Made by a program: the position numbers and the translations under genes | Origin: Candidatus Iainarchaeum sp. | GTDB taxonomy: Archaea; Iainarchaeota; Iainarchaeia; Iainarchaeales; GCA-2688035 | DNA length: 32,954 bases | NCBI GenBank assembly: GCA_017610175.1 | Contig: JAFCCO010000014.1 | Location: forward strand, 1-32,954 | Direction of reading: 5' to 3' | In this document: positions 1 through 32,954 of the stretch, one piece after another | Layout of the letters: each line of letters begins with the position of its first letter | How positions within the stretch are numbered: position 1 is the first letter of the stretch | Notes under the pieces: generated by a model | What the model was told of the DNA's origin: nothing | The model's input: the letters and a program-made list of their open reading frames with translations, nothing else | Databases searched by the model: none

Positions 1-114
1 ATGACTAAGTGCAAAAACTGCGGGCATGAGATAATTTTTATAGAAAGATGGTGGCACTTAAGAGCCATTAGACAAACTAAGCAAGGGGAAATGACTGATG
101 TGGCAATTAAATGT
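1..114. repeat. Terminal direct repeat (identical to 32841-32954); indicates a circular genome of ~32,840 bp
   Basis: First 114 nt are identical to the last 114 nt, and ORF 32686-32844 runs into ORF 1-180 with an ATGA overlap across the junction. Confidence 0.97.
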
Positions 115-180
115 CCTCAATGTAAATGTAACGAGCCGTTGCCGTTGTCTGTGGAGGAAAAGAGAGGGGGCGGGAAATAA
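1..180 (+). CDS. Small Zn-finger protein (59 aa, CxxC...CxxC) ending GGGK
   Basis: Manual translation MTKCKNCGHEII...KCPQCKCNEPLPLSVEEKRGGGK. Confidence 0.8.
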   Translation: MTKCKNCGHEIIFIERWWHLRAIRQTKQGEMTDVAIKCPQCKCNEPLPLSVEEKRGGGK

Positions 181-182
181 AG

Positions 183-371
183 ATGAGTGAAGGTTTTTTT
201 AAGCGAACAGCAAGAATTTATGTTGACTGGATGGATTCTCAGAATTTTGTTAGACATTCAATTGCGCTTTTTTGGCTTCCAGTTTTTATCCCAATAATAT
301 TGGTTTTGAAATATAACCATATTTTTGAGTTTGCAGAAGCATTAGATAAGTTAAGTGGGGGCGGGAAATAA
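183..371 (+). CDS. Hypothetical small membrane protein (62 aa) ending GGGK
   Basis: ORF track; one hydrophobic segment; bounded by junction repeats. Confidence 0.75.
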   Translation: MSEGFFKRTARIYVDWMDSQNFVRHSIALFWLPVFIPIILVLKYNHIFEFAEALDKLSGGGK

Positions 372-373
372 AA

Positions 374-616
374 ATGGGCGTTACTAAAGAAGAGATTAGG
401 ACACATTTACTAAGTCCAGTTCAAAGGAATGACATGGAAAATGATGCGGATTGTGAAGTTACAAATGTTTTGGCTTTGTGGTGTCAGCATTGGGAAGAAA
501 AGTTAAGCAAAATGAGTAAGGAAGAAAGAAGAACTTTTTTGGACAAAAAGCAACCGAAGTCAAGCTGGCATTTTATTGTTGAAATAATAGAAGAAGAAGA
601 GGCGGGGGGGGTGTAG
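374..616 (+). CDS. Hypothetical protein (80 aa)
   Basis: ORF track; starts 2 nt after a junction repeat. Confidence 0.75.
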   Translation: MGVTKEEIRTHLLSPVQRNDMENDADCEVTNVLALWCQHWEEKLSKMSKEERRTFLDKKQPKSSWHFIVEIIEEEEAGGV

Positions 617-623
617 GTAAAAG

Positions 624-773
624 ATGATTCTTGAGGGGAAGGATGCGTTGGCTTTTGTTGAGCGTATGCGAAAGCAGGTGGGTAAGCCTTTGACAAAGTC
701 GGATAAGGAGTTATTGAAAGAGATTAAGAAACTGCCATTGTCTGTGGAGGGAAAGAGAGGGGGTGGGAAATAG
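624..773 (+). CDS. Hypothetical protein (49 aa) ending LPLSVEGKRGGGK
   Basis: Manual translation MILEGKDALAFVERMRKQ...; tiles the array. Confidence 0.75.
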   Translation: MILEGKDALAFVERMRKQVGKPLTKSDKELLKEIKKLPLSVEGKRGGGK

Positions 774-775
774 AA

Positions 776-919
776 ATGGATGGAAATACAAAACAAGAGA
801 TTGAAGCAAAAATTGGGACATTAAGACATACTAAGGCATTTATCAATATGCTCATTAGAGCAAGAAAAGAAGACCTTGCAGAATTAAGAAAAAGGAAGCC
901 AAGCGGGGGCGGGAAATAA
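776..919 (+). CDS. Hypothetical protein (47 aa) ending GGGK
   Basis: Manual translation MDGNTKQEIEAKIG...KRKPSGGGK. Confidence 0.75.
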   Translation: MDGNTKQEIEAKIGTLRHTKAFINMLIRARKEDLAELRKRKPSGGGK

Positions 920-921
920 AG

Positions 922-1026
922 ATGAATCCTTGTGATGAATGTTTGGCTGATTGCAAAAGATGTATTTTGCGGGATGCGGTTAATGCGTTGGAGCGGATTG
1001 CGGTTGCGTTGGAGGAAAAGAAATGA
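922..1026 (+). CDS. Small Cys-rich protein (34 aa)
   Basis: MNPCDECLADCKRCILRDAVNALERIAVALEEKK; ATGA overlap with the next gene. Confidence 0.65.
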   Translation: MNPCDECLADCKRCILRDAVNALERIAVALEEKK

Positions 1027-1718
1027 GTGAACGAGTTTTCATAATAATGCCTGCGTTCAACGTTGAAGACCAGCTTGCAGAAACCGTTGCAAAGATTCCA
1101 GCGGGTGTGTGTGAAAAGCTAATTATTGTAAACGATGGAAGCAAAGACAACACTTTAAAGATTGCAAAGAAAATAAGCGGAACAGATTTTGAGGTTCAGG
1201 TAATAGACCATAAGAAAAATCTTGGATATGCGTTGGTTCAAAAGCGTGGGTACAGGGAGGCTTTGAAACAGGGAGCGGACATAATGGTGTTACTGCATGG
1301 GGATGGCCAGTATGCTCCAGAGTTTATTCCTTTGCTTCTTAGCCCGTTGCTTAAAGGAACGGCTGACGTGGTTCAGGGAAGCCGGATGCTTGGCGACCCG
1401 TTGGCTGGCGGAATGCCTTTTTACAAATATGTTGGAAACAAGATTTTAACGGGTTTTGAAAACCTTGTGCTTGGGCTTAACATGTCGGAGTTTCACAGCG
1501 GATACATTGCTTACTCTAAGAAAGCTCTTGGTGTTGTACCTTTTGAGGATATGGAGAACTGTTTTCATTTTGACGGGGAGATGATTATTTCAGCAAACAA
1601 AGCAGGGCTTAGAGTGGAAGAGGTTCCAATTCAGACAATTTATGCGGGAGAAAAAAGCAACCTTAATCCGTTAAAGTATGGCTTAAATGTTATTAGGGTT
1701 GCGTTAAAGTATTGGTGA
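1023..1718 (+). CDS. GT2 glycosyltransferase, polyprenol/dolichol-phosphate sugar synthase (DPM1-like)
   Basis: IIMPAFN, IIVNDGSKDNT, HKKNLGY, LHGDGQY, DVVQGSR and EFHSGY motifs. Confidence 0.93.
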   Translation: MSERVFIIMPAFNVEDQLAETVAKIPAGVCEKLIIVNDGSKDNTLKIAKKISGTDFEVQVIDHKKNLGYALVQKRGYREALKQGADIMVLLHGDGQYAPEFIPLLLSPLLKGTADVVQGSRMLGDPLAGGMPFYKYVGNKILTGFENLVLGLNMSEFHSGYIAYSKKALGVVPFEDMENCFHFDGEMIISANKAGLRVEEVPIQTIYAGEKSNLNPLKYGLNVIRVALKYW

Positions 1719-1724
1719 TTTGTT

Positions 1725-2210
1725 TTGAAGCTGTTGGGAGATTATGCGAGGGCAAAGCGGTTTAACAAAATTTTAAAGCATGTAAATTTTGAGGACGTTG
1801 TTCTTGACTTGGGTTGTGGTAAGGACATGTGCAACACTAAGAAGTTGAGAACTCTTGGATTTAACTGCATTGGAGTTGACTTAAACGGTGGAGATGTTGT
1901 AGCTGACGCAAGGTGCCTTCCGTTTGAAGACAACTTTTTTGACACAGTTCTTGCAATAGAGGTCTTGGAACATGTTGACTGTGTAAAAGAAATATGCAGA
2001 GTTTTAAAGCCAAACGGTTGGCTTATTGCGACCACTCCGAATCCTGCGTTGGACTGGATAATTCACGTCTTTGAGGGGCTTGGATTAATTTACCCCAACG
2101 TTACGCCTCACAATAACTTGTTACGGCTTAAAGACCTTCCAATGAAACTTATAAAATTTGACTGGATGTTCTTTCACATAACTCAGTTTGGGGTTTTGGC
2201 CAATGATTAA
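1725..2210 (+). CDS. Class I SAM-dependent methyltransferase (Methyltransf_11-like)
   Basis: VLDLGCG, GVDL, DARCLPFEDNFFD, EVLEHV and RVLKPNG motifs. Confidence 0.92.
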   Translation: MKLLGDYARAKRFNKILKHVNFEDVVLDLGCGKDMCNTKKLRTLGFNCIGVDLNGGDVVADARCLPFEDNFFDTVLAIEVLEHVDCVKEICRVLKPNGWLIATTPNPALDWIIHVFEGLGLIYPNVTPHNNLLRLKDLPMKLIKFDWMFFHITQFGVLAND

Positions 2211-3387
2211 GCGAAACGAAACTCTTTTGCTTTTCTTATTAATCTTGTTAGGCTTTTCGTTGCGTTTTGCTGGAAGCGTTTACTTTCCAATGTGGGCGGG
2301 GCCTGACGAACCGGCTCACTTTGTTTACATTCAGCACATTGCAGAACACGGTGTCCCGAACTTTGTTTTAACGAAGGAAATCATTAACGACAGCCTGTAT
2401 TACATCAGCGTGTTTGAGCCTCCACTGTATCACGCTTTGCTTTCATTGTTTCCATTAAACCTTTATTTTCTAAGGCTGTTTTCTGTTCTGTTTGGAACTG
2501 CAGGAATTTTTGTAACTTATTTGATTGCGAAGCGTCTTGGGTTTAATGCAGGAATTAGGCTTGCGAGTGCGGCTTTTGTTGCGTTGCTTCCAACGCATGT
2601 AATAGTTAGCAGCGTGGTAAACAACGGTTCTCTTGTGTGGCTTTTTTGTTTAATAACAATATACTTTTCAATTTTGGCTCTTGAGGAAAGGAAGGCAGTT
2701 CACGTTGCTTTGGTTGGGGTGTTCTTTTCTCTTGCTGTTTTAACAAAGCTCACTGCGTTAAGCCTTGTTCTAACTGTGGCAATCGTGTTGGGAGTGTATG
2801 TTTTCAAGAGCAGGGGTCATGTGTTGAAAAAACTGGCAGTGTGTTTAATTCCGTTGGCAATAGTTCCTGTCTTTTTGAGAAACCTTGCAACAACTGGTGG
2901 GTTGATGCCAAGCATGTTGAGCAAGCCGTTTAACCTTTCGTTTAGCTGGCTGTTGTACTATATCACTCACTTGTTTTCAGGAGTGTGGCTTCAAGAGTAC
3001 GGAGCGGCAACGGTTCCAGACTATCGAATTTTGTTCTTTGCGTTCTACGCAGTTGTTTCGCTTGTGGCGTTGGTTGGGTTTGTTCACTTTTTCTTTACTA
3101 AGTTAAGTTTAAGAAAAAGGTTTATGACATTTTCAGTTTTAATTTTGCCAGTGTTGTTAAACTTTGCCGGAGTAACTTACTTGAACACCTTTTGCCTTTG
3201 CCCTGATGGAAGAATGTTATTTGACACGATTGGCCTGGTGGCAATTTTGTTTATGGTTGGGTTGTTTGGAGTGCGAAAGAAATCTAAACTTGTTTTGTTT
3301 GTTCTTTTAACAATGTTTCTTTTAGACTTGGTTGTTTTAGTAAATTATAATGCGGTGTTGCCAGAAGTGATTTGGAGTTTATTATGA
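2188..3387 (+). CDS. GT-C fold membrane glycosyltransferase (ArnT/PMT-like); probable start ~2203
   Basis: Multi-TM protein with PDEPAH, EPPLYH, LRLFSVLFG and LAVLTK motifs. Confidence 0.85.
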   Translation: MGFWPMIKRNETLLLFLLILLGFSLRFAGSVYFPMWAGPDEPAHFVYIQHIAEHGVPNFVLTKEIINDSLYYISVFEPPLYHALLSLFPLNLYFLRLFSVLFGTAGIFVTYLIAKRLGFNAGIRLASAAFVALLPTHVIVSSVVNNGSLVWLFCLITIYFSILALEERKAVHVALVGVFFSLAVLTKLTALSLVLTVAIVLGVYVFKSRGHVLKKLAVCLIPLAIVPVFLRNLATTGGLMPSMLSKPFNLSFSWLLYYITHLFSGVWLQEYGAATVPDYRILFFAFYAVVSLVALVGFVHFFFTKLSLRKRFMTFSVLILPVLLNFAGVTYLNTFCLCPDGRMLFDTIGLVAILFMVGLFGVRKKSKLVLFVLLTMFLLDLVVLVNYNAVLPEVIWSLL

Positions 3388-3472
3388 TATATACTGTTGT
3401 TTACGGGGGGGGAAGAAAAATGTTTAGGTTGTGGGATAGGTTGTGGTTTGCTTTGAGGACTGGTGTTAGAAA

Positions 3473-3910
3473 ATGAGGGATGTTTTGGTAATTGGCAACG
3501 GTGTTTCTGAAACGCTGATGGTGTTGAACGATTTGGCAAAGTTTAGGGTGGCGGTTTCTGTTACTGTTCGGCCTCACCAGATGCGAAAGGATGTTGGAGC
3601 GATTGCCGAGCATGCGGCTCGTTTGGTTTTGGATGTGGTTGTTGACCGGCGGCAGGAACTCAACGAGCAGATGGTTTCTCACAACGTGGTTTTGACTTTG
3701 TTTAATGCAACTGGCAGCGGAACTTATTCAAGCGTGGTTTTGCAGGCGATTGGCTGCCGTTGCCCTGTTTTGATTTACTGCTTTAACAGGGAGACGGCTG
3801 ATGTTTTGTTTAAGAACATGCGGAAAACAGGCGAAAGGAATTTTGCAATTGAGGCCCGTATTGTTTCTTCCCCTGAACAGCTTGAAGAGGATGTGTTGGT
3901 ATGGTGCTGA
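3473..3910 (+). CDS. Rossmannoid protein, possibly SLOG/YspA-like nucleotide-binding
   Basis: N-terminal VLVIGNG; LNEQMV..VLTLFNATGSGT resembles SLOG RNxxMV..LIAxWDGxSxGT. Confidence 0.5.
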   Translation: MRDVLVIGNGVSETLMVLNDLAKFRVAVSVTVRPHQMRKDVGAIAEHAARLVLDVVVDRRQELNEQMVSHNVVLTLFNATGSGTYSSVVLQAIGCRCPVLIYCFNRETADVLFKNMRKTGERNFAIEARIVSSPEQLEEDVLVWC

Positions 3911-4059
3911 AGGGAGCTTATGATGGCGGCTTTGAGTTGTGCCGTTGCCTTCGATGCGGGTACAGCTGGTTTCCTAAAAAGGAAGGTGAGCCAATTCGTT
4001 GTGCCAACCCGGAGTGCCATTCTCCTTACTGGAACAAGGCGCGGGTGCGAAATGAATGA
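3901..4059 (+). CDS. Zn-ribbon protein typical of archaeal viruses (52 aa)
   Basis: Manual translation ...CLRCGYSWFPKKEGEPIRCANPECHSPYW... Confidence 0.85.
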   Translation: MVLKGAYDGGFELCRCLRCGYSWFPKKEGEPIRCANPECHSPYWNKARVRNE

Positions 4060-4157
4060 TTTGCACCGAATGCGGGAACGCAGAGTATTTCATTTTTGAA
4101 GAGAACGGGGAAGTAATTTGTTCTCACTGTGGGACGGTGGTGAAAGCTGTGCGCTAA
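4056..4157 (+). CDS. Stand-alone TFIIB/TFB-type zinc ribbon (33 aa)
   Basis: MICTECGNAEYFIFEENGEVICSHCGTVVKAVR matches the TFB N-terminal CPxCG...xGExxCxxCGxV pattern; ATGA overlap with the previous gene. Confidence 0.75.
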   Translation: MICTECGNAEYFIFEENGEVICSHCGTVVKAVR

Positions 4158-4176
4158 AGAAAAGAAAGTAAAGTTT

Positions 4177-4467
4177 GTGAAACCGGTTAATATAATTTCT
4201 TCGGTTTGCTTTCCCCTGCTTCCAGGCGAACACATAGATTTGGAAACCGCTTTAAGTTGTGTTAAAGAAAGTAGAAAATTTAACAGCTGTTATATTAACG
4301 AAGCGTTTCACAACCTTTGTTTGAAGGGAGAGGGTGTAACAATTACTGTAACTTACAAGGGTAGTTGTAAGATTTTTTCCCTAATGTCAGAGCGTGAAAC
4401 GGAACGTTTTTGCTTTGATTTGTGGGCTGATTTTTTTAAAAAAAATACGGTAAAACAAACACTATAA
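4177..4467 (+). CDS. Single-repeat TATA-binding-protein (TBP)-like protein
   Basis: VNIISS~VNIVAS, IDLE~LDLE, YINEAF~YEPEQF, VTITVTYKGSCKIFSLMSERE~VTFLIFSSGKIVITGAKSEEE; only one TBP repeat in 96 aa. Confidence 0.72.
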   Translation: MKPVNIISSVCFPLLPGEHIDLETALSCVKESRKFNSCYINEAFHNLCLKGEGVTITVTYKGSCKIFSLMSERETERFCFDLWADFFKKNTVKQTL

Positions 4468-4542
4468 TTTAAATACCCTTATGGAGTTTGTATAGCTTGC
4501 CCTTGTTTTAAGGCATTCTGTTGGGGGCAAAAAATTCGTTAT

Positions 4543-4576
4543 ATCGTTAAGGGAAGTTAGGTGCATATATATGTAC
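4543..4576 (+). promoter_or_regulatory. Putative late promoter motif upstream of the major capsid gene
   Basis: ATCGTTAAGGGAAGTTAGGTGCATATATATGTAC; a near-identical copy is on the minus strand at 25009-25041. Confidence 0.75.
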
Positions 4577-4593
4577 CAAAATGGTGAAATCGA

Positions 4594-4830
4594 ATGGAGG
4601 GAAACATCGTGGACAAGCTGGAAACAAGAGGACAGATTAATGTTGCGGCTGCTGCTATTGGAGCTATAATCGGTGTTATTGGAATCATAATCTTCGCAGA
4701 AGTTTATGACGGCCTTAACACTACACAAGTTTCAACCAGTGCAACCAATCTGCTTGATCTTGTAGACTTGCTGCTTGCTGCGGTACTAATTATAGGTATC
4801 GTTGCGCTCATGGCCTTCATCCGAAGGTAA
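4594..4830 (+). CDS. Major capsid protein, spindle-shaped virus type (SSV1 VP1/His1-like)
   Basis: Two hydrophobic helices with a short linker containing NTT; SATNLLDLVDLLLAAVLII resembles SSV1 VP1 TNATLLNLVPLFYILVLII; has its own promoter and terminator. Confidence 0.85.
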   Translation: MEGNIVDKLETRGQINVAAAAIGAIIGVIGIIIFAEVYDGLNTTQVSTSATNLLDLVDLLLAAVLIIGIVALMAFIRR

Positions 4831-4847
4831 TGAGGTGGCATAAGCCA

Positions 4848-4882
4848 GCGCCTCTTGCGGGGGCGTTCCTTTGTTTTTTTTT
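4848..4882 (+). terminator. GC hairpin plus T-tract after the MCP gene
   Basis: CGCCTC-TTGC-GGGGGCG followed by T9. Confidence 0.65.
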
Positions 4883-4897
4883 GTGAGGTGTTAGAAA

Positions 4898-5245
4898 TTG
4901 CTTGATGTGATATTTTATTTGCAGGTTGCGTTCTTTGCCGTGCTTTTGCTTTACGGTTTTTGGAGCAAGTCGCCTGCTGTGTTTGCTTTGGCTGGTGTGT
5001 TTTCAATTTTAACCGGTGTAATGCTTGTTGGTGAAGGGCTTGACATTCCAACAGGGTATGAGATTTCTGGGGCGGATGATAATGTAATGCAGGTTTCTGA
5101 AACTTATTCGACTTACTTTACTTTTAATTCGGGTGCTGTGAATATGTGGCATTATGTTTTGTTGTATGGTGGGTTTGTTTGGTTGATTGTTGCGGCTGTG
5201 CTTGCTAAGAGAGGGCATGAGGTGGGTGTGGATGTTGGCGAGTAA
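4898..5245 (+). CDS. Small multi-TM virion/membrane protein
   Basis: Three hydrophobic segments; GAGGTG RBS before a TTG start. Confidence 0.8.
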   Translation: MLDVIFYLQVAFFAVLLLYGFWSKSPAVFALAGVFSILTGVMLVGEGLDIPTGYEISGADDNVMQVSETYSTYFTFNSGAVNMWHYVLLYGGFVWLIVAAVLAKRGHEVGVDVGE

Positions 5246-7874
5246 GCTGGTTGTTTGCGCTTTCCTGTTGTTGTTTTGTTCGCAGGCTTTTGCTTTTTTT
5301 GGTTTGTTTGAGCGGCAGATGCCGCCAATAATTATTAACAATCTTGATGTTAATGGAGAGGATGTTAATGTTAACAATTTGTGGGCTGTAAACATTGATG
5401 CTAATTCTATTATTGTGGATTTTTTGGTTGGGAGAAACTATATTGATTTGAATATTTTGAATGATATTAATGCAAGGAATGCTGGTTTGACTGGCCAGCT
5501 TTGGGTTGGGGGGGGTTCGTTTTTTGGTGGGGATGTGAATGGTGCATACGATATTCGGGCTAAACAGTTTCTTTGGGCGGAAGGTGGAAAGCTTTGCACT
5601 GCAACGCAATGCTATGATATTGCTTTGGATTTAAATTTTTTTAGAAGCGAAGCAGACTTGAACACAATTGGCTTTGTGCCGTACGTTGGTGCTGGTTCAA
5701 ACGTTGACCTTGGAGCGTACGACTTTGCAACAACAGGCTCAGGTAGGTTTGACAGATTGGGCTTGAATGCCACAGTTGACCCACTCATTCAAATAAAAGG
5801 AATAATGTCTGCTACAGATAATTATGCGATTAATTTTGACGGTACAACAAATCCCTATACTGGGGATATAGATAATGTGCTTGCCCCTAAAGGTTTCAAA
5901 ATGCACAGAAAGTTTACAGGGAAGCCATATTTTGCGGCAACGTTTCCGATAGTAAACGATTTCCTTATTGATATGGATTTTGACACAAACCCAGGGGATG
6001 ATGTTCTGTCTTACTTAACCGCTTTTAGGAATGAAATTAAAATGCAAGCCAATTTTGCTCAAAGCGGTTCTCTTACTATGAGACCAATAGTTTCAGAAAA
6101 TATATTTGAGCCAGGAACTTCTACTTTTGGGGATGATGACTCTGTTGCGATTACGGGGGCGGGGAATGCAACTTTAGAATTTATATTAAGCGAAAATAAA
6201 CTGGGAAATAACAGCGCTTTTAGCAATATATTTACATTAAATAAATCAAGCGGCACTGTTACTATTACAGATATTGGATTGAACGTTTTGAATGGGTCAA
6301 AGTTTGCATCTCTGGATGCAGGAGCAACCGTAAACAGAACCAGTTATGTGGCGAAATTGAGTGGGAAAGGATACTCAGATGCCCAGTTTTCTGGCACAGA
6401 TAATATTACTTCAACCCGATACGGTTTGTACATAGACAATATCACAGGAGCGAACAATAATTACGGAATAGTAATAGCTCAAGATGACGTAGGTCTTACT
6501 TTAGGGGCTGGGAAAGAGGCAACTCTTTTAGGTTCGGCAAGCGGTTTTGAAACAACGTCAAACTTTCAGGCACGAGACTTTAACGGAACAAATATGGCTT
6601 TGGACGGCGGGCTTACTTTGAATGGCACCCCGTCTGTAATAGATTCGCCTAACGAAATTCATGTAAAAGCAAACGGTGACTTAGACGACTATATTGCTTT
6701 TGTTACTGCGGGAGGCTCTACAAAGATTGATGCTGTTGGAAGCACACTCTATTTTGATGCAGACGGTTCGGGAATGAATTTTTTAAACAACGACCTTTCA
6801 AACATTGCAACTTTAAATACTGTAGATTTGGTTGCATCTGACGATATATCGGCAGGCGGAAAAGTTACAGTTAATACTTCTGGTTCAGCACAAGATTACT
6901 TAACGCTAAACGGCTCAATTGGAGGAAGCCCACCAAGTTCAATACGAGGCGGTGGAATTAGTTTAAGTAATGGGGCGGGGATTGTTGGGCAGATGTATGC
7001 AAATTTAGATTATAGATTCGTGTGGGACACCACTAAGCAAGCTTCAAGTACGGACACTGGGAATGCGTGGCTGAACCTGCAAACAGGGGCGGTTTCGTTT
7101 GCAGGGCACAATTTTACGATAAGTAGTACAGGGCAAACGGCAATAGATGGCGACAACGTAAAGCTTCTTTTAGGAGAGGCTGGCGATGCTTCACTTTACT
7201 ATGATGCTGTGAATATGTTAATTAACCCAAAAGAAGTTGGAGGCGGAATACTCAAAATTTTGGGGGATGTAAACGCAGAAACGGCTTACTTTGAATCTGC
7301 CAAAATTGGAGATTTAACAAATTTCACTAACTTTGCTTCTGATGGGCGACAAACAATGCTGGGAACAGCAAGGTATAAACTAGGTTTTGAAATTGATAAT
7401 TCTGGATTTAAAGAGCCACCTGCTCAGTCTGCTACTTTAGTGAATAGGGGAATTGGAACAGCTTATGAATTTTCTGACGGGCAAAGTGAACACATTCATG
7501 CTGAGATACGAATTACTGGCAGATGGGTGGATACAGAGGACTTGACTGTTATTTTGTTGTGGGATAGTCCAACAGTTTCAGAAGATTGCAACTGGGAAAT
7601 AACGTATTTGTTTAGAACATTCGATGAAGATATGAGTGAAGAGAATACAGAAGGAACTATATCCTGCCTAAAAACAAGTTCAAGCAATGCAAACGGATTG
7701 GTTCATTCAACTTGCACGATTCCAACAATAGATTTTAACCCAAATGATAAAATACTTCAATTAGAGATTTGGAGAAACGGAGACGACCCAGCTGACACAT
7801 TAGGAGACAGTGCTTATCTTCACACTATGATTATTCAAGGAATTGCTGACGAGTTGGGTGGAGTAGTAACTTAG
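5232..7874 (+). CDS. Large secreted beta-rich fibre/adhesin-like protein (~880 aa)
   Basis: Signal peptide MLASKLVVCAFLLLFCSQAFA after a GAGGTG RBS; rich in G/N/T/S/D; mosaic composition. Confidence 0.8.
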   Translation: MLASKLVVCAFLLLFCSQAFAFFGLFERQMPPIIINNLDVNGEDVNVNNLWAVNIDANSIIVDFLVGRNYIDLNILNDINARNAGLTGQLWVGGGSFFGGDVNGAYDIRAKQFLWAEGGKLCTATQCYDIALDLNFFRSEADLNTIGFVPYVGAGSNVDLGAYDFATTGSGRFDRLGLNATVDPLIQIKGIMSATDNYAINFDGTTNPYTGDIDNVLAPKGFKMHRKFTGKPYFAATFPIVNDFLIDMDFDTNPGDDVLSYLTAFRNEIKMQANFAQSGSLTMRPIVSENIFEPGTSTFGDDDSVAITGAGNATLEFILSENKLGNNSAFSNIFTLNKSSGTVTITDIGLNVLNGSKFASLDAGATVNRTSYVAKLSGKGYSDAQFSGTDNITSTRYGLYIDNITGANNNYGIVIAQDDVGLTLGAGKEATLLGSASGFETTSNFQARDFNGTNMALDGGLTLNGTPSVIDSPNEIHVKANGDLDDYIAFVTAGGSTKIDAVGSTLYFDADGSGMNFLNNDLSNIATLNTVDLVASDDISAGGKVTVNTSGSAQDYLTLNGSIGGSPPSSIRGGGISLSNGAGIVGQMYANLDYRFVWDTTKQASSTDTGNAWLNLQTGAVSFAGHNFTISSTGQTAIDGDNVKLLLGEAGDASLYYDAVNMLINPKEVGGGILKILGDVNAETAYFESAKIGDLTNFTNFASDGRQTMLGTARYKLGFEIDNSGFKEPPAQSATLVNRGIGTAYEFSDGQSEHIHAEIRITGRWVDTEDLTVILLWDSPTVSEDCNWEITYLFRTFDEDMSEENTEGTISCLKTSSSNANGLVHSTCTIPTIDFNPNDKILQLEIWRNGDDPADTLGDSAYLHTMIIQGIADELGGVVT

Positions 7875-7906
7875 AAGGAAAATACACTAACGAGGTGAAT
7901 GTTTTT

Positions 7907-8407
7907 ATGAATGCGAAAAGGTTTTTGGTTGCGGTTGTGCTGTGCTTTGTTGTCGGAGGCGCAAGCTTGGCTGTTGCTGAGATAATGATTCCAGATGCCA
8001 CGCCAAGACAAGACCGTGTAATTGAAATTGACGCAAACACCGTAACGCAGATTAAAAGCTGGTACGTTGACGAACTTGGAATGAGGATTGACAACCTTAA
8101 CGCAGAGTTTGGAGAGCTTGCCTGCGACAATTCTGACAACAACTTTGCAAAATGTGCGTTTTCGGTTGAAAGTCCTATTTTGCACACAAGCCTTGAGATA
8201 GACAAATACAAGTGTGTTGATTTGAATGTTGAAACGAACCAGTGTATTACGTATGGGGAAAAGGATTTGGCTGAAAAGATTAAAAGCCAAAACGAGGCAT
8301 ACGAGGCAAAGCTTGACGAAATCAAAGAGGCAACAGAAATGCGACTAACCGCTTTACAAACTGCAGCGGCTGGAGCGGCCACAGTAACGGCTACGGAAAA
8401 AAAATAA
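7907..8407 (+). CDS. Secreted/membrane-anchored hypothetical protein
   Basis: GAGGTGA RBS, signal peptide, Cys pairs, C-terminal coiled coil. Confidence 0.8.
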   Translation: MNAKRFLVAVVLCFVVGGASLAVAEIMIPDATPRQDRVIEIDANTVTQIKSWYVDELGMRIDNLNAEFGELACDNSDNNFAKCAFSVESPILHTSLEIDKYKCVDLNVETNQCITYGEKDLAEKIKSQNEAYEAKLDEIKEATEMRLTALQTAAAGAATVTATEKK

Positions 8408-8435
8408 AAAAAGTTATTCGAGGTGAATCAAAGAA

Positions 8436-8723
8436 ATGGACACGGTAATAAAAGTAGATGTAAAAAAGGCAACAGTAATTGTTTTGTTAATAGTTGGCGC
8501 TTTTTTTGCAGGAGCTTTGGCAACAGAGCGCCAGTTTGAATTAGCTGAACTGCTTCAGCCAAAACAAATAAGCTTGAACGAGGCAGACAGAAACATTTTG
8601 ATAGCGGTTGGACAAATTGCAGCCTTAACAGAATGTCAAAAGCTTGGATTTGAAACAAGTTTTATTGTGAGTGATTTGAATGGAATGCAGGTTGCAACAA
8701 CCGTTTGTGTGGAGGAAAACTAA
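8436..8723 (+). CDS. Single-TM hypothetical protein
   Basis: GAGGTGA RBS; N-terminal TM segment. Confidence 0.8.
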   Translation: MDTVIKVDVKKATVIVLLIVGAFFAGALATERQFELAELLQPKQISLNEADRNILIAVGQIAALTECQKLGFETSFIVSDLNGMQVATTVCVEEN

Positions 8724-9311
8724 ATGGATGAAGAGCAAGAGCAAGAAGAATACATTAAGCCATACGAACAGGATCATATTCCTGTAACAAGCGATCAACA
8801 GTTGGGCCAAGACATTTTGAGAACGAGTGCAAGAGTTTCAGATCCACCACTAATTAAAATGCAGAAGGTTAGGAGAAAAGTTCCGGTGTTCGGAGTGAAA
8901 ACAATTTTGTTAAAAGACGGTTCAACGAAAGATGTTGAGTTCATTGAAGCGTGGGAAATGCAAGAGTGGGATATTCCAATAAAGGTTCAGCCTGAATACC
9001 ACGAATTAATAACTGACGATATTGCAAGAGCCTTTCTTTCAAGAGAAGATTATTGGATTTACTTGGACATTGGAGAATATTGCCAAACGGTTAGATCTTT
9101 TGCAAAGCGTTACGATTTAGACTTGGCCCTGCATCATAACCATTGGGTTGACGGCTGCAATCAAATGGTTGTTGGATCGGGAGCGGTTGGAGGCCAAAGG
9201 GTAAAAATTGCAAAAGCAAACCTTTCGGAAACAACTTACAAAGCCGACACGTTCCAAATAATGCAGCAAAAGAAAGACAACACGAGAAAAAAAGTTTTGG
9301 GGATCTTTTAA
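8724..9311 (+). CDS. Hypothetical protein (morphogenesis cluster)
   Basis: ORF abuts both neighbours (TAAATG). Confidence 0.8.
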   Translation: MDEEQEQEEYIKPYEQDHIPVTSDQQLGQDILRTSARVSDPPLIKMQKVRRKVPVFGVKTILLKDGSTKDVEFIEAWEMQEWDIPIKVQPEYHELITDDIARAFLSREDYWIYLDIGEYCQTVRSFAKRYDLDLALHHNHWVDGCNQMVVGSGAVGGQRVKIAKANLSETTYKADTFQIMQQKKDNTRKKVLGIF

Positions 9312-9734
9312 ATGAAGTGGCTTAAAAAGGCTCGTGGAATGGGTGCTGGAACGTGGCTTCGAGAAAAGCAAAAGGCGGCAGCGTTCATAAAGCTTTCAGA
9401 AGGGCTTGGGGGAAAAATGATTGTTTCCCAAGTGATGAAGCGAAACTGGTACAGGCACATTGACAAAGCGCTTGCAGGCAACACAACAGCTCGTGACTTT
9501 AAACACTGGAAGAAAATGGTAAAGATGTTTAAGCGAGAGCTTGTTGGAACTCCAACAAGGGAAACAAGTTCGTTGCTTGAGTGGCTTGAAGGATTCAAAG
9601 AGCGAGTAAAGGTTGAAAAGATAACAAAGAGTGATTTAGCAAAGTGGCTTCCGCATTTTAAGGAATATATGCTTTCCTGCGAGGGCAACTATGCAAACAA
9701 CTACATAATTAAAAATGAGTTAATGGAGGGATGA
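9312..9734 (+). CDS. Basic hypothetical protein
   Basis: ORF track; tiles the operon. Confidence 0.75.
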   Translation: MKWLKKARGMGAGTWLREKQKAAAFIKLSEGLGGKMIVSQVMKRNWYRHIDKALAGNTTARDFKHWKKMVKMFKRELVGTPTRETSSLLEWLEGFKERVKVEKITKSDLAKWLPHFKEYMLSCEGNYANNYIIKNELMEG

Positions 9735-9735
9735 A

Positions 9736-10446
9736 ATGTTTGGGGTGAAGAAAAAAATTAAAGAAATGTTACCGCCAAAAGAAGAGGTTGGTATAAAGGG
9801 CGCTGAAGAAATAGGTGAAAGGGAAATAATGGGAAAGTATCTGTTGAGAGATATGCCCTTGTTTAAGTATGAAATTTTTGCATACTTTGGAACGTTTGCT
9901 GCATTCTTAATGGTTTCAGCAGTTGACAGGCTTGGAATTGTTCCGGGCTTGACTGGAAAGGTTTTTTTTCCACTTTTGCTTGTTCCGATAGTTGTGTGGT
10001 TTATTAAGTGGGCGAAGTATATGCCGAAGAAGAACCGCATTCCAGGAATGCGCATTTATAAAAGCGGGGTAGTGGAGTTAAAGGTTGAGGACTTGTCAAA
10101 GGGGTATGTTGTTTACGGCAAGGGAGAAAACGCTCAGCGAAAGTATATAACAAAACTAAATCGGCACGTTGAAGCAAGCACTGGAAGGCCGTTTCTTGTA
10201 ACAAGTGAACTGCGAGGGGAAAACATTTGTTTGGTTGAGGACTCTAAGCCAGATATGCGAAGTGAAGAGTTTAACGGAGTGCTTGAATTAAACACCGTTA
10301 TTGCAACAAAGAAGGCAATGGCAAGGTCGATAAATTTCACTAAGGAGGACTTGTTGTCACCGCAAATGATTTTGGCATTTTTGACAATGGGAATGGTGGC
10401 TTTCTTGCTTGTGAAAAACTTGGGCTTTTTGCCGGGAATGGCGTGA
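9736..10446 (+). CDS. Membrane protein (2 N-terminal + 1 C-terminal TM), putative assembly/egress factor
   Basis: Hydrophobicity pattern; lies upstream of the ATPase. Confidence 0.75.
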   Translation: MFGVKKKIKEMLPPKEEVGIKGAEEIGEREIMGKYLLRDMPLFKYEIFAYFGTFAAFLMVSAVDRLGIVPGLTGKVFFPLLLVPIVVWFIKWAKYMPKKNRIPGMRIYKSGVVELKVEDLSKGYVVYGKGENAQRKYITKLNRHVEASTGRPFLVTSELRGENICLVEDSKPDMRSEEFNGVLELNTVIATKKAMARSINFTKEDLLSPQMILAFLTMGMVAFLLVKNLGFLPGMA

Positions 10447-10450
10447 AAGC

Positions 10451-10726
10451 ATGGGAAAGAAAGGCGGTAGAAGAATAAGCATTCCACGCATTGAGGATAG
10501 GAGTAAACACAATACACGGTTTGCTATTTTGAATAATGAACTTAACGGAAGTCCAACAAAGGTTTTGGAAAAGTTTGTTGACACCGGGTTTAAGGGTGAC
10601 TGGTGGACTAAAGAGGGCTTGCGGGAAAGCAAAGCGTTCAGGCGATTAATCGAACTAACGTGGGGAAAAAGCTTTCTCAAAAACCTTGAAAGGATTCGTA
10701 GGGAACAGGAAAAGAAAGGGATTTGA
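10451..10726 (+). CDS. Basic hypothetical protein
   Basis: ORF track; tiles the operon. Confidence 0.7.
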   Translation: MGKKGGRRISIPRIEDRSKHNTRFAILNNELNGSPTKVLEKFVDTGFKGDWWTKEGLRESKAFRRLIELTWGKSFLKNLERIRREQEKKGI

Positions 10727-11161
10727 ATGGGGTACAAAGACAGCCGATCTGTGACATACGGTGACTTAGTGTTTAGGCATCTTGACAGGATGTCTGACTC
10801 GCTAAGTTCCGGAATGGATGTTGGAAAGCCAAACACAGCCTTGTTGACTTCTTACTATTTGCACATTCTTCACTTTCAAAGCATGTTAACAAAGTGTATC
10901 ACCGGAAGCAAACTGAAGAAAATAAGGACAATCAAAGCGCAGATTCCTGCGGTTGCAACAATGTATAATGGAAGCTTAAAGGACAGCATTGTTTTCTTAG
11001 AAGCCATAAGTGAATGGTTTGAAATCCTTTTAATTGTAGCAAGCGAGAGCAACGTTCTTTCAATGACTCCAAGAGCTTTTAACGATTACAACAATGATAC
11101 AATTGAGGAAATGAGTGCTTATGGTAACGAAGAAAGTGCCGACAGCTCTGCTAAATCATAA
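10727..11161 (+). CDS. Hypothetical protein
   Basis: ORF track; tiles the operon. Confidence 0.75.
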   Translation: MGYKDSRSVTYGDLVFRHLDRMSDSLSSGMDVGKPNTALLTSYYLHILHFQSMLTKCITGSKLKKIRTIKAQIPAVATMYNGSLKDSIVFLEAISEWFEILLIVASESNVLSMTPRAFNDYNNDTIEEMSAYGNEESADSSAKS

Positions 11162-12044
11162 AGACGCTTGGTTTTTTGTTCCAAATTGGAGGCGAATGCA
11201 CAACAAAAGACAGCAGTTTAACGCTGTTTTTGCGGGCCAGTGTGGAACGGGAAAGAGCTATGCAAGCCTTTCAACGGCTGAGTTGATGGACAGAGCGCCA
11301 AACGTTGAGGAAGAAACCCGTTTTTCGCTTGACAATGTTGCCTTTTCTTCGGGAGATTTTGCAAGGTTAACGAACAAAAAAACTCCAATTGGTGGCGCTA
11401 TTTTAATTGATGACGCTGCCTTTTCAGCGTACTCAAAGGATGCGATGACTCGTGAAGTAAAGCAGGTTGCGAAAATTTTCATTAGCCAGAGGCACAAGAG
11501 GCGGTGCATTCTTATTTCGCTTCCGGCTCTTGATATGCTTGCAAAGAACATCATGCAGACAATGCTTTACTATATTGAAATGAAGTCTATTGATTACCAC
11601 AAATCTATATCTTATGGAAAGCCTCATCAAATCATTTTGAACCCGAAGACTGGCAAGCTGTATTATAGATGGCTTACTCACTGGAGGAATGAGCGCCATC
11701 CTAAGTTTGGCTTCAGGAATTCGGTTGAGCTATACAGGCCTGATCTTTCGTTCTCTGTGCCTTCAAAGAACTTGCGTAGGGACTATGAAAAGTATCGTGC
11801 AGATGCTATGGCTTCTCATTATGAGGAAGCACAGCGCATTATTGAAAATAAGAAGGAAAAAAAGAGTACATTGGCTGACGCTTATAACGAAGTTAAGGCA
11901 AATGTAGAGCCTTTTTTGAATAAACGTAACCGTGTTGATGCTGGAAAGCTAATGTTGAAGGGTTTATCTGAGTATAAGGCTAAAAACATTGCTAAACTGC
12001 TTAATGATGAGAGGGATAGGGGGTTGAGTGAGATTATTGTATAA
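11115..12044 (+). CDS. P-loop ATPase, putative morphogenesis/packaging ATPase (Zot/B251-like)
   Basis: Walker A GQCGTGKS, Walker B ILIDDA, QRHKR motif. Confidence 0.85.
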   Translation: MLMVTKKVPTALLNHKDAWFFVPNWRRMHNKRQQFNAVFAGQCGTGKSYASLSTAELMDRAPNVEEETRFSLDNVAFSSGDFARLTNKKTPIGGAILIDDAAFSAYSKDAMTREVKQVAKIFISQRHKRRCILISLPALDMLAKNIMQTMLYYIEMKSIDYHKSISYGKPHQIILNPKTGKLYYRWLTHWRNERHPKFGFRNSVELYRPDLSFSVPSKNLRRDYEKYRADAMASHYEEAQRIIENKKEKKSTLADAYNEVKANVEPFLNKRNRVDAGKLMLKGLSEYKAKNIAKLLNDERDRGLSEIIV

Positions 12045-12170
12045 TATATAATATAATAAAGGGAAGCACAAACACCTCATTTTTACCGAAAAGCGAACAG
12101 TATGCGGTGTGGTTCGCCTTCTGGCGAAACAGCGAAAGGATTTTAAGAAGTTGTGTAAGAAATAATCATC

Positions 12171-12719
12171 ATGAACAAGTATAATTCATTTGGGCTATCC
12201 TATGCGGACTTTAAGGAACGAATAACATCCATAAAGGACACCAGGGATGCCGCTTTGTTCGCAACTATCTACTGCGGGTACGCAAGAGTCGGAGAAATCG
12301 TTAAAGGAAGGTACTCAAAGAACCCACCCGTTGAAAAAGAACAAATTAAACTAACTAAGCGACACTTATTTATTGACATTTTAACCGAGAAGACAGGCCA
12401 GTGGAGGCGTGTGCCTTCAAGCAGGCTTTACGATGGCTGGCTTCACGATCCAATTGTTGAGTGGATTGAACAATGTCAAACGGATGCGTTGTTTCCGTAC
12501 ACTACCCGGTGGGCACAGTACAGGTTTGCCAAGCACTTTGGTTCAAGCCACATTCATTTGCTTAGGCATTGGGCCTGCAATCATGCGCTTCAAGGCAAAC
12601 GAACCACTAAGCGCTTGCTTCCGCAGTATGTGGCACACTTAGGAGGCTGGACAAGCATCAACACGTTCTACCACACTTACGCTCACTTTACAATTGAGGA
12701 TTTTATTGACCAAATTTAA
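12171..12719 (+). CDS. Tyrosine recombinase, catalytic domain only (182 aa)
   Basis: YCGYARVGE (R), TEKT (K), HLLRH, LGGW and terminal TY catalytic residues. Confidence 0.88.
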   Translation: MNKYNSFGLSYADFKERITSIKDTRDAALFATIYCGYARVGEIVKGRYSKNPPVEKEQIKLTKRHLFIDILTEKTGQWRRVPSSRLYDGWLHDPIVEWIEQCQTDALFPYTTRWAQYRFAKHFGSSHIHLLRHWACNHALQGKRTTKRLLPQYVAHLGGWTSINTFYHTYAHFTIEDFIDQI

Positions 12720-12731
12720 GGGGGAGATTTT

Positions 12732-12896
12732 ATGGAAAGAAAAAGTTCTGATGAAGCAAAAGCAATGAGGTATTATAATAGGCTTATTTTTAGGATTATA
12801 AATTTGATAATAGCTTTATTCTTTTTGTTTGTTGTTTTATGTGGCGTGATTTTTTTTATTCCTATTGTTTGGAATATTGCAGTTAGTAACTTTTAA
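12732..12896 (+). CDS. Small membrane protein (54 aa)
   Basis: Manual translation; GGGGGAG RBS; long hydrophobic stretch. Confidence 0.65.
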   Translation: MERKSSDEAKAMRYYNRLIFRIINLIIALFFLFVVLCGVIFFIPIVWNIAVSNF

Positions 12897-12908
12897 GGGG
12901 GTGAAATT

Positions 12909-13046
12909 ATGGACTACAATATTGGATCAAAGCTTGACGATTTGATTGCTGGCGAGGTTGAAATAATTAAGCGCTTTGACAAATTAATTAAGCTTTCAGA
13001 AATGGACGTTGCTGTTGAAGACAAAAACGAGAAGGGGAAGGATTGA
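12909..13046 (+). CDS. Hypothetical protein (45 aa)
   Basis: Manual translation MDYNIGSKLDDL...; GGGGGTGA RBS; TTGA overlap with the next gene. Confidence 0.65.
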   Translation: MDYNIGSKLDDLIAGEVEIIKRFDKLIKLSEMDVAVEDKNEKGKD

Positions 13047-14143
13047 AGCTTTCCCCCTTCCTTATTTTTTTTGTGCTACTTTTTGTAGCCTTTGGCATAT
13101 ACTTTTTGCGGCCTGATTTTGTTGGAATGGACTCTTACGGACATTTACTTTTAACTTGTCAAAATAACAACGCAATGGGGGCTACTGGCATACCTTTTTT
13201 GCTGTTTGATGCCATTCCTTGTAATTTAATAGAACTCAAGATGCTTTTATTCTGCTGTGCTTTCGTTTCAGGGTGTTTCATAATCAAGATGGCTATGTTA
13301 TTCAGTAAAGAACACGGTTGGCGTGCGAGTTACCTGATTTTTTTGTCACCGGTTCTTGTTTTGGAGTTTTCAAAATTTGAAAATGATGCTTTTGCGTTTC
13401 CAATTCTGTTTGCTTCGCTGTACTTTTTCTTCAAGTCGCTTAAAGCAAACCCTGTGCTGAGAAAGGAAATGGTTTTGGCCCTTGCTCTTTTAATTCCGGC
13501 TGGGCTTTTGTGGAGTGGTTCTTGGTATTTTCTTGTTTCTTACTCGCTGAACTTTTTTTGGCTTGGATTAATTTCAGTTCCGGCCATTTTACTTTTTCGT
13601 AAATCTTTTGTTGGGGGAATTTTGCGAACTTCTCGCATTGCTGAAGATATGCCTTTTTTACTTCATGTTCATTGGGTTTTAATTCTTGGGTTTGCGGGGG
13701 TTATTCTTTCCCCCCTTTTGTTGCCACAGGCGGTGTTCTTTTTTGCAATGGGTTTGGCTTCTGCAAAGTTTTGGATACTTTCATTGCCTTTTTTAGTGTG
13801 CGGTGCGGTTTTGTTGCATGAACGTTTGAACAGCCCTTCCCTAAATACGATTGCGTTGGTTATTGCGCTGTTTGCAGTTGTTGGAACAGCTCAAAGCATT
13901 ATGCTTAACCCGCCAACTGAAAGCCACTGGCAAGCCCTTGAATTTGCTAACGAAATCTCTGACGGAAACTATGCAGCAGACTGGGGGTACGGCTACTGGC
14001 GGCTTTGGGCAGGCCACGACACAAACTCTTACGGAACGTTTTGGAAGCAAGAGGACTACAACGGAATGATTGCAGTTTCAGAACAGCCTCTTGGATGCCC
14101 ACAAATTAAACAATTTGGAAAAGTTGGTGTATGGCGTTGCTAA
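13043..14143 (+). CDS. Miniature STT3/AglB-like GT-C protein (putative oligosaccharyltransferase)
   Basis: GMDSYGH (~DPYYH), ENDAF (~DHD), ~11 TM segments, WQALEF, ADWGYGYW (~SWWDYGYW). Confidence 0.65.
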   Translation: MKLSPFLIFFVLLFVAFGIYFLRPDFVGMDSYGHLLLTCQNNNAMGATGIPFLLFDAIPCNLIELKMLLFCCAFVSGCFIIKMAMLFSKEHGWRASYLIFLSPVLVLEFSKFENDAFAFPILFASLYFFFKSLKANPVLRKEMVLALALLIPAGLLWSGSWYFLVSYSLNFFWLGLISVPAILLFRKSFVGGILRTSRIAEDMPFLLHVHWVLILGFAGVILSPLLLPQAVFFFAMGLASAKFWILSLPFLVCGAVLLHERLNSPSLNTIALVIALFAVVGTAQSIMLNPPTESHWQALEFANEISDGNYAADWGYGYWRLWAGHDTNSYGTFWKQEDYNGMIAVSEQPLGCPQIKQFGKVGVWRC

Positions 14144-14150
14144 GGAAGTG

Positions 14151-14187
14151 AAAAATAAAAAAAAACCCCGCTTTGTGGGCGGGGTTT
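14151..14187. terminator. Probable bidirectional terminator between convergent transcription units
   Basis: AAACCCCGC-TTTGTGG-GCGGGGTTT hairpin preceded by a long A-tract. Confidence 0.75.
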
Positions 14188-14370
14188 AGGAATTTGGCTT
14201 TATATGACTATACATAACTGTACAAATTGAATATATAAAGCTTAGACAATTTAATTTTTGGCAGGCACATAAGTAGAGAAGCCCAACTGAAAAGCGTGCC
14301 TGCCGTTGAAGTTTTTTTGCTTCAGGGTGAATCAAAGCAAAAAGTGCCTTTTTGTAGAATAAGCGTGTAG

Positions 14371-14496
14371 TTAAAGCCCTGACTTTTTTGCAAGCTTTAT
14401 GAACTGCTCAAAGCTCATCCCAATCCCGCCTTCCTGCATTTTTTTATCATACAGGCTACGCATCTTTTTCATATCTCCTTTGTAATACATAAACAT
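14371..14496 (-). CDS. Small protein (41 aa)
   Basis: Perfect GGAGGTGA RBS; MFMYYKGDMKKMRSLYDKK... Confidence 0.7.
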   Translation of the reverse strand: MFMYYKGDMKKMRSLYDKKMQEGGIGMSFEQFIKLAKKSGL

Positions 14497-14567
14497 TTCA
14501 CCTCCTTTTCAGTCAATGTATGCTCTGAATCCAGCATAAGTATAATAACGCCTTTTCTTTCGAGCCA

Positions 14568-14690
14568 TCACATGTACCCCCGTTGCCTTGCAATCTTTTT
14601 CCAATAGGTTTTCAAACCGTTTGGAGTCTTTGGATTGCGAATTATCTTTAAGATAATTGCCTTCGTCATCTTCGGTGCTTTACGAACCAT
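14568..14690 (-). CDS. Small basic protein (40 aa)
   Basis: Perfect GGAGGTGA RBS; MVRKAPKMTKAIILKIIRNPKTP... Confidence 0.7.
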   Translation of the reverse strand: MVRKAPKMTKAIILKIIRNPKTPNGLKTYWKKIARQRGYM

Positions 14691-14704
14691 TACACATCAC
14701 CTCC

Positions 14705-14947
14705 TTAAACAATTCTTTCATCCGATTCACGATATTGGTCATAAATGCTAACTGGCTTTTTCTTTAACCTTTGCTTTATGGCCGAATACAAAGAACCAAG
14801 CGGTTTTCGCTTAAAACCAAACAAAGGCTTTGCCTTTCTTCTGCGCCTTTTTACTTTCCTTCCACGCTTTTTTGGAAAAGCTGCCAAGCTACCTCGCCCT
14901 TTCGGGGAAGAATCCATTGACAAAAGCATTGCCCTTTTTTGCCTCAT
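14705..14947 (-). CDS. Highly basic protein, putative nucleoprotein
   Basis: KKRGRKVKRRRRK; in the structural operon. Confidence 0.7.
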   Translation of the reverse strand: MRQKRAMLLSMDSSPKGRGSLAAFPKKRGRKVKRRRRKAKPLFGFKRKPLGSLYSAIKQRLKKKPVSIYDQYRESDERIV

Positions 14948-15108
14948 TCAAACAACCTCCTTGCTCGCTTTAACATTTTAACAGCTTCAGGCTTTCCAGT
15001 TCGCTGCAAGTGAACCTCTTTAATATGCAACTGCCTTCCAGCCCGAACAAAGTTTTTATCTTTGTCAAAGTCTGAAGCCACTTTCCTTAAATAGTTTGCC
15101 AAATCCAT
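14944..15108 (-). CDS. Small basic protein (54 aa)
   Basis: MDLANYLRKV...; AGGTGA RBS; the upstream extension in the ORF track overlaps a real gene. Confidence 0.65.
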   Translation of the reverse strand: MDLANYLRKVASDFDKDKNFVRAGRQLHIKEVHLQRTGKPEAVKMLKRARRLFE

Positions 15109-15113
15109 TCCCG

Positions 15114-15467
15114 TCACCTGTTCTTTAACACTCTTGAAATTCCCATCACCATCAAAACCGCAACCGTCAAAATCACCATGTCCAACATAAAGTTGAAGTA
15201 CGGGCCAAGCATTACATCCATTGCCGCAATCATTAGAACAGTTATTCCCAAAGTCGCTCCCATTGGAACTCTCGACTGCCACATAAAAACCGAAAACACA
15301 AGCAGCAAAATTATTGAAAAGAAAAACTCGTTGGAGAACGATCCACGAACAATGCAACCGCCTATGGCGTTTAAGTCAGAGTTGTTAAAGTCGCATCCGT
15401 TCAAGTCCATTGCAAGAGCAGAACCTGCAAAAAGCAAAAACATAAACAAAGCAATCAATCGTTTCAC
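15114..15467 (-). CDS. Membrane protein, putative virion component
   Basis: Signal peptide plus 3 TM segments; DxN motifs in the ectodomain. Confidence 0.8.
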   Translation of the reverse strand: MKRLIALFMFLLFAGSALAMDLNGCDFNNSDLNAIGGCIVRGSFSNEFFFSIILLLVFSVFMWQSRVPMGATLGITVLMIAAMDVMLGPYFNFMLDMVILTVAVLMVMGISRVLKNR

Positions 15468-15470
15468 GTT

Positions 15471-15926
15471 CTACCCTCTCCCCACAAACGACCACACTAT
15501 GGATAACAGATCACCCAAAATGTAAACCATTGCAATTACCTGAATTGCCATAATTATTCCCTGAATCATTATTGCAATTTGTGAAAGTCCAATTGGAACA
15601 AGCATTGAGTTCAAAAAGTTTATCCACCCAGACCCAATTATAGGGATCATTCCCCAAATTTCAACCATTCCTCCAACCGTTCCAAGAATTCCTTGAGCCG
15701 GATCGTCCCTTCGTTGAACGTCAATACTTTCAGTGTTTGCATCTGTTCCGGAAATAGTTCCACTTAATGAAACAAGAGCGTTTGAATCCAAGTCAGTGCT
15801 GTTTGGAATTGCTGAAATTCGACTTGCAAACCAAGCATCAGTCATCATAAAATCATACAAACCAGACAGGGCAAACAACATTATGAACAGCATATAAAAT
15901 GTGTCCTTAAATAGTGTATCAGCCAT
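15471..15926 (-). CDS. Membrane protein, putative virion component
   Basis: N- and C-terminal TM segments; follows the adhesin, as in spindle-shaped viruses. Confidence 0.8.
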   Translation of the reverse strand: MADTLFKDTFYMLFIMLFALSGLYDFMMTDAWFASRISAIPNSTDLDSNALVSLSGTISGTDANTESIDVQRRDDPAQGILGTVGGMVEIWGMIPIIGSGWINFLNSMLVPIGLSQIAIMIQGIIMAIQVIAMVYILGDLLSIVWSFVGRG

Positions 15927-18900
15927 TTATCCAGCACCCCGCCTATATAAAATTGCCGCAAACACAGCAAGCCCTGCCAAAGCAGTTAAAATTGGTGGAA
16001 CCCAATTCAAGTAAGTGAACATTGCCATCTCAATCATTACAATTATTCCAATCGCACTCATATCGGTTGTTAGCCCAACCCCAATTGCAACAACTGTTGC
16101 AATTATTATGAAAGAAGAAAGCATTAGCAAAAAAAAGCAAGGTTCTCCAGGCTCATTCATGCAGCCAAACTGCGACCTAAAAGCCGCACTGCTTAACTGA
16201 ATAACCAAATCGTTTGAACCAGCTCCGAAAACGTACAGTGAATAACTTGATTCCCTAATTAGCCCATTTTCAGTTTCAACAAAAACCGTTACAACAATTG
16301 GAGTTTCGTCAATTAGGCTTGCGTAAGGAATTGTAAAACCACAAGTTGTACCACAAGATTGGTTTGCGTCAATGTTTGAATCAAAAACGTTACTATATCT
16401 AATATAAGCCCAACTGCTTACAATTGTTCCGTTGGTGTCAATTGAAACATTTACATCACCACCGGTTGAACTGTATTCCAAATAACCCTTGCTTGGAACA
16501 ACTTGAATTGCAACATACTCCCAAGGAGGCGCTCTTTGAGTTATTTCAGTTGTGTCAAGATAAACATAATAACCAGTAAAATTTATTTTCAAAGACTTGG
16601 TGAACAAAAATCCACCATCTGAATCATAAAAATCAAAGTCATAATCGTTGTCAACCAAAAACGAAAGCGAAGCCGTTCCGGAATCGTCAGTTGCAACGCT
16701 TTGAACTTCAACACGGCCTTCTCCTGTAATTGATTTAAACGATTTGATTAAAATGTTTGGAACGGTTGACAAGTCAGAAGTGTCAAGAGTGTAAAACGCA
16801 GCAGTTATTCCGTCAACAGCCTTTGGCAAATACATTTGAATTACATCGGTTTGAGGCGCTCCCTTATAATTAATTTCGCGCTTTCGAGTAAGGTAAGTGT
16901 TTCCCCCGTTTAAGTCAAGCTGGTAATACGACAAAGTGTTTGGCAAAGCGTGGAAAAACACCGGAGCGGTTTTTCCCGAAAACGAAACGCTTCCAGTTCC
17001 CCTAACATCCAAATCAAACGGTGAAACAGCCGACAAGTCATCCTCATCCTTTGGAATTTCAAACTTTACAATAACCATATTGTAGTCGTAAACTTCGTAA
17101 TTGTTGTCGTATATTCTGAAAAAATAGTTTACATCCTGGTTGTTTACAAAGAACGAAACCTTTCCAGCAGAATCCGTTTGCCTTCTCTCTGAAACGTTTA
17201 CGTCAGGCAAACGCAGTTCAATAATTGTATTTGGTAAAATAGTTGTTCCCGGTGGATCGTAAAACATAAACTTATCAGTTTGGCCGTAAATGTCTTGCAA
17301 AAGCGTAACGTTTAAATCAATTACTGAAAACTGGTTTACGTCTTTCCAAAACCATTCACGGGTTGTGTACGTTCCAGAAGTTTCAGCCCTAATTGTATAA
17401 TCTGCCGTTGAAATGTTGTTCAAGTCCAAGTGCAAAAGCCCACTCGAAGTCGAGTCAGCCGAACCGTTTACAGTTAGCGTTCCAGGATCGATTGAACCGT
17501 GAGTGTTCTCATCCTTAAACATTAACTGCAACCGGCCTTCCTCAACAGCAAACGTTATGTTGGAGTCGTCAGTTATGTCATTTCCAAAAACGTCTGACCC
17601 AAACACCCGGTACGTTACCTCCCAGCTTCCAGCATAAGGCAGCAAAACATTTGCGTTCTGGTCGCTCGACTGCAACACATTGTTTCTATACCATTCAAAC
17701 GAACTCGTTGAAACGTTGTTGACATCGCTTGCATCGGAACCAGCAATTTGCACAACCACCTTTGAACCAGAAACAACCTGTGATCGAGCAAATGAAAAGT
17801 CTGCGTTCAAGTCAATGGTTTCAACCTCAAACGTTGCGTCACTGTCGTCATATTGAGAAAAAACGCTGTCAGCAATCTTTACAATAACCTTCCAATCTCC
17901 AAAGATTGCGGGAACCGTCCAAGAATAGTGGCAAATGTCTGAAACCGAAAAGTTGTTGGTGTCACAGAAAACCTCGCTCGAATCAGTGTTCACATCATCA
18001 ATTATTTCAACCGTTTCACCAGACTTAAAATAATTAATATCAATTAACAAAGTGTTGTCGACATCGCTTTGAACCTCAAAATTTATGTCAACCGTTTGCG
18101 AAACAATGAACACCTCGCCACCGTTCGGAGCCAAAACGTTTACGTCAATTCCTGAAAAAGTCTCCTGCACTCCGTAAGTCTGCAAGGCGCCCCGCTCTGA
18201 ATTATAAATAAGCAATGCTTCGTCATCAGACAGTTCCTTTGTAAAAAACTTCAATGTGTCAACCACCCCATCCAAAACTCCGCCTGTTGCCCCAACATTA
18301 AATTCAGAAATACTTCCACCGTCAATTGTTCCCCGTGGTTGGTTTAAAACGTTTCCGTCAACAGTTGAACCGTTTACATAAATCTTCATCCTGTTGTTTG
18401 AATTGCTATAAGTTGCAATCACATGATACCAAACGTTTGCGTCAAAAGTTTGCTTTGACGTAACCGCATTAGCCGTTCCATTTACTCCCTCAGTTGTTCT
18501 GAACATAATTCCAAGCTGGTCAGAAGCATCATAATCACGCCAACCTAAAGCAATATAGTTAGATGCAGCCAAATCCTTTTCAAAAAACAACTGCGTTGCG
18601 TTCTTCGTGTCATCCCAAACATTTGGCCGCTGTGCCCACAAAGAAAACGAAAACTCGTCATAGGTTCCAGTTGACATGAAAGTTGAAGAGCTTGAAAGAG
18701 AAGCCAAATAGCTTGTTGCGTTTGCGTGTTTTCCAACGACTCCCGGCCGCGTTCCAGCTCCATGAAGCAAAGCGTTTCCACCCGTTGCCCTGTTGTTCGC
18801 AATTGCCGAACTTGACGATTCGTTCATATCCCAAACCGTGTTATAGTCTGGTGTAAATGTTGCGTTTGAGTCAGCCAAAGGCGAAGCCGCCACATTCCCA

Positions 18901-19808
18901 TAATAAATATTAAAATTTATGTTTGCCGAAGCATCAAACGTGTCAGTTACCCGAACCCACGCAATCATATTTTGGTCAGAGTAATCCCAACGCTCTAAAT
19001 AAAACTCCAACAAAGCGGAATCGGTTCCGTCAACAAACCGAATGTCCTTTCCTGAAGGGTCAACAGTTAACCAAAAGTTCGTTTGCTCGGAGTTAAAGTC
19101 AACTAACACAACATGGTCTGTTGTAACGTTTCCAGAAAGCCAGGACGAAGTCTTTAATAAAATGTTCTTTTTAGCCCTCCAATTAGTGTCCCACCAATCC
19201 CACTCTGAAATCTCTTCTCCCAAAAATGTTGGAATCCAGTCAACGCTGTTCTCTCCCAAAACCGCTTTCTTCTTTCCCCAAACCCGCAGCCTGTAAGTTT
19301 CACCCTTTAAAGCTTTAAACCCATAAAAATTTCCAACCTTTTCCCAACGGCTTTCAACGTGGCTTCCACAAACCTTTCTAACGTTTCGAGAACAACTACA
19401 TTCACCTGCCACCTTTCCATCAACGCAACCTATACTCAAGCAAGAACTCTGATTCAAGTCACCAAAACCAAATGTAAAATATTCCAGCTCAATGCAGTAA
19501 TCGTTCACTTGAAAGGAACGCTCTTTAAAAACGTCAACTCCAAAATCCTGCAACCCAGGCGACTTAGCCGAACGCTTTGCAACATCAAAACCAAACTGTG
19601 AATCGTTCTGCAAAGAAACGGTTCTATTAAAACTCTCCGCACTCAAGTCCCACTCAATCCACGCCTCACAGTCTACAAGGCAGGAATCTGTGTTTGACAA
19701 AAGAGTAAAACGGCTGTTGCCAATGTTTTTAACGTCCAAAGTGGCAGCCGCGTAGCTAACCAAAAAGAGCGTGAAAAACGCTACTGCTAAGTAGGCAAAT
19801 CGCTTCAT
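15927..19808 (-). CDS. Large membrane-anchored adhesin/terminal-fibre protein with DUF2341, LamG/concanavalin-like and Ig-like domains
   Basis: Signal peptide; DIRFVD..LLEFYLERWD..AWVRV..IYYGN (DUF2341); FSFSLW..WYHVIATY..KIYVNG (LamG); 3 C-terminal TM segments. Confidence 0.88.
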   Translation of the reverse strand: MKRFAYLAVAFFTLFLVSYAAATLDVKNIGNSRFTLLSNTDSCLVDCEAWIEWDLSAESFNRTVSLQNDSQFGFDVAKRSAKSPGLQDFGVDVFKERSFQVNDYCIELEYFTFGFGDLNQSSCLSIGCVDGKVAGECSCSRNVRKVCGSHVESRWEKVGNFYGFKALKGETYRLRVWGKKKAVLGENSVDWIPTFLGEEISEWDWWDTNWRAKKNILLKTSSWLSGNVTTDHVVLVDFNSEQTNFWLTVDPSGKDIRFVDGTDSALLEFYLERWDYSDQNMIAWVRVTDTFDASANINFNIYYGNVAASPLADSNATFTPDYNTVWDMNESSSSAIANNRATGGNALLHGAGTRPGVVGKHANATSYLASLSSSSTFMSTGTYDEFSFSLWAQRPNVWDDTKNATQLFFEKDLAASNYIALGWRDYDASDQLGIMFRTTEGVNGTANAVTSKQTFDANVWYHVIATYSNSNNRMKIYVNGSTVDGNVLNQPRGTIDGGSISEFNVGATGGVLDGVVDTLKFFTKELSDDEALLIYNSERGALQTYGVQETFSGIDVNVLAPNGGEVFIVSQTVDINFEVQSDVDNTLLIDINYFKSGETVEIIDDVNTDSSEVFCDTNNFSVSDICHYSWTVPAIFGDWKVIVKIADSVFSQYDDSDATFEVETIDLNADFSFARSQVVSGSKVVVQIAGSDASDVNNVSTSSFEWYRNNVLQSSDQNANVLLPYAGSWEVTYRVFGSDVFGNDITDDSNITFAVEEGRLQLMFKDENTHGSIDPGTLTVNGSADSTSSGLLHLDLNNISTADYTIRAETSGTYTTREWFWKDVNQFSVIDLNVTLLQDIYGQTDKFMFYDPPGTTILPNTIIELRLPDVNVSERRQTDSAGKVSFFVNNQDVNYFFRIYDNNYEVYDYNMVIVKFEIPKDEDDLSAVSPFDLDVRGTGSVSFSGKTAPVFFHALPNTLSYYQLDLNGGNTYLTRKREINYKGAPQTDVIQMYLPKAVDGITAAFYTLDTSDLSTVPNILIKSFKSITGEGRVEVQSVATDDSGTASLSFLVDNDYDFDFYDSDGGFLFTKSLKINFTGYYVYLDTTEITQRAPPWEYVAIQVVPSKGYLEYSSTGGDVNVSIDTNGTIVSSWAYIRYSNVFDSNIDANQSCGTTCGFTIPYASLIDETPIVVTVFVETENGLIRESSYSLYVFGAGSNDLVIQLSSAAFRSQFGCMNEPGEPCFFLLMLSSFIIIATVVAIGVGLTTDMSAIGIIVMIEMAMFTYLNWVPPILTALAGLAVFAAILYRRGAG

Positions 19809-19832
19809 TGGTTATTTTCCTCCACGAAACTC

Positions 19833-20093
19833 CTACTGAAAGTACTGCGGACCTTCAGGCTCTCTGAAACTTCTGTAAACGTGGTACAAAAGCATTACCC
19901 CAAGCACCAACGGAATCAGCTGCACCAAAACCTTCGTAGTAGCCCCATACGGGAACGCATCAGCGTTTCCAATCAATGAATACAACGGGTTTTGAAGTGG
20001 ATCGTACATTGCTAACGCTACATACAACAGCATGAATCCAATTGGAGCTTCAATTATTGCTCCCCAATTCACCATGTTAATCCATTCCTCCAA
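19833..20093 (-). CDS. Two-helix hydrophobic protein, possible minor capsid protein (VP3-like MCP paralog)
   Basis: Two TM helices; GATTKVLVQLIPLVLGVMLL resembles MCP helix 2. Confidence 0.55.
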   Translation of the reverse strand: MEEWINMVNWGAIIEAPIGFMLLYVALAMYDPLQNPLYSLIGNADAFPYGATTKVLVQLIPLVLGVMLLYHVYRSFREPEGPQYFQ

Positions 20094-20179
20094 TTAATTT
20101 TTTTGCCATTCATTCTATTACCTACTTTTTTGCAACCCCAATAGGGGGGCAGCTTTACTGTAAAGCCCTTTCACAGGCT

Positions 20180-21031
20180 TCACAGCACAACTGCGAATAT
20201 GTATATGCTGATTGCGATCACTACACCAGCCACAACTAAACCCAACATCATCGGGCCAGACAATTGGTCTTTTGCTGCCAAGTACCCTGCTGCAATAAAC
20301 AGGAACAAAGCCGCCAAAGCCAACTCAGTCAACAACGCAATATTGTATGCATCACTGTCTGCGGTGTGGAGCAATCCCACTGTCGCTTCCGTGTTTCCGA
20401 TTCCATCTGTCGTATAGTAACACACTGTGTGTTCTCCAAACGATAGACCAAATGGAGCAGTATATGTTGAATAGTTCGGTGCGCATTTACCCTGTCTGCT
20501 TTCACTGTACTGTGTCACAACATTTCCACCATTTGCATCAGTTCCGTAACCCACGCAGGTTGGAACTAACGTTACAACATCGTTTGAAATGGTGTGTTCT
20601 GTGTCACAAGCGTTTGTGTCGATGTAAACTGTGGTCGTTGTCATTGCGTTTGCGTCATCAATGGTTGTTATGTCATAGACATTAACATCGATGTGATAGT
20701 TTGCATCCAATCCCGTTGGCAGAGTCCAGGTGTAAGAACACCCTTGTGCTGTTGAACTCAACGGAAGAGAACAAAAATCCATCGAATTTCCGTCAACAAT
20801 CTCTGTTTTCAGTGTGTCAGAACAACTTACGCTGTCTGTGCAATATGCAATCACAATGTTTGCATCTTCTGGATCGTCAGCGTCAGCAACAGTGAAGTCA
20901 ATGGTAGTCGTTGCAGAAGGATAGTAGTAGTTTCCATCAGTCACAAGATTTACAACTGTGGGATCAGCCGCAAAAGCAAAACTTGCTATTAACAGAAACG
21001 ATAGAATTACCGCTATTTTCTTATCGAACAT
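20180..21031 (-). CDS. Secreted, C-terminally anchored Ig-like/Thr-rich surface protein
   Basis: GGAGGTGA RBS; signal peptide; 2 C-terminal TM segments; 8 DxN motifs. Confidence 0.85.
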   Translation of the reverse strand: MFDKKIAVILSFLLIASFAFAADPTVVNLVTDGNYYYPSATTTIDFTVADADDPEDANIVIAYCTDSVSCSDTLKTEIVDGNSMDFCSLPLSSTAQGCSYTWTLPTGLDANYHIDVNVYDITTIDDANAMTTTTVYIDTNACDTEHTISNDVVTLVPTCVGYGTDANGGNVVTQYSESRQGKCAPNYSTYTAPFGLSFGEHTVCYYTTDGIGNTEATVGLLHTADSDAYNIALLTELALAALFLFIAAGYLAAKDQLSGPMMLGLVVAGVVIAISIYIFAVVL

Positions 21032-21040
21032 ATTCGTTTT

Positions 21041-21271
21041 TCACCTCCTTTTCCTTTTCTTTTTTTTGTAAGGCTGTGAAGCCTTAACCATGTTAAACGA
21101 CTGGTTCGCAACAGCGCCAGCCACTCCGATTCCAACAAAACCCTCAATCGTTCCGGAAAGGTTTGCTGTCGTTCTCGGCCTTGAAAGCAACTGTGTTGAC
21201 TGAAGCGCAAGCGCTCCACCGAAAGCAGCGTCTTTCATTTTTTCAAATTCATTCATTTTCTTTTTTGGCAT
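21041..21271 (-). CDS. Small protein with basic termini and a Gly/Ala-rich core
   Basis: GGAGGT RBS; ends KKKKRKRR. Confidence 0.75.
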   Translation of the reverse strand: MPKKKMNEFEKMKDAAFGGALALQSTQLLSRPRTTANLSGTIEGFVGIGVAGAVANQSFNMVKASQPYKKKKRKRR

Positions 21272-21285
21272 AACAAGTTACCTCC

Positions 21286-24200
21286 CTAAAAAGCAAAAGG
21301 CCAAGCCTTGCCCTTCCCTCCTCCTTTCTTTCTTTTATGCTTTTTCTTCTTTCGTTTAGAAGGCTTCAAAGCAAGAGCCTCCAAGCCCTTTAAAGTAATT
21401 CCCGCATACTCTCCAGGTTCGTCAATTCCATACTTTGATTTTTCAACCATTGCCCCTTTCAAAACCCTTGACTTTGGCAACCTAAACATTTTTTCCCAAC
21501 CTTTCGGCAAAGAAGGTGCTTTTGCCTTCTTACCTCTTTTCTTAGAAGGAATAACTCTCATTGATCTTGCAGGAGTTCCAATTGCAACACTTGCCGCAAA
21601 CTGCCTGGCAACCTCTTTATAAGTTGCGGGAGAAACATCAATCCATTTTCCTCGCCTGCGAACCTGTCCAATAAAACTTGGCTTACGTTTTCTGCGCTTT
21701 CCTCTACTCTTTTGTTTTGAATAATCATCCATATACGGTGAAGGAATCTTTGAATAAAACGGGTAAGGGTAAGGCGAAGTGTACGGACTTGAATACGGTG
21801 AACTGTAAGGCGATCTATAAGGTGAAGTGTAAGGCGAACTATAAGGTGAACGGTAAGGAGATTTGTAAGGTGATTGATACGGTGAACGGTAAGGAGATTT
21901 ATACACCGACTTTGAAGGAGAAATATAAGAAGAAACAATGCTTGGGTACGGTGAACTATACCTTGAAACACTTTTGCTTGGACTGCTAACAACTGAAGGG
22001 GAAGAAACATAAGAAGATGCAACTGAAGAAACAAGGCTTTCATTGTAAGAACTTGCACTGGTTATTTTTCTCAAAGCACTTGAAGCAGAAGATTTTGCAA
22101 CACTCGACACCGCAAAAGGAACAAACACCGTTGAAGCAACGCTTGAAATTGCCTTGCTTGGACTCATATAAACAGAAGCGCTTGGAACATACGCTGATCC
22201 ACTACGAGAAACAACCTCTGAAATAGAACGCCCCACCTTCCTTGAATAATAACTACTTGGATAACTTGAAACCTCAACCGTCTTTCCAACCGAAGGCTTT
22301 ACAGAACCCGCTCCTGCAACTGGAGAAAGCCCAACCTTATACAATTGAATCATTTGATACCGACTACCTAAAGGAGAAGACTCCCAAAGGCGAGTTAACA
22401 ATTTGCTCTTAGTAACAAAAACAGGCGCTTGCAATGTTTCCTTAAAAAAGCCATAACCCAAATACTTTTCCTTTGTAAGAAAAGAACCAGCAAAACCACC
22501 AGGAGGCGCCCAAGCCTGAGTCGCAGCAGTTGCAACAGTATGCTGGCCTTCAACACTTGCACCAAGCAAGTTCATTGGATCAACCTGTTTAATTCCAGAC
22601 TTACCCCACCAAGTTTTCAAAGAAGGAATAAGCCCCTTGCCAGACCGAATCTTAGTATAACCCAAAACACTTTGTTCCAAATATGCTTTGCCAGTTGCAG
22701 GAAGCAACTGAATTTGCCCTGAAGAACCTGAATATCCTTTACCCGCTCCAATGTACCCTCCATAAATTCGGTAAAGCTCTGGATCTTTTGGAGGAGGCGC
22801 ACTAAAATAAAAAGGCTGATGCCCCAAACTACTGCGCAAACCCATAGCCTCCCCTGGTTGATAAGTCAACAAAGTAGTCTTAGAAGACTTTCCCAACTCA
22901 CCAAAAGCAGTTTTAACCTGCCCACTTTTAAGCTTTGAAAAGAAACGAGAAGCACGGCCTGGAAAAAGGTTTGCATAACTTGCGTGTGCGCCAGAAGTTT
23001 TCTGCCCAACTAAAGACTTTAACTGTCCAGGCGTTTGTTCAACAGTATAACTTGGAACAAGCTCTATCCTTTCAGCGCCACGATAAGCTCCCAAAAACTT
23101 TCTGTCAAGCACACCCTTTGTAATGCGAGAACTGATTCTTGTTCCGGGAAACTTAAAAGCAGTAACAAGCCCAACACCTCCAGCAACAAGCCTTGCCATT
23201 TCAGCCTTGCCTGCCTTTCCATCCAAATAAGGATAATGTTCTGCCGGTAATGTTCCAATCTCAAGCTTTGTAGGTTGTTCAAAAGTCAAAATAGTTTTAA
23301 AAAAAGGCTTTGTTTTTACAGCTTTGCGGCCAGTGAAAAAAGAAACAACCGGATTCACAACAGGATCAGCAAAACCAAAACCCAATTCAACAGGTGTTTT
23401 AAAAACAGTTTTTTGTTCCTTCTCAATTATTGAAGGCATATTGCCCCAAAACTGTTTGTAATATTGCACATTCTGCCTTGCACCCTCAATAGAAGGAGGC
23501 GGGTGCAAATCCAAACCAACAGACTTCAAAGCCTCTGTTCCAGTTTCATAAGCAAAACCAACCCCATAAGAAGCTGCTCCAAAAATAGTTCCCTGAACAC
23601 CTCCAGCAATGCCTCCGGAAATACCTCCAAGCGGGCCACCAATTGAACCAAGCCCTGCTCCAATCAAACCCCAAGAACCAGCAGACGTTCCAACGTGCCG
23701 AGAAATCACACCAGCATCAAGCGGAAACTGTGAAACATAACCCGGCTTTCCACCAATCTTTGAAACCAAAGGCGGCTTTCCAGTTCTCGGATCAGTCATC
23801 CACATAGAATCAGCCTCTTTTGCAAACTTATATTTAGACTGAGCAACATCCTCCCAACCAGCAAAATGCTCACCAACAACAGGCGGGCCTACCAGCTCTT
23901 CCCGCTCAACAACCCTTGCAGACATCTCCTTAGCAGAACGCAAACCTGCTCCAGGATCAGTTGAAAAACTTGACCGAGTTGAAGACGGTGCAACAAACGT
24001 AGAAGTTTTTTGAGTCGGAGGAAACTTTGAAACCTTAGCAGCAGCAATCTGTGCCTCCTTTCCAGAAATTTCAGCCATGTCATTATAGCGAGAAATTCCA
24101 CGATTCAACTCAAGAGAAGCTTTTTTATAAGCCGCAACTCGCTCATTATAACCTCGAATAGAAGCTGTTGGAGAACGCCCCGCAGCAATATCAGCCTCAA

Positions 24201-24717
24201 GCCTTTCACGAGAAGCCACAAGCCCTTCCCTTTGCACTTCTAAATCTTTACTCTCAGACTTAATCTGTTCACCAACAGCACGCAACTTTTCAACATTAGT
24301 AGTAAAAGTTTTAGTAGCCTGATATACCCCGCCTTCAAAATGTTCAGGCCGCACACGCTGAGAAGTAGAAACTCCAATCTCCTGAGAAATACGCCTTGCC
24401 TCAAGCTCAGAAAAACCACGCTTTAACAAAGCCTCCTTCAAAGTTGGCGCACCCGCAACATCAGAACGCAACTCCTCCGCAGGAATATCCTTAATCGAAG
24501 AAAGCAACCGAACCTTTGAAGAAACACTACCCCCCTCTTTCCCACCAACAAAACCACTTGAACCAACTCCACTGCTCGGAGTCCAACCCGCTTGTCTTGG
24601 ATCACCATAATAAGCTCGGCCCTGAGTTTGTTCATACGCTTGAGCGTGTCTAAAAGAAGTAGCCTGCCTACTTTCCTGCCTGGCACTCATCTCATCTGCA
24701 CGCTCACGAGAAACCAT
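21286..24717 (-). CDS. 1143-aa low-complexity virion protein (coiled coil, Gly-zipper, Ser-rich region, SPYx repeats, basic tail); possible internal/DNA-delivery protein
   Basis: ORF track; domain pattern read from composition; function is an inference. Confidence 0.8.
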   Translation of the reverse strand: MVSRERADEMSARQESRQATSFRHAQAYEQTQGRAYYGDPRQAGWTPSSGVGSSGFVGGKEGGSVSSKVRLLSSIKDIPAEELRSDVAGAPTLKEALLKRGFSELEARRISQEIGVSTSQRVRPEHFEGGVYQATKTFTTNVEKLRAVGEQIKSESKDLEVQREGLVASRERLEADIAAGRSPTASIRGYNERVAAYKKASLELNRGISRYNDMAEISGKEAQIAAAKVSKFPPTQKTSTFVAPSSTRSSFSTDPGAGLRSAKEMSARVVEREELVGPPVVGEHFAGWEDVAQSKYKFAKEADSMWMTDPRTGKPPLVSKIGGKPGYVSQFPLDAGVISRHVGTSAGSWGLIGAGLGSIGGPLGGISGGIAGGVQGTIFGAASYGVGFAYETGTEALKSVGLDLHPPPSIEGARQNVQYYKQFWGNMPSIIEKEQKTVFKTPVELGFGFADPVVNPVVSFFTGRKAVKTKPFFKTILTFEQPTKLEIGTLPAEHYPYLDGKAGKAEMARLVAGGVGLVTAFKFPGTRISSRITKGVLDRKFLGAYRGAERIELVPSYTVEQTPGQLKSLVGQKTSGAHASYANLFPGRASRFFSKLKSGQVKTAFGELGKSSKTTLLTYQPGEAMGLRSSLGHQPFYFSAPPPKDPELYRIYGGYIGAGKGYSGSSGQIQLLPATGKAYLEQSVLGYTKIRSGKGLIPSLKTWWGKSGIKQVDPMNLLGASVEGQHTVATAATQAWAPPGGFAGSFLTKEKYLGYGFFKETLQAPVFVTKSKLLTRLWESSPLGSRYQMIQLYKVGLSPVAGAGSVKPSVGKTVEVSSYPSSYYSRKVGRSISEVVSRSGSAYVPSASVYMSPSKAISSVASTVFVPFAVSSVAKSSASSALRKITSASSYNESLVSSVASSYVSSPSVVSSPSKSVSRYSSPYPSIVSSYISPSKSVYKSPYRSPYQSPYKSPYRSPYSSPYTSPYRSPYSSPYSSPYTSPYPYPFYSKIPSPYMDDYSKQKSRGKRRKRKPSFIGQVRRRGKWIDVSPATYKEVARQFAASVAIGTPARSMRVIPSKKRGKKAKAPSLPKGWEKMFRLPKSRVLKGAMVEKSKYGIDEPGEYAGITLKGLEALALKPSKRKKKKHKRKKGGGKGKAWPFAF
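21760..21905 (-). repeat. Degenerate 12-bp coding tandem repeat encoding (S-P-Y-x)n
   Basis: SPYRSPYQSPYKSPYRSPYSSPYTSPYRSPYSSPYSSPYTSPY. Confidence 0.9.
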
Positions 24718-25004
24718 TAATCAGCCCCCGCTAAATAGCCAGCCTCAACCGGATCATCAAAATACTTCTCACCATAAATCTGCTCGTAAAGTTTACCGTG
24801 CCTCAAAGACATTGCTTGAGTTTCTTTCAAACGAAAAATAGTGGCTTGCTTTTCAACAGACAATAGCTTTCCCGACACAAACAAAAATTCTTCATCTGGC
24901 AACGTTGGAACTTCCGGCTCAGGTTCAACAAACAGGCTGGCAAAAAACACTGCGCCAGCAAAAAACAGGCAAGCAATTAAAACAAAAACAAAGATGCTTT
25001 TCAT
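24717..25004 (-). CDS. Single-TM protein, first gene of the minus-strand structural operon
   Basis: N-terminal TM; directly downstream of the shared promoter motif. Confidence 0.75.
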   Translation of the reverse strand: MKSIFVFVLIACLFFAGAVFFASLFVEPEPEVPTLPDEEFLFVSGKLLSVEKQATIFRLKETQAMSLRHGKLYEQIYGEKYFDDPVEAGYLAGAD

Positions 25005-25008
25005 AACA

Positions 25009-25041
25009 GTACATATATAGAGCGTAACTTCCCTTAGCGAT
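25009..25041 (-). promoter_or_regulatory. Second copy of the putative late promoter motif
   Basis: Minus strand reads ATCGCTAAGGGAAGTTACGCTCTATATATGTAC, compared with 4543-4576. Confidence 0.75.
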
Positions 25042-25062
25042 TAACTGTTTGAAAAAATGTGC

Positions 25063-25097
25063 CTTTTGCCGTATAATTTTGGCAAAAGCTTATTAAG
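25063..25097 (+). promoter_or_regulatory. Operator-like palindrome overlapping a BRE/TATA-like promoter for rightward genes
   Basis: CTTTTGCC-10nt-GGCAAAAG running into AAAAGCTTATTAA. Confidence 0.5.
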
Positions 25098-25263
25098 ATG
25101 AAACTTTACAATGCACGCGGTGAAGAAAAGTGTTGGCAAACAAAAAGGCATCAGAAAAAGTTGGTTTAATCACCTCTACTTCAAAACAGCCAACACTTTC
25201 CCACCACAACTCAATAGCCGACAAAGTGCTGTGGGCATTTCAAAAACCGGGAGGCAAAGCAAA

Positions 25264-25419
25264 ATGAATTTCTTGGAAGAACTTCCAAACGACTTCGGCA
25301 AAGGCAGAATGCCAAACCCGCCAACAGAAACAATGCGAAGAACCGCAGAATACTTAAAACTCAACGCCCTGCCAATCGCAGGTATAATTCTCGGCGTTGC
25401 CGGAATTGTGGGGCTATAA
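25264..25419 (+). CDS. Small protein with a C-terminal TM segment (51 aa)
   Basis: GGGAGG RBS before ATG 25264. Confidence 0.6.
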   Translation: MNFLEELPNDFGKGRMPNPPTETMRRTAEYLKLNALPIAGIILGVAGIVGL

Positions 25420-25420
25420 A

Positions 25421-25507
25421 ATGGAAACATGCCCATTCTGCTCAAGACCAACAAGCATCTACGGAAAAAAATGGTTTTGCGACTTCTGCGGAGCTGCTGG
25501 AGAATGA
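25421..25507 (+). CDS. Micro Zn-ribbon protein (28 aa)
   Basis: METCPFCSRPTSIYGKKWFCDFCGAAGE. Confidence 0.65.
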   Translation: METCPFCSRPTSIYGKKWFCDFCGAAGE

Positions 25508-25764
25508 ACAGCTCAAACGGTTTTGGAACTGCTGAAATGATTGAGTACAACCGCAACCGAAGAATGTGGGGCTTTTTAGACGATGAAGGCCACCAACACC
25601 TCTACGGAAAAACAAAAGACAAAACAAGCAAACAAAACGCAACAGCCGCAAGAGTACGCTACCTAACCATGATGGCCCACATCCTACTAAAACAACCAAC
25701 AAAACAACAACTCACAACATTCCAAAACCAGGTAGAACGCGCAACACTAAAAGGGAAGAGATGA
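25504..25764 (+). CDS. Hypothetical protein
   Basis: ATGA overlap; tiles the operon. Confidence 0.65.
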   Translation: MNSSNGFGTAEMIEYNRNRRMWGFLDDEGHQHLYGKTKDKTSKQNATAARVRYLTMMAHILLKQPTKQQLTTFQNQVERATLKGKR

Positions 25765-25765
25765 A

Positions 25766-26065
25766 ATGGTCATGGCCGGCTGCGGAAATTGCCTATACTT
25801 TCAAAAACAATTCAAAAACGCAGGCTTCTGTTGGAAAAACGGAAACCAAACAACCGCATACGACCACTGCGGAGAATGGGGGAGAAAAGAAATGGGAAAA
25901 GCAAAACCGCTCAAAGTAATAGCAAAAAGAACAACCGAACTGCAAGAACTAATAAAGCAAAAAAACTGGACACGCGCAGAACCCGCAATACAAAACCTAA
26001 ACGAATACATCGAACACGCGCAAGAAAGAGAAACACTATACAACAACAGGAAAGGGAAGAAATGA
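25766..26065 (+). CDS. Cys-rich hypothetical protein
   Basis: CGNCLYF...C...CGEW motif. Confidence 0.7.
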   Translation: MVMAGCGNCLYFQKQFKNAGFCWKNGNQTTAYDHCGEWGRKEMGKAKPLKVIAKRTTELQELIKQKNWTRAEPAIQNLNEYIEHAQERETLYNNRKGKK

Positions 26066-26226
26066 ACTGGATATACTTTGCAATCATTGGGATTGGATTG
26101 GTTGGCCTATTAGATTTACAACATTTAGGATACCACAACTTTCCAAGAGTAATAACGTTCTTCTTCCTAACTGGAAATTTATTGTATGCTGGAATATGGT
26201 TTGAACGCAGGAGAAAACGCAAATGA
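26062..26226 (+). CDS. Small 2-TM protein
   Basis: MNWIYFAIIG...; ATGA overlaps at both ends. Confidence 0.65.
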   Translation: MNWIYFAIIGIGLVGLLDLQHLGYHNFPRVITFFFLTGNLLYAGIWFERRRKRK

Positions 26227-26351
26227 CTTTTTGGAGGCGCTGCCTAAACTGCCAAAAAATATTCTTCAACAAAAGAAACACATTCTGCTCAGAACAATGC
26301 TTTAACATTTTTGTAATGAAAGAAAAAATAAAAAAGGAGGAAAACAAATGA
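26223..26351 (+). CDS. TRASH-like Zn finger (42 aa)
   Basis: CLNCQKIF...FCSEQC. Confidence 0.7.
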   Translation: MTFWRRCLNCQKIFFNKRNTFCSEQCFNIFVMKEKIKKEENK

Positions 26352-26533
26352 GTGTTAATTATATGTTCTATATGGGTGGATTCGCAATAATCCTTTGGGG
26401 GCTATCAATGCCATTCAGAAAACAACTACAAACACCCCTACTTTATTTTGCAGTTGGAATGATTTTTATGTCGTTTTTAAAAAATTTTCTTGACAAAACA
26501 CAACAGCTAAACGAAAGGAGGAAAAATAAATGA
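26348..26533 (+). CDS. Small 2-TM protein
   Basis: ORF track; AGGAGG RBS. Confidence 0.7.
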   Translation: MSVNYMFYMGGFAIILWGLSMPFRKQLQTPLLYFAVGMIFMSFLKNFLDKTQQLNERRKNK

Positions 26534-26676
26534 GTTACTTAATAGCAGCCGGAGGAATAGGGCCAGCCGAAATAATTATGAAAGACAAGTGCCTGAGGCC
26601 ATACTGGAAAACAGACGCGACAGGCACACGAGTACAAGGAAAAAAATGGTTCAGAAACCAAACCAAAAACATATAA
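26530..26676 (+). CDS. Hypothetical protein (48 aa)
   Basis: AGGAGG RBS; ATGA overlap. Confidence 0.55.
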   Translation: MSYLIAAGGIGPAEIIMKDKCLRPYWKTDATGTRVQGKKWFRNQTKNI

Positions 26677-26739
26677 AGAAAGAAAGCGTAATAAGTAAGG
26701 AAGCCGTATCAAAGTGTCATTCCAAAAATTAGTGAGTTA

Positions 26740-26937
26740 GTGTTGTTAGTGTTCGAAGAGTACGTTGGAAAATATGTAAAAGTTTACGCCGAAATAGGAG
26801 ACAGGCCATTCAGCTTTGAAGGTAAAATCCTAGCCGTCAACGAAACCCACATCAAACTATTAGACAAATTCCAAAAAGAACAACTCATCCTAATTGAAAG
26901 CATCCAACAACTCACACCAAAAGAGGTGAATGGATGA
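26740..26937 (+). CDS. Sm/Lsm-like small beta-barrel protein
   Basis: EEYVGKYVKV...FEGKILAVNETHIKL...LILIESIQQL matches the Sm1/Sm2 pattern. Confidence 0.65.
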   Translation: MLLVFEEYVGKYVKVYAEIGDRPFSFEGKILAVNETHIKLLDKFQKEQLILIESIQQLTPKEVNG

Positions 26938-27326
26938 AGTTCCTTAAAGAGTGGGAATACCTCCAACATATTGAAATGTGCGGAGGCGCACTAAAAATAA
27001 TCGCGCCCTATGGAATAAACTCAATTGTTTTAAAGCACCTCTTTAGAAATTCTGGAGGTCTTCCAGTAAAAATTATTTCTCAATCAAAACAACCGCTTCT
27101 TGAATCACACGGTTTTGAAATTAGAACTTGGAGTAATATGCATGCCAAACTATTTCTCGGAACAAACGGCGCGATATGGGGTAGCTGGAATTTCAATATG
27201 CAGCATCAGCGCAAATCAACACTGCGAGAAATTGTTGAGTACTGCCAAAAAAACGAACCAAAATATGAAGCGCTCAACAACCAATTCAACTACTATTGGG
27301 AACAATGTGCAGGGTGGCAAAAATGA
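26934..27326 (+). CDS. Single-domain phospholipase D (PLD)-superfamily protein, putative nuclease
   Basis: IIAPY...MHAKLFLG....WGSWNF. Confidence 0.72.
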   Translation: MKFLKEWEYLQHIEMCGGALKIIAPYGINSIVLKHLFRNSGGLPVKIISQSKQPLLESHGFEIRTWSNMHAKLFLGTNGAIWGSWNFNMQHQRKSTLREIVEYCQKNEPKYEALNNQFNYYWEQCAGWQK

Positions 27327-29476
27327 TTCCAAAACATCTTGACGGCTACAAGTTTATTAAAGTTGTTGCCGACAGCAAGCGGCCTCTTGAACCTGATTGG
27401 CAGAACACAAAAAACTATTCTATTGATTCTGAAGAGCTGAAAAACCACATTGAATGCGGAGCAAACTATGGTGTTATCGGCGGCAACGGAAAAATAATAA
27501 TTGACATCGACCGCAAGTCGCCCGACTTTGAAGAAGTTGTCAAAGCCGCAAAGACGTTGCCAAAAACTTTTGAGGTAAGCACAGCAAACTTGGGACACCA
27601 CCTTTACTACAACTGCGAAAACGGGAAAGGAACCCGCATGAACAACGAAGCCGGAGAAGTGCGCGCAAAAGGAATGATGGTTGTTGGCCCTGGAAGCAAA
27701 CTTGGAGCAAAAGAATACAAGGTTGTTGCAGACATTCCAGTCGCAACCGTAACAATGGAACAGGTTCGCGAATCATTCAAAAAATGGATTGGGGAAACAA
27801 CTGTTGAAAAAGTTAAAACAAAAAAGCCAACCGACACAACCCGAAGCGGAAAAGAGTGGGGCATCCTATGTAAAATGATTGAAAGTGGAAAAAATAAAGA
27901 GTTCATATTTGAAAAGATGAAAATGTATTCAAAGTGGAGCGAAACGGGTGACAAATATAAAGAACACCAATACAAAAAGGCGTGCGAAAAGATTCAAAGT
28001 AAAAGAGCGTTAAAGCTTGAAGAGATTGAAAACAAGTATGATTTGAAAGACCTTTCCTTAAACGTTATTACAAAAATTGCGTGCAACAAACGTTCGGAAG
28101 CAACCGAGGCAATTGTTGAAGAGATAAAGGCACAGGAACACATTTACACAACACGGGACGATGAAAAGAACGAGGTTTGGATTTACCGCGAAGGCATCTA
28201 CGTTTCCGAAGCAAAAACATTCATTAAAGAAATATGCCGAAAGATACTGGGGAGCGCGTACTCAACTTCCCTGTCAAGCGAAGTCATTGCAAAAATTGAA
28301 ACAGACACCTACATAAACCAGGACGAATTCTTTGAAGTCAAAAACATTGACGTTGTGGTTGTTGAAAATGGGATTCTAAATATTCACACGCGGGAGATGC
28401 GGCCGTTCAACCCTGAAGAAATCTTCTTCAACAAGCTTCCAATAACATATGACTTGGAAGCCGTTTGCCCTGCAACTGAAAAACACTTTGAAACCGTTCT
28501 CAAAAACAAAGAGGACAAGCCGGTAATGGAGGAACTGTTCGGCTACCTACTGCTCAAAGAATACCGCTACGAGAAAGCGTTCATGCTAATTGGAACAGGC
28601 CGAAACGGAAAAGGAAAAACAATGGCCTTAATGAAACGGTTCATTGGAATTGAAAACTGCGCCAGCATTCCATTACAGCAGTTTGAAACAGACAACTTTT
28701 CGCACGGGGAACTATTCAAAAAGATGGCTAACCTTGCCGGGGACGTTGACAACCGAGCGCTAAAGCACACCGGCTCCCTCAAAACGCTGACGGGGCGAGA
28801 TCTAATAAGCGCCGCAAGAAAGTTTCTGCCAAGAGTTCACTTTGTAAACTATGCCAAAATGGTGTTTGCAGCAAACCAGTTGCCAATAACTCACGACATA
28901 ACCCCTGCGTTCTTCATGCGGTGGATTCTGTTAGAGTTTCCGTTTACGTTTTTGACAGAGGAAGAGATTCTGAAAAGAAACCCGGAAGACCGGGAAGGCT
29001 GCAAAGTCAAGGATCCAGAGATTGTTGAAAAGATTACAACGGAGGATGAGTTAAGCGGGCTTTTGAACCTGGCGCTTGACGGCCTCAAAAGGTTGGTGAA
29101 GCAAAAGAACTTCAGCTACACCAAAAGCAATGACGAGGTTAAGACAATGTGGATTAGGAAAAGCGACAGCTTCTCAGCTTTCCTAATGGACGAGGTTGAG
29201 GAAGAGTATGACGCGCGCATTGTAAAGCAGGAGTTGCGCAGGGCCTACTCGATTTACTGCAAAGACCACAAGCTCAAAGGGGTTGGTGACAAATCCATCA
29301 AGTATGTGTTGACTTCAACAATGGGGGTTTCTGAAGAAAGAGAACGTTCAATGGATGATTTAAAGTATTACTGGTGGGGTATTAAGTTCAAAAAGGAAAG
29401 AAAGTTAGGGGATTATTCTTACAAAGAAGTAGTTGATAAACAAAAAAAGATTGTAGGAATTGGACAGGGTGGTTAA
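27323..29476 (+). CDS. Primase-polymerase fused to a D5/P4-family SF3 helicase
   Basis: N-terminal NYGV..IIIDID..TANLGHHLYY (prim-pol); VENGILN, GTGRNGKG Walker A, FAANQLP, FFMRW. Confidence 0.93.
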   Translation: MIPKHLDGYKFIKVVADSKRPLEPDWQNTKNYSIDSEELKNHIECGANYGVIGGNGKIIIDIDRKSPDFEEVVKAAKTLPKTFEVSTANLGHHLYYNCENGKGTRMNNEAGEVRAKGMMVVGPGSKLGAKEYKVVADIPVATVTMEQVRESFKKWIGETTVEKVKTKKPTDTTRSGKEWGILCKMIESGKNKEFIFEKMKMYSKWSETGDKYKEHQYKKACEKIQSKRALKLEEIENKYDLKDLSLNVITKIACNKRSEATEAIVEEIKAQEHIYTTRDDEKNEVWIYREGIYVSEAKTFIKEICRKILGSAYSTSLSSEVIAKIETDTYINQDEFFEVKNIDVVVVENGILNIHTREMRPFNPEEIFFNKLPITYDLEAVCPATEKHFETVLKNKEDKPVMEELFGYLLLKEYRYEKAFMLIGTGRNGKGKTMALMKRFIGIENCASIPLQQFETDNFSHGELFKKMANLAGDVDNRALKHTGSLKTLTGRDLISAARKFLPRVHFVNYAKMVFAANQLPITHDITPAFFMRWILLEFPFTFLTEEEILKRNPEDREGCKVKDPEIVEKITTEDELSGLLNLALDGLKRLVKQKNFSYTKSNDEVKTMWIRKSDSFSAFLMDEVEEEYDARIVKQELRRAYSIYCKDHKLKGVGDKSIKYVLTSTMGVSEERERSMDDLKYYWWGIKFKKERKLGDYSYKEVVDKQKKIVGIGQGG

Positions 29477-29565
29477 GGTGGATAGGGTGTTTTACCCTAA
29501 AGGAAGAGGTCAGCCCAAAGAGAGGATTGGAAAAAACCTTTTCTCCTACGCCACCCTGTCCAATT
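29458..29565. other. Candidate replication origin (inverted repeat/iterons)
   Basis: Perfect 15-bp inverted repeat AATTGGACAGGGTGG (29458-29472) / CCACCCTGTCCAATT (29551-29565), plus a third copy TGGATAGGGTG (29479-29489), at the end of the primase gene. Confidence 0.6.
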
Positions 29566-29590
29566 TTTTTGTAGAATGGCTTAAATTGGC

Positions 29591-29609
29591 AAAACAATAG
29601 GTTTATAAT
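29591..29609 (+). promoter_or_regulatory. Archaeal BRE/TATA promoter
   Basis: AAAACAATAGGTTTATAAT ~30 nt before the next operon. Confidence 0.55.
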
Positions 29610-29639
29610 AACAATGATAATAATATGTGTAGGTGGTTT

Positions 29640-29765
29640 GTGTTGAAGTTGAAGTGTTGTTTTTGTGGTGAGTGTTGGAATCCTAAGGTTTCTGTTCCGC
29701 GTGCTTGTCCGATTTGTAAGCGTTATTTTGTTGGTGGTCGTTTGCCGGAAGAGGTTGATGGTTGA
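29640..29765 (+). CDS. Zn-ribbon protein (same type as 3901-4059)
   Basis: KCCFCGECWNPKVSVPRACPICKRY; AGGTGG RBS. Confidence 0.75.
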   Translation: MLKLKCCFCGECWNPKVSVPRACPICKRYFVGGRLPEEVDG

Positions 29766-29983
29766 TGGAATTTTATAATTTAATTTTGTTTGCTTTTGCG
29801 GTGTTGGCTTTTTTTGTTTTGGTGTTTTTTTCAAGTGTGGGTGCTGTGGAAATGGGTGGAATTATTGGGGTTGTTATTTTGATGGGTGGTGCTTCTATTG
29901 CGGTTAATTTTGCTTTTTCTGTTAAGTTGTGGGATAAGTTGAAGTGTATTGAGGAAAAGGTTGAGGAGGCGAAGGGCGAATGA
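29762..29983 (+). CDS. Small 2-TM protein ending EAKGE
   Basis: ORF track. Confidence 0.7.
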   Translation: MMEFYNLILFAFAVLAFFVLVFFSSVGAVEMGGIIGVVILMGGASIAVNFAFSVKLWDKLKCIEEKVEEAKGE

Positions 29984-30168
29984 ATGGCAGTTTAACGTTG
30001 GGGCAGTATATTGCGGTTGGTTTGTTGTTTGTTACACTTGGTGGTGTGTTGTATTGGGGTTTTACTTTAGATATTAGGGGTTTGAATGGTGCGTTTGTTT
30101 CATTTGTTCTTTTTTGTGTGTTTGCTTTGATTAGTTCGCCAGATAAAGAGGAGGCGAAGGGCGAATGA
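29980..30168 (+). CDS. Small 2-TM protein ending EAKGE
   Basis: ORF track. Confidence 0.7.
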   Translation: MNGSLTLGQYIAVGLLFVTLGGVLYWGFTLDIRGLNGAFVSFVLFCVFALISSPDKEEAKGE

Positions 30169-30347
30169 ATGATTTTTTTGTTGCTTGTTTGTTGGTTTTT
30201 GCTGGGGGGGTTGGTTTTTATTTGGGTTGGGGGTGTGGAAGAGTTTCTGCTTTTAAGGAGGCGTTGGGGGTTACTGAGAAGTTTAAGGAACGTTTGGATG
30301 CGATTGTTGAAAGAAAGTCTGCTGAGAAGGAGGCGAAGGGCGAATGA
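30165..30347 (+). CDS. Small single-TM protein ending EAKGE
   Basis: ORF track. Confidence 0.7.
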   Translation: MNDFFVACLLVFAGGVGFYLGWGCGRVSAFKEALGVTEKFKERLDAIVERKSAEKEAKGE

Positions 30348-31123
30348 GTGGAGAATTGGTTGATTCGTATTACAAAAGGAATAGGGACTCAATTCTCAAA
30401 AAATCAAAAGAGTATAGGAATAAAAATAAAAATAAGATTAACCGCCTTAGAAAAGTATGGAGAGAAAAAAATAAAGAAAAACTTAAATTGCGCGATCGTG
30501 TTTATAGGTTTAAGAACCATTCTAAAAAATTAGAGTCGGATCGGTTGTACCGTCTTTCTCATAAAGAACAAATTGCCGGATATAAAAAAAAGTGGGGTAA
30601 ACAGAATAGGGGGCGCCTTTCATTGAAGGCAAAAAAGTACCGGTTGGAAAATCCTGAGTTGATTAAGAAGCAAGATAAAGAACAATATTTGAAACATCGG
30701 GACAAAAGTAAGGTAAGGCAAAAGGAGTATTATATAAAAAATAAAGAAACGATTTCAAAGAAGAAAAATGTGTATGAGAAGAAACGTTACCATACAGATT
30801 TAAGTTATAATTTAAAAATGAAATTGCACAAGCGTTTGCAGTCCGCATTTAAAGCATATTCAAAAAATGGAAAGGTTGGCCGTGCAAACAAATATGGAAT
30901 AAATTATAAAAAGATAATTGAATATTTGGGCGATTGTCCGGGGCCAAGAGAGCAATACCAAATTGACCACATCATTCCTTTGTCGTTTTTTAATTTTGAT
31001 AATCCTGAAGAGGTCAAGCAGGCTTTTGCTCCTGGAAATCATCAGTGGTTAACTGTTGAAGAGAATAAACGAAAAGGAAGTAAATTGGAGGTTTTTGATG
31101 CAGCGTGCAATTTATTCAATTAA
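30344..31123 (+). CDS. HNH endonuclease with an N-terminal K/R-rich helical repeat region
   Basis: YQIDHIIPLS...NHQWLTVEENKRKG. Confidence 0.85.
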   Translation: MSGELVDSYYKRNRDSILKKSKEYRNKNKNKINRLRKVWREKNKEKLKLRDRVYRFKNHSKKLESDRLYRLSHKEQIAGYKKKWGKQNRGRLSLKAKKYRLENPELIKKQDKEQYLKHRDKSKVRQKEYYIKNKETISKKKNVYEKKRYHTDLSYNLKMKLHKRLQSAFKAYSKNGKVGRANKYGINYKKIIEYLGDCPGPREQYQIDHIIPLSFFNFDNPEEVKQAFAPGNHQWLTVEENKRKGSKLEVFDAACNLFN

Positions 31124-31212
31124 GAATGGTTTAATTTTAGTTACCCCTTCTGAGAGAAAATGTTTTTTGGCGGATTGGCCAGAGTAATAATTAAAAAAAA
31201 AGCAAAAAAGCA

Positions 31213-31764
31213 ATGGAGTTGAGAAACAATATGGTAAGTGAAAGCAATAGAGCAGAAGAGCGGAAGGAGGTGCTGGTCGATTTTGATGGCACTTCAAGTA
31301 AGGGTGGTGACTATGAGAAGGTTCGTGTGGCTGATGACAGTTACAAGGGGCAGTTTATGTCTTGCGAGCTTGTTGAGTTGCCTTCTTTTGATAAGAAGTC
31401 TAAGGTAAAGAAGCTGGTGTTTTCGATTGCGTTGGTTGACGTTGAGGACAGGCCGGAGGTTTCTTTGTATGCTAACACAGTTATTTCGAAGGCTTCGAAG
31501 AAGGGTTTTAATAATTCGAAGTTGTTTGATTTGCTTGAGTTGGCTGGTGAGTTGCCGAAGGCTATGGGTTCTGAGTCGGAGTTGGAGAATCTTTTGGGTT
31601 TGAAGACTTGGTTTGAAACCGTGTTTGTGGGTAAGTCTTGCAAGGTTTTGACGCGGACGGTTAACAAGGGTGAGGAGTCGCAGTATTCTTGTGTTGATCG
31701 TGTGTTGTCTTTTGATGACAGGCCGGTTGAAGAGGAAGAGGCGGAGGACAAGGGCGGCAAGTAG
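31213..31764 (+). CDS. Hypothetical protein, possible ssDNA-binding (OB-like) protein with an acidic tail
   Basis: Beta-rich pattern and EEEEAED C-terminus; function is an inference. Confidence 0.5.
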   Translation: MELRNNMVSESNRAEERKEVLVDFDGTSSKGGDYEKVRVADDSYKGQFMSCELVELPSFDKKSKVKKLVFSIALVDVEDRPEVSLYANTVISKASKKGFNNSKLFDLLELAGELPKAMGSESELENLLGLKTWFETVFVGKSCKVLTRTVNKGEESQYSCVDRVLSFDDRPVEEEEAEDKGGK

Positions 31765-31811
31765 TTTGCCTTTTTCCTATGTGGTAAGGTTTACAGGTTT
31801 GGGTTTTTGGA

Positions 31812-32045
31812 TTGTTCCTTCCTTTCCTGTTCACCCCACTAAATTTTGTGGGAGCGTGGTTTTGCGTGATTGAGAATTGTAAGGGTGGTTTGTGGTTGAC
31901 TACTATGGGTCGTGTTGTTTTGGATAATCATTCTTGTGAGACTTTTGCAGAACCTTTTGACCGAAAGCTTATGTCGGCTGAGGAGTTGACAAAGGGTATT
32001 AGGTTTGAGGAGTTTTTGAAGCGGATGGTGGAAAAGCGTGAGTGA
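31812..32045 (+). CDS. Hypothetical protein (start uncertain, probably later)
   Basis: ORF track; overlaps the next start. Confidence 0.45.
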   Translation: MFLPFLFTPLNFVGAWFCVIENCKGGLWLTTMGRVVLDNHSCETFAEPFDRKLMSAEELTKGIRFEEFLKRMVEKRE

Positions 32046-32430
32046 TGTTGTGTCTGTTGTGTTGGACAAGCTGGCAAATGAGTTTTCTACTGAGAGGAAA
32101 ATGACTTGGAAAGAATGGCATAAGTTGAACAAAAGTTATACAACAGATGAACAGTTGATACATGACTTAGAAGATAGTAGAGTAAAGCGTGCTGTTGTTT
32201 TGGCGGTTGCTGAGTGCCGCAAGCGAGAGGGCAAAGAGAGTAATAAAATACCTTTGATGGAACAACAAGCACTTGATGCATTTCCAGACCTTGCAGAAAA
32301 GTGTAGAAAACGTTTGGGTTCGGGGGGCGAAAAGGCACTTTTTGAAGCGGGAACTCCGAAGAGTTCCCTTTCAAAACCTGCACTAAAAAAGGGGGCGAAA
32401 AGCAAAGATGAGAACACCACAGGAAATTAG
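32038..32430 (+). CDS. Hypothetical protein
   Basis: ORF track. Confidence 0.65.
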   Translation: MSDVVSVVLDKLANEFSTERKMTWKEWHKLNKSYTTDEQLIHDLEDSRVKRAVVLAVAECRKREGKESNKIPLMEQQALDAFPDLAEKCRKRLGSGGEKALFEAGTPKSSLSKPALKKGAKSKDENTTGN

Positions 32431-32683
32431 GTTTTATCCTTTAGATGTAAAGGACGATGAAGATGGGGGGTTGTGGTTTCGTGTTCCTGCATGGCTTGTT
32501 AGAGCTTTTAAACTGAGGCAAATGAATCTTTGTGGGCGGGTTAAGTTTGTTATTCACAGAAAAAGCAGAGCGCCTATTGAGTTTGACGGGGAAGAGAAAT
32601 GTTTTGGAGAGTATTTTAAAAGAAACTGGAGTGTTAAGCTTAGAAGGGAGAACAGAAGAAAGTCAAGCGGGGGCGGGAAATAA
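32408..32683 (+). CDS. Hypothetical protein, possible AbrB-like DNA-binding fold, ending GGGK
   Basis: GGLWFRVPAWLVRAFKL resembles the AbrB pattern SxxVxIPxxxxxxLxL. Confidence 0.65.
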   Translation: MRTPQEIRFYPLDVKDDEDGGLWFRVPAWLVRAFKLRQMNLCGRVKFVIHRKSRAPIEFDGEEKCFGEYFKRNWSVKLRRENRRKSSGGGK

Positions 32684-32685
32684 AG

Positions 32686-32844
32686 ATGGGCAAAAAGAAA
32701 TGGTTTATTGCCATAACTGATGAAATGGTTTTAAAAGTAAGAGAAGATGCTTTTGATTTGCCTAACATATTTCTTAAAAGATGGGAAAAGCAACTAAAAT
32801 TATTAAACAAAAAGAAAGGTAGGGGGGGCGAAGGTAAAAGATGA
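32686..32844 (+). CDS. Hypothetical protein (52 aa)
   Basis: Manual translation MGKKKWFIAITDEM...RGGEGKR; ATGA overlap with ORF 1-180. Confidence 0.7.
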   Translation: MGKKKWFIAITDEMVLKVREDAFDLPNIFLKRWEKQLKLLNKKKGRGGEGKR

Positions 32845-32954
32845 CTAAGTGCAAAAACTGCGGGCATGAGATAATTTTTATAGAAAGATGGTGGCACTTA
32901 AGAGCCATTAGACAAACTAAGCAAGGGGAAATGACTGATGTGGCAATTAAATGT
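32841..32954. repeat. Terminal direct repeat, copy 2
   Basis: Identical to 1-114. Confidence 0.97.

Follow-up and report, generated by a model that had tools for sequence, protein, structure and literature searches.

The window, by which we mean the whole stretch of 32,954 nt that was analyzed, begins with 114 nt that recur as its last 114 nt, and this terminal overlap implies a circle of 32,840 bp in which window position 32841 corresponds to position 1. The circle is contig C3 of a genome bin comprising 34 contigs (1.24 Mb, 90% complete) and is the sole contig of the bin with a terminal overlap; another contig, C19, is a fragment of a second, related element. Outside the array of small genes that concerns us here, the following features were annotated:

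27296-29476, on the circle: a Prim-Pol/D5-type primase-helicase.
Directly 3' of the array: a GT2 glycosyltransferase, a methyltransferase, and a PMT_2-like membrane protein.
Minus strand: two giant proteins, one of them with ConA-like and DUF2341 domains.
12171-12719: an integrase-like ORF of 182 codons, a weak match (PHROG E 7.6e-6).

For the integrase-like ORF the best and only NCBIfam match is XerC, with an E-value of 0.035, and a Pfam scan returned no match. No tRNA gene was found in the circle, and no Rfam family reached its gathering score in the window. Since no capsid gene was recognized in the circle either, we use the term virus- or plasmid-like, and it is as such an element, binned with a small-genome archaeon, that the circle is treated below.

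Eight consecutive ORFs on the + strand tile 32408..1026 back to back across the junction of the circle, just as the preliminary description of this DNA had it, with sizes in order of 91, 52, 59, 62, 80, 49, 47, and 34 codons. The array is flanked by a 130-codon ORF on one side and by the glycosyltransferase on the other.

O1, 32408..32683, + strand: 91 codons, ending in SGGGK; belongs to a conserved family of small proteins whose genes are found beside primases.
O2, 32686..32844, + strand: 52 codons, ending in GRGGEGKR; its TGA overlaps the ATG of O3 (ATGA), and it crosses the circle junction.
O3, 1..180, + strand: 59 codons, with CxxC...CxxC, zinc-ribbon-like; ends in LPLSVEEKRGGGK.
O4, 183..371, + strand: 62 codons, with one hydrophobic segment (judged from the translation); ends in SGGGK.
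O5, 374..616, + strand: 80 codons, ending in EEEEAGGV.
O6, 624..773, + strand: 49 codons, ending in LPLSVEGKRGGGK, a tail common to O3.
O7, 776..919, + strand: 47 codons, ending in RKPSGGGK; its tail is identical to that of O1 at 31 of 33 nt.
O8, 922..1026, + strand: 34 codons, with CxxCxxxCxxC.

At the upstream edge the start of O1 is preceded by GGGGGCG (32391-32397) and 10 further nt, and the ORF ahead of it (32038-32430) overlaps O1 by 23 nt. At the downstream edge the 3' end of O8 holds an ordinary GGAGG (1011-1015) and overlaps the glycosyltransferase gene (1023-1718) as ATGA. Runs of 6-7 T occur inside the array, for example at about 196-202.

The bodies of the array ORFs, compared after trimming of the tails, have no pairwise similarity (55 pairs, best z 2.53), and little can be said of their relatives. 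Word-index searches of 5.8 billion proteins, confined to proteins of similar length, matched O3 and O5 only to themselves, and every Pfam match of O3 fell below the cut-off. The family of O1 has 12 representatives at E <= 1e-3 among 1.8 billion proteins, and none of the 12 ends in GGGK. A Pfam scan of the 13 rows of the O1 alignment gave nothing credible, and the AlphaFold2 model of O1 (mean pLDDT 59.8) was too poor for a structure search.

What these unrelated genes have in common lies where one ends and the next begins. The sequence GGGGGYGGGAAATAR is common to five junctions, with four of the copies exact. The 15-mer GGGGGCGGGAAATAA occurs exactly at 166, 357, 905, and 32669 and with two mismatches at 759, all five copies lying at the ends of array ORFs; a sixth match at 6155, with three mismatches, is unrelated. 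In dinucleotide-preserving shuffles the mean number of matches was 0.79, and none of 100 shuffles reached 6. Two variant junctions of the form G-run...GGTAAAAGATG precede the ATGs at 624 and 32841, in agreement with the preliminary description. The junctions between the eight ORFs, in which we distinguish a type A and a type B, are:

J1, 32669..32688, + strand, type A: GGGGGCGGGAAATAA-AG-ATG, comprising an SD-like G-run, the TAA stop of O1, and the ATG of O2; pairing of -9.5 kcal/mol with the last paired base 8 nt before the ATG.
J2, 32824..32843, + strand, type B: GGGGGCGAAGGTAAAAG-ATG; -11.2 kcal/mol.
J3, 166..185, + strand, type A: the exact 15-mer; identical to J6 at 41 of 46 nt when extended upstream.
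J4, 357..376, + strand, type A: the exact 15-mer, then AA, then ATG.
J5, 607..626, + strand, type B: GGGGGTGTAGGTAAAAG-ATG, with a TAG stop inside the module 7 nt before the ATG; -13.1 kcal/mol.
J6, 759..778, + strand, type A variant: GGGGGTGGGAAATAG-AA-ATG; -14.0 kcal/mol, a T restoring full pairing with the 16S 3' end.
J7, 905..924, + strand, type A: the exact 15-mer; identical to J1 at 25 of 25 nt.

At J2 the G-run and its spacing equal those of type A, whereas the upstream ORF is in another frame and has its stop in ATGA. From J1 to J8 the stop-to-start distances are +2 (five junctions), +7 (one), and -4 as ATGA (two), all of which fall between about -8 and +10 nt; the junction before O1, being a 23-nt overlap, is outside that range.

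At every one of the eight array starts, that of O1 at 32408 included, GGGGG(C/T)G stands exactly 10 nt before the ATG, a core that had gone unstated in the preliminary description. The same arrangement (allowing ATG, GTG, or TTG as the start) has 12 sites in the other 1.21 Mb of the bin, only 3 of which precede an ORF of at least 150 codons. GGGGGYG itself occurs 14 times on the + strand and not once on the - strand, the repeat strand being almost free of C. When the 20 nt ahead of each of 1,672 ORF starts in the bin are compared, the largest of the near-identical clusters is that of the array junction. Should the G-runs form a G-quadruplex, only two-tetrad arrangements would be possible at most junctions.

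Pairing of this core with rRNA at a fixed distance from the start suggests that it is read by the ribosome. An archaeal 16S gene is present in 11 of 22 other genomes of the same family, and the 16S 3' end is GGATCACCTCCT in all 6 loci taken from 6 same-family genomes, which stand in here for the unassembled 16S of the bin. In one register, all eight array starts pair with the 16S 3' end GGAUCACCUCCU, with energies between -9.3 and -14.0 kcal/mol; the last paired base lies 8 nt, or in one case 9 nt, ahead of the ATG. In all eight cases the complementary SD is contained in the 3' end of the upstream gene. The canonical SD GGAGGTGA serves other genes on this element. In the preliminary description each repeat was said to provide stop, ribosome-binding site, and start; the alignment of the junctions and the 16S pairing bear this out.

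The placement of SD sites in the host is relevant here as well. With a strong SD defined in the bin as one of at most -8.4 kcal/mol, such a site is found ahead of 39% of the 261 genes that lie -8 to +10 nt behind a same-strand neighbor, and ahead of 10-18% of genes in the other three classes. This range of stop-to-start distances is treated as predictive of termination-reinitiation in Haloferax and E. coli in one study (PMC10666635). Similarly, a study in Haloferax describes intragenic SD motifs as contributing to reinitiation in an archaeon, with the SD being non-essential there and its contribution varying by gene pair (PMC6728339).

One and the same G-run, at one and the same distance from the start, is read as GGGK and stop, as KKGAKS..., as GRGGEGKR and stop, and as EAGGV and stop. 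This reading in different frames means that the constraint is on the RNA, not on the peptide, and since GGGK is absent from the ends of all 12 O1 relatives, the tail seems to be simply what the signal happens to spell. The claim of a constraint at the nucleic-acid level, made from the sequence in the first place on account of near-fixed synonymous positions in the five GGGK ends, is upheld on both counts. Four of the five GGGK tails are spelled GGG-GGC-GGG-AAA, with a probability of 0.005 per tail from the codon usage of the element, and GGA, its commonest Gly codon, is never used in them. Programmed -1 frameshifting at GGG-AAA-TAA, which would fuse adjacent ORFs, was considered and rejected by reasoning from the frame, the zero-frame codons forming no X-XXY-YYZ slippery site.

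The identity of the junctions goes further than ribosome binding would ask for. A C mismatched to the rRNA persists in 6 of 8 junctions, though a synonymous T would pair better (-13 to -14 kcal/mol with T vs. -9.3 to -11.2 with C). The tails of O1 and O7 are identical at 31 of 33 nt (25/25 before extension) and those of O3 and O6 at 41 of 46 (37/41 before extension), while the bodies attached to them are unrelated; the unextended figures had been noted before. An SD alone would need no 15-20 identical bases, and we put the excess identity down to what was probably common descent. The junction copies look, from their sequences, like homologous copies of one module and not like convergent ones, and it is descent from one module that would account for identical synonymous and non-pairing bases. 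The 12 representatives of the O1 family have tails other than GGGK, yet that of O1 in this element matches the tail of O7, which indicates that junctions were copied between unrelated ORFs. Of the recent recombination that the preliminary description had proposed, this copying of junctions finds partial support.

Neighboring genes resemble each other in this way elsewhere too. The 20-nt upstream regions of neighboring starts are more alike than in a shuffled gene order: the observed mean was attained in none of 5000 shuffles, and in 28 of 5000 after omission of the array. Two further junction families are found on the element:

29964..30347, + strand: second junction family, AGGAGGCGAAGGGCGAATGA(A/G)TG in three copies, with ATGs at 29980, 30165, and 30344 and pairing of -12.0 to -12.1 kcal/mol; it joins small membrane-type ORFs ending in EAKGE.
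12715-12734 and 12892-12911: third junction family, TTTAAGGGGG(A/T)GA..TTATG in two copies.

In a distant relative (G023:C10) an O1 homolog is followed by two small ORFs, and the junctions there share a two-copy module of their own. We read the module of the array as having spread by local duplication, gene conversion, or recombination, in the course of which a working expression signal would have been copied from gene to gene.

The anatomy of the junctions, their potential to pair with the 16S 3' end, their fixed spacing, their independence of frame, the copying of tails, and the placement of SD sites in the host are all matters of direct observation. Taken together they make it most likely, at a moderate level of confidence, that the junction is a stereotyped signal for translational coupling, copies of which have spread along the array. 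The array would be a tightly packed block of eight small genes, probably carried on one polycistronic transcript. The module would consist of a GGGGGYGG SD site in the last codons of the upstream gene, followed by an A-rich spacer that holds the upstream stop, with the next ATG 2 nt further on or overlapping. A ribosome that ends one micro-gene may then be held by the site and restart on the next (termination-reinitiation), and free ribosomes may also load at the junction SD; the GGGK tail would be a by-product of spelling the SD site in that particular frame. We infer the coupling, the single transcript, and the route by which the copies spread as the most likely account of these data. Folding of the junctions is consistent with it, as the G-rich core was almost wholly unpaired in 10 of 10 folds (101-nt segments at 5 junctions, with each of the two strands folded as single-stranded DNA), which fits an accessible ribosome site.

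Two observations pull the other way. The GGGGG begins at -17, 2-5 nt upstream of the peak of GGAGG in the host (-15 to -12), which is against this reading; an alternative register with GGCGG at -14 fits the host peak but has a central mismatch. The T-runs inside the array could be archaeal terminators, which would argue against a single transcript.

Mechanistically, the array junction would be, as judged from its sequence, an SD-assisted coupled junction of a known kind. Coupled junctions in Haloferax and E. coli resemble those of the array in joining same-strand genes that are 2 or 7 nt apart or overlap as ATGA. They also have a strong SD in the last codons of the upstream gene (PMC6728339; PMC10666635). 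Ordinary coupled junctions, however, are not copies of one another, whereas in the array eight junctions use one SD variant at one distance and five have one 15-mer in common.

How far the array can be followed beyond this element bears on the alternatives. The exact motif had 0 matches in viral_contigs and 0 in 214 other genomes of the phylum; in metagenome_contigs it had 58 single matches, with no second copy on any contig; neither tblastn nor blastn related any of them to the window, and we read all 58 as chance. Relatives of the primase were found at one IMG/VR locus (43% identity), at three genome loci (34-49%), and in 13 of the 214 other phylum genomes (best 46%), and in phage records at no more than 28.5% identity. 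These relatives share only the primase with the element, except that G023, whose primase is about 33% identical, also has O1. The O1 family occurs in 2 of 215 phylum genomes, namely its own and G023. It was not found in viral_contigs, in phage records, in the two genomes with loci L007 and L008, or in 401 genomes sampled from the phylum to which G215 belongs, in none of which is non-detection evidence of absence. No variant of the array appeared in any collection searched, and accordingly no gain, loss, or swap of a gene was observed.

Among the alternatives to the coupling signal, the one that fares best, though we think it unlikely, is that the identical 20-46-nt junctions serve mainly as homology patches for the gain, loss, duplication, or swap of micro-genes between co-infecting elements, which corresponds to the microhomology reading of the preliminary description. 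A newcomer would land behind a ready stop, SD, and start, as in the PeSL cassettes known from T4-type phages or at the boundary sequences of lambdoid phages. Unrelated ORF bodies do share tails of different lengths (41/46, 31/33, and 25/25), and O1 belongs to an old family whose tail has here been overwritten by the local module. That O3 and O5 match only themselves among proteins of similar length is what would be expected of cargo with a fast turnover, and the small genes that follow the O1 homolog in G023:C10 differ from those of the array; G023 is, however, so distant that all accessory genes differ anyway. Against the idea, too, is the lack of an array variant in any of the collections, and the fact that exact identity beyond about 20-25 nt is rare. 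Exact identity of about 20-25 nt is short for homologous recombination. Moreover, the three junction families, each confined to neighbors, are more readily explained by local copying than by a site for general exchange. For PeSL, both shuffling and mini-circles are on record (PMC2839356). A self-propagating 'gene socket', in which the module would both ensure translation and give the homology for capture, duplication, deletion, or birth of micro-genes, has in our judgment the same rather low probability.

The PeSL (promoter-early stem-loop) of T4-type phages is indeed an instructive comparison. Short repeated expression signals flank small ORFan genes in a plastic region there (Arbiol et al. 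2010, PMC2839356; PMC4122927), and, as would hold for the array, a gene relocated by recombination from one copy to another would be expressed immediately. PeSL are described in the first of these sources as intergenic promoter plus terminator hairpins for which shuffling and mini-circles were shown by experiment (PMC2839356). The repeat of the array, in contrast, is a translation signal inside coding sequence, with no hairpin and no shuffling event observed; no terminator stem-loop of this type was found at the junctions, where only 2-7 nt separate the genes.

A less probable alternative, to which we give only a slight chance, is that the module is an operator, i.e., the site of an RNA-binding factor (a protein or a small RNA) of the element or the host that switches translation of the whole block. 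Conservation that reaches non-pairing bases, namely the C of GGGGGCG and the spacer GGAAATAAAG, would fit this, as would the near absence of the motif from the rest of the bin. The conservation of the spacer is, however, largely explained by a Lys codon, a stop codon, and common descent. Furthermore, the spacer differs between types A and B while the G-run and its distance are unchanged, which suggests that it is the ribosome that reads the module. Among the genes of the element no candidate regulator was found, and there was no Rfam family match. An argument from conserved non-pairing bases was likewise made by Pope et al. in 2011 for the start-associated sequences (SAS) of Cluster K mycobacteriophages (PMC3203893), where a dedicated regulator is proposed as one possibility and the function of SAS itself is called unknown.

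It is the SAS that the array junctions most resemble, and we regard them as the closest analogue. The SAS consensus is GGGATAGGAGCCC, with 11-19 copies scattered over half a genome and conserved from one phage subcluster to another (PMC3203893). Both are short asymmetric repeats in one orientation, a few bases before the ATG of unrelated genes, which for SAS are non-structural genes. Both combine an SD core with conserved bases that do not pair, sometimes hold the upstream stop, and are virtually (for the array, almost) absent from the host genome. The array thus has an asymmetric, start-adjacent repeat that is rare in its host, as the SAS do; a Cluster K-related sequence conserved across relatives was not found. 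There is no sequence relationship between the two. The copies of the array are contiguous, the host is archaeal, and the motif occurs in no other element searched. A sequence unlike the SAS consensus and a motif seen in no other element make the array junction an analogue of SAS, not a member.

The integrons, to which the array had originally been likened, have as their hallmarks attC sites, whose imperfect inverted repeats form hairpins when single-stranded, and an IntI integrase beside the array together with attI and a cassette promoter. The resemblance lies in co-oriented, short, promoterless, and unrelated genes that are separated by repeats with no room for promoters between them, and the weak integrase-like match would fit a site-specific cassette system in which the recombinase at 12171 acts on the repeat. 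No palindrome or hairpin was found at any junction on either strand, however: the 10 folds (5 junctions, both strands) gave z of -0.94 to +0.97 and no attC-like folding site. The strand bias of GGGGGYG and the near absence of C from the repeat strand are against such a site, and the repeats are part of the coding sequence instead of lying between cassettes. Neither flank of the array is an IntI-type recombinase, and the only integrase-like ORF is 11 kb away, 182 codons long, without a Pfam match, and similar to XerC at E 0.035. Two features that define integrons, a hairpin-forming site and an integrase next to the array, are thus missing, and we consider the integron reading very improbable. 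Equally implausible is a role of the GGGK C-terminus as a functional peptide tag, be it for processing, targeting, or degradation, with DNA identity merely following from it: it does end five of the eight proteins, but the identical nucleotides stand in other frames at three junctions, codon identity far exceeds what the amino acids demand, and the tail is absent from 12 of 12 O1 family representatives.

The array offers a very clean natural case in which a ribosome-binding site is embedded in the final codons of the gene before it and recurs in this manner along eight genes, on a mobile element associated with small-genome archaea of a group that has hardly been studied. It provides a testable case for how strings of micro-genes are expressed, for how a translation signal can dictate C-termini such as GGGK, and for how expression signals become homogenized between neighbors. 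Without a role in recombination, the array would be an orderly but mechanistically ordinary operon feature. If its copies are also points of recombination, it would show how archaeal viruses and plasmids acquire ORFan genes. Were the 'gene socket' to prove true, the array would be the archaeal equivalent, at the level of translation, of the PeSL cassettes, and the three junction families and the module of G023:C10 would be lineage-specific versions of one strategy.

Besides the GGGGG(C/T)G-N10-ATG junction of the micro-gene array (O1-O8), a second and a third junction family are found in the window, and a further module is found in G023:C10, a distant relative. The features concerned are as follows.

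Window 29762-30347: second run of small ORFs, of approximately 73, 62 and 60 codons, hydrophobic
Window 12715-12734 and 12892-12911: two copies of the third junction family, TTTAAGGGGG(A/T)GA..TTATG
G023:C10 (locus L088), approximately 2073-2883, strand of the primase: O1 homolog and two small ORFs

All small ORFs of the second run end in EAKGE at the C-terminus, and each is linked to the next gene by a 21-24-nt module, AGGAGGCGAAGGGCGAATGA(A/G)TG, with an ATGA overlap. The gene behind the last copy of this module is an ORF of 259 codons whose HNH-like match is weak (Pfam E 0.017, below the cut-off). The third module is laid out as a stop (TAA), a G-run and a start, and its copies precede two neighbouring short ORFs of 54 and 45 codons, immediately upstream of which lies the integrase-like ORF.

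The first array ORF, O1 (window 32408-32683), marks out a small conserved family with 12 representatives of 79-100 residues in the alignment, in which P11, P27, W29, R32 and L36 are invariant. Pfam holds no named family for O1, and its structure model is too poor (pLDDT 59.8) for a fold to be assigned. The homolog in the distant relative, with 41% identity, lies downstream of the primase and is followed by a 113-codon membrane-type ORF and then a 33-codon Cys-rich ORF; both junctions of these small ORFs carry one private module, GAAAC-nnnn-GGAGAG(T/C)GATTCAAAATG.

Throughout the window, the coding strand shows a strong excess of G and a shortage of C; the GC skew reaches +0.45 in the array, and near 14 kb and 25.5 kb its sign changes together with the direction of the genes. 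All 14 matches to GGGGGYG in the whole window lie on the + strand, and none on the - strand. Two further features bear on the G-rich tails and on transcription of the array.

Window 31213-31764: 183-codon acidic ORF with C-terminus DKGGK
Window 196-202, 268-273 and 535-540, coding strand: T-runs of 6-7 within array ORFs

Since the DKGGK-ending ORF is followed by approximately 45 nt with no obvious start, a G-rich tail is also present without a coupled gene behind it. Archaeal RNA polymerase can terminate at T-runs of such length, and therefore transcription may not read completely through the array.

Within the archaeal bin G000, the only other upstream cluster with at least three members among the 1,672 ORF starts compared is a near-identical 20-nt sequence (G[GC]AAACCTTAAAATACCTGT) common to three host ORFs (G000:C10:24342, C12:5173 and C20:19843), which may reflect repetition of either a promoter or a gene. 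Another contig of the same bin, G000:C19 (4,025 bases), is a fragment of a second element, a relative of the circle. It encodes homologs of two of the circle's products: the lectin-like protein of 1293 codons (43% across 537 residues) and that of the 366-codon ORF at 13043 (39%).

Follow-up and report, generated by a model that had tools for sequence, protein, structure and literature searches.

A predicted single-lobe TBP-domain protein and a TFB-type zinc ribbon encoded ahead of the structural module of a virus-like archaeal element

Herpesviral mimics of TBP exist. Orthogonal viral TBP/TFIIB pairs have been reported for eukaryotic large DNA viruses (PMC7221094), where a TBP-like factor and a TFIIB-like partner serve late genes; these systems consist of two-lobed or large proteins and resemble the locus described here only conceptually. 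Among archaeal tailed viruses, full-length TBPs are reported for HRTV-9 (gp39, 179 aa), HJTV-2 and ANMV-1 (PMC4372165), with those of HRTV-9 and HJTV-2 aligning to 81-84% of the host TBP and hence including both lobes. A TBP homologue is encoded there as in our element, but these viruses belong to an unrelated virus group. TFB homologues are reported from some rudiviruses, WyrdV1 and JinchiV1 (10.1101/2021.07.29.453957, PMC13700489), a comparable capture of part of a host initiation factor by an archaeal virus, while ATV RIP is described as a viral protein that represses RNAP and imitates part of TFB (PMC9501531). In two reviews, archaeal viruses are said to rely on host TBP and TFB (PMC5569661, PMC9501531).

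Free-standing single TBP domains are also reported from cells. The monopartite TBP-domain proteins of Thermococcales and TbpA of Halobacteria comprise 82-136 aa, are distant from the TBP of the same organism and are described as being of unknown function (Brindefalk et al. 2013, PMC3597702). Compared by description, these are chromosomal genes of Euryarchaeota, whereas the family reported here was found only on virus-like contigs beside zinc-ribbon genes. A virus-encoded single-lobe TBP family was not found described in the literature; such proteins could be listed in the supplements to PMC7221094 and to the Asgard-virus papers.

The circular element and its three small genes

The analysed window, 32,954 nucleotides of contig JAFCCO010000014.1 assigned to Candidatus Iainarchaeum sp., is a complete, circular, virus-like element of ~32.8 kb, with a 114-nt exact terminal repeat and a PrimPol-D5 helicase gene, and is probably a spindle-type archaeal virus. 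It shares no short matches with the rest of the host genome and differs from it in GC content (41.4% against 44.9%); the element was assigned to the host MAG solely by binning. A tRNA search of the window and an Rfam scan of positions 3300-5300 gave no match. Three small, tightly packed and co-oriented genes occupy positions 3901-4467, and their products, a 52-aa protein rich in Cys, a copy of the TFB B-ribbon (33 aa) and a single-lobe TBP-domain protein (96 aa), are best explained as putative small regulatory proteins. The features discussed here are:

3901-4059, + strand: 52-aa Cys-rich ORF (CRCLRCG...RCANPEC), whose stop overlaps the start of the 33-aa ribbon gene (ATGA)
4056-4157, + strand: predicted 33-aa stand-alone TFB-type zinc ribbon (CX2CX15CX2C, 'GEVIC..CG.V')
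4177-4467, + strand: predicted single-lobe TBP-domain protein of 96 aa with a GTG start; it is a diverged representative of a virus-associated family
4543-4576, + strand: motif copy 1, TCGTTAAGGGAAGTTA-GGTGCA-TATATATGTAC
4594-4830, + strand: 78-aa putative His1-type capsid protein, first gene of the + strand structural block
4898-5245, + strand: 115-aa membrane protein that is conserved together with the putative MCP, with homologues in related loci
5187-7874, + strand: 895-aa protein, possibly adhesin-like, with an N-terminus conserved with the giant proteins of relatives
24717-25004, - strand: 95-aa ORF, hydrophobic at its N-terminus, which opens the block of giant ORFs on the - strand
25009-25041, - strand: motif copy 2, TCGCTAAGGGAAGTTA-CGCTC-TATATATGTAC, ending 5 nt before the ATG at 25004

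Relationship of the 96-aa protein to TBP

The reading frame of the 96-aa ORF is open upstream to 4144, and all sequence statements of the initial annotation, which had matched this ORF to one TBP repeat, check out. Alone, the window protein gave no Pfam TBP hit and did not reach the gathering score of PF00352. A search of 1.84 billion representative proteins returned 12 at E<=0.001, down to E 1.3e-20; 10 of 84-109 aa (window protein included) were kept, while proteins of 1363 and 358 aa that matched over short stretches only were dropped. All 29 matches of a second search, together with the first 10, were 84-139 aa long, and none was named or carried a Pfam domain. Collectively, these searches show that a virus-associated, unannotated family of ~100-aa predicted TBP-lobe proteins exists (n = 32 collected, median pI 9.2), of which the window protein is the most diverged member.

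A scan of the phylum's other 214 genomes found no family member, which fits a mobile-element gene, and the window protein queried singly against 61 related genomes gave only matches at E of at least 0.0016. Across the host's order, matches of the family profile at E ~1e-6 comprised members of a cellular single-lobe family together with an RNase H-like fusion and an unrelated ORF. Neither the 96-aa protein nor the putative MCP had relatives in viral_contigs, where alignments A1, A4 and A6 also returned nothing, as did A4 and A6 in genome_contigs. Phage records gave no tblastn match to the putative MCP, the homologue P0025 or the window protein, and plasmid records gave only a chance-level match to P0025 (E 0.2). 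Fused or longer members sought among proteins of 245-2000 aa, a search that is weak evidence, were not found. In a feature-based protein-cluster search, P0025 retrieved clusters scoring below 0.9 throughout, which are leads only: an archaeal hypothetical cluster of 104 aa (0.87) and two ~90-aa clusters (0.84 each), partly with PF00352, in one of which viruses make up half of the members whose taxon is known.

Searched against the PDB, the family profile placed TBP entries in the top 26 of 30 rows (best 1mp9_A, E 8.1e-8), five of them at E<=0.001, and a six-frame search of the 1.24-Mb host genome found two TBP genes only, besides the 96-aa gene itself. All 58 TBP lobes of the host lineage scored 8.7-20.4 bits, the best of 1160 shuffled lobes reaching 9.3. 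PF00352 was matched at E<=0.01 by 23 of the 32 members (best 3.8e-5), counted by E rather than by the 22.9-bit cut-off, and hhalign of the family with TBP lobes gave a probability of only 51% (E 1.5e-4) with homology spanning strand 1 to helix 2. These comparisons support the 96-aa ORF as a single-lobe homologue of the TBP domain, in keeping with the match proposed initially. It is not a truncated TBP, given its own start and stop, its single TBP domain of <150 aa and the flanking genes present in all loci. Chance ORFs, or chance similarity unrelated to TBP and TFB, might be suspected from the shortness of both ORFs, the weak specificity of the Pfam ribbon model PF08271 and the missing Pfam hit of the window protein alone. 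Against this stand the homologues among 1.84 billion proteins, their conserved synteny, the restriction of profile matches to TBPs and the shuffled-lobe control, and we regard such an origin as extremely improbable overall and as already refuted for the 96-aa ORF.

Residue equivalences were mapped by the scheme described in PMC7221094. The initial annotation had singled out the Asn of VNI and the Phe of NEAF as DNA-contacting and intercalating residues; their placement held in both hhalign and MAFFT alignments, with N5 on the strand-1 Asn and F44 on the stirrup Phe, whereas conservation of the Asn did not, as it is present in only 2 of 32 members. F44 is invariant (32/32). The L5.1-equivalent Phe, matching the second Phe with which TBP wedges DNA, is kept in 30 of 32 members and is Thr in the window protein, with Tyr adjacent; Glu at the L3.4-equivalent position, an acidic TFB contact in TBP like L3.2, occurs in 29 of 32, window protein included, and the Arg105-equivalent position is Lys in 30. 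At the L3.2-equivalent position, every member has Phe, Tyr or Ile, and the adjacent residue is Asp in 30 and Asn in the window protein. The family shares with TBP the stirrup Phe, the L5.1 Phe, an 'SGK' turn and the hydrophobic residues of helix 2, and differs in consisting of one ~96-aa lobe rather than two fused lobes, in a 4-residue insertion after strand 1, in the unconserved Asn5 and in the replaced L3.2 Glu. The window copy additionally lacks the L5.1 Phe, carries T59, S63 and S68 where family and TBP have F, K and G, and shows N41 and N46 in place of the family's D and R. Because this copy is unusually diverged, its predicted ability to wedge DNA is less certain than that of the family. 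Homodimer modelling of two 96-aa copies with alignment A3 scored 0.31, 0.35 and 0.31 (mark 0.42; controls 0.00), a result that counts neither for nor against a dimer.

Genomes of the host's order also encode cellular single-lobe TBP-domain ORFs of 87-109 aa (L014, L015, L017-L019, L068, L069 and L072). They are of the same size as the viral family, give the highest cross-HMM scores with it and share with it an 'F.(F)LPK.K..LDL' segment that TBP lacks. They differ in lacking the TBP-specific 'DE.F' stirrup kept by the viral family, in passing the PF00352 cut-off alone (5 of 6 scanned; L072 reached 21.9 against 22.9 bits) and in their cellular gene neighbourhoods. In L015, L068 and L069, the ORF beside the cellular gene looks like aIF5A by eye. 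On HMM scores, 27 of the 32 viral members matched the cellular single-lobe model (median 22.6 bits) better than the TBP-lobe model (median 11.0), so that the viral family appears nearer to the cellular single-lobe proteins than to TBP lobes; the window protein scored 0.5 bits on the former and was unreported by the latter. A special resemblance to a pre-duplication TBP, as first suggested, gains no particular support from these scores.

The same scores and the shared segment would suit a TBP-like fold acting outside initiation, in which the viral protein is a copy of the cellular family and a general binder of duplex nucleic acid or protein (in replication, packaging or anti-defence) and the ribbons are generic Zn-finger proteins. 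DUF3378, which we take to be the N-terminal domain of RNase HIII, is also matched by 7 of the 32 viral members, and the neighbouring ribbons of relatives are generic, with no TFB-specific signal. Multiple non-orthologous Zn-finger genes are moreover described as typical of spindle-type Asgard viruses (10.1101/2021.07.29.453957). However, the viral family, unlike the cellular one, retains the 'DE.F' stirrup, and the adjacent ribbon in the window genome is specifically TFB-like. We consider a role outside initiation somewhat unlikely.

Zinc ribbon, synteny and motif copies

The 33-aa ORF (MICTECG...CSHCG) matched Pfam PF08271 Zn_Ribbon_TF at 31.7 bits (cut-off 29) and the Rrn7 ribbon model at 28.7 bits (cut-off 27.1). 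PF08271 alone is weakly specific, since it also gave matches in 11 of 14 control genomes, among them bacteria, and a score of 33.6 bits on a host ORF of 453 aa that is unrelated. The best NCBIfam match was TFIIB PRK00423 (E 1.6e-4), and the best solved structure was 1pft 'TFIIB' (E 6.8e-4; runner-up 0.11), a TFB B-ribbon with the same Cys spacing and the 'GEVIC' motif. An ungapped alignment with the ribbon of the 303-aa host TFB showed 13 of 27 residues identical (48%). These matches support the ORF as a TFB-type ribbon, as had been proposed. Unlike viral TFBs, it stops after 33 aa, and the B-reader, B-linker and two cyclin repeats of TFB/TFIIB are absent. In hhalign comparisons with the ribbons of relatives, it reached a probability of 10.6%, at which homology is not demonstrable, and the 52-aa ORF reached 2%, giving no link; the latter had no Pfam or PDB match.

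The synteny comparison proposed in the initial annotation, made on 18 related metagenome loci, was positive: the TBP-lobe gene there usually follows a small zinc-ribbon ORF. Upstream sequence is available for 16 of the loci, of which 10 carry an intact small ribbon ORF within 350 nt, one a degenerate copy, two another CxxC ORF and three none. The downstream module is as in the window, comprising genes for a putative capsid protein of ~80 aa with two helices, for a membrane protein and for a giant protein; the putative MCP homologue is present in 8 of the 18 loci, the remaining 10 ending within 2.3 kb, and the rest of the structural module is collinear. The place of the TBP-lobe gene, behind a small zinc-ribbon gene and before the structural module, is therefore conserved. 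Fusion of ribbon and lobe through a CTG start or a +1 frameshift, also raised initially, gained no support: the two genes are separate in all relatives, and an extra ORF lies between them in L025 and L033.

The 78-aa ORF starts 126 nt after the 96-aa ORF and encodes two hydrophobic segments, at about residues 15-38 and 53-76. Its homologues in the eight related loci, downstream of the TBP-lobe gene, are 43-51% identical. The protein had no match in Pfam, PHROGs, solved structures or phage records, and no detectable sequence homology to known MCPs. Its size of ~80 aa, two hydrophobic segments and place at the head of the morphogenetic module are those described for His1-type MCPs (10.1101/2021.07.29.453957), on which basis it is a putative spindle-virus MCP; of the MCP gene annotated after the motif, the ORF is thus present and its identity is a prediction. 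The 115-aa membrane protein is 35-40% identical to homologues in six loci, with a partial match in L023.

TAAGGGAAGTTA occurs in the window exactly twice (4548-4559, +; 25025-25036, -), as does TATATATGTAC adjoining each copy (4566-4576, +; 25009-25019, -), where ~0.004 would be expected for two exact 12-mers by hand arithmetic. The symmetric box noted previously at 4564-4573 was confirmed as CATATATATG, the TA box of copy 1, centred ~26 nt before the ATG at 4594, whereas its palindrome proved to be simply that of C(AT)4G. A late TATA box function for TATATATGTAC at both sites was ruled out for copy 2, because its TA box ends 5 nt from the ATG and cannot be the TATA box of the gene at 25004. 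In eight relatives, the ATG of the putative MCP gene directly adjoins a similar box, and a separate CATATAT lies at about -33 to -27. The 12-mer TAAGGGAAGTTA was absent from L021-L038.

Possible roles in host transcription

Our preferred reading, to which we give an even chance, is that the ribbon and TBP-lobe pair of this element biases or times host transcription towards the structural operons. The TBP-lobe protein would bind duplex DNA through its concave sheet at TA-rich viral promoter regions, probably as a dimer, and the 33-aa ribbon would dock on the RNA polymerase site used by the TFB ribbon; together they would bias host TBP, TFB and RNAP towards the viral structural operons, or time these.

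Without B-reader, B-linker and cyclin core, the 33-aa ribbon cannot alone position RNAP, and the L3.2-equivalent position, an acidic TFB contact in TBP, is aromatic or Ile throughout the family. Both features suit a decoy or shut-off, in which the free B-ribbon sits in the RNAP dock, thereby blocking host TFB, while the lobe caps host TBP or TATA boxes without recruiting TFB, repressing host or early viral transcription; ATV RIP provides a precedent (PMC9501531). Yet both Phe positions and basic sheet residues are retained in the family, which a pure protein decoy would not need, and the conserved location immediately before the structural module is at least as fitting for an activator. We judge a decoy unlikely.

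A further reading is a two-gene mini pre-initiation kit. Here, two copies of the lobe would pair to recreate a symmetric saddle over TA-rich promoters of the virus, and the free B-ribbon would either connect this saddle to the RNAP dock or compete there, so that host RNAP is switched to the viral structural operons. We consider this quite improbable; if true, the kit would also offer a living, working model of TBP as it is hypothesised to have been before its duplication, a homodimer.

Viruses with full-length TBPs or with TFBs are already known, as are single-lobe TBP proteins in cells; the viral TFB and full-length TBP genes reported so far are scattered only (10.1101/2021.07.29.453957, PMC13700489, PMC4372165). 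The locus described here adds a compact and conserved pair, a predicted one-lobe relative of TBP and a zinc-ribbon mini-protein, both encoded at the entrance to the structural module of a virus group that reference collections lack. With a lobe of ~100 aa and a ribbon of 33-50 aa, it offers a small tractable system that poses the questions of whether a single TBP lobe can dimerise into a working saddle, what role the long-known, unexplained single-lobe TBP-domain proteins have, and how an uncultivated archaeal virus times its late genes.

The circular element and its putative archaeal host

The window constitutes the whole of contig C3 of an archaeal bin (1.24 Mb, 34 contigs, 90% complete). 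Self-comparison of the sequence revealed that bases 1-114 recur exactly at 32841-32954, and this 114-nt direct terminal repeat, identical at both ends, identifies the contig as a complete circular element of ~32,840 bp. Its GC content is 41.4%, vs 44.9% for the rest of the bin, and no tRNAs were found in the window. No short matches connect it with other contigs of the bin, so the host assignment comes from binning alone. Genomes in the host's order measure 0.5-1.5 Mb, which suggests a small-genome archaeon of the DPANN kind. The bin also encodes one TFB and two canonical two-lobe TBPs of ~195 aa, near the start of contigs C21 and C15, respectively.

Features of the window
1023-3387, plus strand: glycosylation and methylation cluster
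3901-4059: 52-aa Cys-rich ORF
4056-4157: 33-aa zinc ribbon ORF
4177-4467, plus strand: lobe gene, encoding the 96-aa single-lobe TBP-domain protein
4543-4576, plus strand: 34-nt motif, copy 1
4594-4830: putative major capsid protein (MCP) gene, 78 aa
4594 to ~14.1 kb, plus strand: convergent block 1 of large ORFs
25004 down to ~14.7 kb, minus strand: convergent block 2 of large ORFs
15927-19808, minus strand: giant ORF, 1293 aa, with Laminin_G_3 and DUF2341 domains
21286-24717, minus strand: giant ORF, 1143 aa
25009-25041, minus strand: 34-nt motif, copy 2
27296-29476: PrimPol-D5 helicase gene
133-185, 331-376, 726-778, 892-924, 991-1021, 32656-32688 and also 29964-30365: repeated segments ending in ATG

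A GC-skew switch lies near 14 kb. The 1293-aa and 1143-aa ORFs, with an 895-aa plus-strand ORF, make up two structural blocks that converge, with a motif copy at the head of each. The 1023-3387 cluster of this virus-like genome contains glycosyltransferase family 2 (GT2), SAM methyltransferase and PMT_2-type (dolichyl-phosphate-mannose protein mannosyltransferase-like) membrane protein genes, and GT2 and methyltransferase homologues are present in related loci too. The final 19 nt of the PrimPol-helicase gene contain the start of a 35-nt inverted repeat (29458-29565; 77% complementary, 38-nt loop), a candidate terminator or origin element. The repeated 30-46-nt segments ending in ATG ('GGGGGCGGGAAATAAAGATG'; 'AGGAGGCGAAGGGCGAATGA'), spaced ~180-600 nt apart, look like small-gene arrays with near-identical translation-start regions.

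A family of single-lobe TBP homologues

The initial annotation had aligned the 96-aa ORF by eye with one TBP repeat. Alone, this protein has no TBP match in Pfam or NCBIfam, and none in PHROGs. In a full HMMER search with the 96-aa query, 12 proteins out of 1.84 billion representatives reached E<=0.001, including P0004 (E 1.3e-20, 48% identity). P0013 (1363 aa) and P0014 (358 aa) were excluded because they match only over ~30-residue stretches, and ten proteins of 84-109 aa, the query itself included, were kept down to P0012 (E 1.1e-4) as alignment A1. A profile search then gave 265 candidates, of which 29 reached E<=0.001; these are all 84-139 aa long, unnamed and without a precomputed Pfam domain. 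The family alignment A3 contains 32 sequences. Against all PDB sequences, the A1 profile gave 30 matches at E<=10, the first 26 being TBP entries (best 1mp9_A, E 8.1e-8; five matches at E<=0.001), of which 25 carry the names TBP, TFIID or TBP fusion and the remaining one, 4wzs_D, is labelled simply 'ECU04_1440 protein'. The last four matches were ParM twice, NF6 and alanine racemase, with E values of at least 0.79. PF00352, the TBP family, was matched at E<=0.01 by 23 of the 32 members and DUF3378 by seven; the window's own protein matched neither.

Apart from the lobe gene itself, searching all six frames of the host genome with A3 recovered just the two TBP genes of the host (E 9.5e-4 and 2.3e-3). 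On the 58 lobes of 29 host-lineage TBPs, the family profile scored 8.7-20.4 bits throughout (medians 17.7 for N lobes and 15.5 for C lobes), while the best of 1160 shuffled TBP lobes reached 9.3 bits. Alignment of the family with TBP lobes by hhalign, without secondary structure, gave a modest match (probability 51%, E 1.5e-4, 70 columns). Homology of the family to a TBP lobe is well supported by these comparisons, and the window's protein shares it as a family member; we consider it very probably a true TBP-lobe homologue. Its pI is 7.6, vs a family median of 9.2.

Residues were related to the scheme of Ravarani et al. (PMC7221094), according to which yeast F116 is L5.1 and Glu residues at C.L3.2 and C.L3.4 contact TFIIB.

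Residues in the 32 family members and in the window's protein
Strand-1 Asn (5): Asn 2/32, Gly 21/32; window Asn
L3.2-equivalent (40): Phe/Tyr/Ile 32/32; window Ile
Position 41, neighbouring the L3.4-equivalent: Asp 30/32; window Asn
L3.4-equivalent (42): Glu 29/32; window Glu
Stirrup Phe (F44): Phe 32/32; window Phe
Arg105-equivalent (50): Lys 30/32; window Lys
L5.1-equivalent (59): Phe 30/32; window Thr, with Tyr adjoining; P0004 Ser
'GK' turn: G62 32/32, K63 31/32; window Ser at 63
Position 68: Gly (G68) 29/32; window Ser

The stirrup Phe and Arg105 are assigned by the numbering of yeast TBP. The DNA-contacting Asn and the intercalating Phe picked out in the initial annotation are both placed correctly, but the Asn is not a family feature. 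The window's protein lacks the most conserved DNA-contact Phe, at the L5.1-equivalent.

Genomes of the host's order contain another single-lobe family (87-109 aa), with chromosomal single-lobe TBP-domain ORFs at loci L014, L015, L017, L018, L019, L068, L069 and L072. Five of six scanned pass the PF00352 cut-off alone (24.8-32.6 bits), and L072 falls just short (21.9 vs 22.9). Their genomic surroundings are cellular, and by eye the ORF next to them in L015, L068 and L069 resembles aIF5A. Among three of these cellular ORFs scanned against NCBIfam, L018 and L069 give weak matches to the C-terminal portion of a MoeB/ThiF-family model. Locus L016 features a 239-aa ORF that was judged by eye to combine an N-terminal TBP-like domain with an RNase H-like part.

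A resemblance of the viral protein to a pre-duplication TBP had also been suggested. The data do not favour such a relic: the HMM of the cellular single-lobe family outscores the TBP-lobe HMM for 27 of the 32 viral-family members (median 22.6 vs 11.0 bits). The window's protein scores 0.5 bits on the former and is not reported by the latter. An 'F.(F)LPK.K..LDL' segment is common to the viral and cellular single-lobe families and missing from TBP, and TBP's 'DE.F' stirrup is kept by the viral family only, not by the cellular one. The phylum's 214 other genomes contained no viral-type members. The viral family may have arisen either from a TBP lobe or from the cellular single-lobe proteins.

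The zinc ribbon and synteny in related loci

The ATG of the 33-aa ribbon (CX2CX15CX2C) overlaps the stop of the 52-aa ORF, and the 52-aa ORF also overlaps a 145-aa ORF at the latter's end, in a tightly packed, co-oriented set. The ribbon, which lacks a B-reader, B-linker and cyclin core, passes the cut-offs of PF08271 (31.7 bits, cut-off 29) and the Rrn7 ribbon (28.7 bits, cut-off 27.1), and matches TFIIB model PRK00423 in NCBIfam over positions 15-43 (E 1.6e-4). Its best solved structure is 1pft, 'TFIIB' (E 6.8e-4; runner-up E 0.11), and 13 of 27 residues are identical, ungapped, to the ribbon of the 303-aa host TFB, including 'GEVIC..CG.V'. PF08271 is weakly specific, with matches in 11 of 14 control genomes, bacteria among them, and a score of 33.6 bits for a host ORF of 453 aa whose ribbon is C-terminal. 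On PF08271, PRK00423, 1pft and the host TFB identities combined, we accept the protein as a TFB-type ribbon, as originally proposed.

No relatives were found in IMG/VR, species-representative genomes, phage records or plasmid records. From 505 pattern matches in JGI metagenomes, a scan with A4, the close subfamily, provided 18 loci (L021-L038), of which 16 have upstream sequence. In ten of these 16, an intact 38-50-aa ORF ('RLRCPSCGSYRI.GDRFRFKCK.CGFIHD') lies on the same strand <=350 nt upstream of the lobe gene. The L021 copy lacks one Cys pair, L023 and L024 have a different upstream ORF (CxxC-x18-CxxC), and no upstream ribbon was found in L029, L032 or the 160 nt of upstream sequence of L036. 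In L025 and L033, a small membrane ORF separates ribbon and lobe gene. Immediately before the ATG of the lobe gene, 'TTGAAAGRGTTTTTTCTTC' is strongly conserved across L021-L038 (20 nt examined); the dissimilar 'GAAAGTAAAGTTT' precedes the GTG in the window.

Downstream, eight of the 18 loci encode a homologue of the putative MCP (75-85 aa, 43-51% identity), the other ten ending <=2.3 kb downstream. Next come homologues of the 115-aa membrane protein and the N-terminus of the giant protein and, on sufficiently long contigs, those of the 170-, 195-, 236-, 144- and 309-aa ORFs. This shared gene order shows that the loci are genomes of one virus group, whose structural module is collinear, and the ribbon, lobe and putative MCP arrangement highlighted in the initial annotation recurs among them. 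The lobe and putative MCP genes are 87-126 nt apart in the window, L024, L033 and L035, and 1.2-2.8 kb apart in L023, L029, L028, L032 and L022. In L022 and L032 this gap contains direct repeats of 'CATTTCTTTTTCGCCTCTTTT' (spacing 110-206 nt), whose reverse complement suggests Shine-Dalgarno and ATG contexts in an array of small minus-strand genes. These repeats are analogous to the ATG-ending repeats of the window.

Ten upstream proteins of the relatives were scanned (nine of the ribbons in alignment A7 and the other CxxC ORF of L023), and none had a TF-ribbon match over the cut-off, the sole PF08271 listing reaching 14.2 bits. Top PDB matches were PRT1 and RPC10 (E ~0.01), and hhalign probabilities for A7 were 86% with the host TFB, 10.6% with the window's 33-aa ribbon and 2% with the 52-aa ORF. 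The relatives' ribbons are generic; the conserved feature is a small zinc ribbon beside the lobe gene, not a TFB ribbon as such.

The putative capsid gene, the 34-nt motif and a possible role in transcription initiation

His1-type spindle-virus capsid proteins are described as ~80 aa long with a pair of hydrophobic segments; an adhesin and a conserved block of genes come after them (10.1101/2021.07.29.453957). The window's 78-aa protein is alike in its two hydrophobic segments and its place at the head of the structural module. As searches of Pfam, PHROGs, phage records and PDB gave no sequence match to known MCPs, its putative capsid identity is deduced from this likeness.

The 34-nt motif is a regulatory element common to both structural blocks, with exactly two copies, one before the first gene of each. 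The motif noted in the initial annotation is real. Its palindrome, C(AT)4G, is what any TA repeat would give. In copy 1, the TA box (4564-4573) is centred ~26 nt before ATG 4594, a position that fits the TATA box of a leaderless mRNA and agrees with the usual TATA-to-start spacing. In copy 2, only 5 nt separate this box from ATG 25004, and no other in-frame start codon follows closely. Eight relatives show conservation upstream of their putative MCP gene, with 'CTTATAAA' near -97, 'AATTTCAATGT..CATATAT' at ~-45 to -27 and a 'TATAT.TGTAC(C/T)' box abutting the ATG; copy 2 resembles this proximal box. None of the 18 relatives' loci contains the 12-mer TAAGGGAAGTTA. Given the TA-box placement at copy 2 and these upstream regions, there is no simple correspondence between the motif's parts and BRE and TATA. 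Proximity is the only link between motif and lobe protein.

These results confirm what the initial annotation had observed. In the mechanism that it proposed, the lobe protein would form a dimeric saddle, bind the TA box and redirect host RNAP. Two things weaken this for the window's copy, the absence of the L5.1 Phe and the geometry at motif copy 2, and we regard that specific activator model as improbable, while leaning slightly towards a role of the ribbon and lobe pair in transcription initiation.

Archaeal viruses use host TBP and TFB, according to reviews (PMC5569661, PMC9501531). Viral TFB homologues are reported from some rudiviruses, WyrdV1 and related elements, and JinchiV1 (10.1101/2021.07.29.453957, PMC13700489), and ANMV-1 encodes a TBP (PMC4372165). 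Using host TBP as a tblastn query, we also found annotated two-lobe TBPs in HRTV-9 (gp39, 179 aa) and HJTV-2. Monopartite TBP-domain proteins of unknown function were described in 2013 from Thermococcales (82-136 aa) and, as TbpA, from Halobacteria (PMC3597702). A protein-atlas lead (scores <0.9) comprises clusters of ~90 aa partly carrying PF00352, one with viral members. Neither a single-lobe TBP family encoded by viruses nor a free-standing viral B-ribbon was found described in the literature, whose supplements could hold such entries. The ribbon and lobe pair is a variant of kinds already known, namely viral basal-factor homologues and monopartite TBP-domain proteins. Specialists in archaeal transcription and viruses will find it of real interest, and it is cheap to test.

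Follow-up and report, generated by a model that had tools for sequence, protein, structure and literature searches.

Bacterial PglB of the Campylobacter type recognizes an extended sequon, D/E-X1-N-X2-S/T, in which glutamate is accepted at −2 and an arginine of the enzyme has a role in reading the acid. In OST structures, the WWDYG motif reads the Ser or Thr at +2 of the acceptor Asn. In a 1998 study, the Ser of the Asn-2 site in the Halobacterium salinarum S-layer glycoprotein was reportedly replaceable without loss of glycosylation, and we know of no rule for Asp at −2 and no transferase for that site. Asp and Asn at i,i+2 also occur in Ca2+ sites, such as cadherin DxNDN, EF-hand-like DxDxDG loops and FG-GAP/dockerin DxNxDG, and legume-lectin sites use such ligands as well. 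Beta-rich ice- or surface-binding proteins carry flat Thr/Asx arrays (T-x-T, T-x-N). For the H. salinarum S-layer glycoprotein, PMC11407970 describes another archaeal route of N-glycosylation that differs in both glycan and carrier, and a DXNXS site is reported for Cel9A of Cytophaga hutchinsonii in PMC10202324.

Here we describe a bias toward Asp-x-Asn (DxN) in surface proteins of Iainarchaeota; a text search of the literature found no report of this signature. DxN is a short linear motif on adhesin-like, Ig-like, LamG, pilin-like and small anchored exported proteins, including those of a mobile element. Its most likely role is to mark where the cell surface is modified or loaded, at a kind of site that has not been described before.

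DxN enrichment in the proteins of a circular element

The window analyzed is a contig of 32,954 nucleotides. Because positions 1..114 are repeated exactly at 32841-32954 (a 114-nt repeat), the contig closes into a circle of 32,840 bp, a complete 32.8-kb mobile element that was binned with an Iainarchaeota (DPANN) genome, G000.

The exported adhesin (1293 aa; 15927..19808, minus strand) has a signal peptide, DUF2341 and LamG domains, an Ig-like domain and C-terminal membrane segments, with Pfam matches above cut-off to PF10102 (residues 253-319, 48.3 bits) and PF13385 (residues 383-530, 53 bits). It contains 31 DxN versus 7.2 expected, a count that none of 2000 whole-protein shuffles reached, and z stays at ~9.3-9.8 when shuffles confined to 40- or 20-residue blocks are included. 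An initial sequence-only reading had counted the same 31 by hand (about 8 expected), nine of them with S/T at +2; the count is reproduced, and the excess survives composition correction by both kinds of shuffle. NxS/T is in mild excess among the 88 Asn of this protein (21 versus 15.1 expected). DxN ranks first in enrichment among all 400 i,i+2 residue pairs, and the excess is specific to it, with NxD (5 observed/7.4 expected), DN (3/7.2), DxxN (8/7.0), DxD (9/8.6) and NxN (4/6.0) at or below expectation.

Other exported proteins of the element share the bias. Of the 14 Asn in the C-terminally anchored 283-aa protein (20180..21031, minus strand), which has one copy of the adhesin's Ig-like domain, 8 belong to a DxN (1.3 expected; z 6.2-6.8) and not one of these is followed by S/T at +2, exactly as counted by hand. 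A secreted 895-aa protein (5187..7874, plus strand; previously taken as 5232-7874) has 13 versus 6.2 expected (p 0.008), and the eight noticed earlier near its N-terminus lie at residues 54-159 (nt 5346-5663). DxN had also been noticed in small membrane proteins, and we confirm this for proteins of 117 aa (15114..15467, minus strand; 3 versus 0.29 expected, all in the 13 residues immediately behind the signal peptide), 151 aa (15471..15926, minus strand; 2 versus 0.35, in a polar loop) and 95 aa (8436..8723, plus strand, membrane-anchored; 2 versus 0.17), and for the C-terminal tail of a polytopic 366-aa protein (13043..14143, plus strand; 3 versus 0.33). An exported 170-aa protein (7895..8407, plus strand) has 3 versus 0.68. 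The primase-helicase (Prim-Pol, D5_N, DUF5906; 27296..29476, plus strand), a cytoplasmic control, has none versus 1.7 expected, as had been claimed, and the DnaA-like ORF at 11115-12044 has none versus 0.96.

Several other sources of the pattern were considered and rejected. In ten enriched genes, GAYNNNAAY occurs 206 times in frame, compared to 1 and 21 times in the two remaining sense frames and 1-7 times in the antisense frames, and the Asp and Asn codons within DxN are chosen as in the background of the same genes; a DNA-level cause is rejected because the pattern is confined to the coding frame, with normal codon use. An explanation by local composition or by an amphipathic periodicity of strands fails because the signal survives block shuffles while NxD, DxD and NxN stay flat, and a single repeated domain fails because there are only 1-2 copies per protein. 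A diversity-generating retroelement, with its Asn-codon-rich variable regions, was dropped since the sites span whole proteins and are conserved between homologues.

Distribution across Iainarchaeota

In exported surface proteins of Iainarchaeota, DxN is 4-6x above chance and NxD is at 0.8x. In cytoplasmic proteins, DxN is at 0.87-0.91 of expectation; ExN is at 0.95-1.16. The bias is found in about a dozen chromosomal surface proteins of G000, in two other genomes of the order and in 28 loci from 12 families. The sequence-only reading had mentioned such a bias, and our counts agree with it; since the bias is common to Iainarchaeota surface proteins, an Iainarchaeota (DPANN) host for the element fits.

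Within polar segments, non-cytoplasmic ORFs have 280 DxN versus 198.8 expected, and cytoplasmic ORFs 115 versus 130.3. The proposed confinement to extracellular proteins holds insofar as only exported proteins are enriched, but not all of them are. The loops of 178 polytopic membrane proteins, by a crude topology call, show no excess (outside 30 versus 25.8 expected, inside 30 versus 27.1), several large surface proteins have as many DxN as expected or fewer, and AglB itself has none. DxN is therefore not selected on exported sequence generally. In genome G006 the secreted class is weak (236 versus 234.3), but its top five enriched ORFs are all non-cytoplasmic, so this genome is no clean negative control within the phylum.

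The motif spans unrelated folds, namely LamG/DUF2341, Ig-like and pilin-like proteins, and many enriched proteins have the Ig-like domain or a C-terminal anchor module in common. Two distant LamG homologues are near expectation (12 versus 8.0 and 5 versus 4.9), so DxN is no property of the LamG/DUF2341 families as such. Domain-level matches to the adhesin were found in 7 of 151 genomes of the phylum (G000 and 6 of 150 others), a word-based search with the anchor module as probe gave one match, and a search of IMG/VR found no adhesin relatives.

Sequence and structural context of the sites

Flanks were compared in 18 enriched proteins with 1352 Asn, 370 of them in DxN (369 sites for flank positions). 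Ser or Thr stands at N+2 in 104/370 DxN (28%) versus 186/982 other Asn (19%; Fisher p 3.5e-4). Lys is absent at x and at N+2 (0/369 each) and depleted at most nearby positions; DxN-rich proteins are acidic and Lys-poor (3-4%). Arg, Pro and Asp are depleted as well: Pro occurs 3 times at x (0.2x) and 6 times at N+1 (0.5x), and Asp is at 0.1x at x and at 0.2x (6/369) at N+1. At N+2 we count 17 Asp and 16 Asn (0.6x each), and Gly is at 0.4x at N+3. No two DxN are closer than 4 residues (0 observed versus about 15 expected). Across the 369 sites, these flanks look like those of a recognition site.

Between the adhesin and a 42%-identical paralogue, 9 of 12 sites are retained. Among 11 homologues, DxN is kept in 46% of comparisons versus 14% for generic i,i+2 pairs, and 49 of the 105 sites are singletons; DxN thus appears from these alignments to be under purifying selection together with turnover. 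Tandem arrays occupy linkers of low complexity and the tethers that follow signal peptides or lipoboxes. Residues 186-303 of ORF 603378 in genome G001 hold 13 DxN versus 2.1 expected, and residues 168-238 of C4:3497 in G000 hold 6 versus 0.9, four of which, by eye, read D-x-N-x-T. A 1138-aa protein has 48 DxN, of which 47 fall within the first 850 residues. The pattern is strict, conserved and restricted to non-cytoplasmic proteins, in exposed strands and unstructured linkers alike.

The strands are best seen in the Ig-like beta-sandwich of the adhesin (residues 552-664; 17817..18155, minus strand; HMM match E 6.8e-34), for which the AlphaFold2 model (pLDDT 91.5) has nine strands, with four of the five DxN inside them. 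An earlier 461-residue model, made from an 11-row alignment, reached pLDDT 57, and its all-beta character was the sole usable result. Pfam returned no family for the domain at E<=1, and Foldseek matched its model to 276 PDB chains at E<=0.001 (best TM 0.53), all generic Ig-like folds, with no Ca-binding analogue. The whole adhesin family profile gave only weak LamG-type matches to solved structures. Within strands, DxN is flanked by hydrophobic residues at −1, +1 and +3, so Asp and Asn jointly face solvent. Of the 'metal-binding turn' that had been suggested, the turn is not supported, since most DxN of this domain are in strands and others are in linkers; metal binding as such is the main rival discussed below.

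In Iainarchaeota, D-x-N occupies nine exposed strand positions of this domain, with up to nine sites per 115 residues. At these position pairs, D..N fills 1138 of 2098 cells (54%), compared to 770 expected if Asp and Asn were independent, and the alternatives are rare: E..N 3 (0.1%), D..Q 3, D..D 34 and N..D 20. Homologues labelled Nanoarchaeota, Elusimicrobiota and Thermoproteota have DN in 12/515 cells and mostly S/T-type pairs such as S..T, an outgroup comparison that covers this one domain family and uses a profile built from DxN-rich copies.

N-glycosylation machinery

A canonical N-glycosylation core is present in G000, where the AglB gene adjoins a Glycos_transf_4 (AglH-like GT4) gene. 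The sole full-length STT3/AglB found there keeps WWDYG and a DxxK-like stretch, and it aligns best to eukaryotic STT3A around WWDYG, the only region covered by its alignment to solved STT3. A profile of the AglB proteins of G000 and G001 has the consensus 'wwdqg'. In a short AglB paralogue of G000 (C26:6396-7784), RWDVG replaces WWDYG; it was rejected as the general modifying enzyme because the part of G001 examined (1.2 of 1.24 Mb) lacks a counterpart. Across 42 Iainarchaeota loci, AglB neighborhoods contain few surface proteins. The element itself has a glycan cassette (1023..3387, plus strand) composed of a GtrB-like GT2 (1023-1718), a methyltransferase (1725-2210) and a GT-C of PMT_2 type (2188-3387), which is, by context only, a possible set of modifying enzymes.

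Discussion

Our preferred interpretation, to which we assign a probability of roughly 40%, is that DxN is a lineage-specific recognition site for a putative extracellular modification of Asn. In its favor are the one-way order and strictness of the pair, its overlay on unrelated folds, the tandem arrays in linkers and tethers, the flanks, the conservation with turnover, and the canonical N-glycosylation core. A machine outside the membrane would read DxN in the N-to-C direction. The likeliest such machine would be an Asn-modifying enzyme, for example one of N-linked glycosylation, with Asp at −2 as its determinant and Ser or Thr at +2 optional. Candidates would be the single AglB or a GT-C (PMT_2-like) transferase of host or element, and in that case the surface proteins of the element would carry the same decoration as the surface of the host. 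A more specific proposal, which we offer tentatively, is that D-x-N without a need for Ser/Thr is a distinct Iainarchaeota sequon, used by an AglB whose acceptor rules are unusual or by an unrecognized transferase (e.g., GT-C), and that plasmids and viruses copy this code to dress their own proteins like those of the host.

The resemblance to the PglB sequon lies in the Asp at −2, in the avoidance of Pro at both X positions, and in the placement on exported proteins and flexible linkers, where some copies read D-x-N-x-T. However, most Iainarchaeota sites have no Ser or Thr at +2, Glu at −2 is unused (3 versus 1138 cells), and the AglB of this archaeal organism is similar to eukaryotic STT3A in the region of WWDYG. 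Canonical AglB glycosylation at N-X-S/T is matched by the adjacent AglB and AglH-like GT4 genes and by the mild enrichment of NxS/T in DxN proteins, but not by the sites, eight of which in the 283-aa protein have no Ser/Thr at +2. The H. salinarum Asn-2 site, reportedly independent of Ser/Thr, is a precedent for a second route on the same protein, although it is a single site in a distant lineage.

Several observations weigh against modification. It would have to be very heavy, given as many as nine sites in a single domain and 48 in the 1138-aa protein, and an AglB that keeps WWDYG predicts a need for the +2 Ser/Thr that 72% of DxN lack. The disuse of Glu at −2, the flat counts in outside loops of polytopic membrane proteins, and the lack of excess in AglB and several large surface proteins count against it as well. 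The 'alternative glycosylation sequon' of the sequence-only reading remains the most economical reading but is unproven.

A cation-binding or polar-ladder surface, in which strand Asp and Asn facing one way bind Ca2+/Mg2+ or pair across antiparallel strands, is the alternative we take most seriously, though we consider it unlikely. It would account for the shared solvent side of Asp and Asn between hydrophobic neighbors, for the absence of Lys at x and N+2 in acidic proteins, and for a P-type cation ATPase among the DxN-rich genes on contig C22. An i,i+2 Asp and Asn can ligate one cation, as in cadherins and legume lectins, and such sites are found on extracellular adhesion proteins. Archaeal surface filaments that need calcium for their assembly are documented in PMC12518558. 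Arrays of Asp and Asn on the outer faces of both Ig-like sheets might then make the proteins stiffer, join them into a lattice or let them adhere to minerals or to host surfaces. Yet D..N is kept far more strictly than in known cation sites, exchange of D/E or N/D is nearly absent, and acidic residues beside the motif are scarce. The sites lie in strands rather than loops, and neither an EF-hand-like continuation (D/N in 33/369 at N+2, with Gly depleted at N+3) nor a cadherin one (Asp after Asn in 6/369) is seen. Foldseek likewise found generic Ig folds without a Ca-binding analogue, and a symmetric ladder gives no account of the D-then-N order in unrelated folds and unstructured acidic linkers. 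Ice-binding Thr/Asx arrays share a two-residue repeat on an exposed face of adjacent strands, and the non-Iainarchaeota homologues have S/T-type pairs, but DxN has no solenoid regularity and occurs in disordered linkers too.

Recognition by something other than an Asn-modifying enzyme, whether a protease or ligase at the surface, a chaperone for export or assembly, a factor for anchoring or a host-cell binding partner, strikes us as rather improbable. The direction, strictness, conservation, occurrence in linkers and restriction to one exported class are evidence for any linear motif, and the confinement, among exported proteins, to the adhesin-, pilin- and Ig-like ones suits a dedicated pathway; however, no candidate factor was found, and nine sites per domain, many in the strands of a folded sandwich, fit cleavage or ligation poorly. 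We give very little credence to a functionless by-product of common descent or composition, through an expanding domain family or a shift in surface Asp and Asn. Many enriched proteins do carry the Ig-like domain or the anchor module, and the profile that collected homologues came from DxN-rich copies, but the Ig-like domain covers merely 5 of the 31 adhesin sites, and LamG proteins, pilin-like proteins and linkers without detectable homology are enriched too. This reading is largely refuted by block shuffles for local composition (z 9.3-9.6), by the coupling of Asp and Asn (1138 joint cells rather than 770), and by the singletons, which make up 49 of 105 sites in one family and are independent.

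If DxN is a modification site, proteins would be glycosylated, or their Asn otherwise altered, by an acceptor rule that is new, in a DPANN phylum that is uncultured and depends on other cells through its own cell surface; the specificity of the transferase would then be useful for glyco-engineering. Whatever the mechanism, the signature tells which exported proteins form one functional class and lets an extrachromosomal element, like the 32.8-kb circle described here, be tied to an Iainarchaeota host from protein sequence alone. It is also a simple secretome-wide statistic with which to locate the origin of the trait, and hence a gene that appears with it. As a separate observation, a homologue of the element's 366-aa polytopic protein, on contig C19, adjoins a paralogue of the adhesin.

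DxN enrichment in exported proteins of the window

The ORFs of the window were translated, and the number of Asp-x-Asn (DxN) motifs in each protein was compared with 2000 shuffles of the same protein. The adhesin ORF (15927-19808, minus strand; 1293 aa) contains exactly the 31 DxN motifs counted by hand in the sequence-only reading, versus 7.2 expected, and 31 was reached in 0 of 2000 shuffles; Ser or Thr occupies the +2 position in 9 of the 31. The hand count is likewise exact for a 283-aa exported ORF (20180-21031, minus strand; 8 DxN versus 1.3), in which 8 of 14 Asn lie within the motif and 0 of the 8 have Ser or Thr at +2. The motif occurs 13 times versus 6.2 in an 895-aa ORF (5187-7874, plus strand), and two to three times in each of five small exported ORFs (0.2-0.7 expected). 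The primase, also as that reading had it, has essentially none (0 versus 1.7).

The excess per protein survives whole-protein shuffles and also shuffles confined to blocks of 40 or 20 residues, in which local composition is preserved (z of 9.3-9.6 for the adhesin and 6.2 for the 283-aa protein). In the adhesin, NxD, DN, DxxN, DxxxN, DxD and NxN are each at or below expectation, and DxN ranks first among all 400 i,i+2 pairs. Because the block shuffles keep the signal and the control patterns are flat, strand periodicity and richness in Asp and Asn fail to explain the excess. Across ten genes for enriched proteins (those with a DxN excess), GAYNNNAAY is found 206 times in frame versus 1-21 times in each of the five other frames, and codon choice is unremarkable. 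The enrichment is real and highly significant, and the signal is a protein-level property.

Sequence context and turnover of DxN sites

Flank statistics were drawn from 369 DxN sites in 18 enriched proteins of the host genome (G000) and of a second genome of the order (G001); in these proteins, Asp precedes 370 of the 1352 Asn by two positions. The middle position is taken by L, V, G, A, T, I or F, with Lys at 0/369 and Arg, Asp and Pro at 0.1-0.2x. The Asn is followed by V, S, A, I, T or Y (Asp at 0.2x), and the Asp is frequently preceded by I, V or P. At N+2, Lys is again absent (0/369), Arg and Pro are depleted, and Ser or Thr is present in 28% of DxN versus 19% of other Asn (Fisher p 3.5e-4). 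Sites fewer than 4 residues apart number 0 versus ~15 expected, and the spacing clusters at 6-12.

Besides strand contexts, DxN also recurs in tandem within low-complexity sequence, namely an acidic linker in G001 ORF 603378 (residues 186-303; 13 versus 2.1), a Pro/Thr linker of G000 C4:3497 (6 versus 0.9, with D-x-N-x-T in 4 of 6 copies) and an N-terminal Ala-rich stretch of C30:9739 (5 versus 0.8). It is also found in the tether just after a lipobox or signal peptide, as in G001 ORF 225770 and window ORF 15114-15467. Over all polar segments, DxN is at 280 versus 198.8 in non-cytoplasmic ORFs and at 115 versus 130.3 in cytoplasmic ones.

When the adhesin is aligned to its paralogue on contig C19 (42% identity, 512 columns), 9/12 and 9/14 sites coincide, and the middle residue varies. 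Among 11 homologues, 999 of 2152 comparisons (46%) retain the DxN pair, versus 14% for generic i,i+2 pairs, 35% for other Asp and 24% for other Asn; 49 of the 105 distinct sites are seen in a single sequence only. DxN sites are conserved, and new ones also arise.

DxN marks one class of host surface proteins

With crude ORF calls (the longest ORFs without overlap, 70 codons or more) and classes set by a Kyte-Doolittle hydropathy rule, the 824 cytoplasmic ORFs of G000 contain 352 DxN versus 387.9 (0.91). Roughly a dozen large non-cytoplasmic proteins, encoded on contigs other than that of the window (C3), account for the excess; they include C22:20057 (48 versus 8.0), C22:28032 (29 versus 9.9), C11:123 (24 versus 6.1), C4:3497 (16 versus 3.5), C22:6621 (15 versus 3.9) and C19:2402 (14 versus 2.4). 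The most DxN-dense of them, C22:20057-23473, has 47 of its 48 sites in the first 850 of 1138 residues and ends in a Cys-rich module plus a C-terminal anchor of PGF type, a motif recognised by eye. By analogy with S-layer glycoproteins of other archaea, this anchor points to probable archaeosortase processing. Amid the DxN-rich surface-gene cluster on C22 lies a P-type cation ATPase (C22:12694-15366, minus strand) with Cation_ATPase_N and Cation_ATPase_C domains.

Four giant paralogous surface proteins (C13:115763-149075) have only 3-6 DxN versus 7.8-9.8, a secreted 1166-aa protein (C13:104935-108435) has 0 versus 6.3, and the oligosaccharyltransferase homologue AglB has 0 versus 1.2; the motif may be avoided in certain surface proteins. 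Across 178 polytopic membrane proteins from G000 and G001, with loop sides assigned by the positive-inside rule, outside loops contain 30 DxN versus 25.8 and inside loops 30 versus 27.1. Given the depleted surface proteins and the flat membrane loops, DxN is typical of one class of exported proteins, not of all exported sequence.

Distribution across Iainarchaeota

The sequence-only reading had named the same bias for Diapherotrites/Iainarchaeota surface proteins, and the counts for Iainarchaeota bear this out. In G001, a complete single-contig genome from a different family (1.2 of 1.24 Mb analysed), signal-anchored ORFs contain 272 DxN versus 170.0 and cytoplasmic ORFs 302 versus 343.4; its top ORFs reach 19 versus 3.4 (432 aa) and 11 versus 1.9 (286 aa). 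A genome from a third family (G006; 24.6% GC, 0.80 of 0.84 Mb analysed) is flat by class (236 versus 234.3), and its five most enriched ORFs are all non-cytoplasmic, from 11 versus 2.6 down to 20 versus 8.5. All ten adhesin homologues at 30-41% identity show an excess of 2.6-5.2x, at least 3.7x in nine; two distant LamG relatives are without one (12 versus 8.0 and 5 versus 4.9).

A profile of a ~115-residue domain common to the enriched proteins, built from DxN-rich copies, matches 975 representative proteins at E<=0.001. Among the best 149 of these 975, with the rich and neutral groups defined by DxN itself, 130 have DxN at no less than 2x expectation (5335 versus 1300.5; NxD 1023), 4 are intermediate and 15 are neutral (194 versus 216.9). 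Of 30 matches checked, six have source labels: Iainarchaeum and Diapherotrites for the two that are enriched, and Nanoarchaeota, Elusimicrobiota (two) and Thermoproteota for the four that are neutral. The comparison beyond the phylum covers one domain family, with these six labelled proteins. Within the phylum, the profile matches 85 of 151 sampled genomes, in 22 of 29 families. The longest open frames of 28 loci (28 genomes, 12 families) contain 923 DxN versus 207.9 (NxD 161), at 3x expectation or more in 26 of the 28. DxN is a surface-protein signature of the phylum, or at least of the order, that the circular mobile element has copied.

Placement of the pair in an Ig-like domain

A first structure model, spanning 461 residues, was of unusable quality (pLDDT 57). 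Modelling adhesin residues 545-670 from a 31-row alignment gave a nine-strand sandwich with a pLDDT of 91.5, to which Foldseek matches only generic Ig-like domains (best TM 0.53); no Pfam model matches the adhesin Ig-like domain (residues 552-664; window 17817-18155, minus strand). Of the five DxN motifs in the model, four fall within strands (model residues 11-13, 30-32, 46-48 and 61-63); the fifth is in a loop. Since hydrophobic residues flank the motif on both sides, its Asp and Asn would face solvent, an orientation derived from the sequence pattern.

We compared 240 domain copies from enriched proteins with 63 from neutral ones in the profile alignment. At nine position pairs, D..N is present in 28-81% of enriched copies versus 0-20% of neutral copies (0-3% at six of the nine), which mostly have S, T, G, A, V, Y or D there. 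Pooled over the nine pairs, enriched copies have D..N in 1138 of 2098 cells versus 770 if Asp and Asn were independent, so the two residues are coupled; neutral copies have it in 12 of 515. The next commonest types in enriched copies are at most 1.6% each (D..D 34, N..T 33, D..S 32), and of the same 2098 cells E..N and D..Q fill 3 each and N..D 20. The fold can clearly do without the pair, and the Iainarchaeota lineage has placed it on predicted exposed positions, strictly with Asp first and Asn second.

Possible roles of the motif

G000 encodes a single full-length STT3/AglB, 699 aa long, that contains both WWDYG and a stretch resembling DxxK; over its C-terminal part the best alignment is to eukaryotic STT3A. 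A Glycos_transf_4 gene follows the AglB gene, and 43 closely matching AglB loci, up to 72% identical, are mostly labelled Candidatus Iainarchaeum or Diapherotrites. A 462-aa AglB paralogue (C26:6396-7784, minus strand) keeps the N-terminal catalytic-type motif but reads RWDVG where AglB has WWDYG; the 1.2 of 1.24 Mb of G001 analysed yielded no counterpart. The chromosome encodes several PMT_2-like GT-C proteins, and the element encodes one. We found no link between AglB, the GT-C proteins or the C26 paralogue and DxN.

The motif looks like a site read by a machine: its order is one-way, Asp is chosen over Glu, and Asn over Asp or Gln, almost absolutely, Lys, Arg and Pro are excluded and a minimum spacing is kept. 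Tandem copies in linkers, overlay on unrelated folds, and conservation together with fresh gains look like further marks of such a site. The sequence-only reading had proposed either an alternative glycosylation sequon (modification site motif) or a metal-binding turn; a turn is not supported, and a sequon and cation binding rank first and second. We rank an Asn-modification sequon first, at a probability of roughly 0.4, because N-glycosylation is the only modification of Asn known to be widespread outside the cell, and its determinant in bacteria is Asp at -2. Substantial evidence speaks against a sequon. AglB is canonical in look and should need Ser or Thr at +2, which is missing from 72% of DxN sites; Glu is not accepted in place of Asp; the implied density of modification would be extreme; and the motif is missing from housekeeping exported proteins and membrane loops.

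Cation binding, or a ladder of Asp and Asn on sheet faces, comes second and is a doubtful explanation: it agrees with the strand geometry and the scarcity of Lys, but fits poorly with the strictness of the pair, the depletion of neighbouring acids, a one-way order shared by unrelated proteins, and the presence of copies in disordered linkers. That the marks of a machine-read site reflect another kind of recognition is unlikely. Common descent or composition alone, the latter at odds with the block shuffles, is the least probable account and largely excluded.

Full-text searches of published main texts turned up no account of a DxN bias or sequon for surface proteins of archaea. Among the matches listed, papers that use exact DxN-motif phrases deal with active sites of enzymes or with lectins. 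Published work describes a DXNXS site in a Cytophaga cellulase (PMC10202324) and two N-glycans on the Halobacterium S-layer protein, with the word 'sequon' absent from the main text (PMC11407970). Calcium drives the assembly of cannulae in a study that shows Iainarchaeota only as a tree label (PMC12518558).

The circular element

The window is an entire contig of G000 (1.24 Mb, 34 contigs). Its positions 1-114 are repeated exactly, in direct orientation, at 32841-32954, which makes the contig a closed circle of 32,840 bp. The element carries a Prim-Pol/D5-type primase-helicase, an integrase-like fragment, a DnaA-like protein and a block of exported-protein genes. A glycan cassette (1023-3387) encodes a GtrB-like GT2, a methyltransferase and a PMT_2-type GT-C, and its layout is reminiscent of phage serotype-conversion modules, which alter host surface glycans. 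No capsid gene was recognised on the 32.8-kb element, and no adhesin relatives were found in IMG/VR. Contig C19 has both the adhesin paralogue (42-43% identical) and a homologue of ORF 13043-14143, and is therefore part of a second such element.

Adjoining the DxN-rich genes is a 1143-aa ORF (21286-24717, minus strand) of highly unusual composition, with 1.9% Asp, 0.9% Asn, 8.7% Lys and no Cys; it has no Pfam or PHROG match. A G-rich 33-mer leader occurs four times before small ORFs close to the junction (153-185, 344-376, 892-924 and 32656-32688), and an AGGAGG-containing 38-mer three times, at ~180-nt spacing, before three tandem small ORFs (29964-30001, 30149-30186 and 30328-30365). Both leader families terminate in a start codon and look like shared promoter or ribosome-site cassettes. 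The GC skew of the window reverses at about 13-14 kb and a second time at about 25-27 kb, tracking the switch in gene orientation, and cumulative skew has its maximum near 13 kb.
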